From Spirochaetia bacterium (lineage in GTDB: Bacteria > Spirochaetota > Spirochaetia > SZUA-6 > Bin103): a DNA stretch of 64,000 bases. Positions 1 through 64,000 of the stretch are shown here, piece by piece. The stretch spans positions 1,152,001 to 1,216,000 of the forward strand of contig CBDBOV010000006.1 in NCBI GenBank assembly GCA_965208575.1, in the 5' to 3' direction. The stretch's first letter is position 1, and each line of letters starts with the position of its first letter. The notes beneath the pieces are model-generated. The model had not been told where the DNA came from. It made no database searches and saw nothing but the letters and a program-made list of their open reading frames with translations. The position numbers and the translations under genes are program-made.

Positions 1-3000
1 CTGCGCGATCACCTGGTTCGCCGCCACCGCGCTCCCGCTCAGCGCCAGCGCGCCGTGCCCGGCGTCCGGCAGGCTCGCCACCCGCACCGCCTTCAGGCTG
101 TCGCCATCCGCGTCCGTGAACACCCCCGCGAAGTCGCTCGCCGCGAACGCCAGCGCCGTGTCCTCCGCCGTGCTCACGTTCAGCGCTCCCGCCGCCGGCG
201 CGTCGGCCACCGCCGTCACCGTGATCGTGGCCGTCGCCGCAGCCGACTCCGCGTCGCTCGGGTCCACCGCCTTGAACGTGAAGCTCGCATCCCCGTTCCA
301 GTCCGCCGCCGGCGTGAACGCCAGCGACCCCAGGTCGGCCTGCGCGACCACCTGGTTCGCCGCCACCGCGCTCCCGCTCAGCGCCAGCGCGCCGTGCGCC
401 GCCGCCGGCAGGCTCACCACCATCACTGCCTTCAGGCTGCCGCCGTCCGGGTCCGTGAACACCCCCGCGAAGTCGCTCGCCGCGAACCTCAGCGCCGTGT
501 CCTCCGCCGTGCTCACGTTCAGCGCTCCCGCCACCGGCGCGTCGGCCACCGCCGTCACCGTGATCGTGGCCGTGGCCGACGCCGACTCCGCGTCGCTTTG
601 GTCCACCACCTTGAACGTGAAGCTCGCATCCCCGTTCCAGTCCGCCACCGGCGTGAACACCAGCGACCCCAGGCCGGCCGGCGCGATCACCTGGTTCGCC
701 GTCACCGCGCTCCCGCTCAGCGCCAGCGCGCCGTGCCCGGCGTCCGGCAGGCTCGCCACCATCACTGCCTTCAGGCTGTCGCCATCCGGGTCGGTGAACA
801 CCCCTTCGAAGTCGCTCGCCGCGAACCTCAGCGCCGTGTCCTCCGCCGTGCTCACGTTCAGCGCTCCCGCCACCGGCGCGTCGGCCACCGCCGTCACCGT
901 GATCGTGGCCGTGGCCGACGCCGACTCCGCGTCGCTTTGGTCCACCACCTTGAACGTGAAGCTCGCATCCCCGTTCCAGTCCGCCGCCGGCGCGAACGCC
1001 AGCGACCCCAGGTCGGCCTGCGCGACCACCTGGTTCGCCGTCACCGCGCTCCCGCTCAGCGCCAGCGCGCCGTGCCCGGCGTCCGGCAGGCTTGCCACCC
1101 GCACCGCCTTCAGGCTGTCCCCGGTGTCCGCGTCCGTGAACACCGAGGCGAAGTCGCCCGCCGTGAACGCCAGCGCCGTGTCCTCCGCCGTGCTCCTGGC
1201 GAACGTCCCGGCCGCCGGCGCGTCGTTCACGGCGCTCACCGTGACCGTCGCCGTCGCGTTCGCCGACTCCGCGTCGGTCCGGTCCACCACCTTGAAGTCG
1301 AACGTCGCCGCACCGCTCCAGTTCGCCACCGGCGTGAAGGTCAGGTCGCCCAGGTCGGCGTGGTCGATCTTCCGATTCGCCGTCACCGCGGTTCCGGCCA
1401 GCGCCAGCGTCCCGTGCCCGGCGTCCGGCAGGCTCACCACCTGCACCTGCTTCAGGCGGTCGCCATCGGGGTCGCTGAACACGTCTTCGAAGTGCGCCGC
1501 CGTGAACGCCAGCACCGTGTCCTCCGCGGTGCTCACCGCCAGGGCCGCCGCGGCCGGCGGGTCGGCCACCGCGGTCACCGCGATGGTGGCCGTGGCCGTG
1601 GCCGACGCCGTGCCGCTCTGGTCCAGCACCTGGAACTCGAACGCGGCTGCGCCGGCGAAGTGCGCCGCCGGCGTGAACGTCAGCGCCGCCAGCTCGCCCC
1701 GCGCGAGCACCTGGTTGACCGTGACCGGGCGGCTCTGCCGGGCAACCGGGCGGTCGCCACCCGATTCGCCGTCACCGGGCTTCCGTTCGGCGTTGACGGC
1801 CGCGACCAGCGCCAGCTCGCCGTGCGCCGCGCGCGGCAGGCTCACCACCTTGATCGATTTCAGGCTGTCACCCGCGTCCACGTCGCTGAACACCGCCGTG
1901 AAGTCCGCCGCGGCGAACGCCAGCGCCGTGTCCTCGGCCGTACTCTTGTTCAGCGGCGCCGCGGCCGGCGGGTCGGCCACCGCCGTCACCGTCACGGTCG
2001 CGGTCGCCGCGGCGGCCGATTCCGTGCCCGCCTTGTCCACCACCCGGAACGTGAAGCTGACATCCCCGTGCCAGTTCACCGCCGGCGTGAACGTCAGGCT
2101 TCCCAGGTCGGCGCGCACGATCTTCCGGTTCGCAGTCACGGCGGTCCCGTCCAGCGCCAGCTCGCCGCCCGCCGCGGCCGGCAGGCTCACCACCCGCACC
2201 GCGGCCAGGCCGTCGTCGGGGTCCGGGTCGGAGAACCCTCCGTCGAAGTCCGCCGCCGTGAACGTCAGGGGCCGATCCTCCGCCGTGCTCACGTTCAGCG
2301 CGCTCGCCGCCGGCGCGTCTCCCACCCCGGTCACCGTGATCGTCGCCGTGGCCGCGGCCGACACCGCGTCCGTCTGGTCCACCACCCGGAACGTGAAGCT
2401 CGCGGCTCCGTTCCAGTCCTGCACCGGCGTGAACCGCAACGCGCCCAAGTCGGCGAGCGCGATCACCTCGTTGACCGTCACCGCCCGGGTCGGTGCGGCG
2501 ACCGGCCCGACGCCGCCCTCGCCGGGCTTCGGGTCGGCGTCACCGGGCTGCTGCTGTTGCAGCGCCAGCGTGCCGTGCCCGGCGTCCGGCAGGCTGTCCA
2601 CCCTCACGGCCTTCAGGCGGTCGCCGTCGCCGTCGCTGAACCGGTCCTTGAACTCCGCCGCCGTGAACGCCCGGACCGTGTCCTCCGCCATGCTCACCGC
2701 CAGCGCTCCCGCCACCGGCGCGTCGGCCACCGACGTCACCGTGACCTGCGCCGCCGCCGCGGCCGACTCCCGGTCCGACTGGTCCACCACCTTGAACGTG
2801 AAGCTCGCCTGCCCGTGCCAGTTCGCCACCGGCGTGAACACCAGATCTGCCAGATCGTCGTGCGTGATCAGGTCGTTCGCACTCACCGCTTTGCCATCGA
2901 GCGCCAGCACGCCCGCCGTGCCGGCCGGCAGCGTGACCACGCGCACCGCCTTCAGGCTGTCGTCCGGGTCGACGTCGCTGAACACGCCATCGAAGTCCGC

Positions 3001-5110
3001 CCCGGTGAACTCCAGCGCCGTGTCCTCCGGGGTGCTCACCGCCAGCACTCCCGCCACCGGCGCGTCGGCCGCCGCGGTCACGGTCACCGTCGCGGTCGCC
3101 GCCGCCGACTGCGCGCTCTCCCGATCGCGCACCCGGAACTCGAACTTGGTTTCGCCGTTCCAGTCGGCCACCGGCGTGAACACGAGCCCGACCAGGCGCG
3201 TCCGGTCGATCACCTGGCCGGCGGCGACCGCCTCCCCGTCCAGGGTCAGCGCCCCCTGCGCCGCCGGCGGCAGCACGGCGACGACCACCGCCGTGAGGCG
3301 GTCGCCGGCCTCCGCATCGGCGAACACGCCGTCGAAGTCGGCCGGCGCCAGCGGCAGCGGCGCATCCTCGCGGGTAGTGCGCGCCAGCGGCTGCGCGGTC
3401 GGCGGCGTATTCCACCACAGCGCGAGCGTGTAGGCTTTCGCCGACGCCGCCTTGGCGAGGTCCTGCACCCGGTAGTCGATGCTCGCGCGGTAGATGCCGT
3501 CCGTCGGCCGGAACTCCAGATCGCTCAGCTCGGCCGCTGCGATCACCGCCCCGACCGGCTGCGCCTTGTCGGCCCGCCACAGGCCCCCGCTGCTCGGTTT
3601 CCCGGCGAGCACCATCGCGCGCAGGCGGTCGCCGGGATCGGGATCCGCGAACGCCGCCTCGAACAGGTCCTGGAAGTCCAGGCCCGGCACCCACTTGCGC
3701 GTGAGGTCCTCCGCCGTCGGAGCGTCGTTCTTGCCGGCGACCGCGATGGTCGCGGCGTAGGCAGCCGCCGACCGGGCATCCGACTGGTCGACCACGCGGA
3801 AGGTGAACCGCGCGTTCCCGAACCAGTCCGCCACCGGCGTGAACGTCACGCTGCCCAGGTCGGCCGCGGCGATCACGCCGCCTGCTTTGACCGCGTCCCC
3901 CTTGGCCGCCAGAGCGCCGTGCTTGGCGTCCGGCGGGGTCACCACCACTACCGCCTTCAGGCTGTCGCCGGGGTCGGGATCGCGGAACACGAAGTTGTCC
4001 GCCGCCACGGTCACGGTCACATCTTCGTCGCCGGCGACCGTGAACGCCGCCGACGCCGGCGGGTCGGCGACCGGTGCGACCTGGACCGTGCCGGTGGCGA
4101 CTTCCGAGACGTAGCCGGCCTGGTCCTCCACCTGGAAGGTGAACGTCACCTCGCCCGCGAAGTCGCGGTCCGGCTGGTACACCAGGCGCGTCAGCCCCGC
4201 CGCCGGCAGCAGGTCGTCGCCGTCCATCACTCTCGCCACGCTGCCGTGGAAGCTGGTCAGCGTGCCTGCCGATTGCGGCGGTGTGCCGGACCGCGGGGCA
4301 CGCCTGATGACGATCGACTTGAGCCGGTCATCCGCGTCGACGTCGTCGAACGTGAAGTCGGCGAGCGTGAGCGTGAGCGTCGTGTCCTCGTCCATCGAGT
4401 GGCCGAGGTCCGCCGTCTCCGGCGCGTCGTTGACCGCCGTCACCCGGACCGTCGCGGTGCTGGAAGCCAGCGAAGCGGCGCCGGACGAGTCCTCCACCCC
4501 GAACAGGAACGTCGCCGTCCCGTTCCAGTTCGCCGCCGGCGTGAACCGGAGCTTGCCGTCGATGGAGCCGCTCGGGGCGGCAATCGTCTGCCCGGCGGTC
4601 ACCGCCGTCCCGTCCAGCGTCAGCGTGCCCGCCGCCGCGGCCGGCAGCGAGGCGATGACCACGGCCTTGCGCGTGTGCCCGTCCAGGTCGGAGAACGCGA
4701 AGTCGGCGGATGTCAGCGTCAGCGCGGTGTCCTCGGCCACCGTGCGCGCGAAGTCCGCCGTCGTGGGCGCGTCGTCCACCGGCCTGACCGTGACCGTGGC
4801 GGCGTACGCCTGCGTCGAGGCGCGCAGCGTGGTGTCCAGCACCTTGAACGTGAACGAGGTGATCCCGTACCAGTCCGCCGTCGGCCGGTACTGGAGCGCG
4901 CTCAGGTCGGCACGCGCGATCGTGGCCCCGGCGGACTGCTCCGCGCCGTTCAGCAGCAGCGTGCCGTGCGCCGGCAGGGTTTCGATGCGCAACTGGTGGA
5001 GCTGCTCGTCCGGATCCGCGTCGCTGAACGTGAACTGCCCGGCGGCGAACGTGTGCGACGTGTCCTCGTCGATCGTCACGCTGAGCGGCGCCGAGGTCGG
5101 CGCGTTGGCA
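1..5110 (-). repeat. Tandem ~339-bp (113-aa) cadherin-like domain repeats within the giant gene
   Basis: Anchor cagc(g/a)ccgtg recurs at 151, 490, 829, 1171, 1510 (spacing 339, 339, 342, 339) and more divergently up to ~5060. Confidence 0.9.
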
Positions 5111-8100
5111 CCCACCTCGGCGTCGGTGATGGTGACGTTGAACCCACTCACGGCTAAGAGGCCGGGGCTAGCTGTAGCCGTGTAGGTCATGGCGGTGGCG
5201 GCGGCCACCGTGGTCGGCGTGCCCGACAGCGTGCGCGTCGCCGCGTCGAAGGTCAGGCCCGGCACCGCCGGCGTCAGGGTGTACGTCAACGTGTGGCGGT
5301 AGTGCGCCTCCGGCAGGACCAGCGGGATGATCGCCTTGCCTTTGGGCCAGCTCTGGTCCGGGAACGACGCGCCCCGGAAGGTCGGCGGGGGTTTGGCATC
5401 GCACCCTGATCCTTCCGGCGCCACGTTGTAGACCCGGAGCGGAATGTCGAGAGACGCCTTCAATCCCCGCGGGTCGGTGGCCGTCACCGTGATGGTGACA
5501 TTCCAGTTCTCGCCGGCGGCTGGACCAGGGTCGACTGTGAGGTGCGGAGCCCGCTCGACGTCGTACACATTCAGTGCTGGGGACGTAACATGGTTCAACC
5601 GAAAACGCCGAAGCGGCGAAACGTAGACGTGGGCGGCCACGCGCGAGTCCGAACTGTGCACGCTGTACGTCAAGGGATCGGCGTCGGGGTCGTAGAAGTA
5701 GTAAGCCATCGGATACCTGCGAAGGCTACGTCCGCACCTGCCAATCGCTCCGTGGTCCCTCAAGTCACCATACACCTTGGCGTAACCCTTCAACAAGCCT
5801 TGATCGCGGTCAGCCTTGGAGTTTGCCACCGGCGCGCGGTTTGCCGGCAGGCCGGTGATGCGGAAATCCTGCGCCGTCCGCGCGCCGCTCGTGTCGACGG
5901 CGAAGATGCGGATCGGCTTGGCTCCCTCGGTGATGGGAAAGAGGCAGTGTGCGTAGCGGTAGCCGGTACATCGGGCGAGCGTCAATCCCGTGTGAACTTC
6001 AGTCGCCACGAAGTTCAGGACATCGCCGTCGGCGTCGTAGAAGTAGCCGCGCAGGTCGACGCCGTACGGGTACGTGCTGGATTTTCCCCACTTCGATCCC
6101 GGGATCTTGACGCTCACGTCCACGGTCTTGCCGGCGAACAGGGCGACCGGGGGGCTGTTCGCCACCACGTTGATCGTGAAGCTCAGGGTGGCGCTGTCGC
6201 CGGCGCTGGCGTCGGCATCCGAGTCGACCGCCCGATAGGTCATGGCGTAGCTGCCGGCGGTGGTCGGCGTGCCCGTGATCCGGTGGGTGCGCGCGTCGAA
6301 GCTCAGGCCCGGCACCGCCGGCGTCAGGGTGTAGGTCAGGTCGCCGTCGCCGCCGGTCGCGGTCGGCAGCGGCGGCAGGGGCCGCGCCGAGGTCACCGGA
6401 CCGTAGTCCCGCCCGGTAAGGAGGCGCAGATTCCGGATCGAGACGCCGGCGGCAAACCGTGGCGTCGACGCGGCGGCGGCGCGCAGCGAGACCCTGATCG
6501 TGTCGGCGTCGCTGTCCCGGTCGGTGACCTTGTAGAGGAAGTTCCAGGTGCCGGCGGCCTTGGGCGTAAAGGTGACCGTGCGCGTGGCCGCGCTGAAGGA
6601 CATCACGCCGGCAGCGGCCGGCGTGAGGGTGTAGGTCAGGGTACCGTCGCCGCCGGTCGCCGCCGGCAGCACGCGCGAGAGGGTCTGGCCCGCCTGCAGG
6701 CCGAGCGAGATGTTCCGAGTCAGGCCCAGGCTCGGGCGGCTCGCGGGGTAGCGTATCTTGACCGGGAGGTAGGTGGTGCCGGTCAGTCCCCCGCGGTCGG
6801 TGACCGTCAGCTTGTACAGCAGGTCGACGGGATAGCTCGGTTCGGGCCACAGATACGGGGTGCTCGAATCGGGCCACCGTGGTTGGTGGTGCCGCGTGAC
6901 CGGATCCCGGACCTGGGTCCACCGGAACCTGAGATGATCCAGTGGCGTTTCCTCGTCGGTGCTTGCCCGTCCATCGAGATAGAGGTTCGTCTGAATGAGC
7001 TTCCCGTGTTCGTTGTACCTCTTCCGGTAACCCCACGTGGCGCGCGCGACGGGCGCGTTCTTGTTGGGCGCGGCCGCCAGCGACACGGTCACGGTGCGCG
7101 CGGCGCCGTCGCCGCCGGCGGTGCGCGCGCGCACCGCGAACGTGTAGGTGGCGCCGTTCCGCAGTCCGGACACCACCTGGCGGTACACGTGCGCCCCGGC
7201 GCCGCCCTGACTCCACGCCGACCACTTGGTGCCGCCGTCGGAGCTGTAGCGGTACCACCAGCTCGCGATCGGGGCTCCGTTCGCCGCGCCCGCCGTCCAC
7301 CTGAGCGTGACCGTGCCGTCGCCGCTGCCTGCCGTGAGCGTGGCCGGCGCGGCCGGCGGCCGTACGACGTCCAGCGACGCCGTGGCGGTGGCGCTCGCGC
7401 CGTGCTCGTCGGTGGCGGTCAACCGGAAGGTCAGCCGCTCCACGCGGTTCGGCGCGGTGAAGGTCGGGCTCTCCGCGGTGGCGTCGCTCAGCGTCACCGC
7501 GGTGCCGGCGGTCTGCTCCCAGTGCCAGGTCATCGTGTCGCCGTCCGTGTCGCGGCTGCTGTTGGTCAGCGTCACCGTGTGGCCGGCCTTGACGGTGCCG
7601 TACGGCGCGGTCGAGGCGGCGGCCAGCGGCGGATCGTTGGCGTGCACGGTGATGGTCGCCGTACCCTGCGCACTCGCGCCCGGCTGGTCGATCAGGTTGA
7701 ACACGAAGGAGTCGGTGCCGGAGTAGTCAACCTTGGGCGTGAACACCAGCGTGTCCAGGTCGTGCGGCTCGACCAACCGCAAGGAGGTCACCGCCGCCCC
7801 GCCGAGCGTCAGCCGGCCGCCGTTCAGCGGCGGCGCGATGACCACCCGCGACAGGCTGTCGCCGGCGTCCGGGTCCGAGAACGCGCCGGTGAAGTCGCTC
7901 GTTGCGAAGGTCACGGGCATGTCCTCGTAGGTGCTCTTGGCGATCGGCGCCGCGGTCGGCGCGCTGTTGGCGTTGACGGTGAGCGTGAACGTCAGCGTGT
8001 CGGCATCGGCGTCGGTGTCGAAGCGGTCGCCGTCGTCGACCCGGTAGGTCATCTGGTGCTGCCCCGGGGATGCGGCCGTGCCGGACAGCACGCGCGTCTT

Positions 8101-9303
8101 CGGGTCGAAGGTCAGGCCGGTCACCGACGGGCTGAGGCGGTAGGTCAGGCCGTAGTTGCCGCCGGTCGCCGCCGGCAGGGTCAGCGAGGGGGCGCCCGGC
8201 ACGCTCGCCACCCGCGTCTGCGCCGGCACGGTGGCCGTGCCGAAGGTGGGCGCCGAGTTCAGGAACGGCGTGTCGCCGCCGCTCGCCGCCGGCCCCCGGT
8301 AGAAGCCGTTGGACGCGGTCAGGGTCACCGTGTAGGCGCGCTCGTTGGTCAGATTGGGGATGGTGTGGGCGCGGGCGGTCGCGGCCAGGTCCGTGCTGCC
8401 GGAGGCGCCCGCGCCGGACCAGGCCAGCCGGTAGCCGGTCACCGGCGCGCCGCCGGCGCCGGCCGGCGCCGCCCAGCTCACCGCCAGCGAGCGGTCGTTG
8501 CCCAGCACCTGCAGGGTGCGCGGCGCGGTCGGGGCGCCGTAGGGCGTCGCGGAGGTCACCTCGGTCACCGTGAACGTGGCCTCGGTGCCGGGGTCGAGAC
8601 GGTAGAGCGTGTCGACCTCGATCCGGTACTTCCGGCCGGCGGTGAGGCCGGTGATGTCGTAGGAGGTGGCGGTCCTCGCCAACCGCGCCGTGCCGGCGCG
8701 CGGGGCGCTGCCCTCGGCCCAGGACACCACGTAGTAATGGAGGATCTTGGACCCGGTGGGCCGGCTCCAGGTGACCCGCAGGGTGTTGGCGGCCCCGCGC
8801 ACGGCGGACAGGTTGACCACCTCCATGTCGGCGCGCGGGGTCGGGATGTTGATGTAGGCGTCGTCGCGCGGGCTGGTGTACGGCAGGTTGGCCAGCGCCG
8901 CGCCGGTCCCGGACCGGAACGGCCCCTCGCCGACGGCGTTCACCGCGGTCACGCCGACCCCGTACTCGATGCCGTTGGTCAGCCCGGTCACGAAGTGGAC
9001 GTGCACGCCGGTGCCGGACGCCGCCACGTCCGCCGACTGCACGGTGCCGGCGTACTTGCCGGTCTGGTACCAGTACACGCGGTAGGTGGTGACCGCGCTG
9101 CCGCCGTCGCTGGCCGGTGGGCGCCAGCTCACCTCCAGCTTCCCCGGATGGGAGACCACCCACTTGCGCTGATACTGATGGTCACCCGGGGCATAGCGGT
9201 CGTTGTGCCGCGTGCCGAAGCCCACCTGCCCCGGCGCCGTCGGCTCGCTCGGGGTCTGCGCATGAGCGGCGGCGACGGCGAGCCAGGCGACCAGCGCCAG
9301 CAT
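1..9303 (-). CDS. Giant secreted repeat protein / adhesin (FN3, putative Ig, PKD-like and ~15 cadherin-like Ig repeats); 3' end lies beyond the window start
   Basis: Manual translation: ATG at 9303 gives signal peptide MLALVAWLAVAAAHA-Q, then FN3 (LEVSWRPPASDGGSAVTTYRVYW), putative-Ig motifs (LTFDAATRTLSGTPT) and ~339-bp cadherin-like repeats. Same frame at base 1; no stops in the lower-GC patches I checked. Absent from the ORF track because no stop lies in the window. Alternative in-frame ATG at 9486. Confidence 0.9.
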   Translation of the reverse strand, partial: MLALVAWLAVAAAHAQTPSEPTAPGQVGFGTRHNDRYAPGDHQYQRKWVVSHPGKLEVSWRPPASDGGSAVTTYRVYWYQTGKYAGTVQSADVAASGTGVHVHFVTGLTNGIEYGVGVTAVNAVGEGPFRSGTGAALANLPYTSPRDDAYINIPTPRADMEVVNLSAVRGAANTLRVTWSRPTGSKILHYYVVSWAEGSAPRAGTARLARTATSYDITGLTAGRKYRIEVDTLYRLDPGTEATFTVTEVTSATPYGAPTAPRTLQVLGNDRSLAVSWAAPAGAGGAPVTGYRLAWSGAGASGSTDLAATARAHTIPNLTNERAYTVTLTASNGFYRGPAASGGDTPFLNSAPTFGTATVPAQTRVASVPGAPSLTLPAATGGNYGLTYRLSPSVTGLTFDPKTRVLSGTAASPGQHQMTYRVDDGDRFDTDADADTLTFTLTVNANSAPTAAPIAKSTYEDMPVTFATSDFTGAFSDPDAGDSLSRVVIAPPLNGGRLTLGGAAVTSLRLVEPHDLDTLVFTPKVDYSGTDSFVFNLIDQPGASAQGTATITVHANDPPLAAASTAPYGTVKAGHTVTLTNSSRDTDGDTMTWHWEQTAGTAVTLSDATAESPTFTAPNRVERLTFRLTATDEHGASATATASLDVVRPPAAPATLTAGSGDGTVTLRWTAGAANGAPIASWWYRYSSDGGTKWSAWSQGGAGAHVYRQVVSGLRNGATYTFAVRARTAGGDGAARTVTVSLAAAPNKNAPVARATWGYRKRYNEHGKLIQTNLYLDGRASTDEETPLDHLRFRWTQVRDPVTRHHQPRWPDSSTPYLWPEPSYPVDLLYKLTVTDRGGLTGTTYLPVKIRYPASRPSLGLTRNISLGLQAGQTLSRVLPAATGGDGTLTYTLTPAAAGVMSFSAATRTVTFTPKAAGTWNFLYKVTDRDSDADTIRVSLRAAAASTPRFAAGVSIRNLRLLTGRDYGPVTSARPLPPLPTATGGDGDLTYTLTPAVPGLSFDARTHRITGTPTTAGSYAMTYRAVDSDADASAGDSATLSFTINVVANSPPVALFAGKTVDVSVKIPGSKWGKSSTYPYGVDLRGYFYDADGDVLNFVATEVHTGLTLARCTGYRYAHCLFPITEGAKPIRIFAVDTSGARTAQDFRITGLPANRAPVANSKADRDQGLLKGYAKVYGDLRDHGAIGRCGRSLRRYPMAYYFYDPDADPLTYSVHSSDSRVAAHVYVSPLRRFRLNHVTSPALNVYDVERAPHLTVDPGPAAGENWNVTITVTATDPRGLKASLDIPLRVYNVAPEGSGCDAKPPPTFRGASFPDQSWPKGKAIIPLVLPEAHYRHTLTYTLTPAVPGLTFDAATRTLSGTPTTVAAATAMTYTATASPGLLAVSGFNVTITDAEVGANAPTSAPLSVTIDEDTSHTFAAGQFTFSDADPDEQLHQLRIETLPAHGTLLLNGAEQSAGATIARADLSALQYRPTADWYGITSFTFKVLDTTLRASTQAYAATVTVRPVDDAPTTADFARTVAEDTALTLTSADFAFSDLDGHTRKAVVIASLPAAAAGTLTLDGTAVTAGQTIAAPSGSIDGKLRFTPAANWNGTATFLFGVEDSSGAASLASSTATVRVTAVNDAPETADLGHSMDEDTTLTLTLADFTFDDVDADDRLKSIVIRRAPRSGTPPQSAGTLTSFHGSVARVMDGDDLLPAAGLTRLVYQPDRDFAGEVTFTFQVEDQAGYVSEVATGTVQVAPVADPPASAAFTVAGDEDVTVTVAADNFVFRDPDPGDSLKAVVVVTPPDAKHGALAAKGDAVKAGGVIAAADLGSVTFTPVADWFGNARFTFRVVDQSDARSAAAYAATIAVAGKNDAPTAEDLTRKWVPGLDFQDLFEAAFADPDPGDRLRAMVLAGKPSSGGLWRADKAQPVGAVIAAAELSDLEFRPTDGIYRASIDYRVQDLAKAASAKAYTLALWWNTPPTAQPLARTTREDAPLPLAPADFDGVFADAEAGDRLTAVVVAVLPPAAQGALTLDGEAVAAGQVIDRTRLVGLVFTPVADWNGETKFEFRVRDRESAQSAAATATVTVTAAADAPVAGVLAVSTPEDTALEFTGADFDGVFSDVDPDDSLKAVRVVTLPAGTAGVLALDGKAVSANDLITHDDLADLVFTPVANWHGQASFTFKVVDQSDRESAAAAAQVTVTSVADAPVAGALAVSMAEDTVRAFTAAEFKDRFSDGDGDRLKAVRVDSLPDAGHGTLALQQQQPGDADPKPGEGGVGPVAAPTRAVTVNEVIALADLGALRFTPVQDWNGAASFTFRVVDQTDAVSAAATATITVTGVGDAPAASALNVSTAEDRPLTFTAADFDGGFSDPDPDDGLAAVRVVSLPAAAGGELALDGTAVTANRKIVRADLGSLTFTPAVNWHGDVSFTFRVVDKAGTESAAAATATVTVTAVADPPAAAPLNKSTAEDTALAFAAADFTAVFSDVDAGDSLKSIKVVSLPRAAHGELALVAAVNAERKPGDGESGGDRPVARQSRPVTVNQVLARGELAALTFTPAAHFAGAAAFEFQVLDQSGTASATATATIAVTAVADPPAAAALAVSTAEDTVLAFTAAHFEDVFSDPDGDRLKQVQVVSLPDAGHGTLALAGTAVTANRKIDHADLGDLTFTPVANWSGAATFDFKVVDRTDAESANATATVTVSAVNDAPAAGTFARSTAEDTALAFTAGDFASVFTDADTGDSLKAVRVASLPDAGHGALALSGSAVTANQVVAQADLGSLAFAPAADWNGDASFTFKVVDQSDAESASATATITVTAVADAPVAGALNVSTAEDTALRFAASDFEGVFTDPDGDSLKAVMVASLPDAGHGALALSGSAVTANQVIAPAGLGSLVFTPVADWNGDASFTFKVVDQSDAESASATATITVTAVADAPVAGALNVSTAEDTALRFAASDFAGVFTDPDGGSLKAVMVVSLPAAAHGALALSGSAVAANQVVAQADLGSLAFTPAADWNGDASFTFKAVDPSDAESAAATATITVTAVADAPAAGALNVSTAEDTALAFAASDFAGVFTDADGDSLKAVRVASLPDAGHGALALSGSAVAANQVIAQ

Positions 9304-9500
9304 GCCGGCGCGCGCACACGTACCGGCGGCGCGCGACCGTACCTGCCGCCGCCGGCGGGCGGGTGACGAAATTCGCCCGCCGCGGCAAAGCCGGTGACGA
9401 GCGTTGTTCTTCGGCGCGTGCCCGCTCTGTTGTCGGTCAGCAGGCCGCGGCGCTCGTGCGCGCGGCGCCGCGGCGTCCGGCTCCATCACTCCGGGCTATA

Positions 9501-9516
9501 TGCAAAAACCGGGCCA
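9501..9516 (-). promoter_or_regulatory. sigma54 -24/-12 promoter for the giant adhesin gene
   Basis: Minus strand TGGCCCGGTTTTTGCA: GG-N10-GC spacing, matches TGGCACG-N4-TTGCW with one mismatch. Confidence 0.8.
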
Positions 9517-9534
9517 GGCTTCTGCCAATCAGGT

Positions 9535-9560
9535 CAACTTGTTTTTCAGAAAAGAATTAG
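9535..9560. promoter_or_regulatory. AT-rich IHF-like bending site between sigma54 promoter and enhancer
   Basis: caacttgtttttcagaaaagaattag, AT-rich in a GC-rich context; positioned like the tract at 11922-11947. Confidence 0.4.
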
Positions 9561-9687
9561 AGTGACCTTGAGCCGTTCTCTCCGGGCCGCGGACGAGTGG
9601 CGCATCTCGCCACTCAAGCCCGGCCCATGCCGGTCTGGTGCGAATAACTCGTGGCGGGTGAGTTGGTTATGAGCAGGGGCCACGAGC

Positions 9688-9723
9688 TGTCGCGATGTGC
9701 GTCACGAGACGCAATCTGCAACA
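9688..9723. promoter_or_regulatory. Tandem putative EBP-binding sites (UAS)
   Basis: TGTCGCGATGTGCGTCA (9688-9704) and AGACGCAATCTGCAACA (9707-9723), consensus TGWCGCA-N3-TGCGWCA, 172 bp upstream of the -24 element. Confidence 0.55.
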
Positions 9724-9814
9724 GTCAGGCGGCGACGGCGGGCCGGGCTGCGAACCGACGCATCCGGCGGCGACCGCGACGCGGACTCGGCTCGCCGGGG
9801 CGAGCGGATCCGAT

Positions 9815-11836
<2,022 letters not shown>

Positions 11837-11888
11837 TCGCTGTCCTCCCGCGTCATTGCTCGGTGGTTCGACTCCCCGCGCACAATCG

Positions 11889-11904
11889 AGCAACAGCCGT
11901 GCCA
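11889..11904 (-). promoter_or_regulatory. sigma54 -24/-12 promoter for EBP copy 1
   Basis: Minus strand TGGCACGGCTGTTGCT, perfect consensus, ~50 bp upstream of the GTG start. Confidence 0.88.
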
Positions 11905-11982
11905 ACTACCGCGACGCCTCGCAAAGTGCTGACGGGCAGGAAATTAAGACGGTTCGAGCGGTGCCGGCGCGGTCGCGGCGAG

Positions 11983-12112
11983 CGACGCATCATGCGACTC
12001 GCGCCTCCCGTCCGGCCCGGCGGCAACCAGCTATTTCATTACCCATACAAGAGTTGCGAACACGGTCACGGGCTCTTGTCGCAGTCTGCGCCAGGCGGCG
12101 CAAAGCGCGCCA
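11983..12112. promoter_or_regulatory. Putative EBP-binding sites (single site plus tandem pair)
   Basis: CGACGCATCATGCGACT (11983-11999), TGTCGCAGTCTGCGCCA (12077-12093), CGGCGCAAAGCGCGCCA (12096-12112); the pair is 173 bp upstream of the -24 element. Confidence 0.55.
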
Positions 12113-12287
12113 CGCGCGCGCGGGCGACCGACCGCCGAGCGCCGGCCGGATCGCGCGGCGACCGGGCTTCCACGCGCCGGACCCGCCGTCTCGACCGGCG
12201 GCGCAGCGTGGACCGGCGTGGACCGGCGGCGCGGCGCTTGCCGTTGCCCGCGCGCGGCGGGTATGCTCGGGCGGCGCGCTTCGCCCC

Positions 12288-14669
12288 ATGGCTACCGGCA
12301 ACGACATTCCGCCATCCGTGCGCATGCCCGGTAGAGGGCGGCCGTCGCCTGGCGCCCACGCGGATCCGCCCGTGCCGGGCGCCCGGCCGCCGGTGCACGC
12401 GGCGCCCGGGCCGCGCATCCTGATCGCGGCCGAAGATGCCGAGATTGCCCGCCTCGAGGCGCTGCTCATCGAGTTCGGCTGCGTGGTGACGGCCGCGGCG
12501 CGCTCGGGCCGCGAGGCGCTGGCCGCGCTGCAGGCGCGCGCCGACGGCGACCCGCCGCCCGCCGAACTGGCGTTGATCGATCCGGCGCTCGGCGGCGAGG
12601 TTTCGGGCGTTGCCGCCGCCCGCCGGCTGCGCCGCTTCGGCATCCCGGTGATCTACGTCACCGACGGCGACCTGCCGGCGCGCACCGCCCGCGCCGCCCG
12701 CGCCGCCGAACCGGCCGCCTACGTGCCGCGCCCGGTGGCGCCGTGGCACCTGCGTGCGACCATCGACACCGCCCTGGCGCAGCACCGCCGCGAAACCAAG
12801 CTGGCCGAGCGTGCGCGCCTGCTCGCCCGCGAACGCGGTGCGCTCCGGCGGCGCGTCACGACGCTCCAGGATCGGAGCGCGCACACCGAGGCCGAGTTGC
12901 GCGACCAGGTGGAGGCATTCAGGAGCCAGTCCACGCTGCTGCGCGCGGTGGTGGACAGCATGGGCGATGGACTGATCGTGGCCGACCGCGAAGGCAGGTA
13001 CCTGCTCACCAATCCGGAGATGGAGCGCCTGGTCGGCATGTACCGGCCCGGCGCCGACCTGTCGCGGCGGTCGCAGACCTACGGCCTGTACTATCCCGAC
13101 GGGAAGACCCTGATTCCCTCGGAGCGGCTGCCGCTGACGCGCGCCCTGAGCCACGGCGAGTCGACGGACAACTTCGACGTGTTGATCCGCAATGCCGGAC
13201 ACCCGAACGGGATCCGGGTGAGCATCAACGGGCGGCCGCTGTACGACGCGGACGGCGCCTTGCAGGGTGGCGTGATCGTGTTCCGCGACGTGACCCGCAT
13301 CAGGGAAACGGAGCGCGAGGTGGTAGAGTCCGCGCACCGCATGGCGGAGCAGAGCCGCGCCATGCAGACCGTGGTCGACAGCATCAGCGACGGCGTGGTG
13401 GCCGCCGATACGGCCGGCAGGCTCACCCTGTTCAACCCGAGCGCGGAACGCATTCTGGGTCTGGGAAAGATCGATACGCCGCCCGAGCGCCGGGCCGAAC
13501 GGTACGGCGTCTACTACCCTGATGGGGCGACGCCGGTGGCGGCGGACGATCTGCCGCTGACGCGCGCCACGCGCGGCGAGTCTTCGGACGGCGAGGAGTT
13601 CTTCGTACGCAATCCGCGCGTTCCGGACGGCGTCTTCGTCAGCGTCAGCGGCCGGCCGCTGCGCGACGGCGCCGGCGCGCTGGTCGGCGGCGTGGTGGTG
13701 TTGCGCGACGTGACCGAGCAGGTCCGGGCGCACCAGACGCTGATGCAGGCGTTCGCGCAGGGGCGGCTGGAAGTGGTCGACACCATCGTCCACAACATCG
13801 GCAACGCGATCAACAGCGTGGCGATCGGCGTCGGTACCATCCAGCACGAGTTGGAACGGAACCGCGAACTGCGCCGCTTCCAGGCGCTCGCGCACGCTCT
13901 CGAGCAGCACCGCGACGACTGGCTCGCATACCTGCGGACCGATCCGCAGGGGCGGCAGGTGGTGCCGTTCATCCTCGCGCTCGCCACCGACTTCGAGGCC
14001 CGCAATCGGCGCTTGACCGACACGGTGGAGCGCGTGCGCGGCCGCGTCGCGCACATCGTCGACCTGATCAGAACGCAGAAGTCGTTCGACCGCCAGAGCA
14101 TGACGAGCAAGCTGATCGACCTGCGCCAGTCGATCGTCGATGCGACCAAGGTCCTGGCCGAGTCGTGCGCGGTGCGCGGCATCGACGTGGAGATCGACTG
14201 CGCGCACGCTCCCCGTGAATTGTGGATCCAGGAGAACAGGTTCCACCAGATGCTCGTCAACCTGATGAAGAACGCCATCGAAGCGATCGACGCGCTGTCC
14301 GCGGCCGGCCGCGGCGCGGCGGGGCGCGACCGGCCCCGCATCCGCATCGCCTGCTACCCGCGGGACGAATTCCTGGTGATCGACGTGATCGACAACGGGA
14401 TCGGCATGGGCGAACAGCGCCACCGGCTGATCTTTACCGCCGGCTACACCACCAAGGAGAGCGGCAGCGGACTCGGGCTGCACTCGGCGGCCAACTTCGT
14501 GATCGGCTCCGGCGGCCGCATCCAGGCAATGAGCGACGGCCACGGGACGGGAACCACGATCCGGGTAATGCTGCGCCGGACGGCGCCGTCCGCACGGCGG
14601 GCCGCGGCGAAACAGGCCGCGGCTTCCGCGCCGACAGGCCACTGGTTGGCGCCCTCGTCCTCCGGTTGA
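12288..14669 (+). CDS. Cytoplasmic sensor histidine kinase (REC-like, coiled coil, 2x PAS, HisKA, HATPase)
   Basis: H-box IVHNIGNAINSV, N-box QMLVNLMKNA, DNGIG, GYTTK, GSGLGL; two PAS repeats (VVDSMGDG / VVDSISDG); no TM segment; start uncertain. Confidence 0.88.
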   Translation: MATGNDIPPSVRMPGRGRPSPGAHADPPVPGARPPVHAAPGPRILIAAEDAEIARLEALLIEFGCVVTAAARSGREALAALQARADGDPPPAELALIDPALGGEVSGVAAARRLRRFGIPVIYVTDGDLPARTARAARAAEPAAYVPRPVAPWHLRATIDTALAQHRRETKLAERARLLARERGALRRRVTTLQDRSAHTEAELRDQVEAFRSQSTLLRAVVDSMGDGLIVADREGRYLLTNPEMERLVGMYRPGADLSRRSQTYGLYYPDGKTLIPSERLPLTRALSHGESTDNFDVLIRNAGHPNGIRVSINGRPLYDADGALQGGVIVFRDVTRIRETEREVVESAHRMAEQSRAMQTVVDSISDGVVAADTAGRLTLFNPSAERILGLGKIDTPPERRAERYGVYYPDGATPVAADDLPLTRATRGESSDGEEFFVRNPRVPDGVFVSVSGRPLRDGAGALVGGVVVLRDVTEQVRAHQTLMQAFAQGRLEVVDTIVHNIGNAINSVAIGVGTIQHELERNRELRRFQALAHALEQHRDDWLAYLRTDPQGRQVVPFILALATDFEARNRRLTDTVERVRGRVAHIVDLIRTQKSFDRQSMTSKLIDLRQSIVDATKVLAESCAVRGIDVEIDCAHAPRELWIQENRFHQMLVNLMKNAIEAIDALSAAGRGAAGRDRPRIRIACYPRDEFLVIDVIDNGIGMGEQRHRLIFTAGYTTKESGSGLGLHSAANFVIGSGGRIQAMSDGHGTGTTIRVMLRRTAPSARRAAAKQAAASAPTGHWLAPSSSG

Positions 14670-14678
14670 CCCGCCGAT

Positions 14679-16661
<1,983 letters not shown>

Positions 16662-16811
16662 ATGATAATCATTCCGGCAACGGTTTTCGTCGCAAGAAGG
16701 GGTGATAACACCAAAGAACTACTTATTTCATTCTATAAGTGATGCGATGTTTACTATTATGCTTCCGGGTCCACCGTCGGGTACGCGGGCAGCGCAGCGC
16801 TCAGGCGCGGG

Positions 16812-17834
16812 TCAGGCCATCCGGGCGCGCCGCAGACCCTCCCGAAACCCGACCATCTGCCGGCTGGTCTCGTCGTAGAGCCGCATCGACAGGCAGCGCA
16901 GCGTACCGCGGATGCGCAGCATCGGCACGGCGTGCAGGGCCGGCTGCTCACGGTGGGCGCGCTCGAGATGGTAATTGGGAATGGTCGGGTCGAGGTGGTG
17001 GACATGGTGAAAGCCGATGTTGCCGGTGAACCACTGCAGCACGCGCGGCAGCGCCAGGTAGGAGGAGCCGTGCAACGCGGCGCTGACGAAGTCCCAGCGC
17101 TCGTTGCGGCGCCAGTAGACGCCTTCAAACTGGTGCTGAACGTAGAACAGCCACGTGCCCACCGCCGAGGCGAGCACGAACACGGGGGTGAACACCACCA
17201 GGAAGTTGACGAAGCCGAACGGCAGCGACATCGCCACCACGAACAGGCCGGTGCCCACGTTGGTCCAGATGATGGCGCGCAGCGAACGGGCGCCCACCCG
17301 CTTGCGCGGAAAGCGGTGGTTCAACAGGAACCCGACCGGCGCGACGAGAAAGAACAGCACGAACGGATTGCGGAACACCCGGTACGCCAACCGCAGCCGG
17401 CGCGGCGCGGCGACGAACTCGCGTACGGTCATGGTCCACACGTCGCCGAGGTCGCGGCGGTCGAGGTCGCCGGCGGTGGCGTGGTGGCGGGCATGTTCGT
17501 GCGACCAGTGCCGGAACGGCGTAAAGGTCAGGAACCCGGCGAGGTAGCCGATCACGCGATTCCAGCGGCTGCGGCGGAACAGCGACCCGTGGCCGGCGTC
17601 GTGAAAGATGATGAACACGCGAATCAAAAACCCGGCCGTGGGCAGGGCGAGGAGCAGACTGAGCAGGTAGGAAACCTGCGCCAGCGCCCCCATGAGGATC
17701 AGTCCGCCGACGTAGGGAACGAACGACGTGACGATCTGGCCGATGCTGCGACCGGCGGACGGGGTACGGTATTGCCTGAGCGCGCGCTGCAGTGCGCGGG
17801 ACTCGATCGACGGAGTATTCGCTCCTTGACTCAC
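16812..17834 (-). CDS. Membrane fatty acid desaturase (Bacillus Des-like)
   Basis: Three His boxes HDAGH, HARHH, HHVHH; YVQHQFE motif; TM segments. Confidence 0.9.
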   Translation of the reverse strand: MSQGANTPSIESRALQRALRQYRTPSAGRSIGQIVTSFVPYVGGLILMGALAQVSYLLSLLLALPTAGFLIRVFIIFHDAGHGSLFRRSRWNRVIGYLAGFLTFTPFRHWSHEHARHHATAGDLDRRDLGDVWTMTVREFVAAPRRLRLAYRVFRNPFVLFFLVAPVGFLLNHRFPRKRVGARSLRAIIWTNVGTGLFVVAMSLPFGFVNFLVVFTPVFVLASAVGTWLFYVQHQFEGVYWRRNERWDFVSAALHGSSYLALPRVLQWFTGNIGFHHVHHLDPTIPNYHLERAHREQPALHAVPMLRIRGTLRCLSMRLYDETSRQMVGFREGLRRARMA

Positions 17835-18031
17835 GGACGTGCTCTCCCTCCGGGAACCTGGTGCCTGTTTCGTTGCCGCATTGCGCCGAGGTCGGTGAGG
17901 TCCGTCAGCGAATTGGGTATGCCGACAGCATCGCGCGGTGGCGGCTTCTGGTCAAGGGTCTGCGCGAAGCCGCGTAGCCGCGTAGCCGAATTGACCGCGG
18001 CGGGGCGCCGGCCATAGATTGTGCGCCCTCC

Positions 18032-19033
18032 ATGAGCCAGCCATTGATCGATGTTGCCGGACTGACCAAGAGGTTTCGCGTCGCGGCCGGCGATGGCGGC
18101 TCGACGGGAGGCGCCCGCGGGCTGCGTTCCCTGGTAGCGCGGCGCAAGGTGGTCACGGCGCTCGACGGCGTCTCGTTCCGCATCGGCGCCGGCGAACTGG
18201 TCGGCTACATCGGCCCCAACGGCGCCGGCAAGAGCACCACCGTCAAGATCCTGTCCGGCATCCTGGTGCCGGACGCCGGCCGCTGCGTGGTGGCGGGGCG
18301 CGTGCCGTGGCGCGAGCGCGTGGCGCACGTGGCCGGGATCGGGGTGGTGTTCGGCCAGCGCAGCCAGCTCTGGTGGGACCTGCCGGTCATCGAGTCGTTC
18401 GACCTGCTGCGCGACATCTACCGGCTGCAGCCTGCCGCCTACCGCGAGACCCGCGACGAGCTGGTGGAGCTGCTGGCCATCGCGCCGCTGCTGACGGTGC
18501 CGGTGCGGCAGCTCAGCCTGGGCCAGCGCATGCGCTGCGAGCTGGCCGCCGCCCTGCTGCACCGCCCGCGGCTGCTGTTCCTGGACGAGCCCACGATCGG
18601 CCTGGACGCGGTGGCCAAGCTGGCGGTGCGCGACATCATCCGCCGCCTGCACCGGCGCGGCGTCACCACCATTCTCACCACCCACGACCTGGACGACGTG
18701 GAGGCGCTGTGCCCGCGCGTGCTGGTGATCGGCGCCGGCGCGATCCTGTTCGACGGCTCGGTGGCCGACCTGCGCGCCGGCGTCGACCGCGAGCGCATTC
18801 TGACCGTGGACCTAGAGCACGAGGTGGGCAGCTTCACTACCGCGTCGGCCACGGTGGTGTCCGCCGCGGGACGCCGCGTGGTGCTGCGCTACGACCCGGC
18901 GCACATACCGACGCCGCGCATCATAGCGGAGGTGGCGCGCGACAACGACGTGCGCGACCTGTACATCGAGCCGCAGCCGATCGACGAGCTGGTGGCGCGG
19001 CTGTACCGCGGCCTGGAACTGGAGGAAGCGTGA
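18032..19033 (+). CDS. ABC transporter ATP-binding protein
   Basis: GPNGAGKST, LSLGQRMR, LFLDEPT. Confidence 0.92.
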   Translation: MSQPLIDVAGLTKRFRVAAGDGGSTGGARGLRSLVARRKVVTALDGVSFRIGAGELVGYIGPNGAGKSTTVKILSGILVPDAGRCVVAGRVPWRERVAHVAGIGVVFGQRSQLWWDLPVIESFDLLRDIYRLQPAAYRETRDELVELLAIAPLLTVPVRQLSLGQRMRCELAAALLHRPRLLFLDEPTIGLDAVAKLAVRDIIRRLHRRGVTTILTTHDLDDVEALCPRVLVIGAGAILFDGSVADLRAGVDRERILTVDLEHEVGSFTTASATVVSAAGRRVVLRYDPAHIPTPRIIAEVARDNDVRDLYIEPQPIDELVARLYRGLELEEA

Positions 19034-19866
19034 CGCTGTCGGCGCGGCTGGCGCCCTACCGCGGCGTGCTGCGGGCGCGCTGGCGCGAGACGCTGCAGTA
19101 CCGGCTGGCGGCGCTGGCCGGGTTCGGCACCCAGTGCTACTGGGGGCTGCTGCGGCTGATGATCCTGGCCGCGTTCTACCAGTCGGGCCCGGCGGACGCC
19201 TCCGACTTCAGCTTCGCGCACGCGGTGCCGTACGTGTGGCTGGGGCAGGCCCTGCTGTCGCTGTTTCCGTTTCGGCTCGACAACGAATTGGCCGACAGCG
19301 TGCGCACCGGCAGCGTGGCCGGCGAGCTGCTGCGCCCGATCGACCTGTACTCCTACTGGTTCTGGCGCATGACCGCGTGGCGGCTGGCGCAGGCGGCGCC
19401 GCGCTGCCTGCTGATGCTGGTGGTGGCGGTCGCCGTGCTGCCGCTGGTGGGGCTGGACGAGTGGGCCCTGACCGCGCCGGCGGGCGCGTCCGCGGCCGGC
19501 CTCTACCTGGCCGCCACCGTGCTGGCGCTGCTGCTCGGGGTGGCGGTGACCGCGGTGCTGATCAGCCTGATGTTCTGGACCGTCTCGTCGGAGGGCGCCC
19601 GCTACGTCCTGCCGGCGGTGGTCTGGTTCGGCGGCGGCCTGGTGATCCCGCTGCCGCTGCTGCCGGACGGCCTGTCCGCCGTGCTCGGCTACCTGCCGTT
19701 CGCCGGCCTGATGGACATTCCGTTCCGCATCTACGTCGGGCACCTGGCCGGCGCCGAGGCGCTGGCCCGGCTCGGCCTGCAACTGGGCTGGCTGGTGGCG
19801 CTGGTGCTGCTGGGCCGGCTGCTGCTGGCGCGCGGCCTGCGCCGGGTGGTGATCCTTGGCGGCTGA
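19030..19866 (+). CDS. ABC-2 family permease (DUF990-like)
   Basis: GTG overlapping the upstream stop; hydrophobic; VRTGSVAGELLRP motif. Confidence 0.82.
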   Translation: MTLSARLAPYRGVLRARWRETLQYRLAALAGFGTQCYWGLLRLMILAAFYQSGPADASDFSFAHAVPYVWLGQALLSLFPFRLDNELADSVRTGSVAGELLRPIDLYSYWFWRMTAWRLAQAAPRCLLMLVVAVAVLPLVGLDEWALTAPAGASAAGLYLAATVLALLLGVAVTAVLISLMFWTVSSEGARYVLPAVVWFGGGLVIPLPLLPDGLSAVLGYLPFAGLMDIPFRIYVGHLAGAEALARLGLQLGWLVALVLLGRLLLARGLRRVVILGG

Positions 19867-20695
19867 CGGCGCGCGGTGGAACGCGGCGTTGGCGGGCGGC
19901 GCGGTGCGGCTCTACCTGCGCTTCGTGGCTACCCACTTCCGCGCGCAGATGCAGTATCCGGGCGCGCTCGCCCTGCAGATGCTCGGCAGCATGCTGTTCA
20001 CCGCCATCGAGTTCGTCGGGGTGTGGGCGCTGCTGGACCGGTTCGGCAACGTGCGCGGCTGGGAGCTGGCCGAGGTGGCGGTGCTGTACGGGATGGTGAT
20101 GGTCGGCTTCGCCACCGCCGAGGCCACCGGCCGCGGGTTCGATACGTTCCACCGGCTGGTGCGCGGCGGCGACTTCGACCGCGTGCTGCTGCGGCCGCGG
20201 CACACGGTGCTGCAGGTGGCGGGCGCCGAGTTCGCCTTTCATCGCGCGGGCCGCTGGCTGCAGGGCGCGGCCATTCTCACCTGGGGGCTGGCCGGCGCCG
20301 GCATCGCCTGGAGCCCGGCGCGCGTGCTGCTGCTCGCGGAAACCTTCGCCGGCGTTACCGTGCTGTTCCTGGGGGTGTTCGTGGCCACCGCCGCGGTCAC
20401 CTTCTGGACCGTGCAGTCGCTGGAGCTGCTGGCCATCGTCAGCAACGGATCGGTGGACGCCGCCAGCTACCCCGCCACCGTGTACCGCCGTTTCATGCGC
20501 CGCTTCCTGTTCTTTATCGTGCCGATCGGCACCGTCACCTACTTCCCGGTGGCGGCGCTGCTCGGGCGGCCCGACCCGCTCGGCACGCCGGCGTGGTTCG
20601 GCTGGGCCGCGCCCGCCGCCGCTCCCCTGTTCCTGGCCGCCGCCCTGTTCCTCTGGCGCCTCGGCGTCCGTCACTACAACTCTACGGGAAGTTGA
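19856..20695 (+). CDS. ABC-2 family permease (DUF990-like)
   Basis: GDFDRVLLRP motif; multiple TM helices. Confidence 0.85.
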   Translation: MAADGARWNAALAGGAVRLYLRFVATHFRAQMQYPGALALQMLGSMLFTAIEFVGVWALLDRFGNVRGWELAEVAVLYGMVMVGFATAEATGRGFDTFHRLVRGGDFDRVLLRPRHTVLQVAGAEFAFHRAGRWLQGAAILTWGLAGAGIAWSPARVLLLAETFAGVTVLFLGVFVATAAVTFWTVQSLELLAIVSNGSVDAASYPATVYRRFMRRFLFFIVPIGTVTYFPVAALLGRPDPLGTPAWFGWAAPAAAPLFLAAALFLWRLGVRHYNSTGS

Positions 20696-20815
20696 GCCCG
20701 CGGCACGGATATGTTCCTCCACACCGTCGGCTCCTTCCGTCGCGGTTATGGCGGCTCGCCTCTATAACTCTACGGGAATTTGACCGACGGCGGTCGCCTG
20801 CGCCGCGGAAAAAGA

Positions 20816-20832
20816 TTGGACAGATTGTCCAA
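20816..20832. promoter_or_regulatory. Perfect inverted repeat, putative operator
   Basis: TTGGACA-GAT-TGTCCAA, with an additional ATTGTCCA half-site at ~20853, upstream of the ORF at 20881. Confidence 0.45.
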
Positions 20833-20880
20833 AAATGTGCGGGCGGGCGGTACATTGTCCACAGACGGGCTCGTGACGGC

Positions 20881-21126
20881 ATGGCAGACAGCCTGCCCGA
20901 CATGTCGACTGAAGCGGAGGTGGTAGTGATGGATACCCCGGATGAAGTCACCATGGAGCAACTGCGAGCGCGCCTGATGGAGAGCCAGGTGGCGATCATC
21001 GAAGCCCTGCGCCGGGCCAACGTGTCGTGGACGATCATCGAACGCGCCACCGGCATCGACGAGATCTCCTTCAACCTGCTGAAACAGAGCCTCACTGCCG
21101 CGGACGACGGCGCCGAAGCGGTGTGA
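20881..21126 (+). CDS. Small acidic helical hypothetical protein (81 aa), possibly HTH / Rpn C-terminal-like
   Basis: ATG at 20881; protein-like composition; IIEALRRANVSWTIIERATGIDE. Confidence 0.55.
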   Translation: MADSLPDMSTEAEVVVMDTPDEVTMEQLRARLMESQVAIIEALRRANVSWTIIERATGIDEISFNLLKQSLTAADDGAEAV

Positions 21127-21144
21127 TGCAGCCGACCGTCCCCA

Positions 21145-21240
21145 CCGGATTGCAGGAGCCGGCAGGATCGGCCACCATGCGGTTCTACCAGACGGCGGAA
21201 GCGCAGGACGGCCGCGGCTCGTTTCGTCGAGCAGCGCAGG
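21145..21240 (+). pseudogene. Degenerate copy of the 3' end of menB
   Basis: Aligns with 23088-23182; [24 protein letters not shown] vs [24 protein letters not shown]. Confidence 0.85.
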
Positions 21241-21309
21241 ATCGCTGGAACCTGGGTGCAATAAACAGGGCGGCGATCATCGCCGGCGACGGCGGGCGCG
21301 GGCGCGGGC

Positions 21310-22209
21310 ATGCAACCCGGCGTTAGCGAGGTGCCGCCGCCTGCCGGTCCGCCGCTGTTGTTCGTGCACGGCTTCCTGGGAGAGGCGGCGGACTGGGACG
21401 CGCTGCGCGCGCTGCTTGGCACGGACGTTGCCGCCGCCTGCTTCGAGCTTCCGGGGCACGGCGCGGCGCCGCCGGTCATCGGGGCTGCCTCGGAGCGGTC
21501 CGCGGAGGCGGCGCACCGACTCCGGCGGCCGCCTGCCGGCCTGGCGGAACCGATGGCAGCCGCGGGCTGGTTTCCGGCCGCGGCGCGGCGGCTGGAGCGG
21601 GCGTGCGCCCGGTTGCCGGCGCCGCCGGTGCTGGTCGGCTACTCCATGGGCGGGCGTCTGGCCCTGTATGCGGCGGTGCGCCGCCCGGGCGTCGCCCGCG
21701 CGCTGGTGCTGCTCGGCGCCGACCCCGGCATCGCCGAACCCGCGGCGCGTGCCGAACGCCGCGCCCGCGACGACGCGCTGGCGCGCGAGTTGGCCGCGGC
21801 CGCTAACGAGCAGGCGTTCGCGGCGTGGCTGCGGCGCTGGTACGCGGCGCCGCTGTTCGGCCGCCTGAACCGCCACCCGGCGTTCGAGTCACTGCTGCGG
21901 CGCCGGCTGCGGCAACGCCCGGGGACGCTGGCGGCGGCGCTGCGCGGGCTGTCCGTGTCCCGCCAACCGGCGCTGTGGAACGCGCTGCAGGCGCTGCCGG
22001 TCCCGGCGCTGTTCATCGCCGGCGCCGAGGATGCCAGGTACCGCGCCGTGGCCGCCCGCATCGCCGCGCTCGGCCCGCCGCGGCAGGCCGCCGTGTGCCC
22101 CGGCGCCGCCCATGCGGTGCACGTCGAGCAGCCCGAGGCGCTCGCCGGCCTGCTCCGCTCGTTCGCGCGGTCCGTCGCGGCGGGCGCCGTGGACCCGCCG
22201 GTGGACTGA
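21310..22209 (+). CDS. menH: SHCHC synthase (alpha/beta hydrolase)
   Basis: [24 protein letters not shown]...[11 protein letters not shown]; adjacent to menB. Confidence 0.8.
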
Positions 22210-22393
22210 CGCGCTCGCCTTGCACCGCGCAACGCGAGCCGCACCGCCAGACTTCGCCCGCGACCGCGCGCGGCCGATTCGCCCCGGCGCCCCGGCGCGT
22301 GGGCTGCGCGCCGTGTCGCACGGCCGCGATTGCCACGGCCACGGCGGCAGCGGCACATTGCCCGCGACCAATCCCGACCCGCAAGGAGCACCC

Positions 22394-23215
22394 ATGAACG
22401 ACATCGACTGGACCGCGTGCGGCGACTACCAGGACATCCTGTACGCCAAGACGGAGGGGATCGCCAAGATCACCATCAACCGGCCGCACCGGCGCAACGC
22501 CTTCACTCCGCTCACCGTCGAGGAAATGATGCACGCCCTCGACGACGCCCGCCGCGACCACGAGGTGGGCGTGGTCATCCTCACCGGCCGCGGCGAGCTG
22601 GCGTTCTGCTCGGGCGGCGACCAGAAGATCCGCGGCGATGCCGGCTACCGCGACACCGGCGGCGACGACCGCCTCAACGTGCTGGAGTTCCAGCGCCAGA
22701 TACGCACCTGCCCGAAGCCGATCGTGGCGATGGTGGCCGGCTACGCCATCGGCGGCGGCCACGTGCTGCACGTGATGTGCGACCTCACCATCGCCGCCGA
22801 CAACGCCATCTTCGGCCAGACCGGACCCAAGGTCGGCTCGTTCGACGGCGGCTACGGCTCCGCCTACCTGGCGCGCATCGTGGGGCAGAAGAAAGCGCGC
22901 GAGATCTGGTTCCTGTGCCGCCAGTACGACGCGCAGCAGGCGTTGCAGATGGGCCTGGTGAACGCGGTGGTGCCGCTGGCCGAGCTGGAGCGCGAGACGG
23001 TGCGGTGGTGCCGCGACATGCTGGTGCACTCGCCCACCGCGCTGCGCTGCCTGAAGGCGGCCATGAACGCCGACTGCGACGGCCAGGCCGGTCTGCAGGA
23101 GCTGGCCGGATCGGCCACCATGCTGTTCTACCAGACGGCGGAAGCGCAGGAGGGCCGCGACTCGTTCGTCGAAAAGCGCAGGCCCGACTTCAGCAAGTTC
23201 CCCCGCCACTTCTGA
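22394..23215 (+). CDS. menB: 1,4-dihydroxy-2-naphthoyl-CoA synthase
   Basis: [51 protein letters not shown]; RBS AAGGAG. Confidence 0.96.
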
Positions 23216-23330
23216 GGGTTGCCGCCTCGCGCCGGCGATAGCCGGCAGGTGCGGCGTGCGTTTGTAGCCGACAGCGGGAGAATGCCGAAACGAATAGTTA
23301 ATTTACGCGTTGCCCGCTCTTCTTACATAA

Positions 23331-23360
23331 TTGACACTCTGTGTACTATCATGATATGCT
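23331..23360 (+). promoter_or_regulatory. sigma70-type promoter
   Basis: TTGACA-18bp-TATGCT with extended TG, in an AT-rich tract. Confidence 0.5.
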
Positions 23361-23396
23361 GGATGCATGATACTTCGCTGGCGGCATCGGGCGTGC

Positions 23397-24626
23397 ATGG
23401 TTGCAGAGTCGACACGTGCGCGCGCGGGCTCGGCTCCGGACGTGCCGCGGGCGCGCTTGTGGCGGCGACGGCGGTGCGCCGTTGCCGCGCGGGTCGGGGC
23501 CGGGTTGGGCCTGCTCCTGGCGCTCGCCGGGTGTGGCGGTACCGGCACCCCGCCGGCGGTCCCGGTGGTGACGATCGCCGCGCGGGCGGCTTCCGTGACC
23601 GCCGGCGAACCGTTGCAATTCAGCGTCCGGGCCGAACCGGCCCCGGCGGCGGACCTGACCGTCCGCGTCACGATCGCGTACGGCGGCTGCGGCGTGGCGC
23701 AGTTGTCAACGTCGGTGACGATCGGCGCCGGCGACTCGAGCACCACGCTGACGGTGCCGACGGGCGGCGCGGCGGGCTGCACGGTGAGGGCCACGATCGC
23801 GGCCGGCCAAGGCTACCGTGCCGGGAGGTCCGCCGAAGCGTCGGCGGTCACGGCCGTGACCGGTTCAACGGCACCGCCGGTGGAGCCGGTGGTGACCATC
23901 GCGGCGGATGCGCCCGAGGTGGCCGAGGGCGAGGAGGTGTCCTTCACGCTGACCGCCGTACCGGCGCCGAAATCGGCCTTGCCGGTCACCGTGAACTGGT
24001 CGGTTGACCGCGTCGTCCTGACCGAACCCGGCCCGCGGACGGTCACCATCCCGACCGGCGGGACGTTCAATCTGCGGGCGGCCACCCGCGATGACGGCGA
24101 CCACGAGCCGGACGGCGTGGTGACGGTCACCGTCTCGGACGGCAGCGGCTACGCGGTCGGCACGCCGGGCTCGGCGCGCGTGGACGTCGCCGACAACGAC
24201 GCGGGCACGAGCACCGGCACTCCTCCCGCTTCGCCAGCTCCTCGAGCGACGTGGCGGTGCCCCCCCGGCACCGGCGGCGGCTCCTCCTGCCCGTTCGTGA
24301 CGGTCCTTGCGGCCGATTCTTCGGTGACCGAGGGCGCCGTCATATCGCTCACGCTGACGGCGCAGCCGGCGCCCGCGTCGGACACCACGGTATCGCTTGA
24401 GCCGCGGTACGAACGAGCCCGAGTCGAAGCAGTTCCCACGACGGTCACGTTCGCCGCCGGCACAAGCACGGTTGCGATCACGGTCAACACCATCGACAAC
24501 ATGGTCACCGACGGCGGAAGCTTCCTCCGAGTCGTCCTCAATCGGCGCGCCGCCTCCGACAGCAACGCCTACGGGCTTGGCTCCGACAGCCCCATCGCGC
24601 ACGTCACGATCGCAGACAACGACTGA
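23397..24626 (+). CDS. Lipoprotein with three Calx-beta-like domains
   Basis: Lipobox LALAGC; repeats V.EGE...FTLTA.PAP...V...DD...E.DG...V.V.DND; start uncertain. Confidence 0.72.
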   Translation: MVAESTRARAGSAPDVPRARLWRRRRCAVAARVGAGLGLLLALAGCGGTGTPPAVPVVTIAARAASVTAGEPLQFSVRAEPAPAADLTVRVTIAYGGCGVAQLSTSVTIGAGDSSTTLTVPTGGAAGCTVRATIAAGQGYRAGRSAEASAVTAVTGSTAPPVEPVVTIAADAPEVAEGEEVSFTLTAVPAPKSALPVTVNWSVDRVVLTEPGPRTVTIPTGGTFNLRAATRDDGDHEPDGVVTVTVSDGSGYAVGTPGSARVDVADNDAGTSTGTPPASPAPRATWRCPPGTGGGSSCPFVTVLAADSSVTEGAVISLTLTAQPAPASDTTVSLEPRYERARVEAVPTTVTFAAGTSTVAITVNTIDNMVTDGGSFLRVVLNRRAASDSNAYGLGSDSPIAHVTIADND

Positions 24627-24632
24627 TCGACC

Positions 24633-24652
24633 GTCGCCCTTCGGCGGGCGAC
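24633..24652. terminator. GC-rich hairpin between convergent genes
   Basis: GTCGCCC-TTCGGC-GGGCGAC, no U-tract. Confidence 0.3.
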
Positions 24653-24735
24653 CGGTCCGGCTCGGGCACTCGCCGGTCGAGCCGCGGCAGGCCGACGGCA
24701 GCCGGACGGCTCCCCGCACGCGGATGCGGCGCCGG

Positions 24736-28089
<3,354 letters not shown>

Positions 28090-28184
28090 AGTGGGCCGAA
28101 CCTATCGCCGCGTCCGCCGCCGGGTCAAGGCGACCGGGCGTTGGCGGCGCTGGTGCTGGCGCCGCCGGCGGACGGCACAGGGGG

Positions 28185-28931
28185 TCAGGCGGCGTCGGAG
28201 GGGGTGAGCGGGCGCAGCCAGATGTTGCGGAAGCGAGTCGGGTTGCGGTGATCCTGCAGGCGCAGCGGCCCGGCCGGCGGGTGCGGCGCGTCGTAGGTGG
28301 CGAGGATGCGGTGGCCGGTCGGCCCAAGCGCCTCCCGCCGGTGGTGGATCAGCACGCCGTTGAGAACAATCGTCAGGAAGGCGGGGCTGACCAGGCGTCC
28401 GCCGTCGAAGCGCGCCGACTCGAACACGATGTCGTAGCTCTGCCACTCGCCGGGCCGGCGGCAGGCGTTGACCAGCGGCGGGTACTGGCCGTAGAGGGCG
28501 CCGGTGTGGCCGTCGGCGTAGGTGCGGTTGTCGTAGCTGTCGAGCACCTGCACCTCGTACAGGCCGAGCAGGAACAGGCCGCTGTTGCCGCGCCCCTGGC
28601 TGCTGCCCTCCACCTTGGCCGGACAGGCGAACTCCAGGTGGAGCTGGCAGTCGCCGAAGTGCTCGCGGGTCTCGATGTCGCCGGTGCCGGACACCACCTC
28701 GATGAAGCCGTCGCGCACCTGCCAGCCGGCCGCGCCGCCGTCCTTGCCCTGCCACTGCTCCAGGCCGCTGCCGTCGAACAGCACCACGGCATCGGCGGGG
28801 GGCGCGCCGGGTGCCGCGCCGGGAGTCACTACCCGCGGTTGCGGGCGGTTCGCGTCGTGCACGCGCCACCGGCCGCCGGGCAGGAACGGGGTGTCGTCGT
28901 AGCCGAGCACCGGCTGTTTCTGATTTGCCAT
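28185..28931 (-). CDS. DUF1080 / 3-keto-disaccharide hydrolase family protein
   Basis: VLFDG, GNSG, YEVQVLDS, GEWQSYDI, LQDH, FRNIW. Confidence 0.88.
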   Translation of the reverse strand: MANQKQPVLGYDDTPFLPGGRWRVHDANRPQPRVVTPGAAPGAPPADAVVLFDGSGLEQWQGKDGGAAGWQVRDGFIEVVSGTGDIETREHFGDCQLHLEFACPAKVEGSSQGRGNSGLFLLGLYEVQVLDSYDNRTYADGHTGALYGQYPPLVNACRRPGEWQSYDIVFESARFDGGRLVSPAFLTIVLNGVLIHHRREALGPTGHRILATYDAPHPPAGPLRLQDHRNPTRFRNIWLRPLTPSDAA

Positions 28932-28958
28932 TACGGACTCCTTCGTTATCGGAAGCTG

Positions 28959-29987
28959 TTACCGGAAGCTGCTCATGTCCACCATGGCGCGGGTCTGCGG
29001 GTTCAGCAGCGGCTCGCCGCCGAACAGGCGCACCACCTCGTCGAGCACCCAGCGCAACTGGTAGCGGCCCGAACCCTCGATCGAGCCGGCCACGTGCGGC
29101 GACAGGGTCAGGTGCGGGCAGCCGAACAGCGATGAATCGGCGGGCGGCGGCTCCGGGTCGGTGACGTCGATGAACGCCCAGATGCGGCGCCGGTGCAGCT
29201 CGGCGACCAGCGCCTGCTGGTCGACCAGCGGCCCGCGCGAGGTGTTGATGAAGATCGCCCCGTCGCGCAGCAGGGCCAGCCGTTCGGCGTTCACCAGGTG
29301 GCGCGTCTGGTCGTTGTTGGGGGCGTGCACGCTGACCACGTCCGACTCGGCGAACAGCGCCTCCAGCTCGCGCTTCTCGGCGCCGAGCGCGGCCGCCTGC
29401 TGCGCGCTGACGAACGGGTCGGCGAGCAGCAGGCGCACCTGGTAGTGGGCGAGCAGCGCCAGCACGCGGCGCCCCACCTCGCCGGCGCCGATGATGCCGA
29501 CAGTGATGCCGCGCACGTCGGATGAGGGCCGGTGCAACTGCACGTCGCGCCACCTGCCCTGCGCGGTCTGCGGCGCCAGCTCCATCAGCGAACGGCGCCC
29601 GATCACGACCAGCGCCGCCGTGTACTGCGCCACCTCCTCGGCGATGGCGCCGGCGGCGCTGACCACCGCGATGTCGCGCTCCCACACGGCCGGCGTCAGG
29701 TATGGGCGCAGGGTGCCGGCGGCGTGCGCGATGATGCGCAGGCCGGGGGCGGCGGCAAGCAACTCGGCGCTGATCGGCGGCGAGCCCCAGCAGGTAACGC
29801 AGCCATCGGCGCCGGCCAGCAGCTCGGCAGCCATGGCGGCGTCCACCGCGTTGCGCGCCTCGGAGGCGCGCGCGGCCGCCGGCGGGTGGCGAAACCGCAG
29901 GCGCTCCTCGTAGCGGGCGAACTCGTCCGGGATCATGACCCGCGAGTTGGTGTTGAGCACCGCAATGAGCGGCCGTTTAGTAGCCAT
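28959..29987 (-). CDS. D-2-hydroxyacid dehydrogenase family protein
   Basis: GIIGAGEVG, FINTSRG, IDVTDPEP, SPHVAG. Confidence 0.9.
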   Translation of the reverse strand: MATKRPLIAVLNTNSRVMIPDEFARYEERLRFRHPPAAARASEARNAVDAAMAAELLAGADGCVTCWGSPPISAELLAAAPGLRIIAHAAGTLRPYLTPAVWERDIAVVSAAGAIAEEVAQYTAALVVIGRRSLMELAPQTAQGRWRDVQLHRPSSDVRGITVGIIGAGEVGRRVLALLAHYQVRLLLADPFVSAQQAAALGAEKRELEALFAESDVVSVHAPNNDQTRHLVNAERLALLRDGAIFINTSRGPLVDQQALVAELHRRRIWAFIDVTDPEPPPADSSLFGCPHLTLSPHVAGSIEGSGRYQLRWVLDEVVRLFGGEPLLNPQTRAMVDMSSFR

Positions 29988-30070
29988 CGTTAGTTGCCGT
30001 CGCCCGGCAACCTACCCGCCGTCCCGGCAACGTGACAAGGTGGCCGCCCATCGGGGGTTGCAGCGCGCTG

Positions 30071-32266
30071 CTACGGGGCAGCGATGGTCTTCTCGGCCAG
30101 GGTCTTGCCCTCGCATGACAGGGTAACCGTGGTCGCTTCCGTCTCGAAATAGGGCCCGAGGAATCTGGCCACGCCATAATTGCCCCACAAACCCGCCGAC
30201 GCGGTGTGCGAGGTTGCTGCGGTTACGCCGGCAATTCTGCCATTGTCGGAGCACAGGCGGGACACGGTCCAGTCAGCACGAATCACGTTGTCGGACCGAC
30301 GAGTGAGCGTGAGGGTCCCGGTTGCCGGGGCGTCGATGGTCGCCGTGGTTATTTCAGCGGCGTTGCACTTGAGTTTGACGTCGGCCGCCTTCGTCGTGTA
30401 CGCGGTGGCGGTGGTTTCAACGTTGCCACTGGAGCCACTGATGGCAAAGTCATGGGTCTGGGTCTCGCCGGCGGGGGAGGTGGTGACCTTGCCCGCTGCG
30501 CAGGATGGGTTCAGGGTCCATGCCACCTTGACGGAGTCTGCGCTGCCGCGAGTCAGCGTGAGGCTCCCCGCGGGGGCAGCGATGGTCTCCTTGGCCACGA
30601 CGACGCCGGCGCACCGGAGTTCGACGTTGGCCGCCACGTTCCGGTATTTTGCCGTCGAGAGGCTCTCGGAACCACTGGTTCCGGTGAGGTCGAAGGTGTC
30701 CGCCGTTGAGCCGCCGGCGGTAGCACGAACGCGCGGGTTGCGATCGCAGGTGCGGGACAGGCTCCATGCAGCCGTGACATTGTAGTCAGCGCCGCGGCTC
30801 AGCGTGAGGGTCCCCGCGGGGGCAGCGATGGTCTCCCTGGCCATGCGGACGCCGGTGCAGTCGAGTGTGACACCGGCACCCTGCGACTTGTACTTGCTGT
30901 CGGTGAACTCGACGCTGCCGCCGGTCCCGCTGATGGTACGAGAGTCGCCCGCTGACCCGTCTGCGGGGGTGGCGGCAATCTCGCCTGTGCTGCAGGATGG
31001 GTTCAAGATCCACGCCACTTCGAGAGAGTTGCCGTTGCCGCGGGTCAGCGTGAGGGTCCCCGCGGGGGCAGCGATGGTCTCCTTGGCCAGGACGACGCCG
31101 GCGCACCGGAGTTCGACGTTGGCCGCCACATTCCGGTATTTTGCCGTCGACAGGCTCTCGGTACCGCTGGTCCCGGTGAGGTCGAAGGTTTCCGCCGTTG
31201 AGCCGCCGGCGGTAGCACGAACGCGCGGGTTGCGATCGCAGGTCCGGGACAGGCTCCAAGCAGCCGTGACATGGTAGTCACCGCCGCGGCGCAGCGTGAG
31301 GGTCCCGGTGATCGCAGGCGGCGGCGGTGGGCCTCTCACCGTGGTCGCGGGAGCAGCGATGGTCTCCGTGGCCATGCGGGCGCCGTTGCAATCGAGTGTG
31401 ACACCGGCACCCTGCGACTTGTACTTGCGGTCGGTGAACTCGATGCTGCCACCGGTCCCGCTGATGGTACGAGAGTCGCCCGCTGACCCGTCTGCGGGGG
31501 ATGCGGGGGTGGCGGCAATCTCGCCTGCGCTGCAGGAGGGGTTCAAGGTCCACGCCACGTGGAGAGAGTTGCCGTTGCCGCGAGTCAGCGTGAGGCTCCC
31601 CGCGGGGGCAGCGATGGTCTCCGTGGCCAGCGTCTCGCCGTCGCAACGGAGTTCAACGGTGGCCGCCACGTTCCGGTAGTGCACGTTCCGGAGGTTTTCG
31701 GAGCCACTGGTTCCCGTGAGGGCGAAGATGTCCGGGGTTGAACCGGCGGCGGTGGCACGAAGCTGCGGGCTGCGAGCGCAGGTTCGGGGAAAGCTCCACG
31801 CAGCCGTGACGTTGTAGTCGCCGCCGCGACTCAGTGCGAGGCTCCCCGTGTTCGGAGGAGGAGCGTTCCCCGTGATCGCAGGCGCAGCGATGGTCTCCTC
31901 GACCACGGTGGTGTCCCCGCAGGTCAGAGACACCGTGGCCCCTTCCGTGCGGAAAGCATCCGCGGAGAAGGTAACCGTACCGCCGGTGCCGCGCAGGCCA
32001 TGTGTTTCCGTCGCCGCGGTGGATGAGCTTACGCCCTTGATCGCTCCGGCCTCCACGCCACCAACGACGCACTCGCGGGAGAGGGTCCAGTCGATGCGGA
32101 GCGCGTTGGTCGCGGCGCGACTGGGCGCGAGGCTTCCCGTGATGTCGGTTGCAGGTGCGCGAGTGCCGGCTCCCGAGCAGCCGATAAGCGCGGCGGCAGC
32201 GACGACAGCCGCCAGTGCCTTCGATCGTGCAAGAGGACGCAACTCCTGTTCGCCGACCACACGCAT
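30071..32266 (-). CDS. Lipoprotein with 8 tandem ~80-aa two-cysteine beta-rich repeat domains
   Basis: Lipobox LIGC; each unit G(S/T)L.L.R....W...C...L.C...TIAAP; 492-bp near-identical DNA repeat (30579 vs 31071). Confidence 0.8.
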   Translation of the reverse strand: MRVVGEQELRPLARSKALAAVVAAAALIGCSGAGTRAPATDITGSLAPSRAATNALRIDWTLSRECVVGGVEAGAIKGVSSSTAATETHGLRGTGGTVTFSADAFRTEGATVSLTCGDTTVVEETIAAPAITGNAPPPNTGSLALSRGGDYNVTAAWSFPRTCARSPQLRATAAGSTPDIFALTGTSGSENLRNVHYRNVAATVELRCDGETLATETIAAPAGSLTLTRGNGNSLHVAWTLNPSCSAGEIAATPASPADGSAGDSRTISGTGGSIEFTDRKYKSQGAGVTLDCNGARMATETIAAPATTVRGPPPPPAITGTLTLRRGGDYHVTAAWSLSRTCDRNPRVRATAGGSTAETFDLTGTSGTESLSTAKYRNVAANVELRCAGVVLAKETIAAPAGTLTLTRGNGNSLEVAWILNPSCSTGEIAATPADGSAGDSRTISGTGGSVEFTDSKYKSQGAGVTLDCTGVRMARETIAAPAGTLTLSRGADYNVTAAWSLSRTCDRNPRVRATAGGSTADTFDLTGTSGSESLSTAKYRNVAANVELRCAGVVVAKETIAAPAGSLTLTRGSADSVKVAWTLNPSCAAGKVTTSPAGETQTHDFAISGSSGNVETTATAYTTKAADVKLKCNAAEITTATIDAPATGTLTLTRRSDNVIRADWTVSRLCSDNGRIAGVTAATSHTASAGLWGNYGVARFLGPYFETEATTVTLSCEGKTLAEKTIAAP

Positions 32267-32386
32267 ATCGATGTCGTGTGATCGTGGCCCGGGTCCCTAT
32301 CCGACGTCAATACCATTTTCATAGCCTTTTCGTATTCTTACATAACGTTTTCATCATTATTCAGGTCACCCGCGCCCGTGCCCGTG

Positions 32387-33046
32387 CTATTGGCGGCTGG
32401 GTGCCGTACTGCCGTGGCCGAACGTGCGCGGCGTAAACCCCGCGCGGTTGGTGATGCTGGCACTGCTGCCGGTGGCGCGAATCACGAACAGGCCGAGCCG
32501 CTCGGCACGCACGTCCGACTCCTGGTAAGCTCTCAGATAGGCGACCGCCCCGTAGATCCGCCGCGAAGCGTACTCCCGCATCAGGTCGGGAAACTCGTTC
32601 AACCGCCGGACGAAACGATCGATATCGGGCACCCTGAGCGTGGTCTTGACTTCCACCACCACGACCTCTTCGCCGTTGATCGCCAAGATGTCGAACTCCC
32701 AGCGCCGCTCACCGTAGTTCTGCCGCGGGTTGGTTACCGTGTGCTGTACCGCGATGCCGCGCCGCTGGAGGAGCCTGATGAGGTCGCCTTCCACCAGCGA
32801 CTCGATCAGCTTGCCCCACTGCCCGTTGAACAGCTCGTCCAGTTTGGCCATGCGCCGGTCGGCGGCGCGCGCCTGCCGTGTGATCAACTCGTCGGTCGCC
32901 TGCAACCGCCGATCGGTCTCCTGCATGCGCCGATCGGTCTCCTGCATGCGCCGCCCAGCCTCCTGCTGCGCTGCGGAGGTCTCCCGGAGAATCTCCCAGA
33001 TCTCCTGCGGGGTCGCTGGATCTCGGTGTCCGTTGCCGTCGGTCAT
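32387..33046 (-). CDS. Coiled-coil + PD-(D/E)XK nuclease-fold protein (DUF3782-like)
   Basis: ETDRRMQ heptads, WGKLIE, EFDILAING..VVVEVK. Confidence 0.75.
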   Translation of the reverse strand: MTDGNGHRDPATPQEIWEILRETSAAQQEAGRRMQETDRRMQETDRRLQATDELITRQARAADRRMAKLDELFNGQWGKLIESLVEGDLIRLLQRRGIAVQHTVTNPRQNYGERRWEFDILAINGEEVVVVEVKTTLRVPDIDRFVRRLNEFPDLMREYASRRIYGAVAYLRAYQESDVRAERLGLFVIRATGSSASITNRAGFTPRTFGHGSTAPSRQ

Positions 33047-33168
33047 CGGTACGCTCGCTCATCTCAATGTACAACAGACCGAACGTTCCGGTAAAGCCGC
33101 CGGGGCGAGCAGGTCACGTACAGCGTCGCCGAACATGTTCAGGCGGACTGCGGCCGACCGGCCGCCTG

Positions 33169-34389
33169 TCAGAAACCCCAGTCGTAGTGGGGGACCGGCA
33201 GGGCGAGGGCGGCGTCGATGGCGGACAGGAGGTCGGGCGGACCGTCGAGGTCGTCGGTCACCGCCAGCGAGGTGGCCGGCCGCACGCCGAACCAGAGACG
33301 GGTGAAGGCGCCCACGCCGGCGCTGAGCACGGGCATGCCGGGGTCGTTGCCGGGCTCCGCGCTGGAGTTGGCGCCGAGCCGCACCACGTACTCTCCGCCG
33401 ACGCCCTGCCAGCCGTCCTCCGGCAAGTAGCGCGCCACCGGATCGCTCAGCCGCAGGTTGAAGGCCACGTCGGATCGTGCGTGCACCGCTGCGATGCACG
33501 CCGGCAGGTCGAGGATGCGCGCCTGCCAGTAGGCGGCGCTCGACATGCGGTGCTCCTGCTCGGCGCGGTGGCTGCGCGAGCGGTTGCGGAACGGCCACTC
33601 CAGGAGATCCTGGATCTGGATCTGCGGCGGTTCCTGGATCTCCAGGTGGACCACCTGGTCGGACAGATCGCGCAGCAGCGCCAGCAGCTCCAGGAGCTGG
33701 TCGGTGGATTCGTAGGCGAACCACCAGACGCTGTACGGACCCTGCTCGCCCTTCGCATTGGCCCAGAAGTGGTGGCTGATGCGGTCGCCGTCGCGGTAGC
33801 CGAGCCCGAAGCCGTTGTCCGCCTCCTGCATGGCGGTGCGGGTGAAGGTGGGGTCGTGGAAGTTCACGCCGCCGTGCGGGCGCAGGCGGGCCAGGCGCCC
33901 GGCATGCACCGCTTCGGCATCGTCCACGCCGATGCGCACCGGCGGCCGCGCCCGCACCGGCACGCGCAGCGTGGCCGGGTCGAAGGTCACCTCGTGCTCG
34001 TATGCCATGGTCCCGAAACCGAGCTGGTTGTAGTAACCCTGGTCGAACATGCTCAGCCCGGCGAGCGCGGCGCCGCGCAGCGCCGCGTCGGCGAGCGCCA
34101 CCGCGGTGGTGCGGCTGGCCAGCCCCTGCCGCCGCGCCACCCGGCTGGTGGTGACTCCCGCCACCGCGGCGAACGGCAGCTCGCCCTGCTGGTAGCGCAG
34201 CGCACCGCTGTACATCAGCACGCCGCACTCTGCGGCGCCGTTCTGCTCGGCCACGAAGCCGCGGCTGGCGGCGGCGAAGGTGTCGAAGATCTGCTCCTTC
34301 TCCTTCTCCTTGCCGACCCAGCCCACTTCCCGGAACACGCGCAACAGGTTGTCGCGGTCGCGCTGGTGGTCGTAACGCCGAATGATCAT
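33169..34389 (-). CDS. GNAT acetyltransferase (Eis-like, C-terminal SCP2-like)
   Basis: VAGVTTSRVARRQGLA, YYNQLGF; ATG at 34389. Confidence 0.78.
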   Translation of the reverse strand: MIIRRYDHQRDRDNLLRVFREVGWVGKEKEKEQIFDTFAAASRGFVAEQNGAAECGVLMYSGALRYQQGELPFAAVAGVTTSRVARRQGLASRTTAVALADAALRGAALAGLSMFDQGYYNQLGFGTMAYEHEVTFDPATLRVPVRARPPVRIGVDDAEAVHAGRLARLRPHGGVNFHDPTFTRTAMQEADNGFGLGYRDGDRISHHFWANAKGEQGPYSVWWFAYESTDQLLELLALLRDLSDQVVHLEIQEPPQIQIQDLLEWPFRNRSRSHRAEQEHRMSSAAYWQARILDLPACIAAVHARSDVAFNLRLSDPVARYLPEDGWQGVGGEYVVRLGANSSAEPGNDPGMPVLSAGVGAFTRLWFGVRPATSLAVTDDLDGPPDLLSAIDAALALPVPHYDWGF

Positions 34390-34393
34390 CCGA

Positions 34394-36052
34394 TTAACTC
34401 CCGGTGGATTGGTCGGTCGCGAAGCGCGGCTTGGCAGCGGCGGGCGGAGCACTGTCCGCCGCACGGACCGGGGAGCCGTCCGGGGTCGGCGGGCGAGCGG
34501 CGCCGGCTTCCGAGCCGCCGGGGCCGTGGTCTGGCGCCCCCGCCGCGGGTCCTGGCCGCCCGGCGAAGCCGGCGCCGCCGTCCGCGGCCCCGTCTGCCAC
34601 GGCGCCCTCCGGCTGCGGACCCCGCGGCGCGCCGGGCGGACCGTGGCCGCCGCCTCTGCCGGGACCGCCGCCGGGCCGCGCACCTCCCCACGCCGTCGGC
34701 GGCGCGCTCAGGACGGCGCCGAATGTTCGCCTGAGCAGGAGGTAACCGAAGGCGAACGAGACGAGGTTGGCGGTCACGATGATCCACCACACGCCGGTGA
34801 TCGAGCCGCCGGGGGCCACCGCCCGCGTCACGAGCGCGGTGCCGCCGACCAGGATCGCCATGCGGGTGGCCGACACGGCAAACCCCCGCCACGACTTTCC
34901 GAGTCCCTGAAACGAGCTCACCACCACGAACGACGCCGCCACGATGCCGTAGGTGAGCGGGATCATCGCCAGGTAGGAGCGGGTATAGCCGGTCACCACC
35001 GGATCGTCGGTGAATACGCCGACGATGGCGCCGCGGGCGAGGAACGCGACCAGTCCCACGGCAGAGCCGATGCCGAACGCGAACAGCAGTGCGGTGTGAT
35101 ACGACGCACGGGCGCGGTCGGGGCGGCCGCCGCCGATATTCTGGCCGATCATCGCCATGGCCGCGACGCCGAACCCGATCGCCGGCAGGAACGAGAAGAA
35201 CTCGATGCGGAAGCCGATCGACAGCCCGACCACGCCGGCTTCCAGGAACGCCAGCGCCACCAGCGAGTTGAGGGCGGCCAGTCCGGCCGGGCCGAGCACG
35301 TTGGTCAGCGCCGCGGGGAAGCCGATCGCCAGCACCTGCCGCACCGAGCGCAGCCGGAACACCAGGTTGCGGAAGCGGAACTTCACCATCATGTCGCGCT
35401 GATGCAGCAGGGTGATGCCGGCGATCACCAGCAGGATCTGGGAGATGATGGTGGCGTAGGCGGCGCCGCGTACGCCGAACGCGGGAATGCCGAAACCGCC
35501 GAAGATCAGCAGCGGATCGAGCGCCGCGTTGATGGTGGTGGAGATGGCGAACAGCCAGGTGACGGTGCGGTTGTCGCCCTGCGAGTTGAACCCGAAGATC
35601 ACCGCGAAGAAGATGAACATCAGCACCGAGCCGCCGGCCACGATGGTGAAGTAGTCGACCGCCAGGGGCAGGATGTCGCCGGTGGCGCCGGTCAGGGTGA
35701 GCAGCTTGCGGCGCAGGCTGAGGGAGATGGTGGTGAAGCACGCGGCGGCGATGAAGTTGAGCACGAACGACTGCCCCATCACCCGCTCCGCCTCGGGGAT
35801 GTCGCGCCGCCCGATGCTCATCGCCATCACCACGCCGGAACCGACCGTGATGCCGATGGTGAGCGAGACCATCACGAACAGGGTGATTTGCGACACCGTG
35901 ACCGCGGCAATGGCGCTGTCGGAGAGGCGGCTGACCCAGAACGCGTCCACCAGTTGGTAGAGGGTCTGAAAGAAGATGGACAGCATCACCGGCCAGGCCA
36001 GCGACCAGCTCAGCGATGGGATCGACCCGGTGGTGAGGACGCGTCCGCGCAT
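34394..36052 (-). CDS. MATE family efflux transporter
   Basis: LTTGSI...LAWP, LVDAFWVSRL, LDPLLIFG, GVRGAAYAT; long Gly/Pro C-terminal tail. Confidence 0.9.
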   Translation of the reverse strand: MRGRVLTTGSIPSLSWSLAWPVMLSIFFQTLYQLVDAFWVSRLSDSAIAAVTVSQITLFVMVSLTIGITVGSGVVMAMSIGRRDIPEAERVMGQSFVLNFIAAACFTTISLSLRRKLLTLTGATGDILPLAVDYFTIVAGGSVLMFIFFAVIFGFNSQGDNRTVTWLFAISTTINAALDPLLIFGGFGIPAFGVRGAAYATIISQILLVIAGITLLHQRDMMVKFRFRNLVFRLRSVRQVLAIGFPAALTNVLGPAGLAALNSLVALAFLEAGVVGLSIGFRIEFFSFLPAIGFGVAAMAMIGQNIGGGRPDRARASYHTALLFAFGIGSAVGLVAFLARGAIVGVFTDDPVVTGYTRSYLAMIPLTYGIVAASFVVVSSFQGLGKSWRGFAVSATRMAILVGGTALVTRAVAPGGSITGVWWIIVTANLVSFAFGYLLLRRTFGAVLSAPPTAWGGARPGGGPGRGGGHGPPGAPRGPQPEGAVADGAADGGAGFAGRPGPAAGAPDHGPGGSEAGAARPPTPDGSPVRAADSAPPAAAKPRFATDQSTGS

Positions 36053-36119
36053 GACCGGCGTAACCTACCAAGTTAACCGATGGGCCGGCAACGAAAGCCG
36101 GCCAGCACGTGCCAGCACG

Positions 36120-36728
36120 CTACCCGGATGTGATGCCGGCGGACTCCAGGAGCGTGCGAACGGCGGTCCGGTACTCGATGGCACGCGCGGCGTTGCGGGC
36201 GGACGGAGACATCTTGCGCCACGTCCTGGTGAGGATGTCGGCCACCTTGGCGGGCGGATGCTTGCCGGCAAAGGGCTCCAGGTAGTGCTCCAGGAATACC
36301 AGGCAGGCGCAATCCTCCAGCGCCTGCACGTCGCTGTCCGGCATGGCGCGGGCCAGCCCTTCCTTGCGCAGCAGCGCCGCCGCGGCCGCAATCGTGTCGC
36401 CGTCGAACCCTGCCTCCCGCATCAACTCCGCCGTGCGCTCGGCGTGGTGCGCCCCCAGCGTGGTGCGCCAGCGCAGGTACCCGGTGCGCCCCGGCGGGAA
36501 CCGGTCACGCGGAATCGCCCACCGCTCCAGGTGCTGCGCCCGCGCCGCGATGCGCAGCGCCGGTGAAGCATCCGGGCGCAGCCGCTCCAGCCAGCCGCTC
36601 ATGCGCCGCGCGTAGAGCAACTCCTTGGCGTGCTCCACGCCGCCCTCGTTCTCGGTATGGGGATCCTCGCCGTTCGCCGCGTCGATCCGTGCCAGGAGCG
36701 CGTGCAGGCGCCCCGTCTCCGCGTCCAT
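36120..36728 (-). CDS. DUF4202 domain protein
   Basis: IDAANGEDP, ELLYARRM, AQHLERW.IPR, LEDCACLVFL, TWRKMS. Confidence 0.85.
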   Translation of the reverse strand: MDAETGRLHALLARIDAANGEDPHTENEGGVEHAKELLYARRMSGWLERLRPDASPALRIAARAQHLERWAIPRDRFPPGRTGYLRWRTTLGAHHAERTAELMREAGFDGDTIAAAAALLRKEGLARAMPDSDVQALEDCACLVFLEHYLEPFAGKHPPAKVADILTRTWRKMSPSARNAARAIEYRTAVRTLLESAGITSG

Positions 36729-36856
36729 GACCCACAGGGTAGCAGGGCTGCAGCGCCCTTTGCACACGCGTCACACACGTCGCCGGGACTCGGCCGAAAC
36801 GTGCCGCTGCCGCTATGGTACCTTCCTGCCCGATTCTCATCCGATTGGAGTAGCTC

Positions 36857-37519
36857 ATGAGGACTGACCAGCCCGTGAAGACGGCCGTGATCACCGGGGG
36901 GCACGGCTTCGACGTGGTGAATTTCCACCACCTGTTCCAGGCGTTGCCGGGCGTGCGCGCCTACGTACAGCACATGGAAGACTTTGCAACGACCTCCGAA
37001 CAGCAGCGCGATGCCTACGAGTGCGTCGTGTTCTACACCATGCTGCGGGAAGAACCGCACGACGAGGGACTGCCGGGATACGCCGGCAAGCCGCGCGCGG
37101 CGCTCGAGCACCTCGGCGAGACCCGCCAGGGCATCCTCCTTCTCCACCACGCGATCCTGGGCACCCCGCAGTGGCCGCTGTGGGACGCGATGGTGGGCAT
37201 CGACGACCGTTCGTTCGGCTATCACCACGACCAGTCGCTGCACGTGGAGATGGCGGCCCGGGAGCACCCGATCACCCGCGGAGTCGCGGCGTGGGAGATG
37301 ATCGACGAGACCTACACCATGGCCGACGCCGGGGAGGACAGCGAGGTGCTGCTCACCACCGACCACCCGCGCAGCATGCGCACGCTCGCCTGGACCCGCG
37401 CCCACAAGAACGCGCGCGTATTCTGCTTCCAGTCCGGCCACGACAACCAGACCTGGGAGAACGCCGCCTTCCGCGAGATCCTGCGCCGCGGCATCCACTG
37501 GTGCGCACGCCGCATCTGA
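36857..37519 (+). CDS. ThuA-like (class I glutamine amidotransferase-like) protein
   Basis: ITGGHGF, LLHHA, HPITRG, DETY, LAWTR, GHD. Confidence 0.8.
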   Translation: MRTDQPVKTAVITGGHGFDVVNFHHLFQALPGVRAYVQHMEDFATTSEQQRDAYECVVFYTMLREEPHDEGLPGYAGKPRAALEHLGETRQGILLLHHAILGTPQWPLWDAMVGIDDRSFGYHHDQSLHVEMAAREHPITRGVAAWEMIDETYTMADAGEDSEVLLTTDHPRSMRTLAWTRAHKNARVFCFQSGHDNQTWENAAFREILRRGIHWCARRI

Positions 37520-37563
37520 CTCGCCGGCAACAGGATCCCAGCCGCTTGTCGTCCCTCTCGCCC

Positions 37564-38265
37564 CTATTGTCCCGTTATGGCCAGGGTGCCCGGCGGATCG
37601 CCGATCTGGTAGGGTCGATACCCGTCTTCCGCAGTCTTACCTTCGTCGATGTATCCATAGAGGTCTGTCCAAGGGTCCAGCTCCACGGCCATGTGGACCC
37701 CGGTACCCATCCCCCGGGAAGGGTAGTCGAAGGTAGCCGCACCCGGGCTGAACCCGATGATGAACTTCCAAGTGTCCCCGCCGATCTGATTGGTGAATGT
37801 TATGACGAGGCGCTTCGTCAGGTCGTCGCCCGTACGCGTGAACCGGACTACACTCCGAGTTACCTCTTCGGGTTGTTGGTTCACGTAGGTCGTGACCGTG
37901 ACTGTTGCTGCAGCCACCGTAATCATCGGCCCGGTGTTCGTTGGAAGCGCCCGGTTGCAGGAGGAGCAGCCGTGAACGCCCGGGTGGGGGTGTCTGCCCC
38001 GTGGGGACGGGATGGGCGGGTTAGGGTTAGTGTTAGTAGGCGTGTCGGGTTCGACCGCGGACGGTGGATTCGCCGTCGGCGTGCCATCCGGGGTTTCCGG
38101 CTCAGGTGCCGGTTCGGGCGCTCCGGCCGGAGCGCTGGCCACCTCCGCCGGCGCCTCCGCCGGCGCCTCGTTCGCTTGGTCGAGCACAGCCTCCGAACAT
38201 GACAACAGCGCCAATACCCCAATAAGGGCAATTCCGTACCGCCCGGCGAAACTCATAGCCTTCAT
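37564..38265 (-). CDS. Hypothetical lipoprotein with Pro/Ala-rich linker and Calx-beta-like C-terminal domain
   Basis: RBS GGAGG, ATG 38265, lipobox LLSC, FTRTGD / YQIGDP motifs. Confidence 0.6.
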   Translation of the reverse strand: MKAMSFAGRYGIALIGVLALLSCSEAVLDQANEAPAEAPAEVASAPAGAPEPAPEPETPDGTPTANPPSAVEPDTPTNTNPNPPIPSPRGRHPHPGVHGCSSCNRALPTNTGPMITVAAATVTVTTYVNQQPEEVTRSVVRFTRTGDDLTKRLVITFTNQIGGDTWKFIIGFSPGAATFDYPSRGMGTGVHMAVELDPWTDLYGYIDEGKTAEDGYRPYQIGDPPGTLAITGQ

Positions 38266-38587
38266 TCTGCTTCCTCCCGCTTCTGTGTCCTCGTTTTGTC
38301 GCCGTGTCGTCGGAGCAAAGCGTGTGATTCTGACACTCGGACACGCATAAAGCGTTTCGAACATGGTATATCCATATTAACGACGTTGTAAAGGGCACAT
38401 CGTACAATTATCGTATCCTACGGGTGCGGGTGGGCGCTTCGAGAGTTGCGCGATGCGGTGGAGGCCCGGCTCCCGGCGCGGCCGCTCCGGCAGGAACGCC
38501 GGCAGGGCCAGCGTCCGCCGGCAACGAGGTGTGCGCAGCGCCGCGATGCTCGGCACTGACGCCGGCCGCGGGGCGTCGAACTCTTCC

Positions 38588-39892
38588 TCAGGTGATCCCG
38601 CGCCGCGCTCGTACCGGCATTTCGGTTACGGCGATCTGCGCGTGCAGCCGCAGGATCGCCTCGCGGGTGACCGCGCCCGGCGTTGCAGTGAGGCAGTTGG
38701 CGGTGCCGCACGCCACCGCGAACCGCACCGCCGCGGCCAGATCGATGCGCAACGGCGCCGGCGGTGCGCCGGGAGCGGTGCTCGGGGCGGCCGCAACGGT
38801 TGCGGAATCGCCGGCCGCGCCGATCAGCGCCGCCGCCACGCCGGCCGATGCTGCGTCGCCGCTGCCGATCGGGTTGACCGCCGGCACGGCGGGGGCGGCC
38901 GCCCGTAGCAGGCGCCGCCCGTCGCACGCCTCGATCCCCTCCGCCCCGGCGCTCACGATCACCCACCGCACGCCGTACCGGGCACACAGGTCTCGATAGA
39001 CCGCGATGCGGGCCGGCTCGGTATCGACCGCCGTAGCGGCCAGCTCGGCCAGTTCGGCCCGGTTGATCTTGACGATCGTCGGCGCCGCCGCCAGCGCCGC
39101 GCGGCCGTGGTCGTGGTAGGAGTCGAGCAGCGTCACCACGCCGCGCCGACGGGCACGCCGCACCATCTCCGCGTACACCTCGCGGTCAGCCCCGCCGATC
39201 GCGCTGCCGGCAATCACCACCACGCTCGCCTGCTCAAGCAGCCGGTCATACGCGGCAGCGAACCGCTCCTGCTCGCCGGCACTTGCCACTACCGCCGGCT
39301 CCACCAGCTCGGTAGCTTGCCGCGCTGCGGCAACCGGGTCGCCGTCGCGTTCGCCCGCTCTCGCCGCTTGCGGCGGTCCTCCCGGTTCCTTGACTTGGCG
39401 CGCCTCGCCACCGCCGGCAAACGCGTCGGCGCTCGTCGTTACCGCCGGCTCCGTGGTCTGGCCCGCTCCGCGCTCGCCGCCGGCATCTCGGTGTTGGTGG
39501 CCGCCGGCTTCACGGGGTGCACGCGCTGACCGACCCAGGAACGCGGGCCCATCGGCGCCGGTACGTCGATGCCCGGCCTGTTCGGCGTCCCGGGGCGGCG
39601 TTGCCGACTCCAGCAGGGTCACGCAGGTGCGGGTGTCCGCGGCCGTGTCGATCACCTTGGTGGCAATGCCTTCGCGCTGCAGCTCCCGGCGCACGCGCAT
39701 GCCGTTGGGGCCGCCGAGGTACGCGAGCAGCGTGGCCGGCGCCTGCAGGGCGGCGAGCACCCGCGCCACGTTCACGCCCTTGCCCGCCGCCGAGCGATGC
39801 ACCTCGCGCACCCGGTTCACGGCGCCTGGGGTCACGGCATCGAAATGGTAGGTGAGCTGCCAGGCATTGTTATGGCCGCACACCAGGATCAT
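38588..39892 (-). CDS. PfkB-family sugar kinase (1-phosphofructokinase-like) with internal insertion
   Basis: AAGKGVNVAR, TRTCVTL, KINRAEL, NPIGSGDA. Confidence 0.85.
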   Translation of the reverse strand: MILVCGHNNAWQLTYHFDAVTPGAVNRVREVHRSAAGKGVNVARVLAALQAPATLLAYLGGPNGMRVRRELQREGIATKVIDTAADTRTCVTLLESATPPRDAEQAGHRRTGADGPAFLGRSARAPREAGGHQHRDAGGERGAGQTTEPAVTTSADAFAGGGEARQVKEPGGPPQAARAGERDGDPVAAARQATELVEPAVVASAGEQERFAAAYDRLLEQASVVVIAGSAIGGADREVYAEMVRRARRRGVVTLLDSYHDHGRAALAAAPTIVKINRAELAELAATAVDTEPARIAVYRDLCARYGVRWVIVSAGAEGIEACDGRRLLRAAAPAVPAVNPIGSGDAASAGVAAALIGAAGDSATVAAAPSTAPGAPPAPLRIDLAAAVRFAVACGTANCLTATPGAVTREAILRLHAQIAVTEMPVRARRGIT

Positions 39893-39952
39893 GCTCTCTC
39901 CCTCCCTTGCGCCGCCGGCGCCTGCCTCCCTACCCTACCGCAGACTGCTGCC

Positions 39953-40834
39953 ATGAAACTGCTCGGCGCTCACGTATCCACCGCCGGCGGCGTGCACACG
40001 GCGCCGGAACGCGCCCGCGGCCTCGGCGCCGACACGTTCGCCATCTTCACCCGCAACCAGCGGCGCTGGGCCGCCAAGCCGCTCACCGACGACGAGGCGG
40101 CCGCGTTCCGGGAACAGTGCGCGGCGTACCGCTTCCCGCTGCACCACGTGCTGCCGCACGCCGGCTACCTGATCAACCTCGGCGCCCCCGACGAGGAGAT
40201 CGTCCGCAAGTCGCAGGCGGGCTTCCTGGACGAGTTCGCGCGCTGCCGCCGGCTCGGCCTGCGCTACCTGAACTTCCACCCCGGCAGCCACCTGGGCCGG
40301 ATGAGCGACGCAGCCTGCACCGCGCAGATCACCGCCTTCCTGAACCGCGCGCTGGCCGAGATTCCCGGCGTGGTCGCCGTGTACGAGAGCACCGCCGGCC
40401 AGGGCAGCCACCTCGGCCACACCTTCGCCCAGCTCGCCGCCCTCATCGACGGCATCGACGACAAGGCGCGCATCGGCGTGTGCCTGGACACCTGCCACCT
40501 GCACGCCGCCGGCTACGACCTCACTACCGCGGCGGCCTACGAGCGCACCATGCGCGAGTTCGAGCAGGTGGTCGGCCTGCGCTTCCTGGTCGGCGCCCAC
40601 CTGAACGACTCCAAGACTCCGCTCGGCAGCCGCGTGGACCGCCACGAAAGCCTCGGCAAGGGCACCATGGGCTGGGAGCCGTTCCGGCTGCTGATGAACG
40701 ACCCCCGCTTCGACGGCAAGCCGCTGATCACCGAAACCGTCGACCAGGACCTGTGGGCCGCAGAACTGACTCAGCTCCGAGCCCTGGCTTCGGAAGCTGG
40801 CAGCGAGAATCCCCCTCCGGTCACATCCGCTTGA
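39953..40834 (+). CDS. nfo: Endonuclease IV
   Basis: GAHVSTAGG, PHAGYLINL, FHPGS, ESTAGQG, CLDTCH, HLNDSK, DRHE. Confidence 0.96.
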   Translation: MKLLGAHVSTAGGVHTAPERARGLGADTFAIFTRNQRRWAAKPLTDDEAAAFREQCAAYRFPLHHVLPHAGYLINLGAPDEEIVRKSQAGFLDEFARCRRLGLRYLNFHPGSHLGRMSDAACTAQITAFLNRALAEIPGVVAVYESTAGQGSHLGHTFAQLAALIDGIDDKARIGVCLDTCHLHAAGYDLTTAAAYERTMREFEQVVGLRFLVGAHLNDSKTPLGSRVDRHESLGKGTMGWEPFRLLMNDPRFDGKPLITETVDQDLWAAELTQLRALASEAGSENPPPVTSA

Positions 40835-40883
40835 GCATCGCCGACCGGAGCGCTCCGACGCGGGTGGGAACGCCGAAAGCGGT

Positions 40884-41198
40884 AGCCGTGGACCGAAAGT
40901 GAGATGCATGAGGCAGTACGGTGACTCCGTGATATGGAAGACGATGAAAACCGATGCCCGAGCATCGCCGACCCACAGGAATTTCGGACCAGACAGCGTG
41001 CCGTCCCGGCAGATCGTGAGCACGGAAAAAATCGCGAAAAAACTGCGCACACCCCTTGACGCGATTTTCGGGGCTCATGGTGGCTCGCTACGGCCCGCGG
41101 CGGTCCCTCCGACTGCCCCGGAACGACTTGGCCTCCGTTGCCGCGACAGCGCCCCGTGGCGCGGCCTTCCGGGCGCCGTTTCGGCGCAGTCCAGGGCT
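40884..41198. mobile_element. Possible ~315-bp MITE / IS remnant
   Basis: Ends AGCCGTGGAC and GTCCAGGGCT form a 9/10 inverted repeat; interior is lower in GC; sits where the 5' part of the HNH gene is expected; no target duplication seen. Confidence 0.3.
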
Positions 41199-42776
41199 CG
41201 GAAAAAGCTGCAGGACGGCTCGCTGAACCTGAGCAACGCGGCGCAACTGCAGAACCTGTTCGAGCGCAACGACCGCAGCCGGGGCCGCCCGCCGGTAAGT
41301 ACCGGAGCAGGTGGCGCCGTGGGCGGTGCGCCGCCGAGTGACGGCGCACCGGGCGAGCCGGGACCGGCGGCGCCGGCGCACGGCGGCGAGCACGATCCGG
41401 CGCCACCGGCAGCCGGGCCGGTGCTGGACGCGGCGGCGCGGGAGAAGCTGGTCCGGCAGGCGGCGGGCAAGAGCACGCGCGAAGTGCAGCAGATGCTGGC
41501 CGAGGTGGACCCGGAGTTGGCGCAGCCGAGCGACCGGTTGCGCGCGCTCGGAGGCGGGCGCTGGGAGTTGAAGGCGGCGGTCGACGCGGAGTGCCGGCAT
41601 GGGCTGGAGAAGCTGCTGATGCTGCTGTCGCACACGGATCCGCACCTGACGCTGGGCGGGCTGGTGGCGCGGCTGGTGCGCGACGGCCTGGACCGCTACG
41701 ACCCGGCGCGGCCGCCGCGTGTGCGGCGTACGGGCGGTGGCGGCTCGGTCGACGGCGCAGGATCCGCGAGCACGCCGGCGCTACCGGTCAGCGGTGAGCT
41801 CAACGGTTCGCCGGCGAATCGCCACGCCGAGGCCGAACTCGGTCGGGCGTCGCGTGCGGTGACGCAGGACGGCGACGGTGGGGCGGTGTCGGCGGCGAAA
41901 CAGCGTGCGGAGGACGCGTGCGGCGGCGCGAAGTCGGCGGCTGCGAATGACCTGCCCGGTCCCTCGGCCCCGAAGCGGCCTGCGGAAGTCGAGCATGGCG
42001 AAACGAACTCCACGGCGGTGCGGGATATTGTCCGCTGCTCCGATTCGGCGCCGAAGGAGTCCGCGCCGGTGGGGGACAGAGAGGGGCACACCACTTCGCT
42101 GGCGAAGCGCCACTCGGTCACCGGGCACGGCAGCGCGTCACGGGCGGCGGCGCCGCACAGCGGTGCGCACACCACTTCGCCAGCGAAGTGCCGATCCGAA
42201 GCCCAACCCGGGCGCAGGCCGCACGCGGTGGCACGGAACGGCACCGGTCCGGCGGTTCCGGCGGCGAAGCGGGACACGGAGGCCGAGCGCGGCGGTTCGA
42301 AGTCCGCGCCGGTGCGGGACACGGTCCGGCGCTCGGAGTCGGCGGCGAAGCGGCTTGCGTACGCCGCCGGGCATGGCGCGGTGGGGCCGGCGGTGCGTTC
42401 GCCGGCAGTGGAGCGGCACCTTGCCGCGTTGCGCAGCCTCGGCGCGGTGCCGGGCTCCCGGTCGCGGTACATCCCGGTAGCGGTGAAGCGGGAGGTGTGG
42501 CGCCGCGACCAGGGTTGTTGCACCTATGTCGACCGCCGCAGCGGGCGGCGCTGCGGCTCCCGCTATCGGCTGGAGATCGACCACATCGTGCCGTTCGCGC
42601 TCGGCGGCGGCGCGGAGCCGCGGAATCTGACGCTCCATTGTCGAGCGCACCACAGGTTGCGCCACGCTCAGCGCCATGCTCACGCCGAGAGTGTGCCGAA
42701 TGAAGCCCGGCGCGCTCCGGTCTCCGCGGTCGATCCGAACGAACACGGGCGGACCGTCGGATCGCATGCGGTGTAA
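41199..42776 (+). pseudogene. HNH endonuclease (DUF222-like), probably 5'-truncated
   Basis: IPVAVKREVWRRDQGCCTY...C...LEIDHIVPFALGG...NL..HCRAHH; family-like sequence begins abruptly at ~41200; open frame extends back to 40899 through unrelated sequence. Confidence 0.65.
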
Positions 42777-42945
42777 GGCCGCGCTCCATCGCGCCGCCGA
42801 TCCAGTTCGCCAGTCCCCGGATGTTCGCATCCGTGCCATCGAGCGGGTAGACCATGCTGCAATGACCTGCGTACCGCTTTCCGCGTTCGCACCCTCCGAC
42901 GCGCAAGCCTCGACACGGTTCCAGGGTCCATGATAACGTCGATCC

Positions 42946-43266
42946 GTGACCGCACGAATATGGTTGTCCTTTGATCTCGGTGTGCGAGGAGACTACAGTT
43001 CTCTGTACGCTTGGCTCGACGACATTGAAGCCGAAGAGTGCGGCAGCAGCGTAGCCACCCTCCGTTTCAAATACGATGGCGACCTGCTTGAGTCGCTCAA
43101 GTCTGAAATCGAAAACGTCGTTTCTTTGAGCAAACAGTCACGCATTTACGTGGTTTACAAAGAGAACGGAAAATCGAAGGGCAAGTACATCTTCGGGCGC
43201 CGCAAGCGTTCCCCCTGGGATGGCTATGGTACCGTCGACGACGGTTACGATGACGACGACGAGTAA
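42946..43266 (+). CDS. Small hypothetical protein with Cas2/VapD-like N-terminus and acidic tail
   Basis: IWLSFDL....Y..LY.WL; tail DDGYDDDDE; 1-nt overlap with the PIN gene. Confidence 0.6.
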   Translation: MTARIWLSFDLGVRGDYSSLYAWLDDIEAEECGSSVATLRFKYDGDLLESLKSEIENVVSLSKQSRIYVVYKENGKSKGKYIFGRRKRSPWDGYGTVDDGYDDDDE

Positions 43267-43682
43267 TGCAGCGCATATTGATCGATTCCGGGTTCTTCTT
43301 CGCACTCGTAGAACCGCGTGATCGTCATCATTACGAGGCGCTTGACAGACAGCATTGGCTGGACCTGTTCCCTGCCGTCTTGCCCTGGCCCATCTTGTAC
43401 GAGACGGTCAATACAAGGCTCGTCCGCGACCCGGACAAGGTTGTTCAGTTTGAACGCTTGGCCAACGCTCCCGCGACAGAGTTTGTCGACGATTCCCCCT
43501 ATCGCCGCGCGGCTTACGAGGACGTGATTGCGCGTGCCAAAGCCGGACATCCGTTGAGTCTGGTAGACGCCGTACTGCACGCCATCATCACTGATCCGGA
43601 CATCAGGGTGGACGCCATGCTGACGTTCAACCTGAGCGACTTCGGTAACGTCTGTAGCGAACGCGGTATCGACATCCTCTAG
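43266..43682 (+). CDS. PIN domain (VapC-like) ribonuclease
   Basis: ILIDSG, D.HH, ILYET, LSLVDA, LTFN..DF. Confidence 0.85.
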   Translation: MQRILIDSGFFFALVEPRDRHHYEALDRQHWLDLFPAVLPWPILYETVNTRLVRDPDKVVQFERLANAPATEFVDDSPYRRAAYEDVIARAKAGHPLSLVDAVLHAIITDPDIRVDAMLTFNLSDFGNVCSERGIDIL

Positions 43683-43694
43683 TCTGATGCAACC

Positions 43695-44369
43695 TCAGAA
43701 GGAGAGGCTCAGGGCTTCGGTTACGAAGCGCATGAAGGGGGTGGCGTGCGACCAGTGCTCCTCCAGCCGGGCCGGGAAGTCGGCGGCGGTTACCACGTGC
43801 CGATCGATCGTGCCGGTCAACACGAAGTCCTTGCGCTTCAGGTCTTCGATCAGGGGGTGGTCGCCGGCAAAACCGCGCGGCGGGCGTTTGAGGGAGTCTC
43901 CACCCATGGCAAGGCCGACCGCCTGCGCCGCGTCAAGGGCCTCCGGCCAGCGGGTCTGATTCCGGTCGATGGCGGCGCGCACCTGCTGCGCCTGCGCGGT
44001 GGCAGGCCTCCACAGCCCGCACGCCACGAAGCACGCCGCCGGTTCCAGGTGCAGGTAGTAGCCGGGCGCGTGCACGTCCTTGGCGCGCTCGTGGCGGAAG
44101 TGGATGCCGGCGGCAGTCTTGTAGGGCGACTTGTCCTTCGAGAAGCGCACGTCGCGGTAGATCCGGAACAGCGAGCCGCCCACCGGACGCGGGTCGGCGA
44201 CGAAGCGGGGGCTCAGGCGCTCCAAACGCTCGTCGAAGCCGCCGATGAAGGCCAGCAGCGGCCCCTTCACCTGCTCCTCGTAGCGGCTCTTGTTGGCCTG
44301 GAACCAGGTGCGGTCGTTGTTTTCCTTCAGTTCGGCGAGGAAGTCGAACAGTTCCGCGGGCAGCGCCAT
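43695..44369 (-). CDS. DUF2461 family protein
   Basis: FLAELKENNDRTWF, FRIYRDVRFSKDKSPYK, LKRPPRGF. Confidence 0.92.
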   Translation of the reverse strand: MALPAELFDFLAELKENNDRTWFQANKSRYEEQVKGPLLAFIGGFDERLERLSPRFVADPRPVGGSLFRIYRDVRFSKDKSPYKTAAGIHFRHERAKDVHAPGYYLHLEPAACFVACGLWRPATAQAQQVRAAIDRNQTRWPEALDAAQAVGLAMGGDSLKRPPRGFAGDHPLIEDLKRKDFVLTGTIDRHVVTAADFPARLEEHWSHATPFMRFVTEALSLSF

Positions 44370-44761
44370 CACTCGTCGAGCAGCGGCTTGGCGCGCGCCA
44401 CGATCTGGAACGCCACTCCCCAGGGGTCGCGCAGGAACTGCAGCACGTCGCCGTCCGGGTTGCGCACCGGCTCCCCGTCGATGCTGGCGCCGGCCGCCAC
44501 CAACCGGTCGCGGTCCGCCTCCATGGCGTCGGTCAGGAACGCCAGGTGTAGCTGGACCCGATCCCGCTCGCGCCACGCCGGCGGCGCCGGAGCCTCCCAA
44601 GTGTACAGCTCCAGCATGCTGCGCCCCGCCGAGTCGGTCACGAACGTCGCGTACGGCGGTGAGTCGCTGCTGCTCGCCACCTTCATGCCGAGATGCCGGA
44701 CGTACCAGGCCGACATCGCATGCACATCCGGAACGTTCAGCGCAATATGCTCCATTCTCAT
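44369..44761 (-). CDS. VOC / glyoxalase family protein
   Basis: EHIALNV, LELY, HLAF, LRDPWG. Confidence 0.88.
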   Translation of the reverse strand: MRMEHIALNVPDVHAMSAWYVRHLGMKVASSSDSPPYATFVTDSAGRSMLELYTWEAPAPPAWRERDRVQLHLAFLTDAMEADRDRLVAAGASIDGEPVRNPDGDVLQFLRDPWGVAFQIVARAKPLLDE

Positions 44762-44823
44762 GGCGCGTAAGCTACCCCGCCCGCCCCCGGCGGCGCCAGA
44801 CCGCCCTTGCCGCTCTCGGCGAC

Positions 44824-45969
44824 CTATTGCGATGCACTCCCGTAGAAGCCCGACCCGACGACGAACTCGACCTGCCTGGTGGTTCCATCCCGCCTCTGGA
44901 TTTCGTCGGAGAAAATGCGGACATAGCCCACCTTGGGGATGTCGACGCTATCGCTGTCGTCCGTGGGATCATCAAAATGGTACTCCACGAAGCCGCCTTC
45001 CGGGCCGCTTTCCGCCGCCTCGATCAACTGCGGCAGAATGAACTTTCCGGTCTTGGCGTCACGGGCGAACGGCACGAGAGGCTGTAACTCGTAGGTGTCC
45101 GGGAACCCGGCGTGAAACAGGATGAGCTCGCTGGTCAAATTCCAGACATAGAGGTACACGGAACCGTGCCGCCACGGCCCGTCGGGATCGCGCATGGCGA
45201 CCCTGGCCTTCGAGAATTCAGATGGATCACCGGTCTTCACAAGCTCTATGAAGTAGTTTCCCGCTTCCGTGACGAATTCCTTCAGAGTCTCGCGGTCAAC
45301 CACGTCCGCGGCCGTAACTTCCGCGTCGCCGTAATCGATTTGTTCCTCAGCCAGGTCAACCAGGTGAGTTTCGTTGAGATCGAGTCCCGCGAGCAGAACT
45401 GCGGGAGTCTTGAAACTGAGCGAGGTATAGGCGACCGCGTAGCCCGAATCACCGGGCACACCTGGTATATTGAACGGGCCGCCGTTCCCGGCTTCGGCTG
45501 CAGCGAACTCAGCCCGGGCCGCGGGGGTCCCCAGAAGTGCAGGGTCGATTCCCAACGCGCCAAGGATCTCTCCGTAGATCAGGGGCTTGAGCAGCCTGCC
45601 CGACAAGGACATGTCCTTGGCTTGGACGTTCACCCGTCCGTCGTGCGTCAGGGTCACGAGATAGGTGGAACCGGAACGCCAGGGACTCTCGTCCTGTCTG
45701 ATGAGACATCCGAGATATTGAGCTTGTCCAGGCGTGGTAAGCGCGGCTTGCTCTCGAAAGCGAACGCGCGAACTGAGCGCGAAGTCCATCAGGCTGCCGG
45801 TGCCGTTCTCCACCTGCTGCGCCGTCACCAGCGGGGGCGCGACACGAGTCCCACCAGCGGGAAGCGGACACCGTCCCATCGGCTCCGCCTTCTTGGCAGT
45901 CGCTCCGGAGCACCCGGCAAGGGCGATTGCCACCAACAACGCGGTAACGAGAAGTCGTGAAGTCTGCAT
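44824..45969 (-). CDS. Stand-alone Cache-domain lipoprotein
   Basis: Lipobox LAGC; WRHGSVYLYV, FHAG, GGFVEYHFDDP, KVGY, VGSGFY (single-Cache pattern) and a degenerate N-terminal copy (WRSGSTYLV). Confidence 0.7.
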   Translation of the reverse strand: MQTSRLLVTALLVAIALAGCSGATAKKAEPMGRCPLPAGGTRVAPPLVTAQQVENGTGSLMDFALSSRVRFREQAALTTPGQAQYLGCLIRQDESPWRSGSTYLVTLTHDGRVNVQAKDMSLSGRLLKPLIYGEILGALGIDPALLGTPAARAEFAAAEAGNGGPFNIPGVPGDSGYAVAYTSLSFKTPAVLLAGLDLNETHLVDLAEEQIDYGDAEVTAADVVDRETLKEFVTEAGNYFIELVKTGDPSEFSKARVAMRDPDGPWRHGSVYLYVWNLTSELILFHAGFPDTYELQPLVPFARDAKTGKFILPQLIEAAESGPEGGFVEYHFDDPTDDSDSVDIPKVGYVRIFSDEIQRRDGTTRQVEFVVGSGFYGSASQ

Positions 45970-46199
45970 GCCGCAGATTATTGACCACACTGTTCAGATC
46001 AAGCAAGCCTCCCAAGCAAGCTCAGGTGGCGTGCGCGATGCTGCGAGGTCGAACGCCGTACGATCCCGAGCACCGGGATTGGGGCGAGCAGGCGGTGGAT
46101 CTCCTGCCAGCGGGCGGCGAAGCTGTCGTGGGCCGTCTCGGGCTCGGAGCCAAGCTCAAGGCAGGTCTTGGCGGCGAGTTGACCGAACTAACTTGTTAT

Positions 46200-46222
46200 G
46201 TCCATGGTATACGTCCATGGAC
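46200..46222. promoter_or_regulatory. Putative TA operator
   Basis: GTCCATGG repeated at 46200 and 46213, the second within palindrome GTCCATGGAC overlapping the start codon. Confidence 0.4.
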
Positions 46223-46489
46223 GCACGCCAACAGACGATCGCCGCGGGCGAGTTCAAGCAGAAGTGCCTGGCCCTCATCGACGAGGTCGCCGCCACCGGC
46301 GCCCCGATCATCATCAGCAAGTATGGCAAACCGGTTGCCCGGCTGATGCCGCTTGAGACTCCCGAACAGGCCGAGGGCCGGATCCTCGCGGCGCTTCGCT
46401 CCGGTGAAGGGGGCATGCTCGTCGACGAGGAAACATTCCTGGCTCCCTCATCGGAGGTCGCCGGCTGGTCCTCCGACGCGGCAACGTGA
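46217..46489 (+). CDS. Phd/YefM family antitoxin
   Basis: IAAGEFKQKCLALIDEV...IISKYGKPVARL. Confidence 0.9.
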   Translation: MDARQQTIAAGEFKQKCLALIDEVAATGAPIIISKYGKPVARLMPLETPEQAEGRILAALRSGEGGMLVDEETFLAPSSEVAGWSSDAAT

Positions 46490-46872
46490 TCACGCTCGAC
46501 ACCCACGCCGCCGTCTGGTGGACCCAGGCGCCCGAGCACCTCAGCCTGCCGGCGGCGGATGCCATTCGGCAGGCGGACCGCATCCTGGTCCCGGCGATCG
46601 TGTTCTGGGAGGCCTCCCTGTTGGTACACAAGGGTCGGCTGCAATTGAACGACAATCAGCCGGTTGGCGCCTGGGCGCAACAGGTGCTCGCAATCCCGCG
46701 CGTGCAGGAGATCCCGCTCACCGCCCGCATCGCACTCGCCGCCGATGCCGCCGACATGCATCCGGATCCCGCGGACCGGTTCATCGCGACCACCGCACAC
46801 CAGTTGGATGCGCCCCTGGTCACCAAGGATCGCCTCCTGCGTGACCTCCCCTGGCTGGCGACAACCTGGTGA
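46486..46872 (+). CDS. VapC/PIN toxin
   Basis: LDTH, FWE, HPDPADRFI, LVTKD; GTGA overlap with the antitoxin. Confidence 0.9.
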   Translation: MITLDTHAAVWWTQAPEHLSLPAADAIRQADRILVPAIVFWEASLLVHKGRLQLNDNQPVGAWAQQVLAIPRVQEIPLTARIALAADAADMHPDPADRFIATTAHQLDAPLVTKDRLLRDLPWLATTW

Positions 46873-47061
46873 CGACTTGGTGACGACCGTCACCGGGTGA
46901 ACGGACGCGGTACGTGTACGACGGTCAGATGGCGTGGGCTTCGAGCCAGTCGAGGGTGGCTTCGATGCCGAAGCCGCACCGCCAGGTCGACGTCGGCGCC
47001 CGCTGAGCGACCATTCCTCCCGACGGGCGGTCGTAAAGTGCTTCCGCGGCGTGATTGACCG

Positions 47062-47985
47062 CTACTCTTCCGGTGGTCCGGCGGTCGTGAAGGCTTCCAG
47101 GAAGCCGTTGACCATCCACACGAACAACAGGAAGGGGTACTCGGAGCCGGAGGAGGTGGCGGGGTAGCTGTTGCCGGTGCGGGCGTACACGGTCAGGGTG
47201 TGGGTCGCGCCCACCTCGGTCTTGAGGGTGACCTCCAGCACCTCGCCGCCGGGCTCCGGCGGCGACTCGGCATAGCGGAACGTGCTCAGGTTGGCCAGCC
47301 GCTGCAGCGACTCCGCCACCTTGGCGGAGTTCCACTCGCCGCCGCCGGCGGTCACCCACTCGGCAGCGCCGCCCTCCTCCAGCGGCGGGCGCTTGCGCAG
47401 CACCAGCTCCTCGCCGGGGCTGCGCGCCACGATCTCGCCCACCGTTTCGATGTCCACGGTCAGCACCAGCTTGTCGCGCAGCACGTCGCCCACCACCGGG
47501 AAGTAGTTGCCCAGGTCGCCCTCCGCCTGGTAGACGCGCCGGTCGCCCTCCACCTTCACGTAGGTGTGCTGGTAGGTGCGCGCCTCCTTGCCCAGCTCCA
47601 CGGTGCGCAGCACGCTGCCGCCGCCGAACGCGGTGACGCGCAGCGCCGACTCCGGGTCGAGCTCGAAGCGGCTGTAGGCGGCGTGCTCGGACACCAGGTC
47701 GGTGATCTGCAGCGTGGCCAGCGCCCGCACCATGGTGTCTACCTGGGCGGCGGCGGCGGGGAAGTCCTCCGGCTCCAGCACCCAGCCGTCGCCCTGCTTG
47801 CGCACCGCGACGCGGTTGTCGCCCTTGACGATCTCGAACCGGTCCACCTCTTCCATCGCCATCTCGGGCAGTTGCGGCAGGTCGTACAGCAGGCGGTCGC
47901 GGTTGCGCAGCCCCAGGTAGAGCGCCAGACCCACGATGATCAGCGCCGGCAGCGCGTACCGGATCAGAATTCGGTCCAGGCTCAT
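47062..47985 (-). CDS. DUF4340 domain protein
   Basis: N-terminal TM anchor, two related halves, last gene of a Gld-like ABC operon. Confidence 0.75.
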   Translation of the reverse strand: MSLDRILIRYALPALIIVGLALYLGLRNRDRLLYDLPQLPEMAMEEVDRFEIVKGDNRVAVRKQGDGWVLEPEDFPAAAAQVDTMVRALATLQITDLVSEHAAYSRFELDPESALRVTAFGGGSVLRTVELGKEARTYQHTYVKVEGDRRVYQAEGDLGNYFPVVGDVLRDKLVLTVDIETVGEIVARSPGEELVLRKRPPLEEGGAAEWVTAGGGEWNSAKVAESLQRLANLSTFRYAESPPEPGGEVLEVTLKTEVGATHTLTVYARTGNSYPATSSGSEYPFLLFVWMVNGFLEAFTTAGPPEE

Positions 47986-50345
47986 CACGACGTGCCCTCC
48001 GATGAGCGCTTCGACTTCGCCGCCCCGCCCTCGCCGGTACCGCCGCCATCACGTGCACCGCGGCCTCGGGTGGCGCGCCCCGCGGATGCCTGCGGGTCCG
48101 CGCCGGCACCGCTGCCACCTCCGCCTCTGCCACCGGCTCGGCCGCCGCCGGTGCCCGGCGTACCGCTCGTGGAACCGCTTCCGGAGGCGGGATTGCCGTA
48201 TTCCGCGCGGATGCGGTTGCGGTGCAGGCCGCCGAGGATCCACACCAGGATGCCGATGACGATCACCAGCGCCGGCAGGCCGGCGACCGCGAACGTCTTG
48301 ATGGCGGTGCGCGCCGGCGGCTCGATCTCGCGCAACGGCCGCACCCGGCGCCCCTTGCTGCGCATCTCGGCGCGTTCGTCGCGCCCGTTCATGGCGTCGA
48401 TCAGGTTGAGCAGGAACAGCGAGTTGGGGTTGCGGCCCTGCACGTCGATGAAGCCGCTGCCCAGGATGGCCGAGGTGCCGACCACGAACAGCCGGCCCTC
48501 GCCCTCCGCCGTGAAGCTCGCCTCCGCTTGCAGTTCCTCGGCGGAGATCAGCGGCGCCGCCTCCTCCTCGTCCTCGTCCTGCGAACTCGGCTCGTCGCGC
48601 GGGCGTTCGGGAATCTCGCGGTCGGCGAAGTAGCTGGTAAAGGCGCCCTCGGCCAGGACCGCCAGCGGGAACGACGTGCGCACGTCCTCGCCCGGCGGCT
48701 CGGCGCCCATCAGGTCGATCTGCCCTTCCATCTCCCAGGCGGTCGGCGAGGTGCGCAGCGCCACGGTGTAGTCCACGCCCGGCTGGCCGCCGCCCACCAC
48801 CGTCAGCGGCGACACGTTGAGCATCACCAGCTCCTCCAGGCCGGCCAGGAACGGCACATCGCGGTCGATCTCGTCCTCCTTGAGCAGCGGCGCGAAGTAG
48901 ATCTCGCTCTCCACGTAGCCGCCGCGCTGCGACGCCTGGCGCTGCACGAACGACTGCTCGTCCAGGACGTAGGACTGCTCCAGGCGCACGCCGTAGTGCT
49001 CCAGCATCGCCTCCAGGCCGGTCTCGCGCGGCAGGTGGAAGGCGCCGCCGCCGCCGAAACCGCTGCCCTGGCTGATCCAGATGTGGTGCGAGTCCAGGAA
49101 CAGCATCAGCGAACCGCCGCGCAGCAGGAATTGGTCGATCTGGAACAGCGCCCACTCGTTGAGCGGCTCCTGCGGACCCACCACCAGCATGCTGCGCACC
49201 CCCTCCGGCACGAAGCGGTCCTCCAGCAGCAGGCCGCGGAAGGTGTACTCCTGCGACACCAGTTGGAACAGGTTGGACAGCTCCGCCTCCACCACGTCGG
49301 TGGGGGTGGTGGCGTTGGCGCGCCCGCGGTAGGGCGGCGTCTCGAAGTCGGCCAGGTAGCCCATCTCCTCCTGGGTGCCGAGGATGTTCTTGAGGGTGTC
49401 GTCCAGGGAGCGGCGGATCGTATCCAGGTCGGCGAGCTGGTAGCCCATGACGCTGCTCTGCAGCAGGTTCATGGTGATGGTGGTGCCCTCCGAGGTCACC
49501 GACAGGCCGGCGTAGGCCAACTCGGCGCTGCCATCGGGCGCCTGCAACTGCAGCGGCGCCAGCCGCAGCCGGCGGCCCTCGTCGATCGGCACGGTGTCCT
49601 CGTTGGCGTCGACAAGCTCGAACCGCAGGCGGTCGAAGTAGCTGGCGTTGAGCTCCTTGACCAGCGCCTCGATCTCGCCGGGCACCTGGTCCACGCCCGG
49701 CGCCAGCGCCGCCAGCGGCGACGAGAAGTAGAGCGTGACCCGGATGTCCTCCTCCAGCGCCACCAGCCGGCTGACGCGCTCGGTGAGCTTGCTGATCGCC
49801 TCGGTGATGGTCAGCTCCAACTGGCCGGTGTCGGTGATCGACGAGATGGTCTCGATCAGGTCGCCGTGGATCAGCGCCATGCCGAGGTAGGCGGTGCTCA
49901 GGGTCACCTCGTCGCGGTCGAGCTGCTCGATCTGGATCGGGTAGATCAGGTACTGGCGGGCCAGCTCCTCGTTGGCGATCGCCTCCTCCTGGCCCACCTC
50001 CTCGGCGCCCATGGAGACGAACTGGAAGTTGAACAGGTCGCCGCCGTGCACGGCGTACTCGTCGAGCAGGTCGCGCACCGCCTGCTCCACCGTGTTGTAG
50101 GGGGCGGGCAGGTTGGGGGTGAAGAAGGCGCGGATGGTGAGCGGCTCGCGCAGCGCGCTGACCGCATCGATGCTCGGCGGCGACAGCTTGTACAACCCCG
50201 ACTCGGTGACGTCGAAGCGCTGAAACAGTCCGGATGCCGACGACACGTTGATCATCACCAGCGCGCCGGCGAACAGCACGATCTCCACCACGCGCAGGCC
50301 GGTGCGCAGCGGCTTGTGCCCGGTCATCCCGGTCGTCCCGCTCAT
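47985..50345 (-). CDS. GldG-like ABC auxiliary component
   Basis: RFDVTESGLYKLS, FFTPNLPAPY, IDQFLLRGG, N- and C-terminal TM. Confidence 0.85.
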   Translation of the reverse strand: MSGTTGMTGHKPLRTGLRVVEIVLFAGALVMINVSSASGLFQRFDVTESGLYKLSPPSIDAVSALREPLTIRAFFTPNLPAPYNTVEQAVRDLLDEYAVHGGDLFNFQFVSMGAEEVGQEEAIANEELARQYLIYPIQIEQLDRDEVTLSTAYLGMALIHGDLIETISSITDTGQLELTITEAISKLTERVSRLVALEEDIRVTLYFSSPLAALAPGVDQVPGEIEALVKELNASYFDRLRFELVDANEDTVPIDEGRRLRLAPLQLQAPDGSAELAYAGLSVTSEGTTITMNLLQSSVMGYQLADLDTIRRSLDDTLKNILGTQEEMGYLADFETPPYRGRANATTPTDVVEAELSNLFQLVSQEYTFRGLLLEDRFVPEGVRSMLVVGPQEPLNEWALFQIDQFLLRGGSLMLFLDSHHIWISQGSGFGGGGAFHLPRETGLEAMLEHYGVRLEQSYVLDEQSFVQRQASQRGGYVESEIYFAPLLKEDEIDRDVPFLAGLEELVMLNVSPLTVVGGGQPGVDYTVALRTSPTAWEMEGQIDLMGAEPPGEDVRTSFPLAVLAEGAFTSYFADREIPERPRDEPSSQDEDEEEAAPLISAEELQAEASFTAEGEGRLFVVGTSAILGSGFIDVQGRNPNSLFLLNLIDAMNGRDERAEMRSKGRRVRPLREIEPPARTAIKTFAVAGLPALVIVIGILVWILGGLHRNRIRAEYGNPASGSGSTSGTPGTGGGRAGGRGGGGSGAGADPQASAGRATRGRGARDGGGTGEGGAAKSKRSSEGTS

Positions 50346-51049
50346 ATGCGCCGCTCCACCACCAGGTTGGTGGCATACAGGCCGACGAAGGTGGCGCTCA
50401 GGAAGTACACCACGTCGCGCGAGTCGATCACGCCCTTGGCCACGTTTCCGAAGTGGTAGTCGGCGCCCAGGTACTGCAGCACGCCGGTAAGGCCGGCCGG
50501 GATGAAGAACAGCACCTTGTCGATCAGCACCAGGAAGGCGCACAGCGTCAGGCCGATGATGAACGCCACGATCTGGTTCTTGGTCAGCGCGGAGGCGAAC
50601 AGGCCCACCGAGCAGTACAGCGCGGCCAGCAGTATGGTGCCCAGGTAGCCGCCCACCACCGGCCCCGGATCCAGGTCGCCGAGCGTCGCCACGATGATCG
50701 GGTAGGCCAGCGTCGGCACCAGCATCAGCAGGATGAACAGCAGGCTGCCGGTGAACTTGCCGAGCAGCACGTCGAAGCGGGTCATCGGCAGCGTGCTGAG
50801 CACCTCGTAGGAGCCGGTGCTGAACTCCTCGGCGAACACCCGCATGGTCACCGCCGGCACCACCAGCCCCAGGGTCATCGGCAGCAGGCGGAAGAACTCG
50901 CGCAGGTCGGCGCGCCCGTTGAGGAAGAACGGCGTGAAGAAAAACCAGCCGGTCACGGTGAGGAAGATCACGGTGACGATGTACGCCACCGGCGAGCCGA
51001 ACGCCGCCCGCAGCTCGCGCCACACGACCCGGAAGAAGGCGCCGCTCAT
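50342..51049 (-). CDS. GldF-like ABC permease
   Basis: RELRAAFGSPVAY, TMRVFAEE..GSYE.L, TKNQIVA, GVIDSRDVVYF. Confidence 0.88.
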   Translation of the reverse strand: MSGAFFRVVWRELRAAFGSPVAYIVTVIFLTVTGWFFFTPFFLNGRADLREFFRLLPMTLGLVVPAVTMRVFAEEFSTGSYEVLSTLPMTRFDVLLGKFTGSLLFILLMLVPTLAYPIIVATLGDLDPGPVVGGYLGTILLAALYCSVGLFASALTKNQIVAFIIGLTLCAFLVLIDKVLFFIPAGLTGVLQYLGADYHFGNVAKGVIDSRDVVYFLSATFVGLYATNLVVERRI

Positions 51050-52044
51050 GCGCTCTCCTCCGCAACTGCGCCGTCCGCGGCCACTCCGTCGCCGGAGCCG
51101 TCGCCGGCCGCGCCGGTCAGCTCCCGGAACGTGTCCTCCAGCGAGTGGCCCTCGGAGTTGAGCCCCACCACCACCCAGTCGCGCGCCTTGATGGCGGCGT
51201 ACAGCTCGCGCAGGTTCTGCCCGGCGCACGACACCTCCACCAGCAGCGCGCCGGCCACCGGCAGCGGCGCATCGAGCACGCGCACCACGCTGTTCACGCC
51301 CGGCACCGCCAGCAGGTGGCGCTGCACGTCGTCGAGCGGCGCGTCCAGCAGCGCCAGCCGCACCGCCAGGCCGGACAGCGCGCGCGCCTTCACCACGTCG
51401 GCGGTGCCGTCGGCCGCCACCCGCCCGCGGTTGATGATCACGATGCGGTCGCAGGTGGTCTCCACCTCGCTCAGGATGTGGGTGGAGAAGATCACCGTCT
51501 TCTCGCGCCCCGCCTCCTTGATGATGGAGCGGATCTCGACGATCTGGTTGGGGTCGAGACCGGAGGTGGGCTCGTCCAGGATGAGGATGTCGGGGTCGCT
51601 GAGCATGGCGTGGGCGAGGCCGACGCGCTGCTTGTAGCCGCGCGACAGCTCCCGGAACGGGCGGTGGATCACGTCGCCCAAGCCGCACAGGTCGGTCATG
51701 GCGCGGATGCGCTCGCCGCGCCGGCGCGGCTCGATGCGGCGCACGGCAGCCACGTACTGCAGGTAGTCGTGCACCACCATGTCGGCGTACAGCGGGGCGA
51801 ACTCGGGCAGGTAGCCGATCAGCCGCTTCACTTCGAGCGGATTGTCGGCCACGTCCATCTCCTGCACCTCGACCGAGCCGGCGGTCGGGGTGAGGTAGCC
51901 GGTGACGATGCGCATGGTGGTGGTCTTGCCGGCGCCGTTGGGACCGAGCAGCCCGAGGATCTCGCCCCGGTTGACCGAGAAGCTCACGCCGTCGAGGGCG
52001 CGGGTGGTCCCGTAGTCTTTGGTGAGGTTGTTGATTCGGATCAT
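51046..52044 (-). CDS. GldA-like ABC ATP-binding protein
   Basis: GPNGAGKTT, LSRGYKQRVGLA, LDEPTSGLDPNQ. Confidence 0.92.
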   Translation of the reverse strand: MIRINNLTKDYGTTRALDGVSFSVNRGEILGLLGPNGAGKTTTMRIVTGYLTPTAGSVEVQEMDVADNPLEVKRLIGYLPEFAPLYADMVVHDYLQYVAAVRRIEPRRRGERIRAMTDLCGLGDVIHRPFRELSRGYKQRVGLAHAMLSDPDILILDEPTSGLDPNQIVEIRSIIKEAGREKTVIFSTHILSEVETTCDRIVIINRGRVAADGTADVVKARALSGLAVRLALLDAPLDDVQRHLLAVPGVNSVVRVLDAPLPVAGALLVEVSCAGQNLRELYAAIKARDWVVVGLNSEGHSLEDTFRELTGAAGDGSGDGVAADGAVAEESA

Positions 52045-52240
52045 GGGAATCGCGGGCTGCCGCGGCGGCGGCCGCCGTCTCCCCATAGATGTACTACAAA
52101 TCCTCCGCCAAAGTGAAGATCCACCGCCCGGGGAGCACGGCCGCCACCGGGGCGCGGGTACGCCGGCGGCCCGGCGGTATTCAGACCGGCTCTCGATCCC
52201 TGAGGTTGAAGTGACCATGTGATGTCCATATGATAGTCAT

Positions 52241-52483
52241 ATGCGTTCGATCACCATTGCCAAGCTGAAGGCGACACTGAGTGCCGAGTTGCGGCGAGTG
52301 CGCGCGGGGGAGCGGGTCACGGTCCTCGATCGCACCACTCCGGTGGCGCTCCTCGCGCCGGTTCCGGCGGCGATCCGCGTGGTGCGGGCAGCGAAGGCGC
52401 CCTACGCCCACCGGACCCTGACGCCTCTGATGGCGCGCGATCCGTTGCCCTATCTGGACGAGGAGCGCGGCGAAGCTTGGTAG
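52241..52483 (+). CDS. Phd/YefM family antitoxin (orphan)
   Basis: ITIAKLKATLSAELRRVRAGERVTVLDRTTPVA; upstream TGACCAT...ATAGTCA inverted repeat. Confidence 0.85.
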   Translation: MRSITIAKLKATLSAELRRVRAGERVTVLDRTTPVALLAPVPAAIRVVRAAKAPYAHRTLTPLMARDPLPYLDEERGEAW

Positions 52484-52515
52484 CCTATCTCGGGCTCACG
52501 GCAGCCTTGGTATAG
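52477..52515 (+). pseudogene. Possible stub of vapC toxin
   Basis: TTG GTA GCC TAT CTC (MVAYL) overlapping the antitoxin stop, then diverges and stops after 12 codons. Confidence 0.4.
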
Positions 52516-52656
52516 GCCCGGCCGCGCGCCGGACCCCATCCCCGGCTGGTTCGTGGTATTCTGATCGCAACGTGTCGCCTCCCCGCCAGCAGCATCGGGG
52601 TCTCATCCAACTCGGCGCGCAACCGGCCCGGCGGGCCGCGAGGTGTTTCGTTCGGA

Positions 52657-53847
52657 TCAGATCGCGAACCAGGGCCTGACGTCGATGCCGTGGCGGCGCT
52701 GGTGGTCGCGGCCGGCATGAATCAGCGTTGCCCGATCGGTGTCCACACCGGCCTGCCGGCACCACCAGCGCAAGCCTGCCGTCATTGCGGAAACCACGGT
52801 CTCGCCGGACTTGATTTCGACCGGATAGGGTTCGCTGTCATGTTCGATCAGCAGATCGATCTCGTGGCCGGTACGGTCGCGCCAGAAGTACAGGGGCGGC
52901 TGTAGCCGATGGTGACGATACGCCTTCACGACCTCGGCCACGACGTAGTTCTCGAACAACGCGCCGCGCAGATGGTGGGTGGCCAACTGCCGCTCACTGC
53001 GAATGCCGAGCAAGTGGCAGGCCAGGCCGGTGTCCACCAGGTAGAGCTTGGGACTCTTCACCAGTCGCTTGTTGAAGTTGCGGTAGTAGGGACGCAGCAG
53101 GGTGACGACGAAGCTCGTCACCAGGACCGAGATCCAACGCCGCACGGTATCGACCGCGACGCCGCAATCGTTGGCGAGCGACGAGTAATTCAGGAGCTGA
53201 CCCACGCGCCCTGCCACCAGCATCAGGAACCGCTCGAAGGTTTCCAGTTGACCGACGTTGACCAGGGCGCGAACGTCACGGGCCAGGTAGGTCTGCACGT
53301 AGTCGGGCAGCCAGATTTCCGCCGGGATGCCGCGATCGTGGATGCGCGGGTAAAAGCCGGTGCGCACGGTGGACCACAGATCGAGCTGCGTCGTGGGGTT
53401 GGAAAACAGCGCACCGGGCACGCCGGGCGCGACTTGCGGCTGGGACTCCAGTTCCGCCCGCGACAGGGGCAGCAGATGGAGAATCCCGGTCCGCCCGGCC
53501 AACGTCTGAGAGACCTTGTCCATGAGCAGGAGGTTGTGAGATCCGGTCAGAACGTATGTCCCGGTATGATCCGGGTGATCGACTGCCACCTGGATCGCGG
53601 ACAGGATGTCCGGGACCCGCTGCACCTCGTCGATGATGGCCGGTGCACGGTAGCGGGACAGAAAGCCGTGCGGATCATCACGGGCGAACCGGCGCGGCTC
53701 GATGTCCTCCAGGTTGACGTACTCGAAGTCGGGAAAGATCGTGCGCGCAAGGGTAGTCTTCCCCGATTGCCGAGGGCCGGTCAGGGTGACTACCGGATAA
53801 TACCCGGCATCGCGCACGAGCACCGGACCGAGGGTACGAGCTATCAT
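52657..53847 (-). CDS. AAA+ ATPase with DUF4143 domain
   Basis: GPRQSGKTT, IIDEVQ, LTGS, SPKLYLVDTGL, FEN, EIDL, VEIK. Confidence 0.92.
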   Translation of the reverse strand: MIARTLGPVLVRDAGYYPVVTLTGPRQSGKTTLARTIFPDFEYVNLEDIEPRRFARDDPHGFLSRYRAPAIIDEVQRVPDILSAIQVAVDHPDHTGTYVLTGSHNLLLMDKVSQTLAGRTGILHLLPLSRAELESQPQVAPGVPGALFSNPTTQLDLWSTVRTGFYPRIHDRGIPAEIWLPDYVQTYLARDVRALVNVGQLETFERFLMLVAGRVGQLLNYSSLANDCGVAVDTVRRWISVLVTSFVVTLLRPYYRNFNKRLVKSPKLYLVDTGLACHLLGIRSERQLATHHLRGALFENYVVAEVVKAYRHHRLQPPLYFWRDRTGHEIDLLIEHDSEPYPVEIKSGETVVSAMTAGLRWWCRQAGVDTDRATLIHAGRDHQRRHGIDVRPWFAI

Positions 53848-53980
53848 GTGTCAAATGTACGATACAATCGTAGATCTGTCACGTCGCGGATCGTACCATA
53901 CTCTCCTGGTCAGACCAGACCAGACCATCTTGCCGAAGTCACCGGTGGTTGCGGGCGGCGCAGTTGGCTATGCTCCGGGG

Positions 53981-54460
53981 ATGGCAGTGGAAATCGACGC
54001 GAGCTGGTATGAGCGGCCGCCCGGCACGCCGGAGCGGCTGACCGCCGGGGGACTGGTGTGCGCGCTGCGGGACGGACGGGCGGTGGTGGCGCTGGTGCGC
54101 GAGGGCGACTGGCCTGCCTGGCTTCTTCCCAAGGGCGGCGTGGAGGCGGGCGAGGCGATCGAGGCGGCGGCGCGGCGCGAGATCGCGGAGGAGGCGGGGT
54201 TCACCCGGCTCACCCTGCTCGGCAAGATCGGCGTGCTGGAACGCCTCACCTTCGATCGGGCGTCCTGGACGGTGACCCACCTGTTCGCCTACGCCACCGG
54301 CGAACGCGACGCGGTGCCGCTCGACCGCGACGCCCATCCCCATCCGCCGCGCTGGTTCGGAATCGACGCGCTGCCGGACATGCTGTGGCCCGACCAGCGG
54401 CGGCTGATCGAGCGCAATCACGACCGACTGCGCCGCTGGCTGGCCGGCCCGAACGCCTGA
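53981..54460 (+). CDS. NUDIX hydrolase
   Basis: Nudix box GGVEAGEAIEAAARREIAEEAG. Confidence 0.9.
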   Translation: MAVEIDASWYERPPGTPERLTAGGLVCALRDGRAVVALVREGDWPAWLLPKGGVEAGEAIEAAARREIAEEAGFTRLTLLGKIGVLERLTFDRASWTVTHLFAYATGERDAVPLDRDAHPHPPRWFGIDALPDMLWPDQRRLIERNHDRLRRWLAGPNA

Positions 54461-54476
54461 ACCACTGCGCGGTTTC

Positions 54477-55427
54477 TTAGTACTTCAGTGACTTGTCTAC
54501 CACGTTCTCCAGCGGCTCGCCGGCCAGGTAGCGCTGCAGGTTGCGGCGTATCATGGTGCCGACCAGCGCGCCGGTGCGCGCCGAGGAGGGCGACGAGTGC
54601 GGGCTGATCAGGATGTTCGGCGCGTCCCACAGCTCGCTGTCGGCGGGCAGCGGCTCGACCGCCGTCACGTCCAGCCCGGCCCCGGCCAGGGCGCCTTCGC
54701 GCAGCATGCGCACCAGCGCCGGTTCATCGATGATCCCGCCGCGTGACATGCCCAGCAGGTAGGCGGTCGGCTTGAGCAGCGCCAGCCGCTCGGCGCTCAG
54801 CATGCCGCGCGTGGCATCGGTGATCGGGGTCGCCACCGCCACCACGTCGGCGCGCCGCAGCAGGTCGTCCAGGCCGTCGAGCAGGCCCAGCTCCGCCACG
54901 TAGTCGGGCCGTGCGACCGGGTGCGCGTCGACCGCGATGACCGGCATCTCGAATGCGTGCGCCCGCACCGCGATCGCGCGTCCGATGTTGCCCAGTCCGA
55001 TCACGCCCATGGTCAGGCCGGCCAGCCCCACGGTAGGTTGCGGCGCCGGGCGCAGCCACACCTTGTCGCGCTGCGCCTGGCGCAGGTCGTCGAACCGCCG
55101 CGCCAGCGCGATCAGCATGCCGAAGGCGTGCTCGGCGATGGTTGCCGCGTGCGCGCCGCGGGTGTTGGTCACCACGATGTCGGTATCGGCCAGCTCCGGC
55201 GGGATCCACTCCACGCCGGCGCTGCCCGACTGCACCCACTTCAGGCGAGGGGCGGCGGCCAGCAACTCGGCGGTCACGCTCCCCAACGCCACCTCGGCAT
55301 CGGCGGCCGCGGCGAGCTTCTGCTCCTCCGTATCCGGAACGATAAACTCCACCGCCGGCAACTCGCGCCGCAGCGCATCGACGAAGCCGACAATCCACTC
55401 ATTGGTCACCAGAACCTTCAAACTCAT
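54477..55427 (-). CDS. D-2-hydroxyacid dehydrogenase
   Basis: GVIGLGNIG, MSRG, LDVTAVEPL, SPH. Confidence 0.9.
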   Translation of the reverse strand: MSLKVLVTNEWIVGFVDALRRELPAVEFIVPDTEEQKLAAAADAEVALGSVTAELLAAAPRLKWVQSGSAGVEWIPPELADTDIVVTNTRGAHAATIAEHAFGMLIALARRFDDLRQAQRDKVWLRPAPQPTVGLAGLTMGVIGLGNIGRAIAVRAHAFEMPVIAVDAHPVARPDYVAELGLLDGLDDLLRRADVVAVATPITDATRGMLSAERLALLKPTAYLLGMSRGGIIDEPALVRMLREGALAGAGLDVTAVEPLPADSELWDAPNILISPHSSPSSARTGALVGTMIRRNLQRYLAGEPLENVVDKSLKY

Positions 55428-55441
55428 GTCTTGGACACTCC

Positions 55442-56638
55442 TCAATCTGCAGTCCGCGGGAACACCTCGGACGCTTCGTAAGCATTGCGCGCGGCGACCT
55501 GTTCGTTCAACTCGACCCCCAGGCCGGGGCCGTCCGGCGGAATGATGTAGCCGTCCTGCCACCGGATCGGCCGGCTCAGCAGTTCCGCGTAGAAGCCGCC
55601 GAAGGTCTCGATGCTCTCCTGGATGAGGAAATTGGGGCTGCAGGTGGCCAACTGGATGTTGGCGGCCGCCTCGATCGGCCCGGCGTACAGGTGCGGCGCC
55701 ACGTGCACGTAGTGCGCCTCCGCCATGCCGGCGATCTTCTTCGCCTCCAGGATGCCGCCGACGCGGGCGAGCGCCGGCTGCAGGATCGCCGCCGCCTGCC
55801 GGTTCAGCAGCTCGGCGTACTCGTACTTGGTAGCCAGCCGCTCGCCGGTGGCCACCGGGATGCTGGTGCCGCGCGCCACCAGCGCCATCTCGGCGCGGTT
55901 CTCCGGCGGCACCGGCTCCTCGAACCACAGCGGATCGAACGGCTCCAGGCGCTTGGCCAGGCGGATCGCCGCGGCCGCGGTCATCTGCCCGTGGGTGCCG
56001 ATCAGCAGGTCGCAGCGGCGCCCGACCGCCTCGCGCACGTTGCGCACCACCAGCTCGGTGTTGTCCAGCTCGTGCAGGCTGAGCTGGTGCGGGTCGAGCA
56101 CCGACATGTGGTGCACCGGATCGAGCTTCACCGCCGTGAAGCCCTGGTCCGCGTACGCCGCGGCCCGCCGCGGCGCCGCCACCGGATCCATCTGCACCGC
56201 GGTTGCGCGCCCGGGCCGCGGCGCTCCGGTGACTGGGCCCGGGTACAGGTAGGTGTAGGAGCGCAGCCGCTCGTGCACCTTGCCGCCGAGCAGGTTGTAG
56301 ATCGGCTGCCCGAGCGCCTTGCCGACGATGTCCCAGCAGGCGATTTCGATGCCGCTGAGCACGCCGATCACGGTGAAGTCGGGGTGCTGATTGTAGCCGC
56401 TCGCGTACACGGTGCGCCACAGGCGCTCGATCCGGAACGGGTCCCAGCCGGCGACGTGGCGCTCGAACACGTCCTCGATCAGTCCGGCCACCCGCTGCGG
56501 ACCGAACGGCACGCCGTACACCTCTCCGTAGCCGGCGATGCCGGTGTCGGTGGTGAGCTTCAGGAACACCCAGTAGGGGCCGCCCCTGTGGGGCGGCGGG
56601 TTGGCCACTACCCAAGTGGTCAGATCGACGATCTTCAT
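55442..56638 (-). CDS. Mandelate racemase / muconate lactonizing enzyme family protein
   Basis: EIACWDIVGK, VKLDP, WFEEP, ATGERL, APH. Confidence 0.9.
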   Translation of the reverse strand: MKIVDLTTWVVANPPPHRGGPYWVFLKLTTDTGIAGYGEVYGVPFGPQRVAGLIEDVFERHVAGWDPFRIERLWRTVYASGYNQHPDFTVIGVLSGIEIACWDIVGKALGQPIYNLLGGKVHERLRSYTYLYPGPVTGAPRPGRATAVQMDPVAAPRRAAAYADQGFTAVKLDPVHHMSVLDPHQLSLHELDNTELVVRNVREAVGRRCDLLIGTHGQMTAAAAIRLAKRLEPFDPLWFEEPVPPENRAEMALVARGTSIPVATGERLATKYEYAELLNRQAAAILQPALARVGGILEAKKIAGMAEAHYVHVAPHLYAGPIEAAANIQLATCSPNFLIQESIETFGGFYAELLSRPIRWQDGYIIPPDGPGLGVELNEQVAARNAYEASEVFPRTAD

Positions 56639-56818
56639 CGGTTGGCACTCCATGGCCCGGCACGCGGCGCCGGGCGGTCTCTAGGCGGCGGCAAGTGCGG
56701 CGCGCGGCAGTGCCCTCGGGCGCCGGGCGGATCGCATGCGGCGGCTGCGCTTTGCACCCGCCGCCCACGGCATCGTATCATGGACGCACCCTCGATTGTC
56801 CGACGAAAGGAGAGCACG

Positions 56819-57217
56819 ATGCCAATCGAACCGATTCTCTCGAGCGCCCTGCACACCATCAACCTGGAGGAGATCAAGCGCGAGATGGGCCCGCCGCCGT
56901 GGTTTCGCCCGGTGGTGCTGTCCGAATACGTGCAGGGCATGGTGATCTGCCAGACCGCGGCCGTCACCACCGACAACCACGTGCACGACTACGACGAGTG
57001 GTGGCTGGTGCTGGAAGGCGAGATCCACTGGCAGATCAAGGGCCGCGCCGGACCGGTTCGCGCCACGGCGGGCGACTTCGTCTACGTGCCGGCGCTCACC
57101 TTCCACCACATCTTCCCGCAGGGCGACGAGCCCTCGATCCGGCTGGCCATCTCGATGCCCGGGCACCCGCACCTGCACACCCGCCCCGAACGCAAGGCCC
57201 AGGTCACCTTCACCTGA
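56819..57217 (+). CDS. Cupin domain protein
   Basis: HVHDYDEWWLVLEG, GDFVYVP...HH; RBS AAGGAG. Confidence 0.85.
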   Translation: MPIEPILSSALHTINLEEIKREMGPPPWFRPVVLSEYVQGMVICQTAAVTTDNHVHDYDEWWLVLEGEIHWQIKGRAGPVRATAGDFVYVPALTFHHIFPQGDEPSIRLAISMPGHPHLHTRPERKAQVTFT

Positions 57218-57281
57218 CCTAACCCGACCGGCCCCGGCCTCGACCGACTGGAAGTTCTGGCCAAAGGACCTCGGGCTTGCG

Positions 57282-57329
57282 TTAGCAGCCAGTGTTCACC
57301 AATGCGCTTGTGTCGAAGTACGCGATCAA
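57282..57329 (-). pseudogene. Truncated vapC toxin (15 codons)
   Basis: TTG start overlapping the antitoxin stop: MIAYFDTSALVNTGC*; the first 11 residues are a typical PIN N-terminus. Confidence 0.75.
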
Positions 57330-57604
57330 CGGCGATCTTCGGACACAATGTCCGAGAGTCTTGTCCCTACGAGTCGCGGGGGCTCCGGGCTGTCGGGATT
57401 CGGGGTCTTCGCGGGAAGAGTTACCAACCCCGCCGCGACGAGACTTGCGAGCCGCTCAGAGTCGGAAGTCGATTCGCGCGGCTCTCTTACGATACGTGCC
57501 ACAGAGCGCCCACGTTCCGTGATGACCACTTCATCGCCGGCTTGCACCGCCGCCACGAAGCTGCTCAGCCGAGCCTTCGTTTCAATGATATCGGCAACAA
57601 TCAT
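57326..57604 (-). CDS. Phd/YefM family antitoxin (orphan)
   Basis: IIETKARLSSFVAAVQAGDEVVITERGRSVARIV. Confidence 0.82.
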   Translation of the reverse strand: MIVADIIETKARLSSFVAAVQAGDEVVITERGRSVARIVREPRESTSDSERLASLVAAGLVTLPAKTPNPDSPEPPRLVGTRLSDIVSEDRR

Positions 57605-57627
57605 TCTTGCCCAGAATACGCGATGAG

Positions 57628-58245
57628 CTATCGGTCGAGGAAGGCGACGGTCTGGCGGATGGCTTCGGCGGTGTTTTGCTCCAGGGTGCGGCCGGAGCGC
57701 TTGCGCGGCCGGAAGCCGTGGTCGCCGTCGGCGATCCAGTGCATGGTGATTGCCGGCGACAGGTCGTAGCCGGCCACCTCGTCGCGGTTGCCCATCGGGT
57801 CGCGCTCGCCTTGCAGGATCAGGGTGGGGGTGCGCAGGGTCGCCAGGTGTGCGGTGCGCAGCCGGTCGGGCCGCCCGAGGGGGTGAAACGGATAGGCGTA
57901 GCAGATCAGCGCCTGCGCGGCGCACTCGTCGGCCACCAGGCTGGCGATGCGCCCGCCCATGGAGCGCCCGCCGATCGCCACGTCGCCGCCGACCGCCGTC
58001 CTGACACGCGCGATCACGTCGCGCCAGGTCTGCTCCAGGATCGGCTGGCGGTCGGGCGCACCGCCGCGGCCGTTGACGCGGCGGCGGTGCATGTACGGGA
58101 ACTCGAACCGGGCGACCCGCAGCCCGGCGTCGTTGAGGCCGTCGGCGAGCGCGTTCATCGCCGGATGGTCCATCGCCTGGCCGGCGCCATGGGCCAGGAT
58201 CACGGTATGCCGGGCATCGATCGGCCCGGTGATCAGCGCCTGCAT
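57628..58245 (-). CDS. Alpha/beta hydrolase (KANL3/Tex30-like)
   Basis: LAHGAG, RFEFPY, GGRSMGGR, YPFHP, QGERD, DGDH. Confidence 0.88.
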   Translation of the reverse strand: MQALITGPIDARHTVILAHGAGQAMDHPAMNALADGLNDAGLRVARFEFPYMHRRRVNGRGGAPDRQPILEQTWRDVIARVRTAVGGDVAIGGRSMGGRIASLVADECAAQALICYAYPFHPLGRPDRLRTAHLATLRTPTLILQGERDPMGNRDEVAGYDLSPAITMHWIADGDHGFRPRKRSGRTLEQNTAEAIRQTVAFLDR

Positions 58246-60020
58246 CACAGCCCCGCCGCGTGCGCGCTGTGGAAGGTGTCGGCGCCGCCGCGCAGGCCGC
58301 CGGCGTCGCGCGCGAGGGCAACCGGGCTGGCGAACGGGCTGAGGCCCTCGGTGACGTAGCGCGGATCGATGGCGCCGACGTGGTGGCGGCGCGCGCGCAG
58401 CTCGTCGATCACCGCGGGGTCGACGCGCCCGTCGATGGCGGTCAGCGGCGTGCTGCAGTCGAGCCGCGGGGCGTCGACGGCGGCCTGCGGTCCGAGCCCG
58501 AAGTCGAGCATCTTCACCACCAGGCTGGTGACGCAGTTGGTGATGCGCCGTCCGCCGGACGCCCCCACCGCCAGCCGCGCGCCGCCGTCGTCGAGCACCA
58601 GCAGCGGCGACATGTTGTTGAGCGGCAGCTTGCGCGGCGCGATGGAGTTGACGCGGCCGGGCACCGGATCGAACCACATCATGCCGTTGTTCAGCACCAC
58701 GCCGGTGCCGGGGGCGACCACGCCGGAGCCGAAGCCGGCCATCAGCGTGTTGGTGAGCGACACCGCGTTGCCGGCGCCGTCGAGCACGCACAGGTGGGTG
58801 GTGCCGTCCTGGTAGCCGGGCGCGCTGCCGGGCGGGCGCCGCGGTGCGCGCCTGCCCTCCTCCTGCCACGGGTCGCCGGGCTTGAAGTGGCGCGGCGCCT
58901 TGCGCCCGACGGCCGCCCAGCGGCGCGCGGCGTAGGCGGGCGAAGTGAGGCCGCGCCACGGTACGTCGGCACTCTCCGGGTCGGCCAGGAAGGCGAACCG
59001 GTCGGCGTAGGCGAGGCGGGCGGCGCAGATGTAGCGGTGCAGCGCCTCGGCGCTGTTGTGCCCGCAGGCGGCCAGATCGGCGTTGGCGAGCATCTGCAGG
59101 GTCATGGCGCTGGTGATTCCGCCGCTCGCGAACGGCGCCACCCGCACGCGCAGGTCGCGGTACCGAATCTCCAGCGGGCCGTCGCCGGAGTTGCCCGCCG
59201 GCCAATGCAGCGGGCGGTAGGTTTCCAGGTCGGCGCGGCTCAGCACGCCGCCGCCGGCCTGCACGGCATCGACGATACGGCCTGCCACGACGCCGCCGTA
59301 GAAACCGCCGGCGCCGCTCCTGGCGATCTCCTCCAGCGTATCGGCCAGGTCCGGCTGGCGGAGCTTGGCCGGTTCCGCGCGCACCGGCTCGCCGCGCCGG
59401 TAGCCGGGACCGGGAATCTGTATGCCATACGGCAGTTCTCCATTGGGCAGAAACACGCGCCGCAACTCGGCGTGGCGGGTCAGCTTGCCGGCCTGCTGGC
59501 CGAACGCCATCAGGTCGTGGAACTCCGGCGCGAACCCGCCGCGCGCCAGCGCGATCGCAGGTGCAAGCACTTCTTCCAGCGGCAGGCGGCCAAGTTCCCG
59601 GTGCGCCACGGTCAAGCCGGCCACCGCTCCGGGGGTGGCCACCGAGCGCGGCCCCTCCAGGTTGGCGTCGTCCTCGACCCCCGGCCAGCCGAACGCCCCG
59701 ACCGCGGGGGCGCCGGTGAGGCGGTACATGTCCGGGGCGACTCCGAGCGGCGCGCGCATCGGAAACCCGTACACGCCGCCGCGCCCGCCCACCTGGTACA
59801 CCAGGTAGCCGCCGCCGCCGATGCCGCTGCTCTTCGGCTCCACCACGCCGACCGCGAACGCCGCCGCCACCGCCGCGTCCACCACGTTGCCGCCGCCGCG
59901 CAACATCTCCAGCGCCGCCTTGCTCGCCAGCCGGTGCTTGGTGGCTACCACCGCCCGTTCGCCGCGCGCCTCCTGCTTGCCGCTGGTGAACACGCTCGCG
60001 CGCGCGGCCACCTCGCTCAC
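58245..60020 (-). CDS. Gamma-glutamyltransferase family protein
   Basis: GGNVVDAAVA, SGIGGGG, GTTHLCVLD (catalytic Thr), FGSG, LNNGM, GASGG. Confidence 0.92.
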   Translation of the reverse strand: MSEVAARASVFTSGKQEARGERAVVATKHRLASKAALEMLRGGGNVVDAAVAAAFAVGVVEPKSSGIGGGGYLVYQVGGRGGVYGFPMRAPLGVAPDMYRLTGAPAVGAFGWPGVEDDANLEGPRSVATPGAVAGLTVAHRELGRLPLEEVLAPAIALARGGFAPEFHDLMAFGQQAGKLTRHAELRRVFLPNGELPYGIQIPGPGYRRGEPVRAEPAKLRQPDLADTLEEIARSGAGGFYGGVVAGRIVDAVQAGGGVLSRADLETYRPLHWPAGNSGDGPLEIRYRDLRVRVAPFASGGITSAMTLQMLANADLAACGHNSAEALHRYICAARLAYADRFAFLADPESADVPWRGLTSPAYAARRWAAVGRKAPRHFKPGDPWQEEGRRAPRRPPGSAPGYQDGTTHLCVLDGAGNAVSLTNTLMAGFGSGVVAPGTGVVLNNGMMWFDPVPGRVNSIAPRKLPLNNMSPLLVLDDGGARLAVGASGGRRITNCVTSLVVKMLDFGLGPQAAVDAPRLDCSTPLTAIDGRVDPAVIDELRARRHHVGAIDPRYVTEGLSPFASPVALARDAGGLRGGADTFHSAHAAGL

Positions 60021-60445
60021 GACCCGTGCCCGCCCGCGGCCGCGTCCAGAGGCGCCGGCGCGAGTGCGCTCTCGAACTGCCCGGTCGCCAGCAGCACGAG
60101 CGTGCACGCCTCCAGGTACGGAATGCCGTGCTCGTCGAGTGCCCGTTCCAACTGCTCCGACTCGGTGCCGGGGTTGAGGACGACCCGCCGCGGGCGGGCG
60201 GCGACGATGTCGTCGATCAACGGGACGATGTGGCGCGGACCCACATACACGGTGAGGGTGTGCACCTGGCGCTGCAGCGCGGCCAGATCGGGCACCACGG
60301 GCAGGCCCTCGATCTGGTCGTGCGCCGGATTAATCGGCACGACATCGTAGCCGTGCTGCTGCAGAGCGCGTACGGCGCGGTTGGCATAGCGCTGCCGGTT
60401 GCGGCTGGCCCCGAGAACGGCGACCTGGTGATTGCTGGCTGCCAT
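60017..60445 (-). CDS. CoA-binding protein
   Basis: VAVLGAS, VVPINP, NPG, EACTLV. Confidence 0.88.
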   Translation of the reverse strand: MAASNHQVAVLGASRNRQRYANRAVRALQQHGYDVVPINPAHDQIEGLPVVPDLAALQRQVHTLTVYVGPRHIVPLIDDIVAARPRRVVLNPGTESEQLERALDEHGIPYLEACTLVLLATGQFESALAPAPLDAAAGGHGS

Positions 60446-60531
60446 GGCTCTACACCCATTGTACGCCGCCAGCCCCGCCGTGACCATGCGATAACCCGTG
60501 AACTCTCGGGCCGCCGTCGCCTTATTCCGAC

Positions 60532-61683
60532 TCAGAAGACGATCTTCGCCAGTTGATGGTTTCGGATCTGGTGCTCCGCGACCAGGGAAGAAACGCCGAA
60601 CACGCCCGCAAGTTCGTCGATGTCGTCACCGTCTACGGCTCTCCGGCCGTTCAATCGCTCCTGTAAGCCCGCGGATGGCGCCAGGAATTCGGCGGCGAAG
60701 GCACGATTACGCTGTTGACGCTCGGAATGCGCTCTTGTCAGCAGGGTATCCGTGCTCGGTGATGTCAGGAGTTCAGCCAAGGCGCGACACACATGAAATT
60801 GCGCACCGGGCGCACCCAAGTGCCGGAATCCCAGAGCAGGTTGCTGCTGGTCGGTTTGCGTGACTACTCCATCGATCAGCGCCGCACGGTGCAGCTTCTC
60901 AATTGGCGTTCGACACTCGAATAACTCCGGCACCTCACCTATGCACTCCGCTAGCGCCCTTAGAGTTGGGACTGGCGTGCCGTCCAAATCCAAATCGCGT
61001 CGCAACGTTCGTGCCCATTGGTAGCCTACCTCCCAAGGAAAACCGCCCGTCGCTTCCAACGGCACGTCCCCATGCTCCCGATGAAACCGTTCCAATCGAA
61101 GCCCTTGCGACTTGGAGTCGATGATCGCGGCGGTGATGGCTGCGCAGCCCTCCTGCAAGGAATTCGGATCAAGAGCTGACACGGCTTCGTCAAAGACCGA
61201 ACCCTGAACCTGCCCGGCAAGTTTCAACACCAGGGCCTGCCGCGACTCTTCTACCGCATAGGGATCCCACCCGAGCCGCGCCACGGCCGTGCAGAACGCG
61301 AACTCATCACCGTCCGGCCACTCGTCACGGGCGAGCGGGTATCCCTTGTAAGAGCCGTCTCCACGGTTCACCAATCGTCCCTCGAATACCGTATCTCCAT
61401 GTTTGTACCACACGTATCTTGGGAACGCCCCTTCCCATGGGGCACCCGTGGCGCCTCGTCTGACCGCCGAGCGGAGCCACTCGACCAGTGTCTTGAGATC
61501 GGCAAGGTCTCGCGGACAACAAGACGCATCAGCACGAAGCCGAGGTTGGCCTGCGAAGCTCGGAGTATCCTTGTGCTCCGGGCTCCCCACGTATCGCACC
61601 TTCTCGCACAGACTGTCGAGATCCGTGTCGGGCGGTACGTGCATGGTCCGCTTCACCGGACGTTTGCGTCGAGGCGCACGCAT
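60532..61683 (-). CDS. Apparent fusion: small toxin-like N-terminal domain + C-terminal part of an ImmA/IrrE-like protein
   Basis: N-term YVGSPEHK...FPRYVW...YKGYPL..DEWP; C-term RNRAFAAEFLAP...FGVS...HQIRN; lower GC than flanks. Confidence 0.6.
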   Translation of the reverse strand: MRAPRRKRPVKRTMHVPPDTDLDSLCEKVRYVGSPEHKDTPSFAGQPRLRADASCCPRDLADLKTLVEWLRSAVRRGATGAPWEGAFPRYVWYKHGDTVFEGRLVNRGDGSYKGYPLARDEWPDGDEFAFCTAVARLGWDPYAVEESRQALVLKLAGQVQGSVFDEAVSALDPNSLQEGCAAITAAIIDSKSQGLRLERFHREHGDVPLEATGGFPWEVGYQWARTLRRDLDLDGTPVPTLRALAECIGEVPELFECRTPIEKLHRAALIDGVVTQTDQQQPALGFRHLGAPGAQFHVCRALAELLTSPSTDTLLTRAHSERQQRNRAFAAEFLAPSAGLQERLNGRRAVDGDDIDELAGVFGVSSLVAEHQIRNHQLAKIVF

Positions 61684-61802
61684 CTCATTCTACTTCTGAC
61701 CTACTTTAGCGGCGAACAGATCACATGGGCAACGAGTGTGCCTCCACCAGACCAAATCAAACGGCTTGCATGACGGCGGGCTGGCAGGCGAGCATGCGCG
61801 CC

Positions 61803-63137
61803 ATGCCGGCCACCGACCATCGCGCCCTCCAGGCCGGAGCACTTCCGCACACCCCCGAAACGCGCGCGACCGGCGGGCTGGCCGCGGTGGCGCTGTTCGC
61901 CGCCACCGGGCACCTGGGCCTGGAACTGGTGTCCAACTTCCTGCCAGTCGTGTACCCGGTCCTGGTGGCGGAGGCGGGCTTCACGTTCGCGCAGGTGGGC
62001 ACCGTGACCCTGGCGGCCACGCTCGGCATGACCCTCCCGCAACCGTTGTTCGGCATGCTGATGCGGCGCTTCGACGCCGGGCGGCTGGTGATCGCGGCGG
62101 TGCTCTGGTGCGGCCTGTTCTTCGGGCTCGCCGGGCTGGCCGGCAAATTCTGGCCGCTGCTTGCCGTGGTCGCCCTGGGCGGCCTGGGTTCCGCGCTGTT
62201 CCACCCCGCCGGCTCGGTGGTGGCGTCGGCGGCGCGCAGCCGCAGGCGCGGCGCGGCAATGTCGATCTTCTCGGTGGGCGGCAACGCGGGCGCGGCGCTG
62301 AGCCCGCTGCTGCTGGCCGCCGTGATCGGCTGGTACGGGTTGGCCGGCACCCTGGTGACCATCCCGCTGGCTGCCGTAACCGCGCTGATCCTTGTGCTGC
62401 TGGCCCGCCACGGCGCGGTTCCCGGCACCGGCCGCGGCACCACCGCGCCCGACGGCCGCCGCCGCGCAACCGGCGCACACAGGGTACGGACCGGCAGCGA
62501 CGGCGGCCCCGGACGCCAAGGCCGCCCGTCCCGCCTCGCCGGCGGGGCCCGCCCGGCAGCCCTCGTCGCGCTCGGGCTGATCACGCTGTTCGCGATGGCG
62601 CGCGCCTGGTACCAGGTGTCGCTGACCACCTACCTGCCGCTGTGGGTGGCACAGCACGCCGGCGCACGCGTCGGCGTCGCGCAGGTGCTGTTCGTGCTGG
62701 CCGGCAGCCTGCCGGCCGGGGCGGTGCTCGGCGGCGCGCTGTCCGACCGCGTCGGCCGCTGGCAGGTGGTGCTGGCGGCCGGCGTGCTGCTGGTGCCGGC
62801 CAACGCCGCCCTGCTGACGGTGGGGCCGGGCGGCGCCCCGGCGGCGCTCCTGCCGTTGATCGCCGTCATCGGCTGCCTGATCGGCGCCACCTATCCGGTG
62901 GCGATCATCATCGCCCAGGAGGCGTGGCCGCGGAACATCGGCCTGGCGGGCGGCATGATCATGGGACTCGGCTGGCTGCCGGGCGGCGTCGGCGCCTCCG
63001 CGGTGGGCATGATGGCCGACAGCTTCGGCCTGGCGCGCGCCCTCGCCACCGGAGTGATCCCGCTTCTGGTCGGGGTGCTTGCGGTCGGCGGCTACGCCCT
63101 GCTCGGCGTCCGCGGCGCCAGCCGGTTGCCGCGATAG
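61803..63137 (+). CDS. MFS transporter (Fsr-like)
   Basis: QPLFG, GSALFHP, MSIFSVGGNAG, LSDRVGR; start uncertain. Confidence 0.88.
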   Translation: MPATDHRALQAGALPHTPETRATGGLAAVALFAATGHLGLELVSNFLPVVYPVLVAEAGFTFAQVGTVTLAATLGMTLPQPLFGMLMRRFDAGRLVIAAVLWCGLFFGLAGLAGKFWPLLAVVALGGLGSALFHPAGSVVASAARSRRRGAAMSIFSVGGNAGAALSPLLLAAVIGWYGLAGTLVTIPLAAVTALILVLLARHGAVPGTGRGTTAPDGRRRATGAHRVRTGSDGGPGRQGRPSRLAGGARPAALVALGLITLFAMARAWYQVSLTTYLPLWVAQHAGARVGVAQVLFVLAGSLPAGAVLGGALSDRVGRWQVVLAAGVLLVPANAALLTVGPGGAPAALLPLIAVIGCLIGATYPVAIIIAQEAWPRNIGLAGGMIMGLGWLPGGVGASAVGMMADSFGLARALATGVIPLLVGVLAVGGYALLGVRGASRLPR

Positions 63138-63389
63138 CCGCCCGCGCTGCAACGCCGCGTTGCGCCGCTCTCGTGCAGCCGGTGTGTCACCACGGGCTGC
63201 TGCCGACCCGCTGCACCGGTCGCCTTGCGGACCGGTGCGTCGCGCCTTTGCAGCGCACGGCAAACGGACCTCGCTGCCAGTACCACCGGAGCCGGAAAAG
63301 GGTGAATTTCGCCGCGTGTATGCGTACACTTGCCATCCTGTGATGAGCCTCACTCGTCAGTCCCGCCGCCATCGTCCCGCCACGCGCGC

Positions 63390-64000
63390 ATGATCTCGGA
63401 GTTCACCGCCTCCGGGGTGGCCACCGAGGGCCGCCGTTACGACACCCGTTCGCCGCTGCGCTGGGTGTTCTCGCACATTCGCCACCATCCGTTCCTGGCG
63501 GCCGGCGCGCTGGTGTGCTCGATCACCGCCTGGTCGCTGTTCGGCCTCGGCCCGGTGATGGTCGGCAGGGTCGCGCAGGTGGTGATCGACGGCGGCGCCG
63601 GCACCGCCCTGCTGGTCGCAACGGCCGCGCTGCTGGCGGTGCTGGTAGGCGACTCCATCTGCGCCTTGTGCTCCAGCCTGTGCGCGGTGACGCTCGGCCA
63701 CCGCCTGGAGCGCGACGCCCGCGACGAGCTGTACCGCAGCCTGCTCGGCAAGAGCCAGACCTATCACAACCGGCAACGGGTCGGCGACCTGGTGGCCCGC
63801 GCCACCGACGATATCCGCCATCTCAACCAGATGGTGCATCCGGGCCTGATGTTCATGTCCGACATGGTGCTGGGATTCGTGGCGCCGCTGACCTACGTGG
63901 CCCTGCTCGATCCGCGGCTGCTGGTGGTGCCGGGACTGTTCGCGGTGGCGTTCGTGTTCACCGTGCGCGACTATACCCGCCGCCTCGGCCCGGTGCTGAT
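63390..64000 (+). CDS. ABC exporter (fused TMD-NBD type), N-terminal part; runs off the window
   Basis: Manual translation MISEFTASG...LERDARDELYRSLLGKSQTYHNRQRVGDLVARATDD; not in the ORF track because no stop lies in the window. Confidence 0.85.
   Translation, partial: MISEFTASGVATEGRRYDTRSPLRWVFSHIRHHPFLAAGALVCSITAWSLFGLGPVMVGRVAQVVIDGGAGTALLVATAALLAVLVGDSICALCSSLCAVTLGHRLERDARDELYRSLLGKSQTYHNRQRVGDLVARATDDIRHLNQMVHPGLMFMSDMVLGFVAPLTYVALLDPRLLVVPGLFAVAFVFTVRDYTRRLGPVL

Follow-up and report, generated by a model that had tools for sequence, protein, structure and literature searches.

A putative sigma-54-dependent two-component module with two paralogous activators adjoins a giant adhesin gene in a Spirochaetia bacterium

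RESULTS

A kinase gene flanked by two activator genes lies beside a giant adhesin gene

A sigma-54 two-component control module adjoins the gene for a giant, predicted exported adhesin in the stretch of Spirochaetia DNA analyzed here (64,000 nucleotides; "the window"). Within the module, the gene for a soluble kinase is flanked by genes for two paralogous activators, EBP1 and EBP2. The genes, with positions counted from the first base of the window, are as follows.

1 to 9303, minus strand: giant surface protein gene, start ATG at 9303, open to the left edge of the window (>9.3 kb)
9815 to 11836, minus strand: EBP1, 673 amino acids, REC-PAS-AAA+(GAFTGA)-HTH, GTG start 6 nt after GGGAGGA
10018 to 10143, minus strand: 21-nt tandem repeat (7 residues) in the linker that joins AAA+ and HTH in EBP1
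12288 to 14669, plus strand: soluble sensor kinase with, from its N terminus, a receiver-like domain, two PAS domains, a DHp domain with a conserved His, and a HATPase domain
14679 to 16649, minus strand: EBP2, 656 amino acids, with the architecture of EBP1 and a 14-residue N-terminal tail common to its orthologues
16812 to 17834, minus strand: fatty-acid desaturase gene, next upstream of EBP2 and in the same orientation

The preliminary description of this locus had reported an adhesin gene of more than 9 kb. The giant protein is predicted to have a Sec-type signal peptide and contains 4 fn3 domains, a PKD-like domain, He_PIG domains, and 13 to 14 tandem-95/cadherin-like repeats. NF012211, the ~95-residue repeat, scored 495 bits over 14 stretches of the protein, and Pfam placed 13 stretches of each repeat family (Cadherin_5, Big_9, and Cadherin_4). 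The window ends short of the C terminus, and the orthologue sequences are truncated too. At the other end, a hydrophobic signal-like segment ending in AHA-Q is common to the giant protein and to P0244, P0245, and P0247; the orthologue P0244 starts at the Met equivalent to ATG 9303, after which codon-position GC is 0.66/0.55/0.95.

EBP1 and EBP2 are NtrC-class proteins with diverged sensor domains

The two activators are identical at 576 of 671 aligned residues (86%), confirming the reported duplication; one locus, a common recognition helix, and this level of identity make them a paralogous EBP pair. Each copy scored 231 bits for Sigma54_activat (PF00158), and AAA_lid_14, HTH_8, Response_reg, and PAS were also detected (Pfam). 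The C-terminal Fis-type HTH (PF02954) scored 56 and 52 bits, and the receiver (PF00072) scored 32.9 and 32.4 bits, above the cut-off of 30.2, with the receiver residues assigned by eye as DD, the D in IDIRMP, the T in LMTAY, and the K in RKPF. The GAFTGA loop is intact and Walker A and Walker B are present in both proteins. Among solved structures, ZraR, FleQ, and NtrC1 come closest, and neither activator reached an NCBIfam equivalog cut-off. By their domains, EBP1 and EBP2 are NtrC-class enhancer-binding proteins, for which activation of sigma-54 promoters is predicted.

The N terminus of EBP1 agrees with those of its orthologues, and its run of 21-nt tandem repeats is absent from EBP2. The recognition helix, NVTRAA.ALGI(N/S)RATLHRKL, is the same across both paralogue groups, including relatives. 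The first HTH helix is slightly different in the two window copies (ALGIS versus ALSIN). At the DNA level, the AAA+ part is 99 to 100% identical between the copies, and the PAS core is merely 67% identical. Each PAS type has its own orthologues elsewhere, which rules out a simple recent duplication. Since the duplication is old and the AAA+ parts are nevertheless virtually identical, the comparison indicates that the AAA+ part was homogenized by gene conversion and that the copies represent two older PAS-sensor lineages.

The kinase is transcribed from the strand opposite both activators

A cytoplasmic kinase had been placed between the two EBP copies, and its position and character hold: no hydrophobic segment resembling a membrane span was found in it. 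Pfam detected HATPase_c (61.6 bits) and two PAS domains but not HisKA. A His within the motif RV.H(I/V)VD..RTQ is nonetheless conserved in 25 of 25 aligned homologues, the boxes NLMKNAIEA, DNGIG, and GSGLGLH are present, and the DHp-CA part aligns to FixL. With a DHp phospho-His and a CA domain bearing N, G1, and G2 boxes, the protein is predicted to be a two-component histidine kinase. Its receiver-like domain has Arg in place of the conserved Lys, a position that is variable in relatives. In the source's own protein model, the N terminus is 28 residues shorter, which puts the start at ~12372.

The kinase gene is divergent from EBP1, with which it has in common a 451-bp regulatory region holding a palindrome, and convergent on EBP2. 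Because it lies on the plus strand, which the preliminary description did not mention, it forms an operon with neither activator, and the "copy 2 plus the kinase" of that description is no transcription unit. An operon of the NtrBC or Nla28S-Nla28 type, with kinase and EBP cotranscribed, was rejected on the same orientation and on the weak 8/11 motif that is all that precedes the kinase.

The two best sigma-54 motifs precede the adhesin gene and EBP1

The sigma-54 consensus is TGGCAC-N5-TTGCW, with GG at -24 and GC at -12 spaced ten bases apart. Scoring of the window against this consensus gave the following sites, listed with the predicted adhesin leader.

9501 to 9516, minus strand: promoter-like site before the adhesin gene, TGGCCCGGTTTTTGCA (TGGCCC-N5-TTGCA; 10/11 specified bases)
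11889 to 11904, minus strand: promoter-like site before EBP1, TGGCACGGCTGTTGCT (perfect consensus)
12227 to 12242, plus strand: weak site 5' of the kinase gene (CGGCGC-N5-TTGCC; 8/11), ending 45 nt before the kinase ATG
21417 to 21432, plus strand: third site with at most 1 mismatch, inside an alpha/beta-hydrolase ORF
9304 to 9490, minus strand: predicted adhesin 5' leader (~187 nt), from the predicted transcription start at ~9490 to ATG 9303

The two minus-strand promoter motifs reported earlier were thus both recovered, with 1 mismatch (adhesin) and 0 mismatches (EBP1). They are intergenic, on the strand of the gene that follows, and immediately 5' of the adhesin gene and EBP1; both have the ten-base GG/GC spacing in consensus context (GG at -25/-24 and GC at -13/-12 in the adhesin site). 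By chance, 0.03 perfect matches would be expected per 64-kb window, and 3 of 100 shuffles contained one. Over the whole 64 kb, sigma-54-like motifs were not enriched at ≤1 mismatch (3 matches versus 1.47 expected; 3 or more in 16 of 100 shuffles) or at ≤2 mismatches (21 observed versus 25.6 expected). The kinase-side site is not above chance, given 0.7 such sites per strand-kb. No rpoN was found among the ORFs of the window.

The EBP1 site lies 53 nt upstream of the start codon; transcription is predicted to start at ~11878, giving a leader of ~42 nt that ends in the GGGAGGA ribosome-binding site. The predicted adhesin leader shows no codon-position GC bias (0.81/0.74/0.76), has a fold z-score of -2.24, and matched no Rfam family. 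No terminator-like site was found between EBP1 and the adhesin gene, so read-through from EBP1 could also feed adhesin expression.

The regions upstream of the two promoters resemble each other

Upstream of the -24 elements, the adhesin and EBP1 regions hold similar blocks in the same order.

9698 to 9713, palindromic: block A, TGCGTC-N4-GACGCA, centered 189.5 bp upstream of the first -24 base; candidate activator site
9594 to 9615, minus strand: block B, inverted repeat GAGTGGCG-N5-CGCCACTC, ~88 bp upstream of -24; candidate activator site
9517 to 9565, minus strand: block C, AT-rich tract (39% GC) with TAATT at 9555 to 9559, between the upstream blocks and the promoter
12087 to 12102, palindromic: block A', TGCGCC-N4-GGCGCA, centered 190.5 bp upstream of the EBP1 -24
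11979 to 12000, minus strand: block B', the counterpart of block B in the alignment, ~85 bp 5' of the EBP1 -24
11942 to 11946, minus strand: block C', TAATT, ~40 bp upstream of the EBP1 -24

The local alignment of the two regions scored 25, against 15.6 ± 2.3 for shuffled sequence (equaled by 1 of 500 shuffles). Among 1,288 real genomic windows, 5 scored 25 or more; 2 of these represent the region upstream of EBP1, and the other 3 belong to an unrelated locus at 38.6 to 39.2 kb, whose alignment with the adhesin region is as good as that of the EBP1 region. The palindrome pattern TGCGNC-N4-GNCGCA, defined only after it had been seen, occurs 3 times versus 0.82 expected, and two of the three occurrences are those at 189.5 and 190.5 bp from the -24 elements. 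Block A' is also ~190 bp from the kinase ATG. Colinear blocks at both sigma-54 promoters fit a single activator serving both, and blocks A and B are candidate upstream activator sites in the range of ~80 to 200 bp.

The region before EBP2 is different. Between 16650 and 16811, there is no sigma-54 match at ≤2 mismatches, in keeping with the reported absence of such a motif before copy 2, and no minus-strand GG-N10-GC site. Nor does this region resemble either promoter region (177 and 136 of 500 shuffles scored as well). What lies there is the AT-rich tract noted previously.

16700 to 16765, minus strand: AT-rich tract before EBP2, 33% GC, no sigma-54 motif, weak sigma-70-like matches only

GC content reaches its 60-nt minimum for the 64 kb, 30%, at positions 16701 to 16760. 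Transcription that continues past the desaturase gene might also extend into EBP2.

Activator and kinase genes co-occur in relatives

Among the best 120 matches in each list, read by eye, activator and kinase homologues have 23 contigs in common (matched on size), 17 of them of ≤45 kb. One relative contig (32,428; matched on size) holds an EBP1-type gene, an EBP2-type gene, and a kinase gene. The relatives are labeled as Spirochaetaceae MAGs in the source. None of the four full N-terminal adhesin orthologues (P0244 to P0247) is on a contig matching the activator or kinase lists, and a single partial adhesin match is (P0252 with P0017; 26,458, matched on size), in a search that covered proteins of 1,576 to 4,500 residues with imperfect contig bookkeeping. 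This missing linkage of adhesin and module counts weakly against the model set out below.

DISCUSSION

Strong -24/-12 motifs precede the adhesin gene and EBP1 only, the regions upstream of the two are alike, and the activators agree in their recognition helix and both keep the GAFTGA loop intact. It is therefore plausible that these EBPs regulate the adhesin gene and EBP1 together, which would amount to feedback or feed-forward, and positive feedback on EBP1 is plausible as well. In the model that we propose, EBP2 would be expressed either from a promoter of another type in the AT-rich tract, independent of sigma-54, or from transcripts that run on from the desaturase gene, and the kinase would phosphorylate both activators on their receiver domains. 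Once active, EBP2 would bind the common blocks (at about -190 and -87 relative to -24) and open the sigma-54 promoters of the adhesin gene and EBP1. EBP1 would then occupy these sites too, by itself or in mixed hexamers with EBP2, and increase its own expression as well as adhesin expression, giving a feed-forward loop with positive feedback, and the differing PAS domains could let a second cue gate the amplifier copy. We give this model as a whole an even chance of being correct. The preliminary description had read the locus as a candidate auto-amplifying switch. The promoters on EBP1 and the adhesin gene alone, together with their similar upstream regions, support the coregulation and feedback of that reading in part, and it is corrected by the opposite strands of the kinase and EBP2 and by the age of the duplication. 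Bistability, phosphotransfer, and sigma-54 dependence are what we infer from the arrangement.

The same genes could instead form a linear cascade, as in tiered sigma-54 hierarchies, in which EBP2, with or without the kinase, activates EBP1, and EBP1 alone activates the adhesin gene without activating itself; the likeness of the promoters would then reflect common descent or the use of overlapping, nonidentical sites. A sigma-54 promoter on EBP1 and none on EBP2 agrees with such a cascade, as does the slight difference in the first HTH helix, and EBP cascades are documented (PMC9765219). However, relatives in both paralogue groups have one and the same recognition helix, and given identical AAA+ domains and DNA-binding helices, it is difficult to explain what would exclude EBP1 from its own promoter, which bears the blocks of the adhesin promoter; we consider this arrangement unlikely. 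We regard as similarly improbable an arrangement of two sensors that work in parallel, under OR or AND logic and with no amplifier built in, in which two PAS cues reach the same promoters, possibly through mixed hexamers, and the sigma-54 promoter of EBP1 is the ordinary graded autoregulation of the ancestral copy. The divergence of the PAS cores beside near-identical AAA+ parts and the separate orthologues of each PAS type agree with it, as do the coacting paralogues RedR1/RedR2 (PMC10084136) and HrpR/HrpS (PMC3105312). Sequence cannot separate graded from switch-like output, however, and this account differs from the feed-forward model mainly in emphasis.

We think it very improbable that the motifs are not functional sigma-54 promoters, with the adhesin expressed from another promoter or by read-through and the module acting on targets elsewhere in the genome. 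The lack of overall motif enrichment and of rpoN in the window and the unconfirmed linkage in relatives are compatible with this, and the lapA promoter of Pseudomonas putida is described as FleQ-regulated yet sigma-54-independent (PMC5026340). Against it stand the perfect consensus, rarely expected by chance, a short distance before a start codon with a strong ribosome-binding site, and a second-best site that precedes the neighboring giant gene with matching upstream blocks. A more elaborate possibility extends the feed-forward model to a split sensor. Virtually identical AAA+ domains make mixed rings sterically trivial; gene conversion might keep these domains identical for mixed hexamers on common enhancer sites while the PAS domains and N-terminal tails read different cues, and with one copy self-promoted, the pair would form a two-input gate with amplification that commits the cell to the adhesin. 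We hold this extension to be quite doubtful.

If the feed-forward wiring is correct, the locus is a compact natural circuit in which one kinase and two sensor copies, one constitutive and the other auto-amplified, control a surface structure that is costly to make, in an uncultured lineage of high GC content. The known sigma-54 regulon would gain a sigma-54 promoter acting directly on a giant adhesin gene, in contrast to lapA, and the locus would offer a clean case of gene conversion and sensor divergence shaping paralogous AAA+ activators. Sigma-54 two-component systems that activate themselves have been described before, as have paired paralogous activators, and all of the ingredients are known, so the value of the locus is that of an example rather than a new principle.

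NtrB/NtrC belongs to the autoregulated type. In the spirochaete Borrelia, the Hk2/Rrp2-RpoN-RpoS pathway likewise joins an EBP response regulator to a neighboring soluble PAS kinase and ultimately controls surface proteins; there, however, the sigma-54 promoter drives rpoS rather than surface protein genes directly, and the single EBP is not known to contain a PAS domain. HrpR and HrpS of Pseudomonas syringae are not known to have an N-terminal sensor domain. They are described as coevolved paralogous EBPs that act jointly at a sigma-54 promoter (PMC3105312), and they are tandem and strictly codependent, whereas the pair here is separated by the kinase gene and each member has REC and PAS domains.

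Autoregulation is described for ZraR (PMC12316311) and for Nla28S/Nla28 of Myxococcus xanthus, an organism in which EBP cascades are also described (PMC9765219). As predicted here, Nla28S/Nla28 pairs a response-regulator EBP with a partner kinase, and the EBP gene lies behind a sigma-54 promoter through which its own level is raised (PMC9765219). Nla28 is described as binding repeated half-sites upstream of several sigma-54 promoters (PMC9765219), comparable to the candidate blocks upstream of two promoters here. The Nla28S/Nla28 kinase and EBP are described as one operon, whereas here the kinase is divergent, on the opposite strand; this locus also differs in having two paralogous EBPs, one of them behind a sigma-54 promoter, and a PAS domain between REC and AAA+. 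RedR1/RedR2 of Aromatoleum anaerobium are described as near-identical EBPs that prefer hetero-oligomers and have three sigma-54 promoters in common (PMC10084136). As with EBP1 and EBP2, they are encoded in one locus and differ in the N-terminal tail and sensor part; their sensors, in contrast, are GAF-PAS without a receiver, one is membrane sequestered, and the target is a catabolic pathway rather than an adhesin (PMC10084136). The abstract of that report describes no feedback promoter (PMC10084136). For the output, the nearest parallel is FleQ/LapA of P. putida, in which an EBP-family regulator is described as controlling a giant repeat adhesin (PMC5026340); lapA transcription is sigma-54-independent in that account, whereas here a -24/-12 motif stands directly before the adhesin gene.

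Organization of the sigma-54 module

Since the window has a GC content of about 70%, ORFs were picked via Pfam matches and third-position GC. This gave the following arrangement, in which the two sigma-54 motifs are listed with the genes that they precede.

Features of the module (window positions, strand, description)
1 to 9303, minus: giant adhesin gene, open to the left edge
9501 to 9516, minus: sigma-54 motif before the adhesin gene
9815 to 11836, minus: EBP1, sigma-54 activator (enhancer-binding protein); GTG start 6 nt after GGGAGGA
11889 to 11904, minus: sigma-54 motif before EBP1
12288 to 14669, plus: kinase gene between the two EBPs
14679 to 16649, minus: EBP2, paralogous sigma-54 activator
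16812 to 17834, minus: fatty-acid desaturase gene, upstream of EBP2

The preliminary description had placed sigma-54 motifs before the adhesin gene and EBP1, and both were found there. Its interpretation, a self-amplifying switch wired to the adhesin, was supported in part: the promoter motifs and the shared blocks upstream of them speak for it, but the kinase lies on the plus strand, opposite to both EBPs. The kinase gene is divergent from EBP1 and convergent with EBP2, with 9 bp between the stop codons (14670 to 14678) and no terminator-like hairpin found between the two genes. Transcription from either side would continue antisense into the opposite gene. Within 9300 to 17200, no promoter-like site of the sigma-70 type was detected, and the single terminator-like site was inside the kinase gene. 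Beyond the desaturase gene lies a divergent ABC transporter, and the remaining genes are metabolic and housekeeping. No rpoN was present among the ORFs of the 64-kb window. A PIN-domain gene (46486 to 46872, plus strand) and a large ORF that carries an HNH nuclease motif (40899 to 42776, plus strand) lie amid metabolic genes and are unrelated to the module.

Placement and quality of the sigma-54 motifs

We scanned the whole window against the sigma-54 promoter consensus, TGGCAC-N5-TTGCW, and used 100 shuffles to gauge chance. One perfect match was observed, the site before EBP1 (0.03 expected; observed count reached in 3 of 100 shuffles), compared to 3 sites with at most one mismatch (1.47 expected; 16 of 100) and 21 with at most two (25.6 expected; 82 of 100). 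The window is not enriched in the motif. What speaks for the two best sites is how closely they match and where they are placed: each is intergenic and shares the strand of the downstream gene. The EBP1 site lies 53 nt before the start codon and predicts that transcription begins at about 11878; the adhesin site predicts a start at about 9490. The third motif with at most one mismatch (TGGCACGGACGTTGCC; 21417 to 21432, plus strand) falls inside an alpha/beta-hydrolase ORF (21310 to 22209) and is probably a chance match.

Upstream of EBP2, where an AT-rich tract had been described in place of a sigma-54 motif, none was found at up to two mismatches, nor was GG-N10-GC found on the EBP2 strand. 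Of all 60-nt stretches in the 64 kb, the one with the lowest GC (30%) lies in this tract, and a relaxed sigma-70 scan of the region returned weak matches only (8/12). A possible relic motif in the 5' end of EBP2 (GGGCACGGCAACGGCG) was rejected because it encodes the 14-residue N-terminal tail that is common to EBP2-type proteins and conserved in their orthologues. A sigma-54 promoter for the kinase was also rejected, the best site (8/11) being at chance level (0.7 such sites per strand-kb). A direct tandem repeat (two copies of CGTGGACCGG; 12208 to 12229, plus strand) was observed between EBP1 and the kinase gene, immediately ahead of this weak sigma-54-like site.

Shared blocks upstream of the adhesin gene and EBP1

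Alignment of the DNA that precedes the two sigma-54 motifs revealed three colinear blocks, of which the EBP1 copy of block A (A') falls within the 451-bp region between EBP1 and the kinase gene.

Shared blocks (adhesin copy; EBP1 copy; distances upstream of the -24 element, respectively)
Block A, palindrome TGCGNC-N4-GNCGCA followed by GCGACA: 9698 to 9713; 12087 to 12102; centres at 189.5 and 190.5 bp
Block B, inverted-repeat-like: 9594 to 9615; 11979 to 12000; about 88 and 85 bp
Block C, TAATT in an AT-rich stretch: 9555 to 9559; 11942 to 11946; about 43 and 42 bp

The local alignment score was 25, compared to 15.6 ± 2.3 for dinucleotide shuffles, of which 1 in 500 reached 25. The same score was reached by 5 of 1288 overlapping, equally long stretches of the real sequence, 2 of them from the EBP1 region and 3 from one unrelated locus at 38.6 to 39.2 kb. 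The block A palindrome occurs 3 times in the window (0.82 expected), for a pattern defined after being seen. The region upstream of EBP2 resembled neither promoter region (177 and 136 of 500 shuffles scored as well). Taken as sequence evidence, these data give moderate support, short of proof, for a common activator acting at the adhesin and EBP1 promoters.

Mosaic paralogy of the two activators

EBP1 and EBP2 share a REC-PAS-AAA+-HTH architecture with GAFTGA, Walker A and B, and the receiver Asp, Thr, and Lys all present; neither reached an NCBIfam equivalog cut-off. Their overall identity of 86% is strongly mosaic. The AAA+ part (about residues 317 to 570 of EBP1; about 750 nt) is 99 to 100% identical in nucleotides: of about 250 codons, one differs synonymously and one non-synonymously. 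The receiver domains are 85 to 99% identical and the PAS cores of the genes 67%. The duplicated DNA starts near the third EBP1 codon and ends a few bases past the stop codon; therefore, the promoters lie outside it. A 21-nt tandem repeat of 5 to 6 copies (10018 to 10143, minus strand), encoding a Pro/Glu/Arg-rich heptad in the AAA+-to-HTH linker of EBP1, is absent from EBP2, and linker length varies among relatives.

The PAS regions of homologous activators fall into two groups (SH-aLRT of 98 for the split), one EBP1-type (P0004, P0005, P0010, and P0011) and one EBP2-type (P0002, P0006 to P0009, P0012, and P0019). The AAA+ tree disagrees with the PAS tree, placing EBP1 and EBP2 of the window as sisters. 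Together, the two PAS groups and the AAA+ sisters indicate that the duplication is older than these relatives and that the AAA+ part was homogenised later. The mosaic identity and conflicting trees are the mark of gene conversion between direct repeats that lie 4.8 kb from each other. The perfect AAA+ identity could owe something to assembly. As an explanation of the duplication itself, an assembly artefact is unlikely, given that EBP1 and EBP2 have dissimilar PAS parts, both with orthologues of their own. Given that the HTH recognition helix is identical in both groups, EBP1 and EBP2 are expected to recognise the same sites.

The kinase and its linkage to the activators

The kinase consists of a receiver-like domain, two PAS domains, DHp, and HATPase, with no convincing membrane segment in the protein. 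In the N-terminal receiver-like domain (within 12288 to 12800, plus strand), the Asp is kept in the 17 close homologues, but Arg stands here at the position of the usual Lys, where relatives have Lys, Asn, Thr, or Leu. In homologues further away, a multi-span membrane domain takes the place of the receiver-like domain. The motif that contains the DHp His shows no variation among the aligned homologues (25 of 25), and the N, G1, and G2 boxes of the HATPase are present.

As a proxy for linkage, contigs of equal size were taken as shared, read by eye from the best 120 rows of the activator and kinase lists. At least 23 contigs matched in this way were common to activator and kinase homologues, 17 of them no longer than 45 kb, and one size (32,428) carried activators of both types together with a kinase homologue. 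The linkage thus looks conserved, which supports a cognate pairing of the kinase with the activators. A search of genome contigs for the kinase gave 52 loci, all distant kinases (23 to 36% identity, C-terminal part) and no orthologue. For the adhesin, the size proxy placed none of four full N-terminal orthologues, and one partial tandem-95 match, on activator or kinase contigs, in a search that covered proteins of 1576 to 4500 residues and missed the protein of the window itself.

The giant adhesin gene and its leader

The giant gene encodes 13 to 14 tandem-95/cadherin-like repeats (NF012211, 495 bits), four fn3 domains, one PKD-like domain, and He_PIG domains. Judging from the sequence, the most likely start codon is ATG 9303, the first codon of a signal-peptide-like segment that ends in AHA-Q. 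Starts at GTG 9489 or ATG 9486 would add an N-terminal extension and imply a leaderless mRNA. This extension was rejected because the 186 nt between 9303 and these in-frame codons lack codon-position GC bias (0.81/0.74/0.76, compared to 0.66/0.55/0.95 in the first 200 adhesin codons) and because P0244, the closest adhesin orthologue, begins at the Met equivalent to 9303. However, the gene model of P0247, another orthologue, translates a similar stretch in frame, so the adhesin leader may be conserved as DNA. The leader (9304 to 9489, minus strand; about 187 nt) is GC-rich and without coding signature, yet its in-frame translation resembles the P0247 N-terminal extension. No Rfam family, riboswitch or other, was found in the leader or in 9200 to 17000, where the sole match was a chance eukaryotic family (E = 0.4), and the fold z-score of the leader was unremarkable (-2.24).

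Proposed circuit and comparison with known systems

We propose a circuit built on the parts, strands, motifs, shared blocks, and mosaic paralogy seen directly in the window. EBP2 would be expressed independently of sigma-54, and the kinase would phosphorylate the receiver domains of both EBPs. Active activator would bind blocks A and B and open both sigma-54 promoters, such that EBP1, perhaps assembled with EBP2 into mixed rings, would reinforce its own expression along with that of the adhesin. A second input may come from the PAS domains, which differ between the two EBPs. The circuit could behave in a switch-like or bistable way, and the sequence speaks neither for nor against this.

Autoregulated sigma-54 two-component systems include NtrBC. 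Nla28S/Nla28 (PMC9765219) and ZraSR (PMC12316311) are further examples, EBP cascades have been described (PMC9765219), and paired paralogous EBPs include HrpR/HrpS and VnfA/AnfA as well as RedR1/RedR2 (PMC10084136). An EBP of Pseudomonas putida controls a giant adhesin through a sigma-54-independent promoter (PMC5026340), in contrast to the sigma-54 motif before the adhesin gene here. Within the literature collection searched, we found no account of a tandem-95 adhesin under the direct control of an autoregulated pair of paralogous EBPs. The type of circuit is already known, with gene conversion as a twist at this locus.
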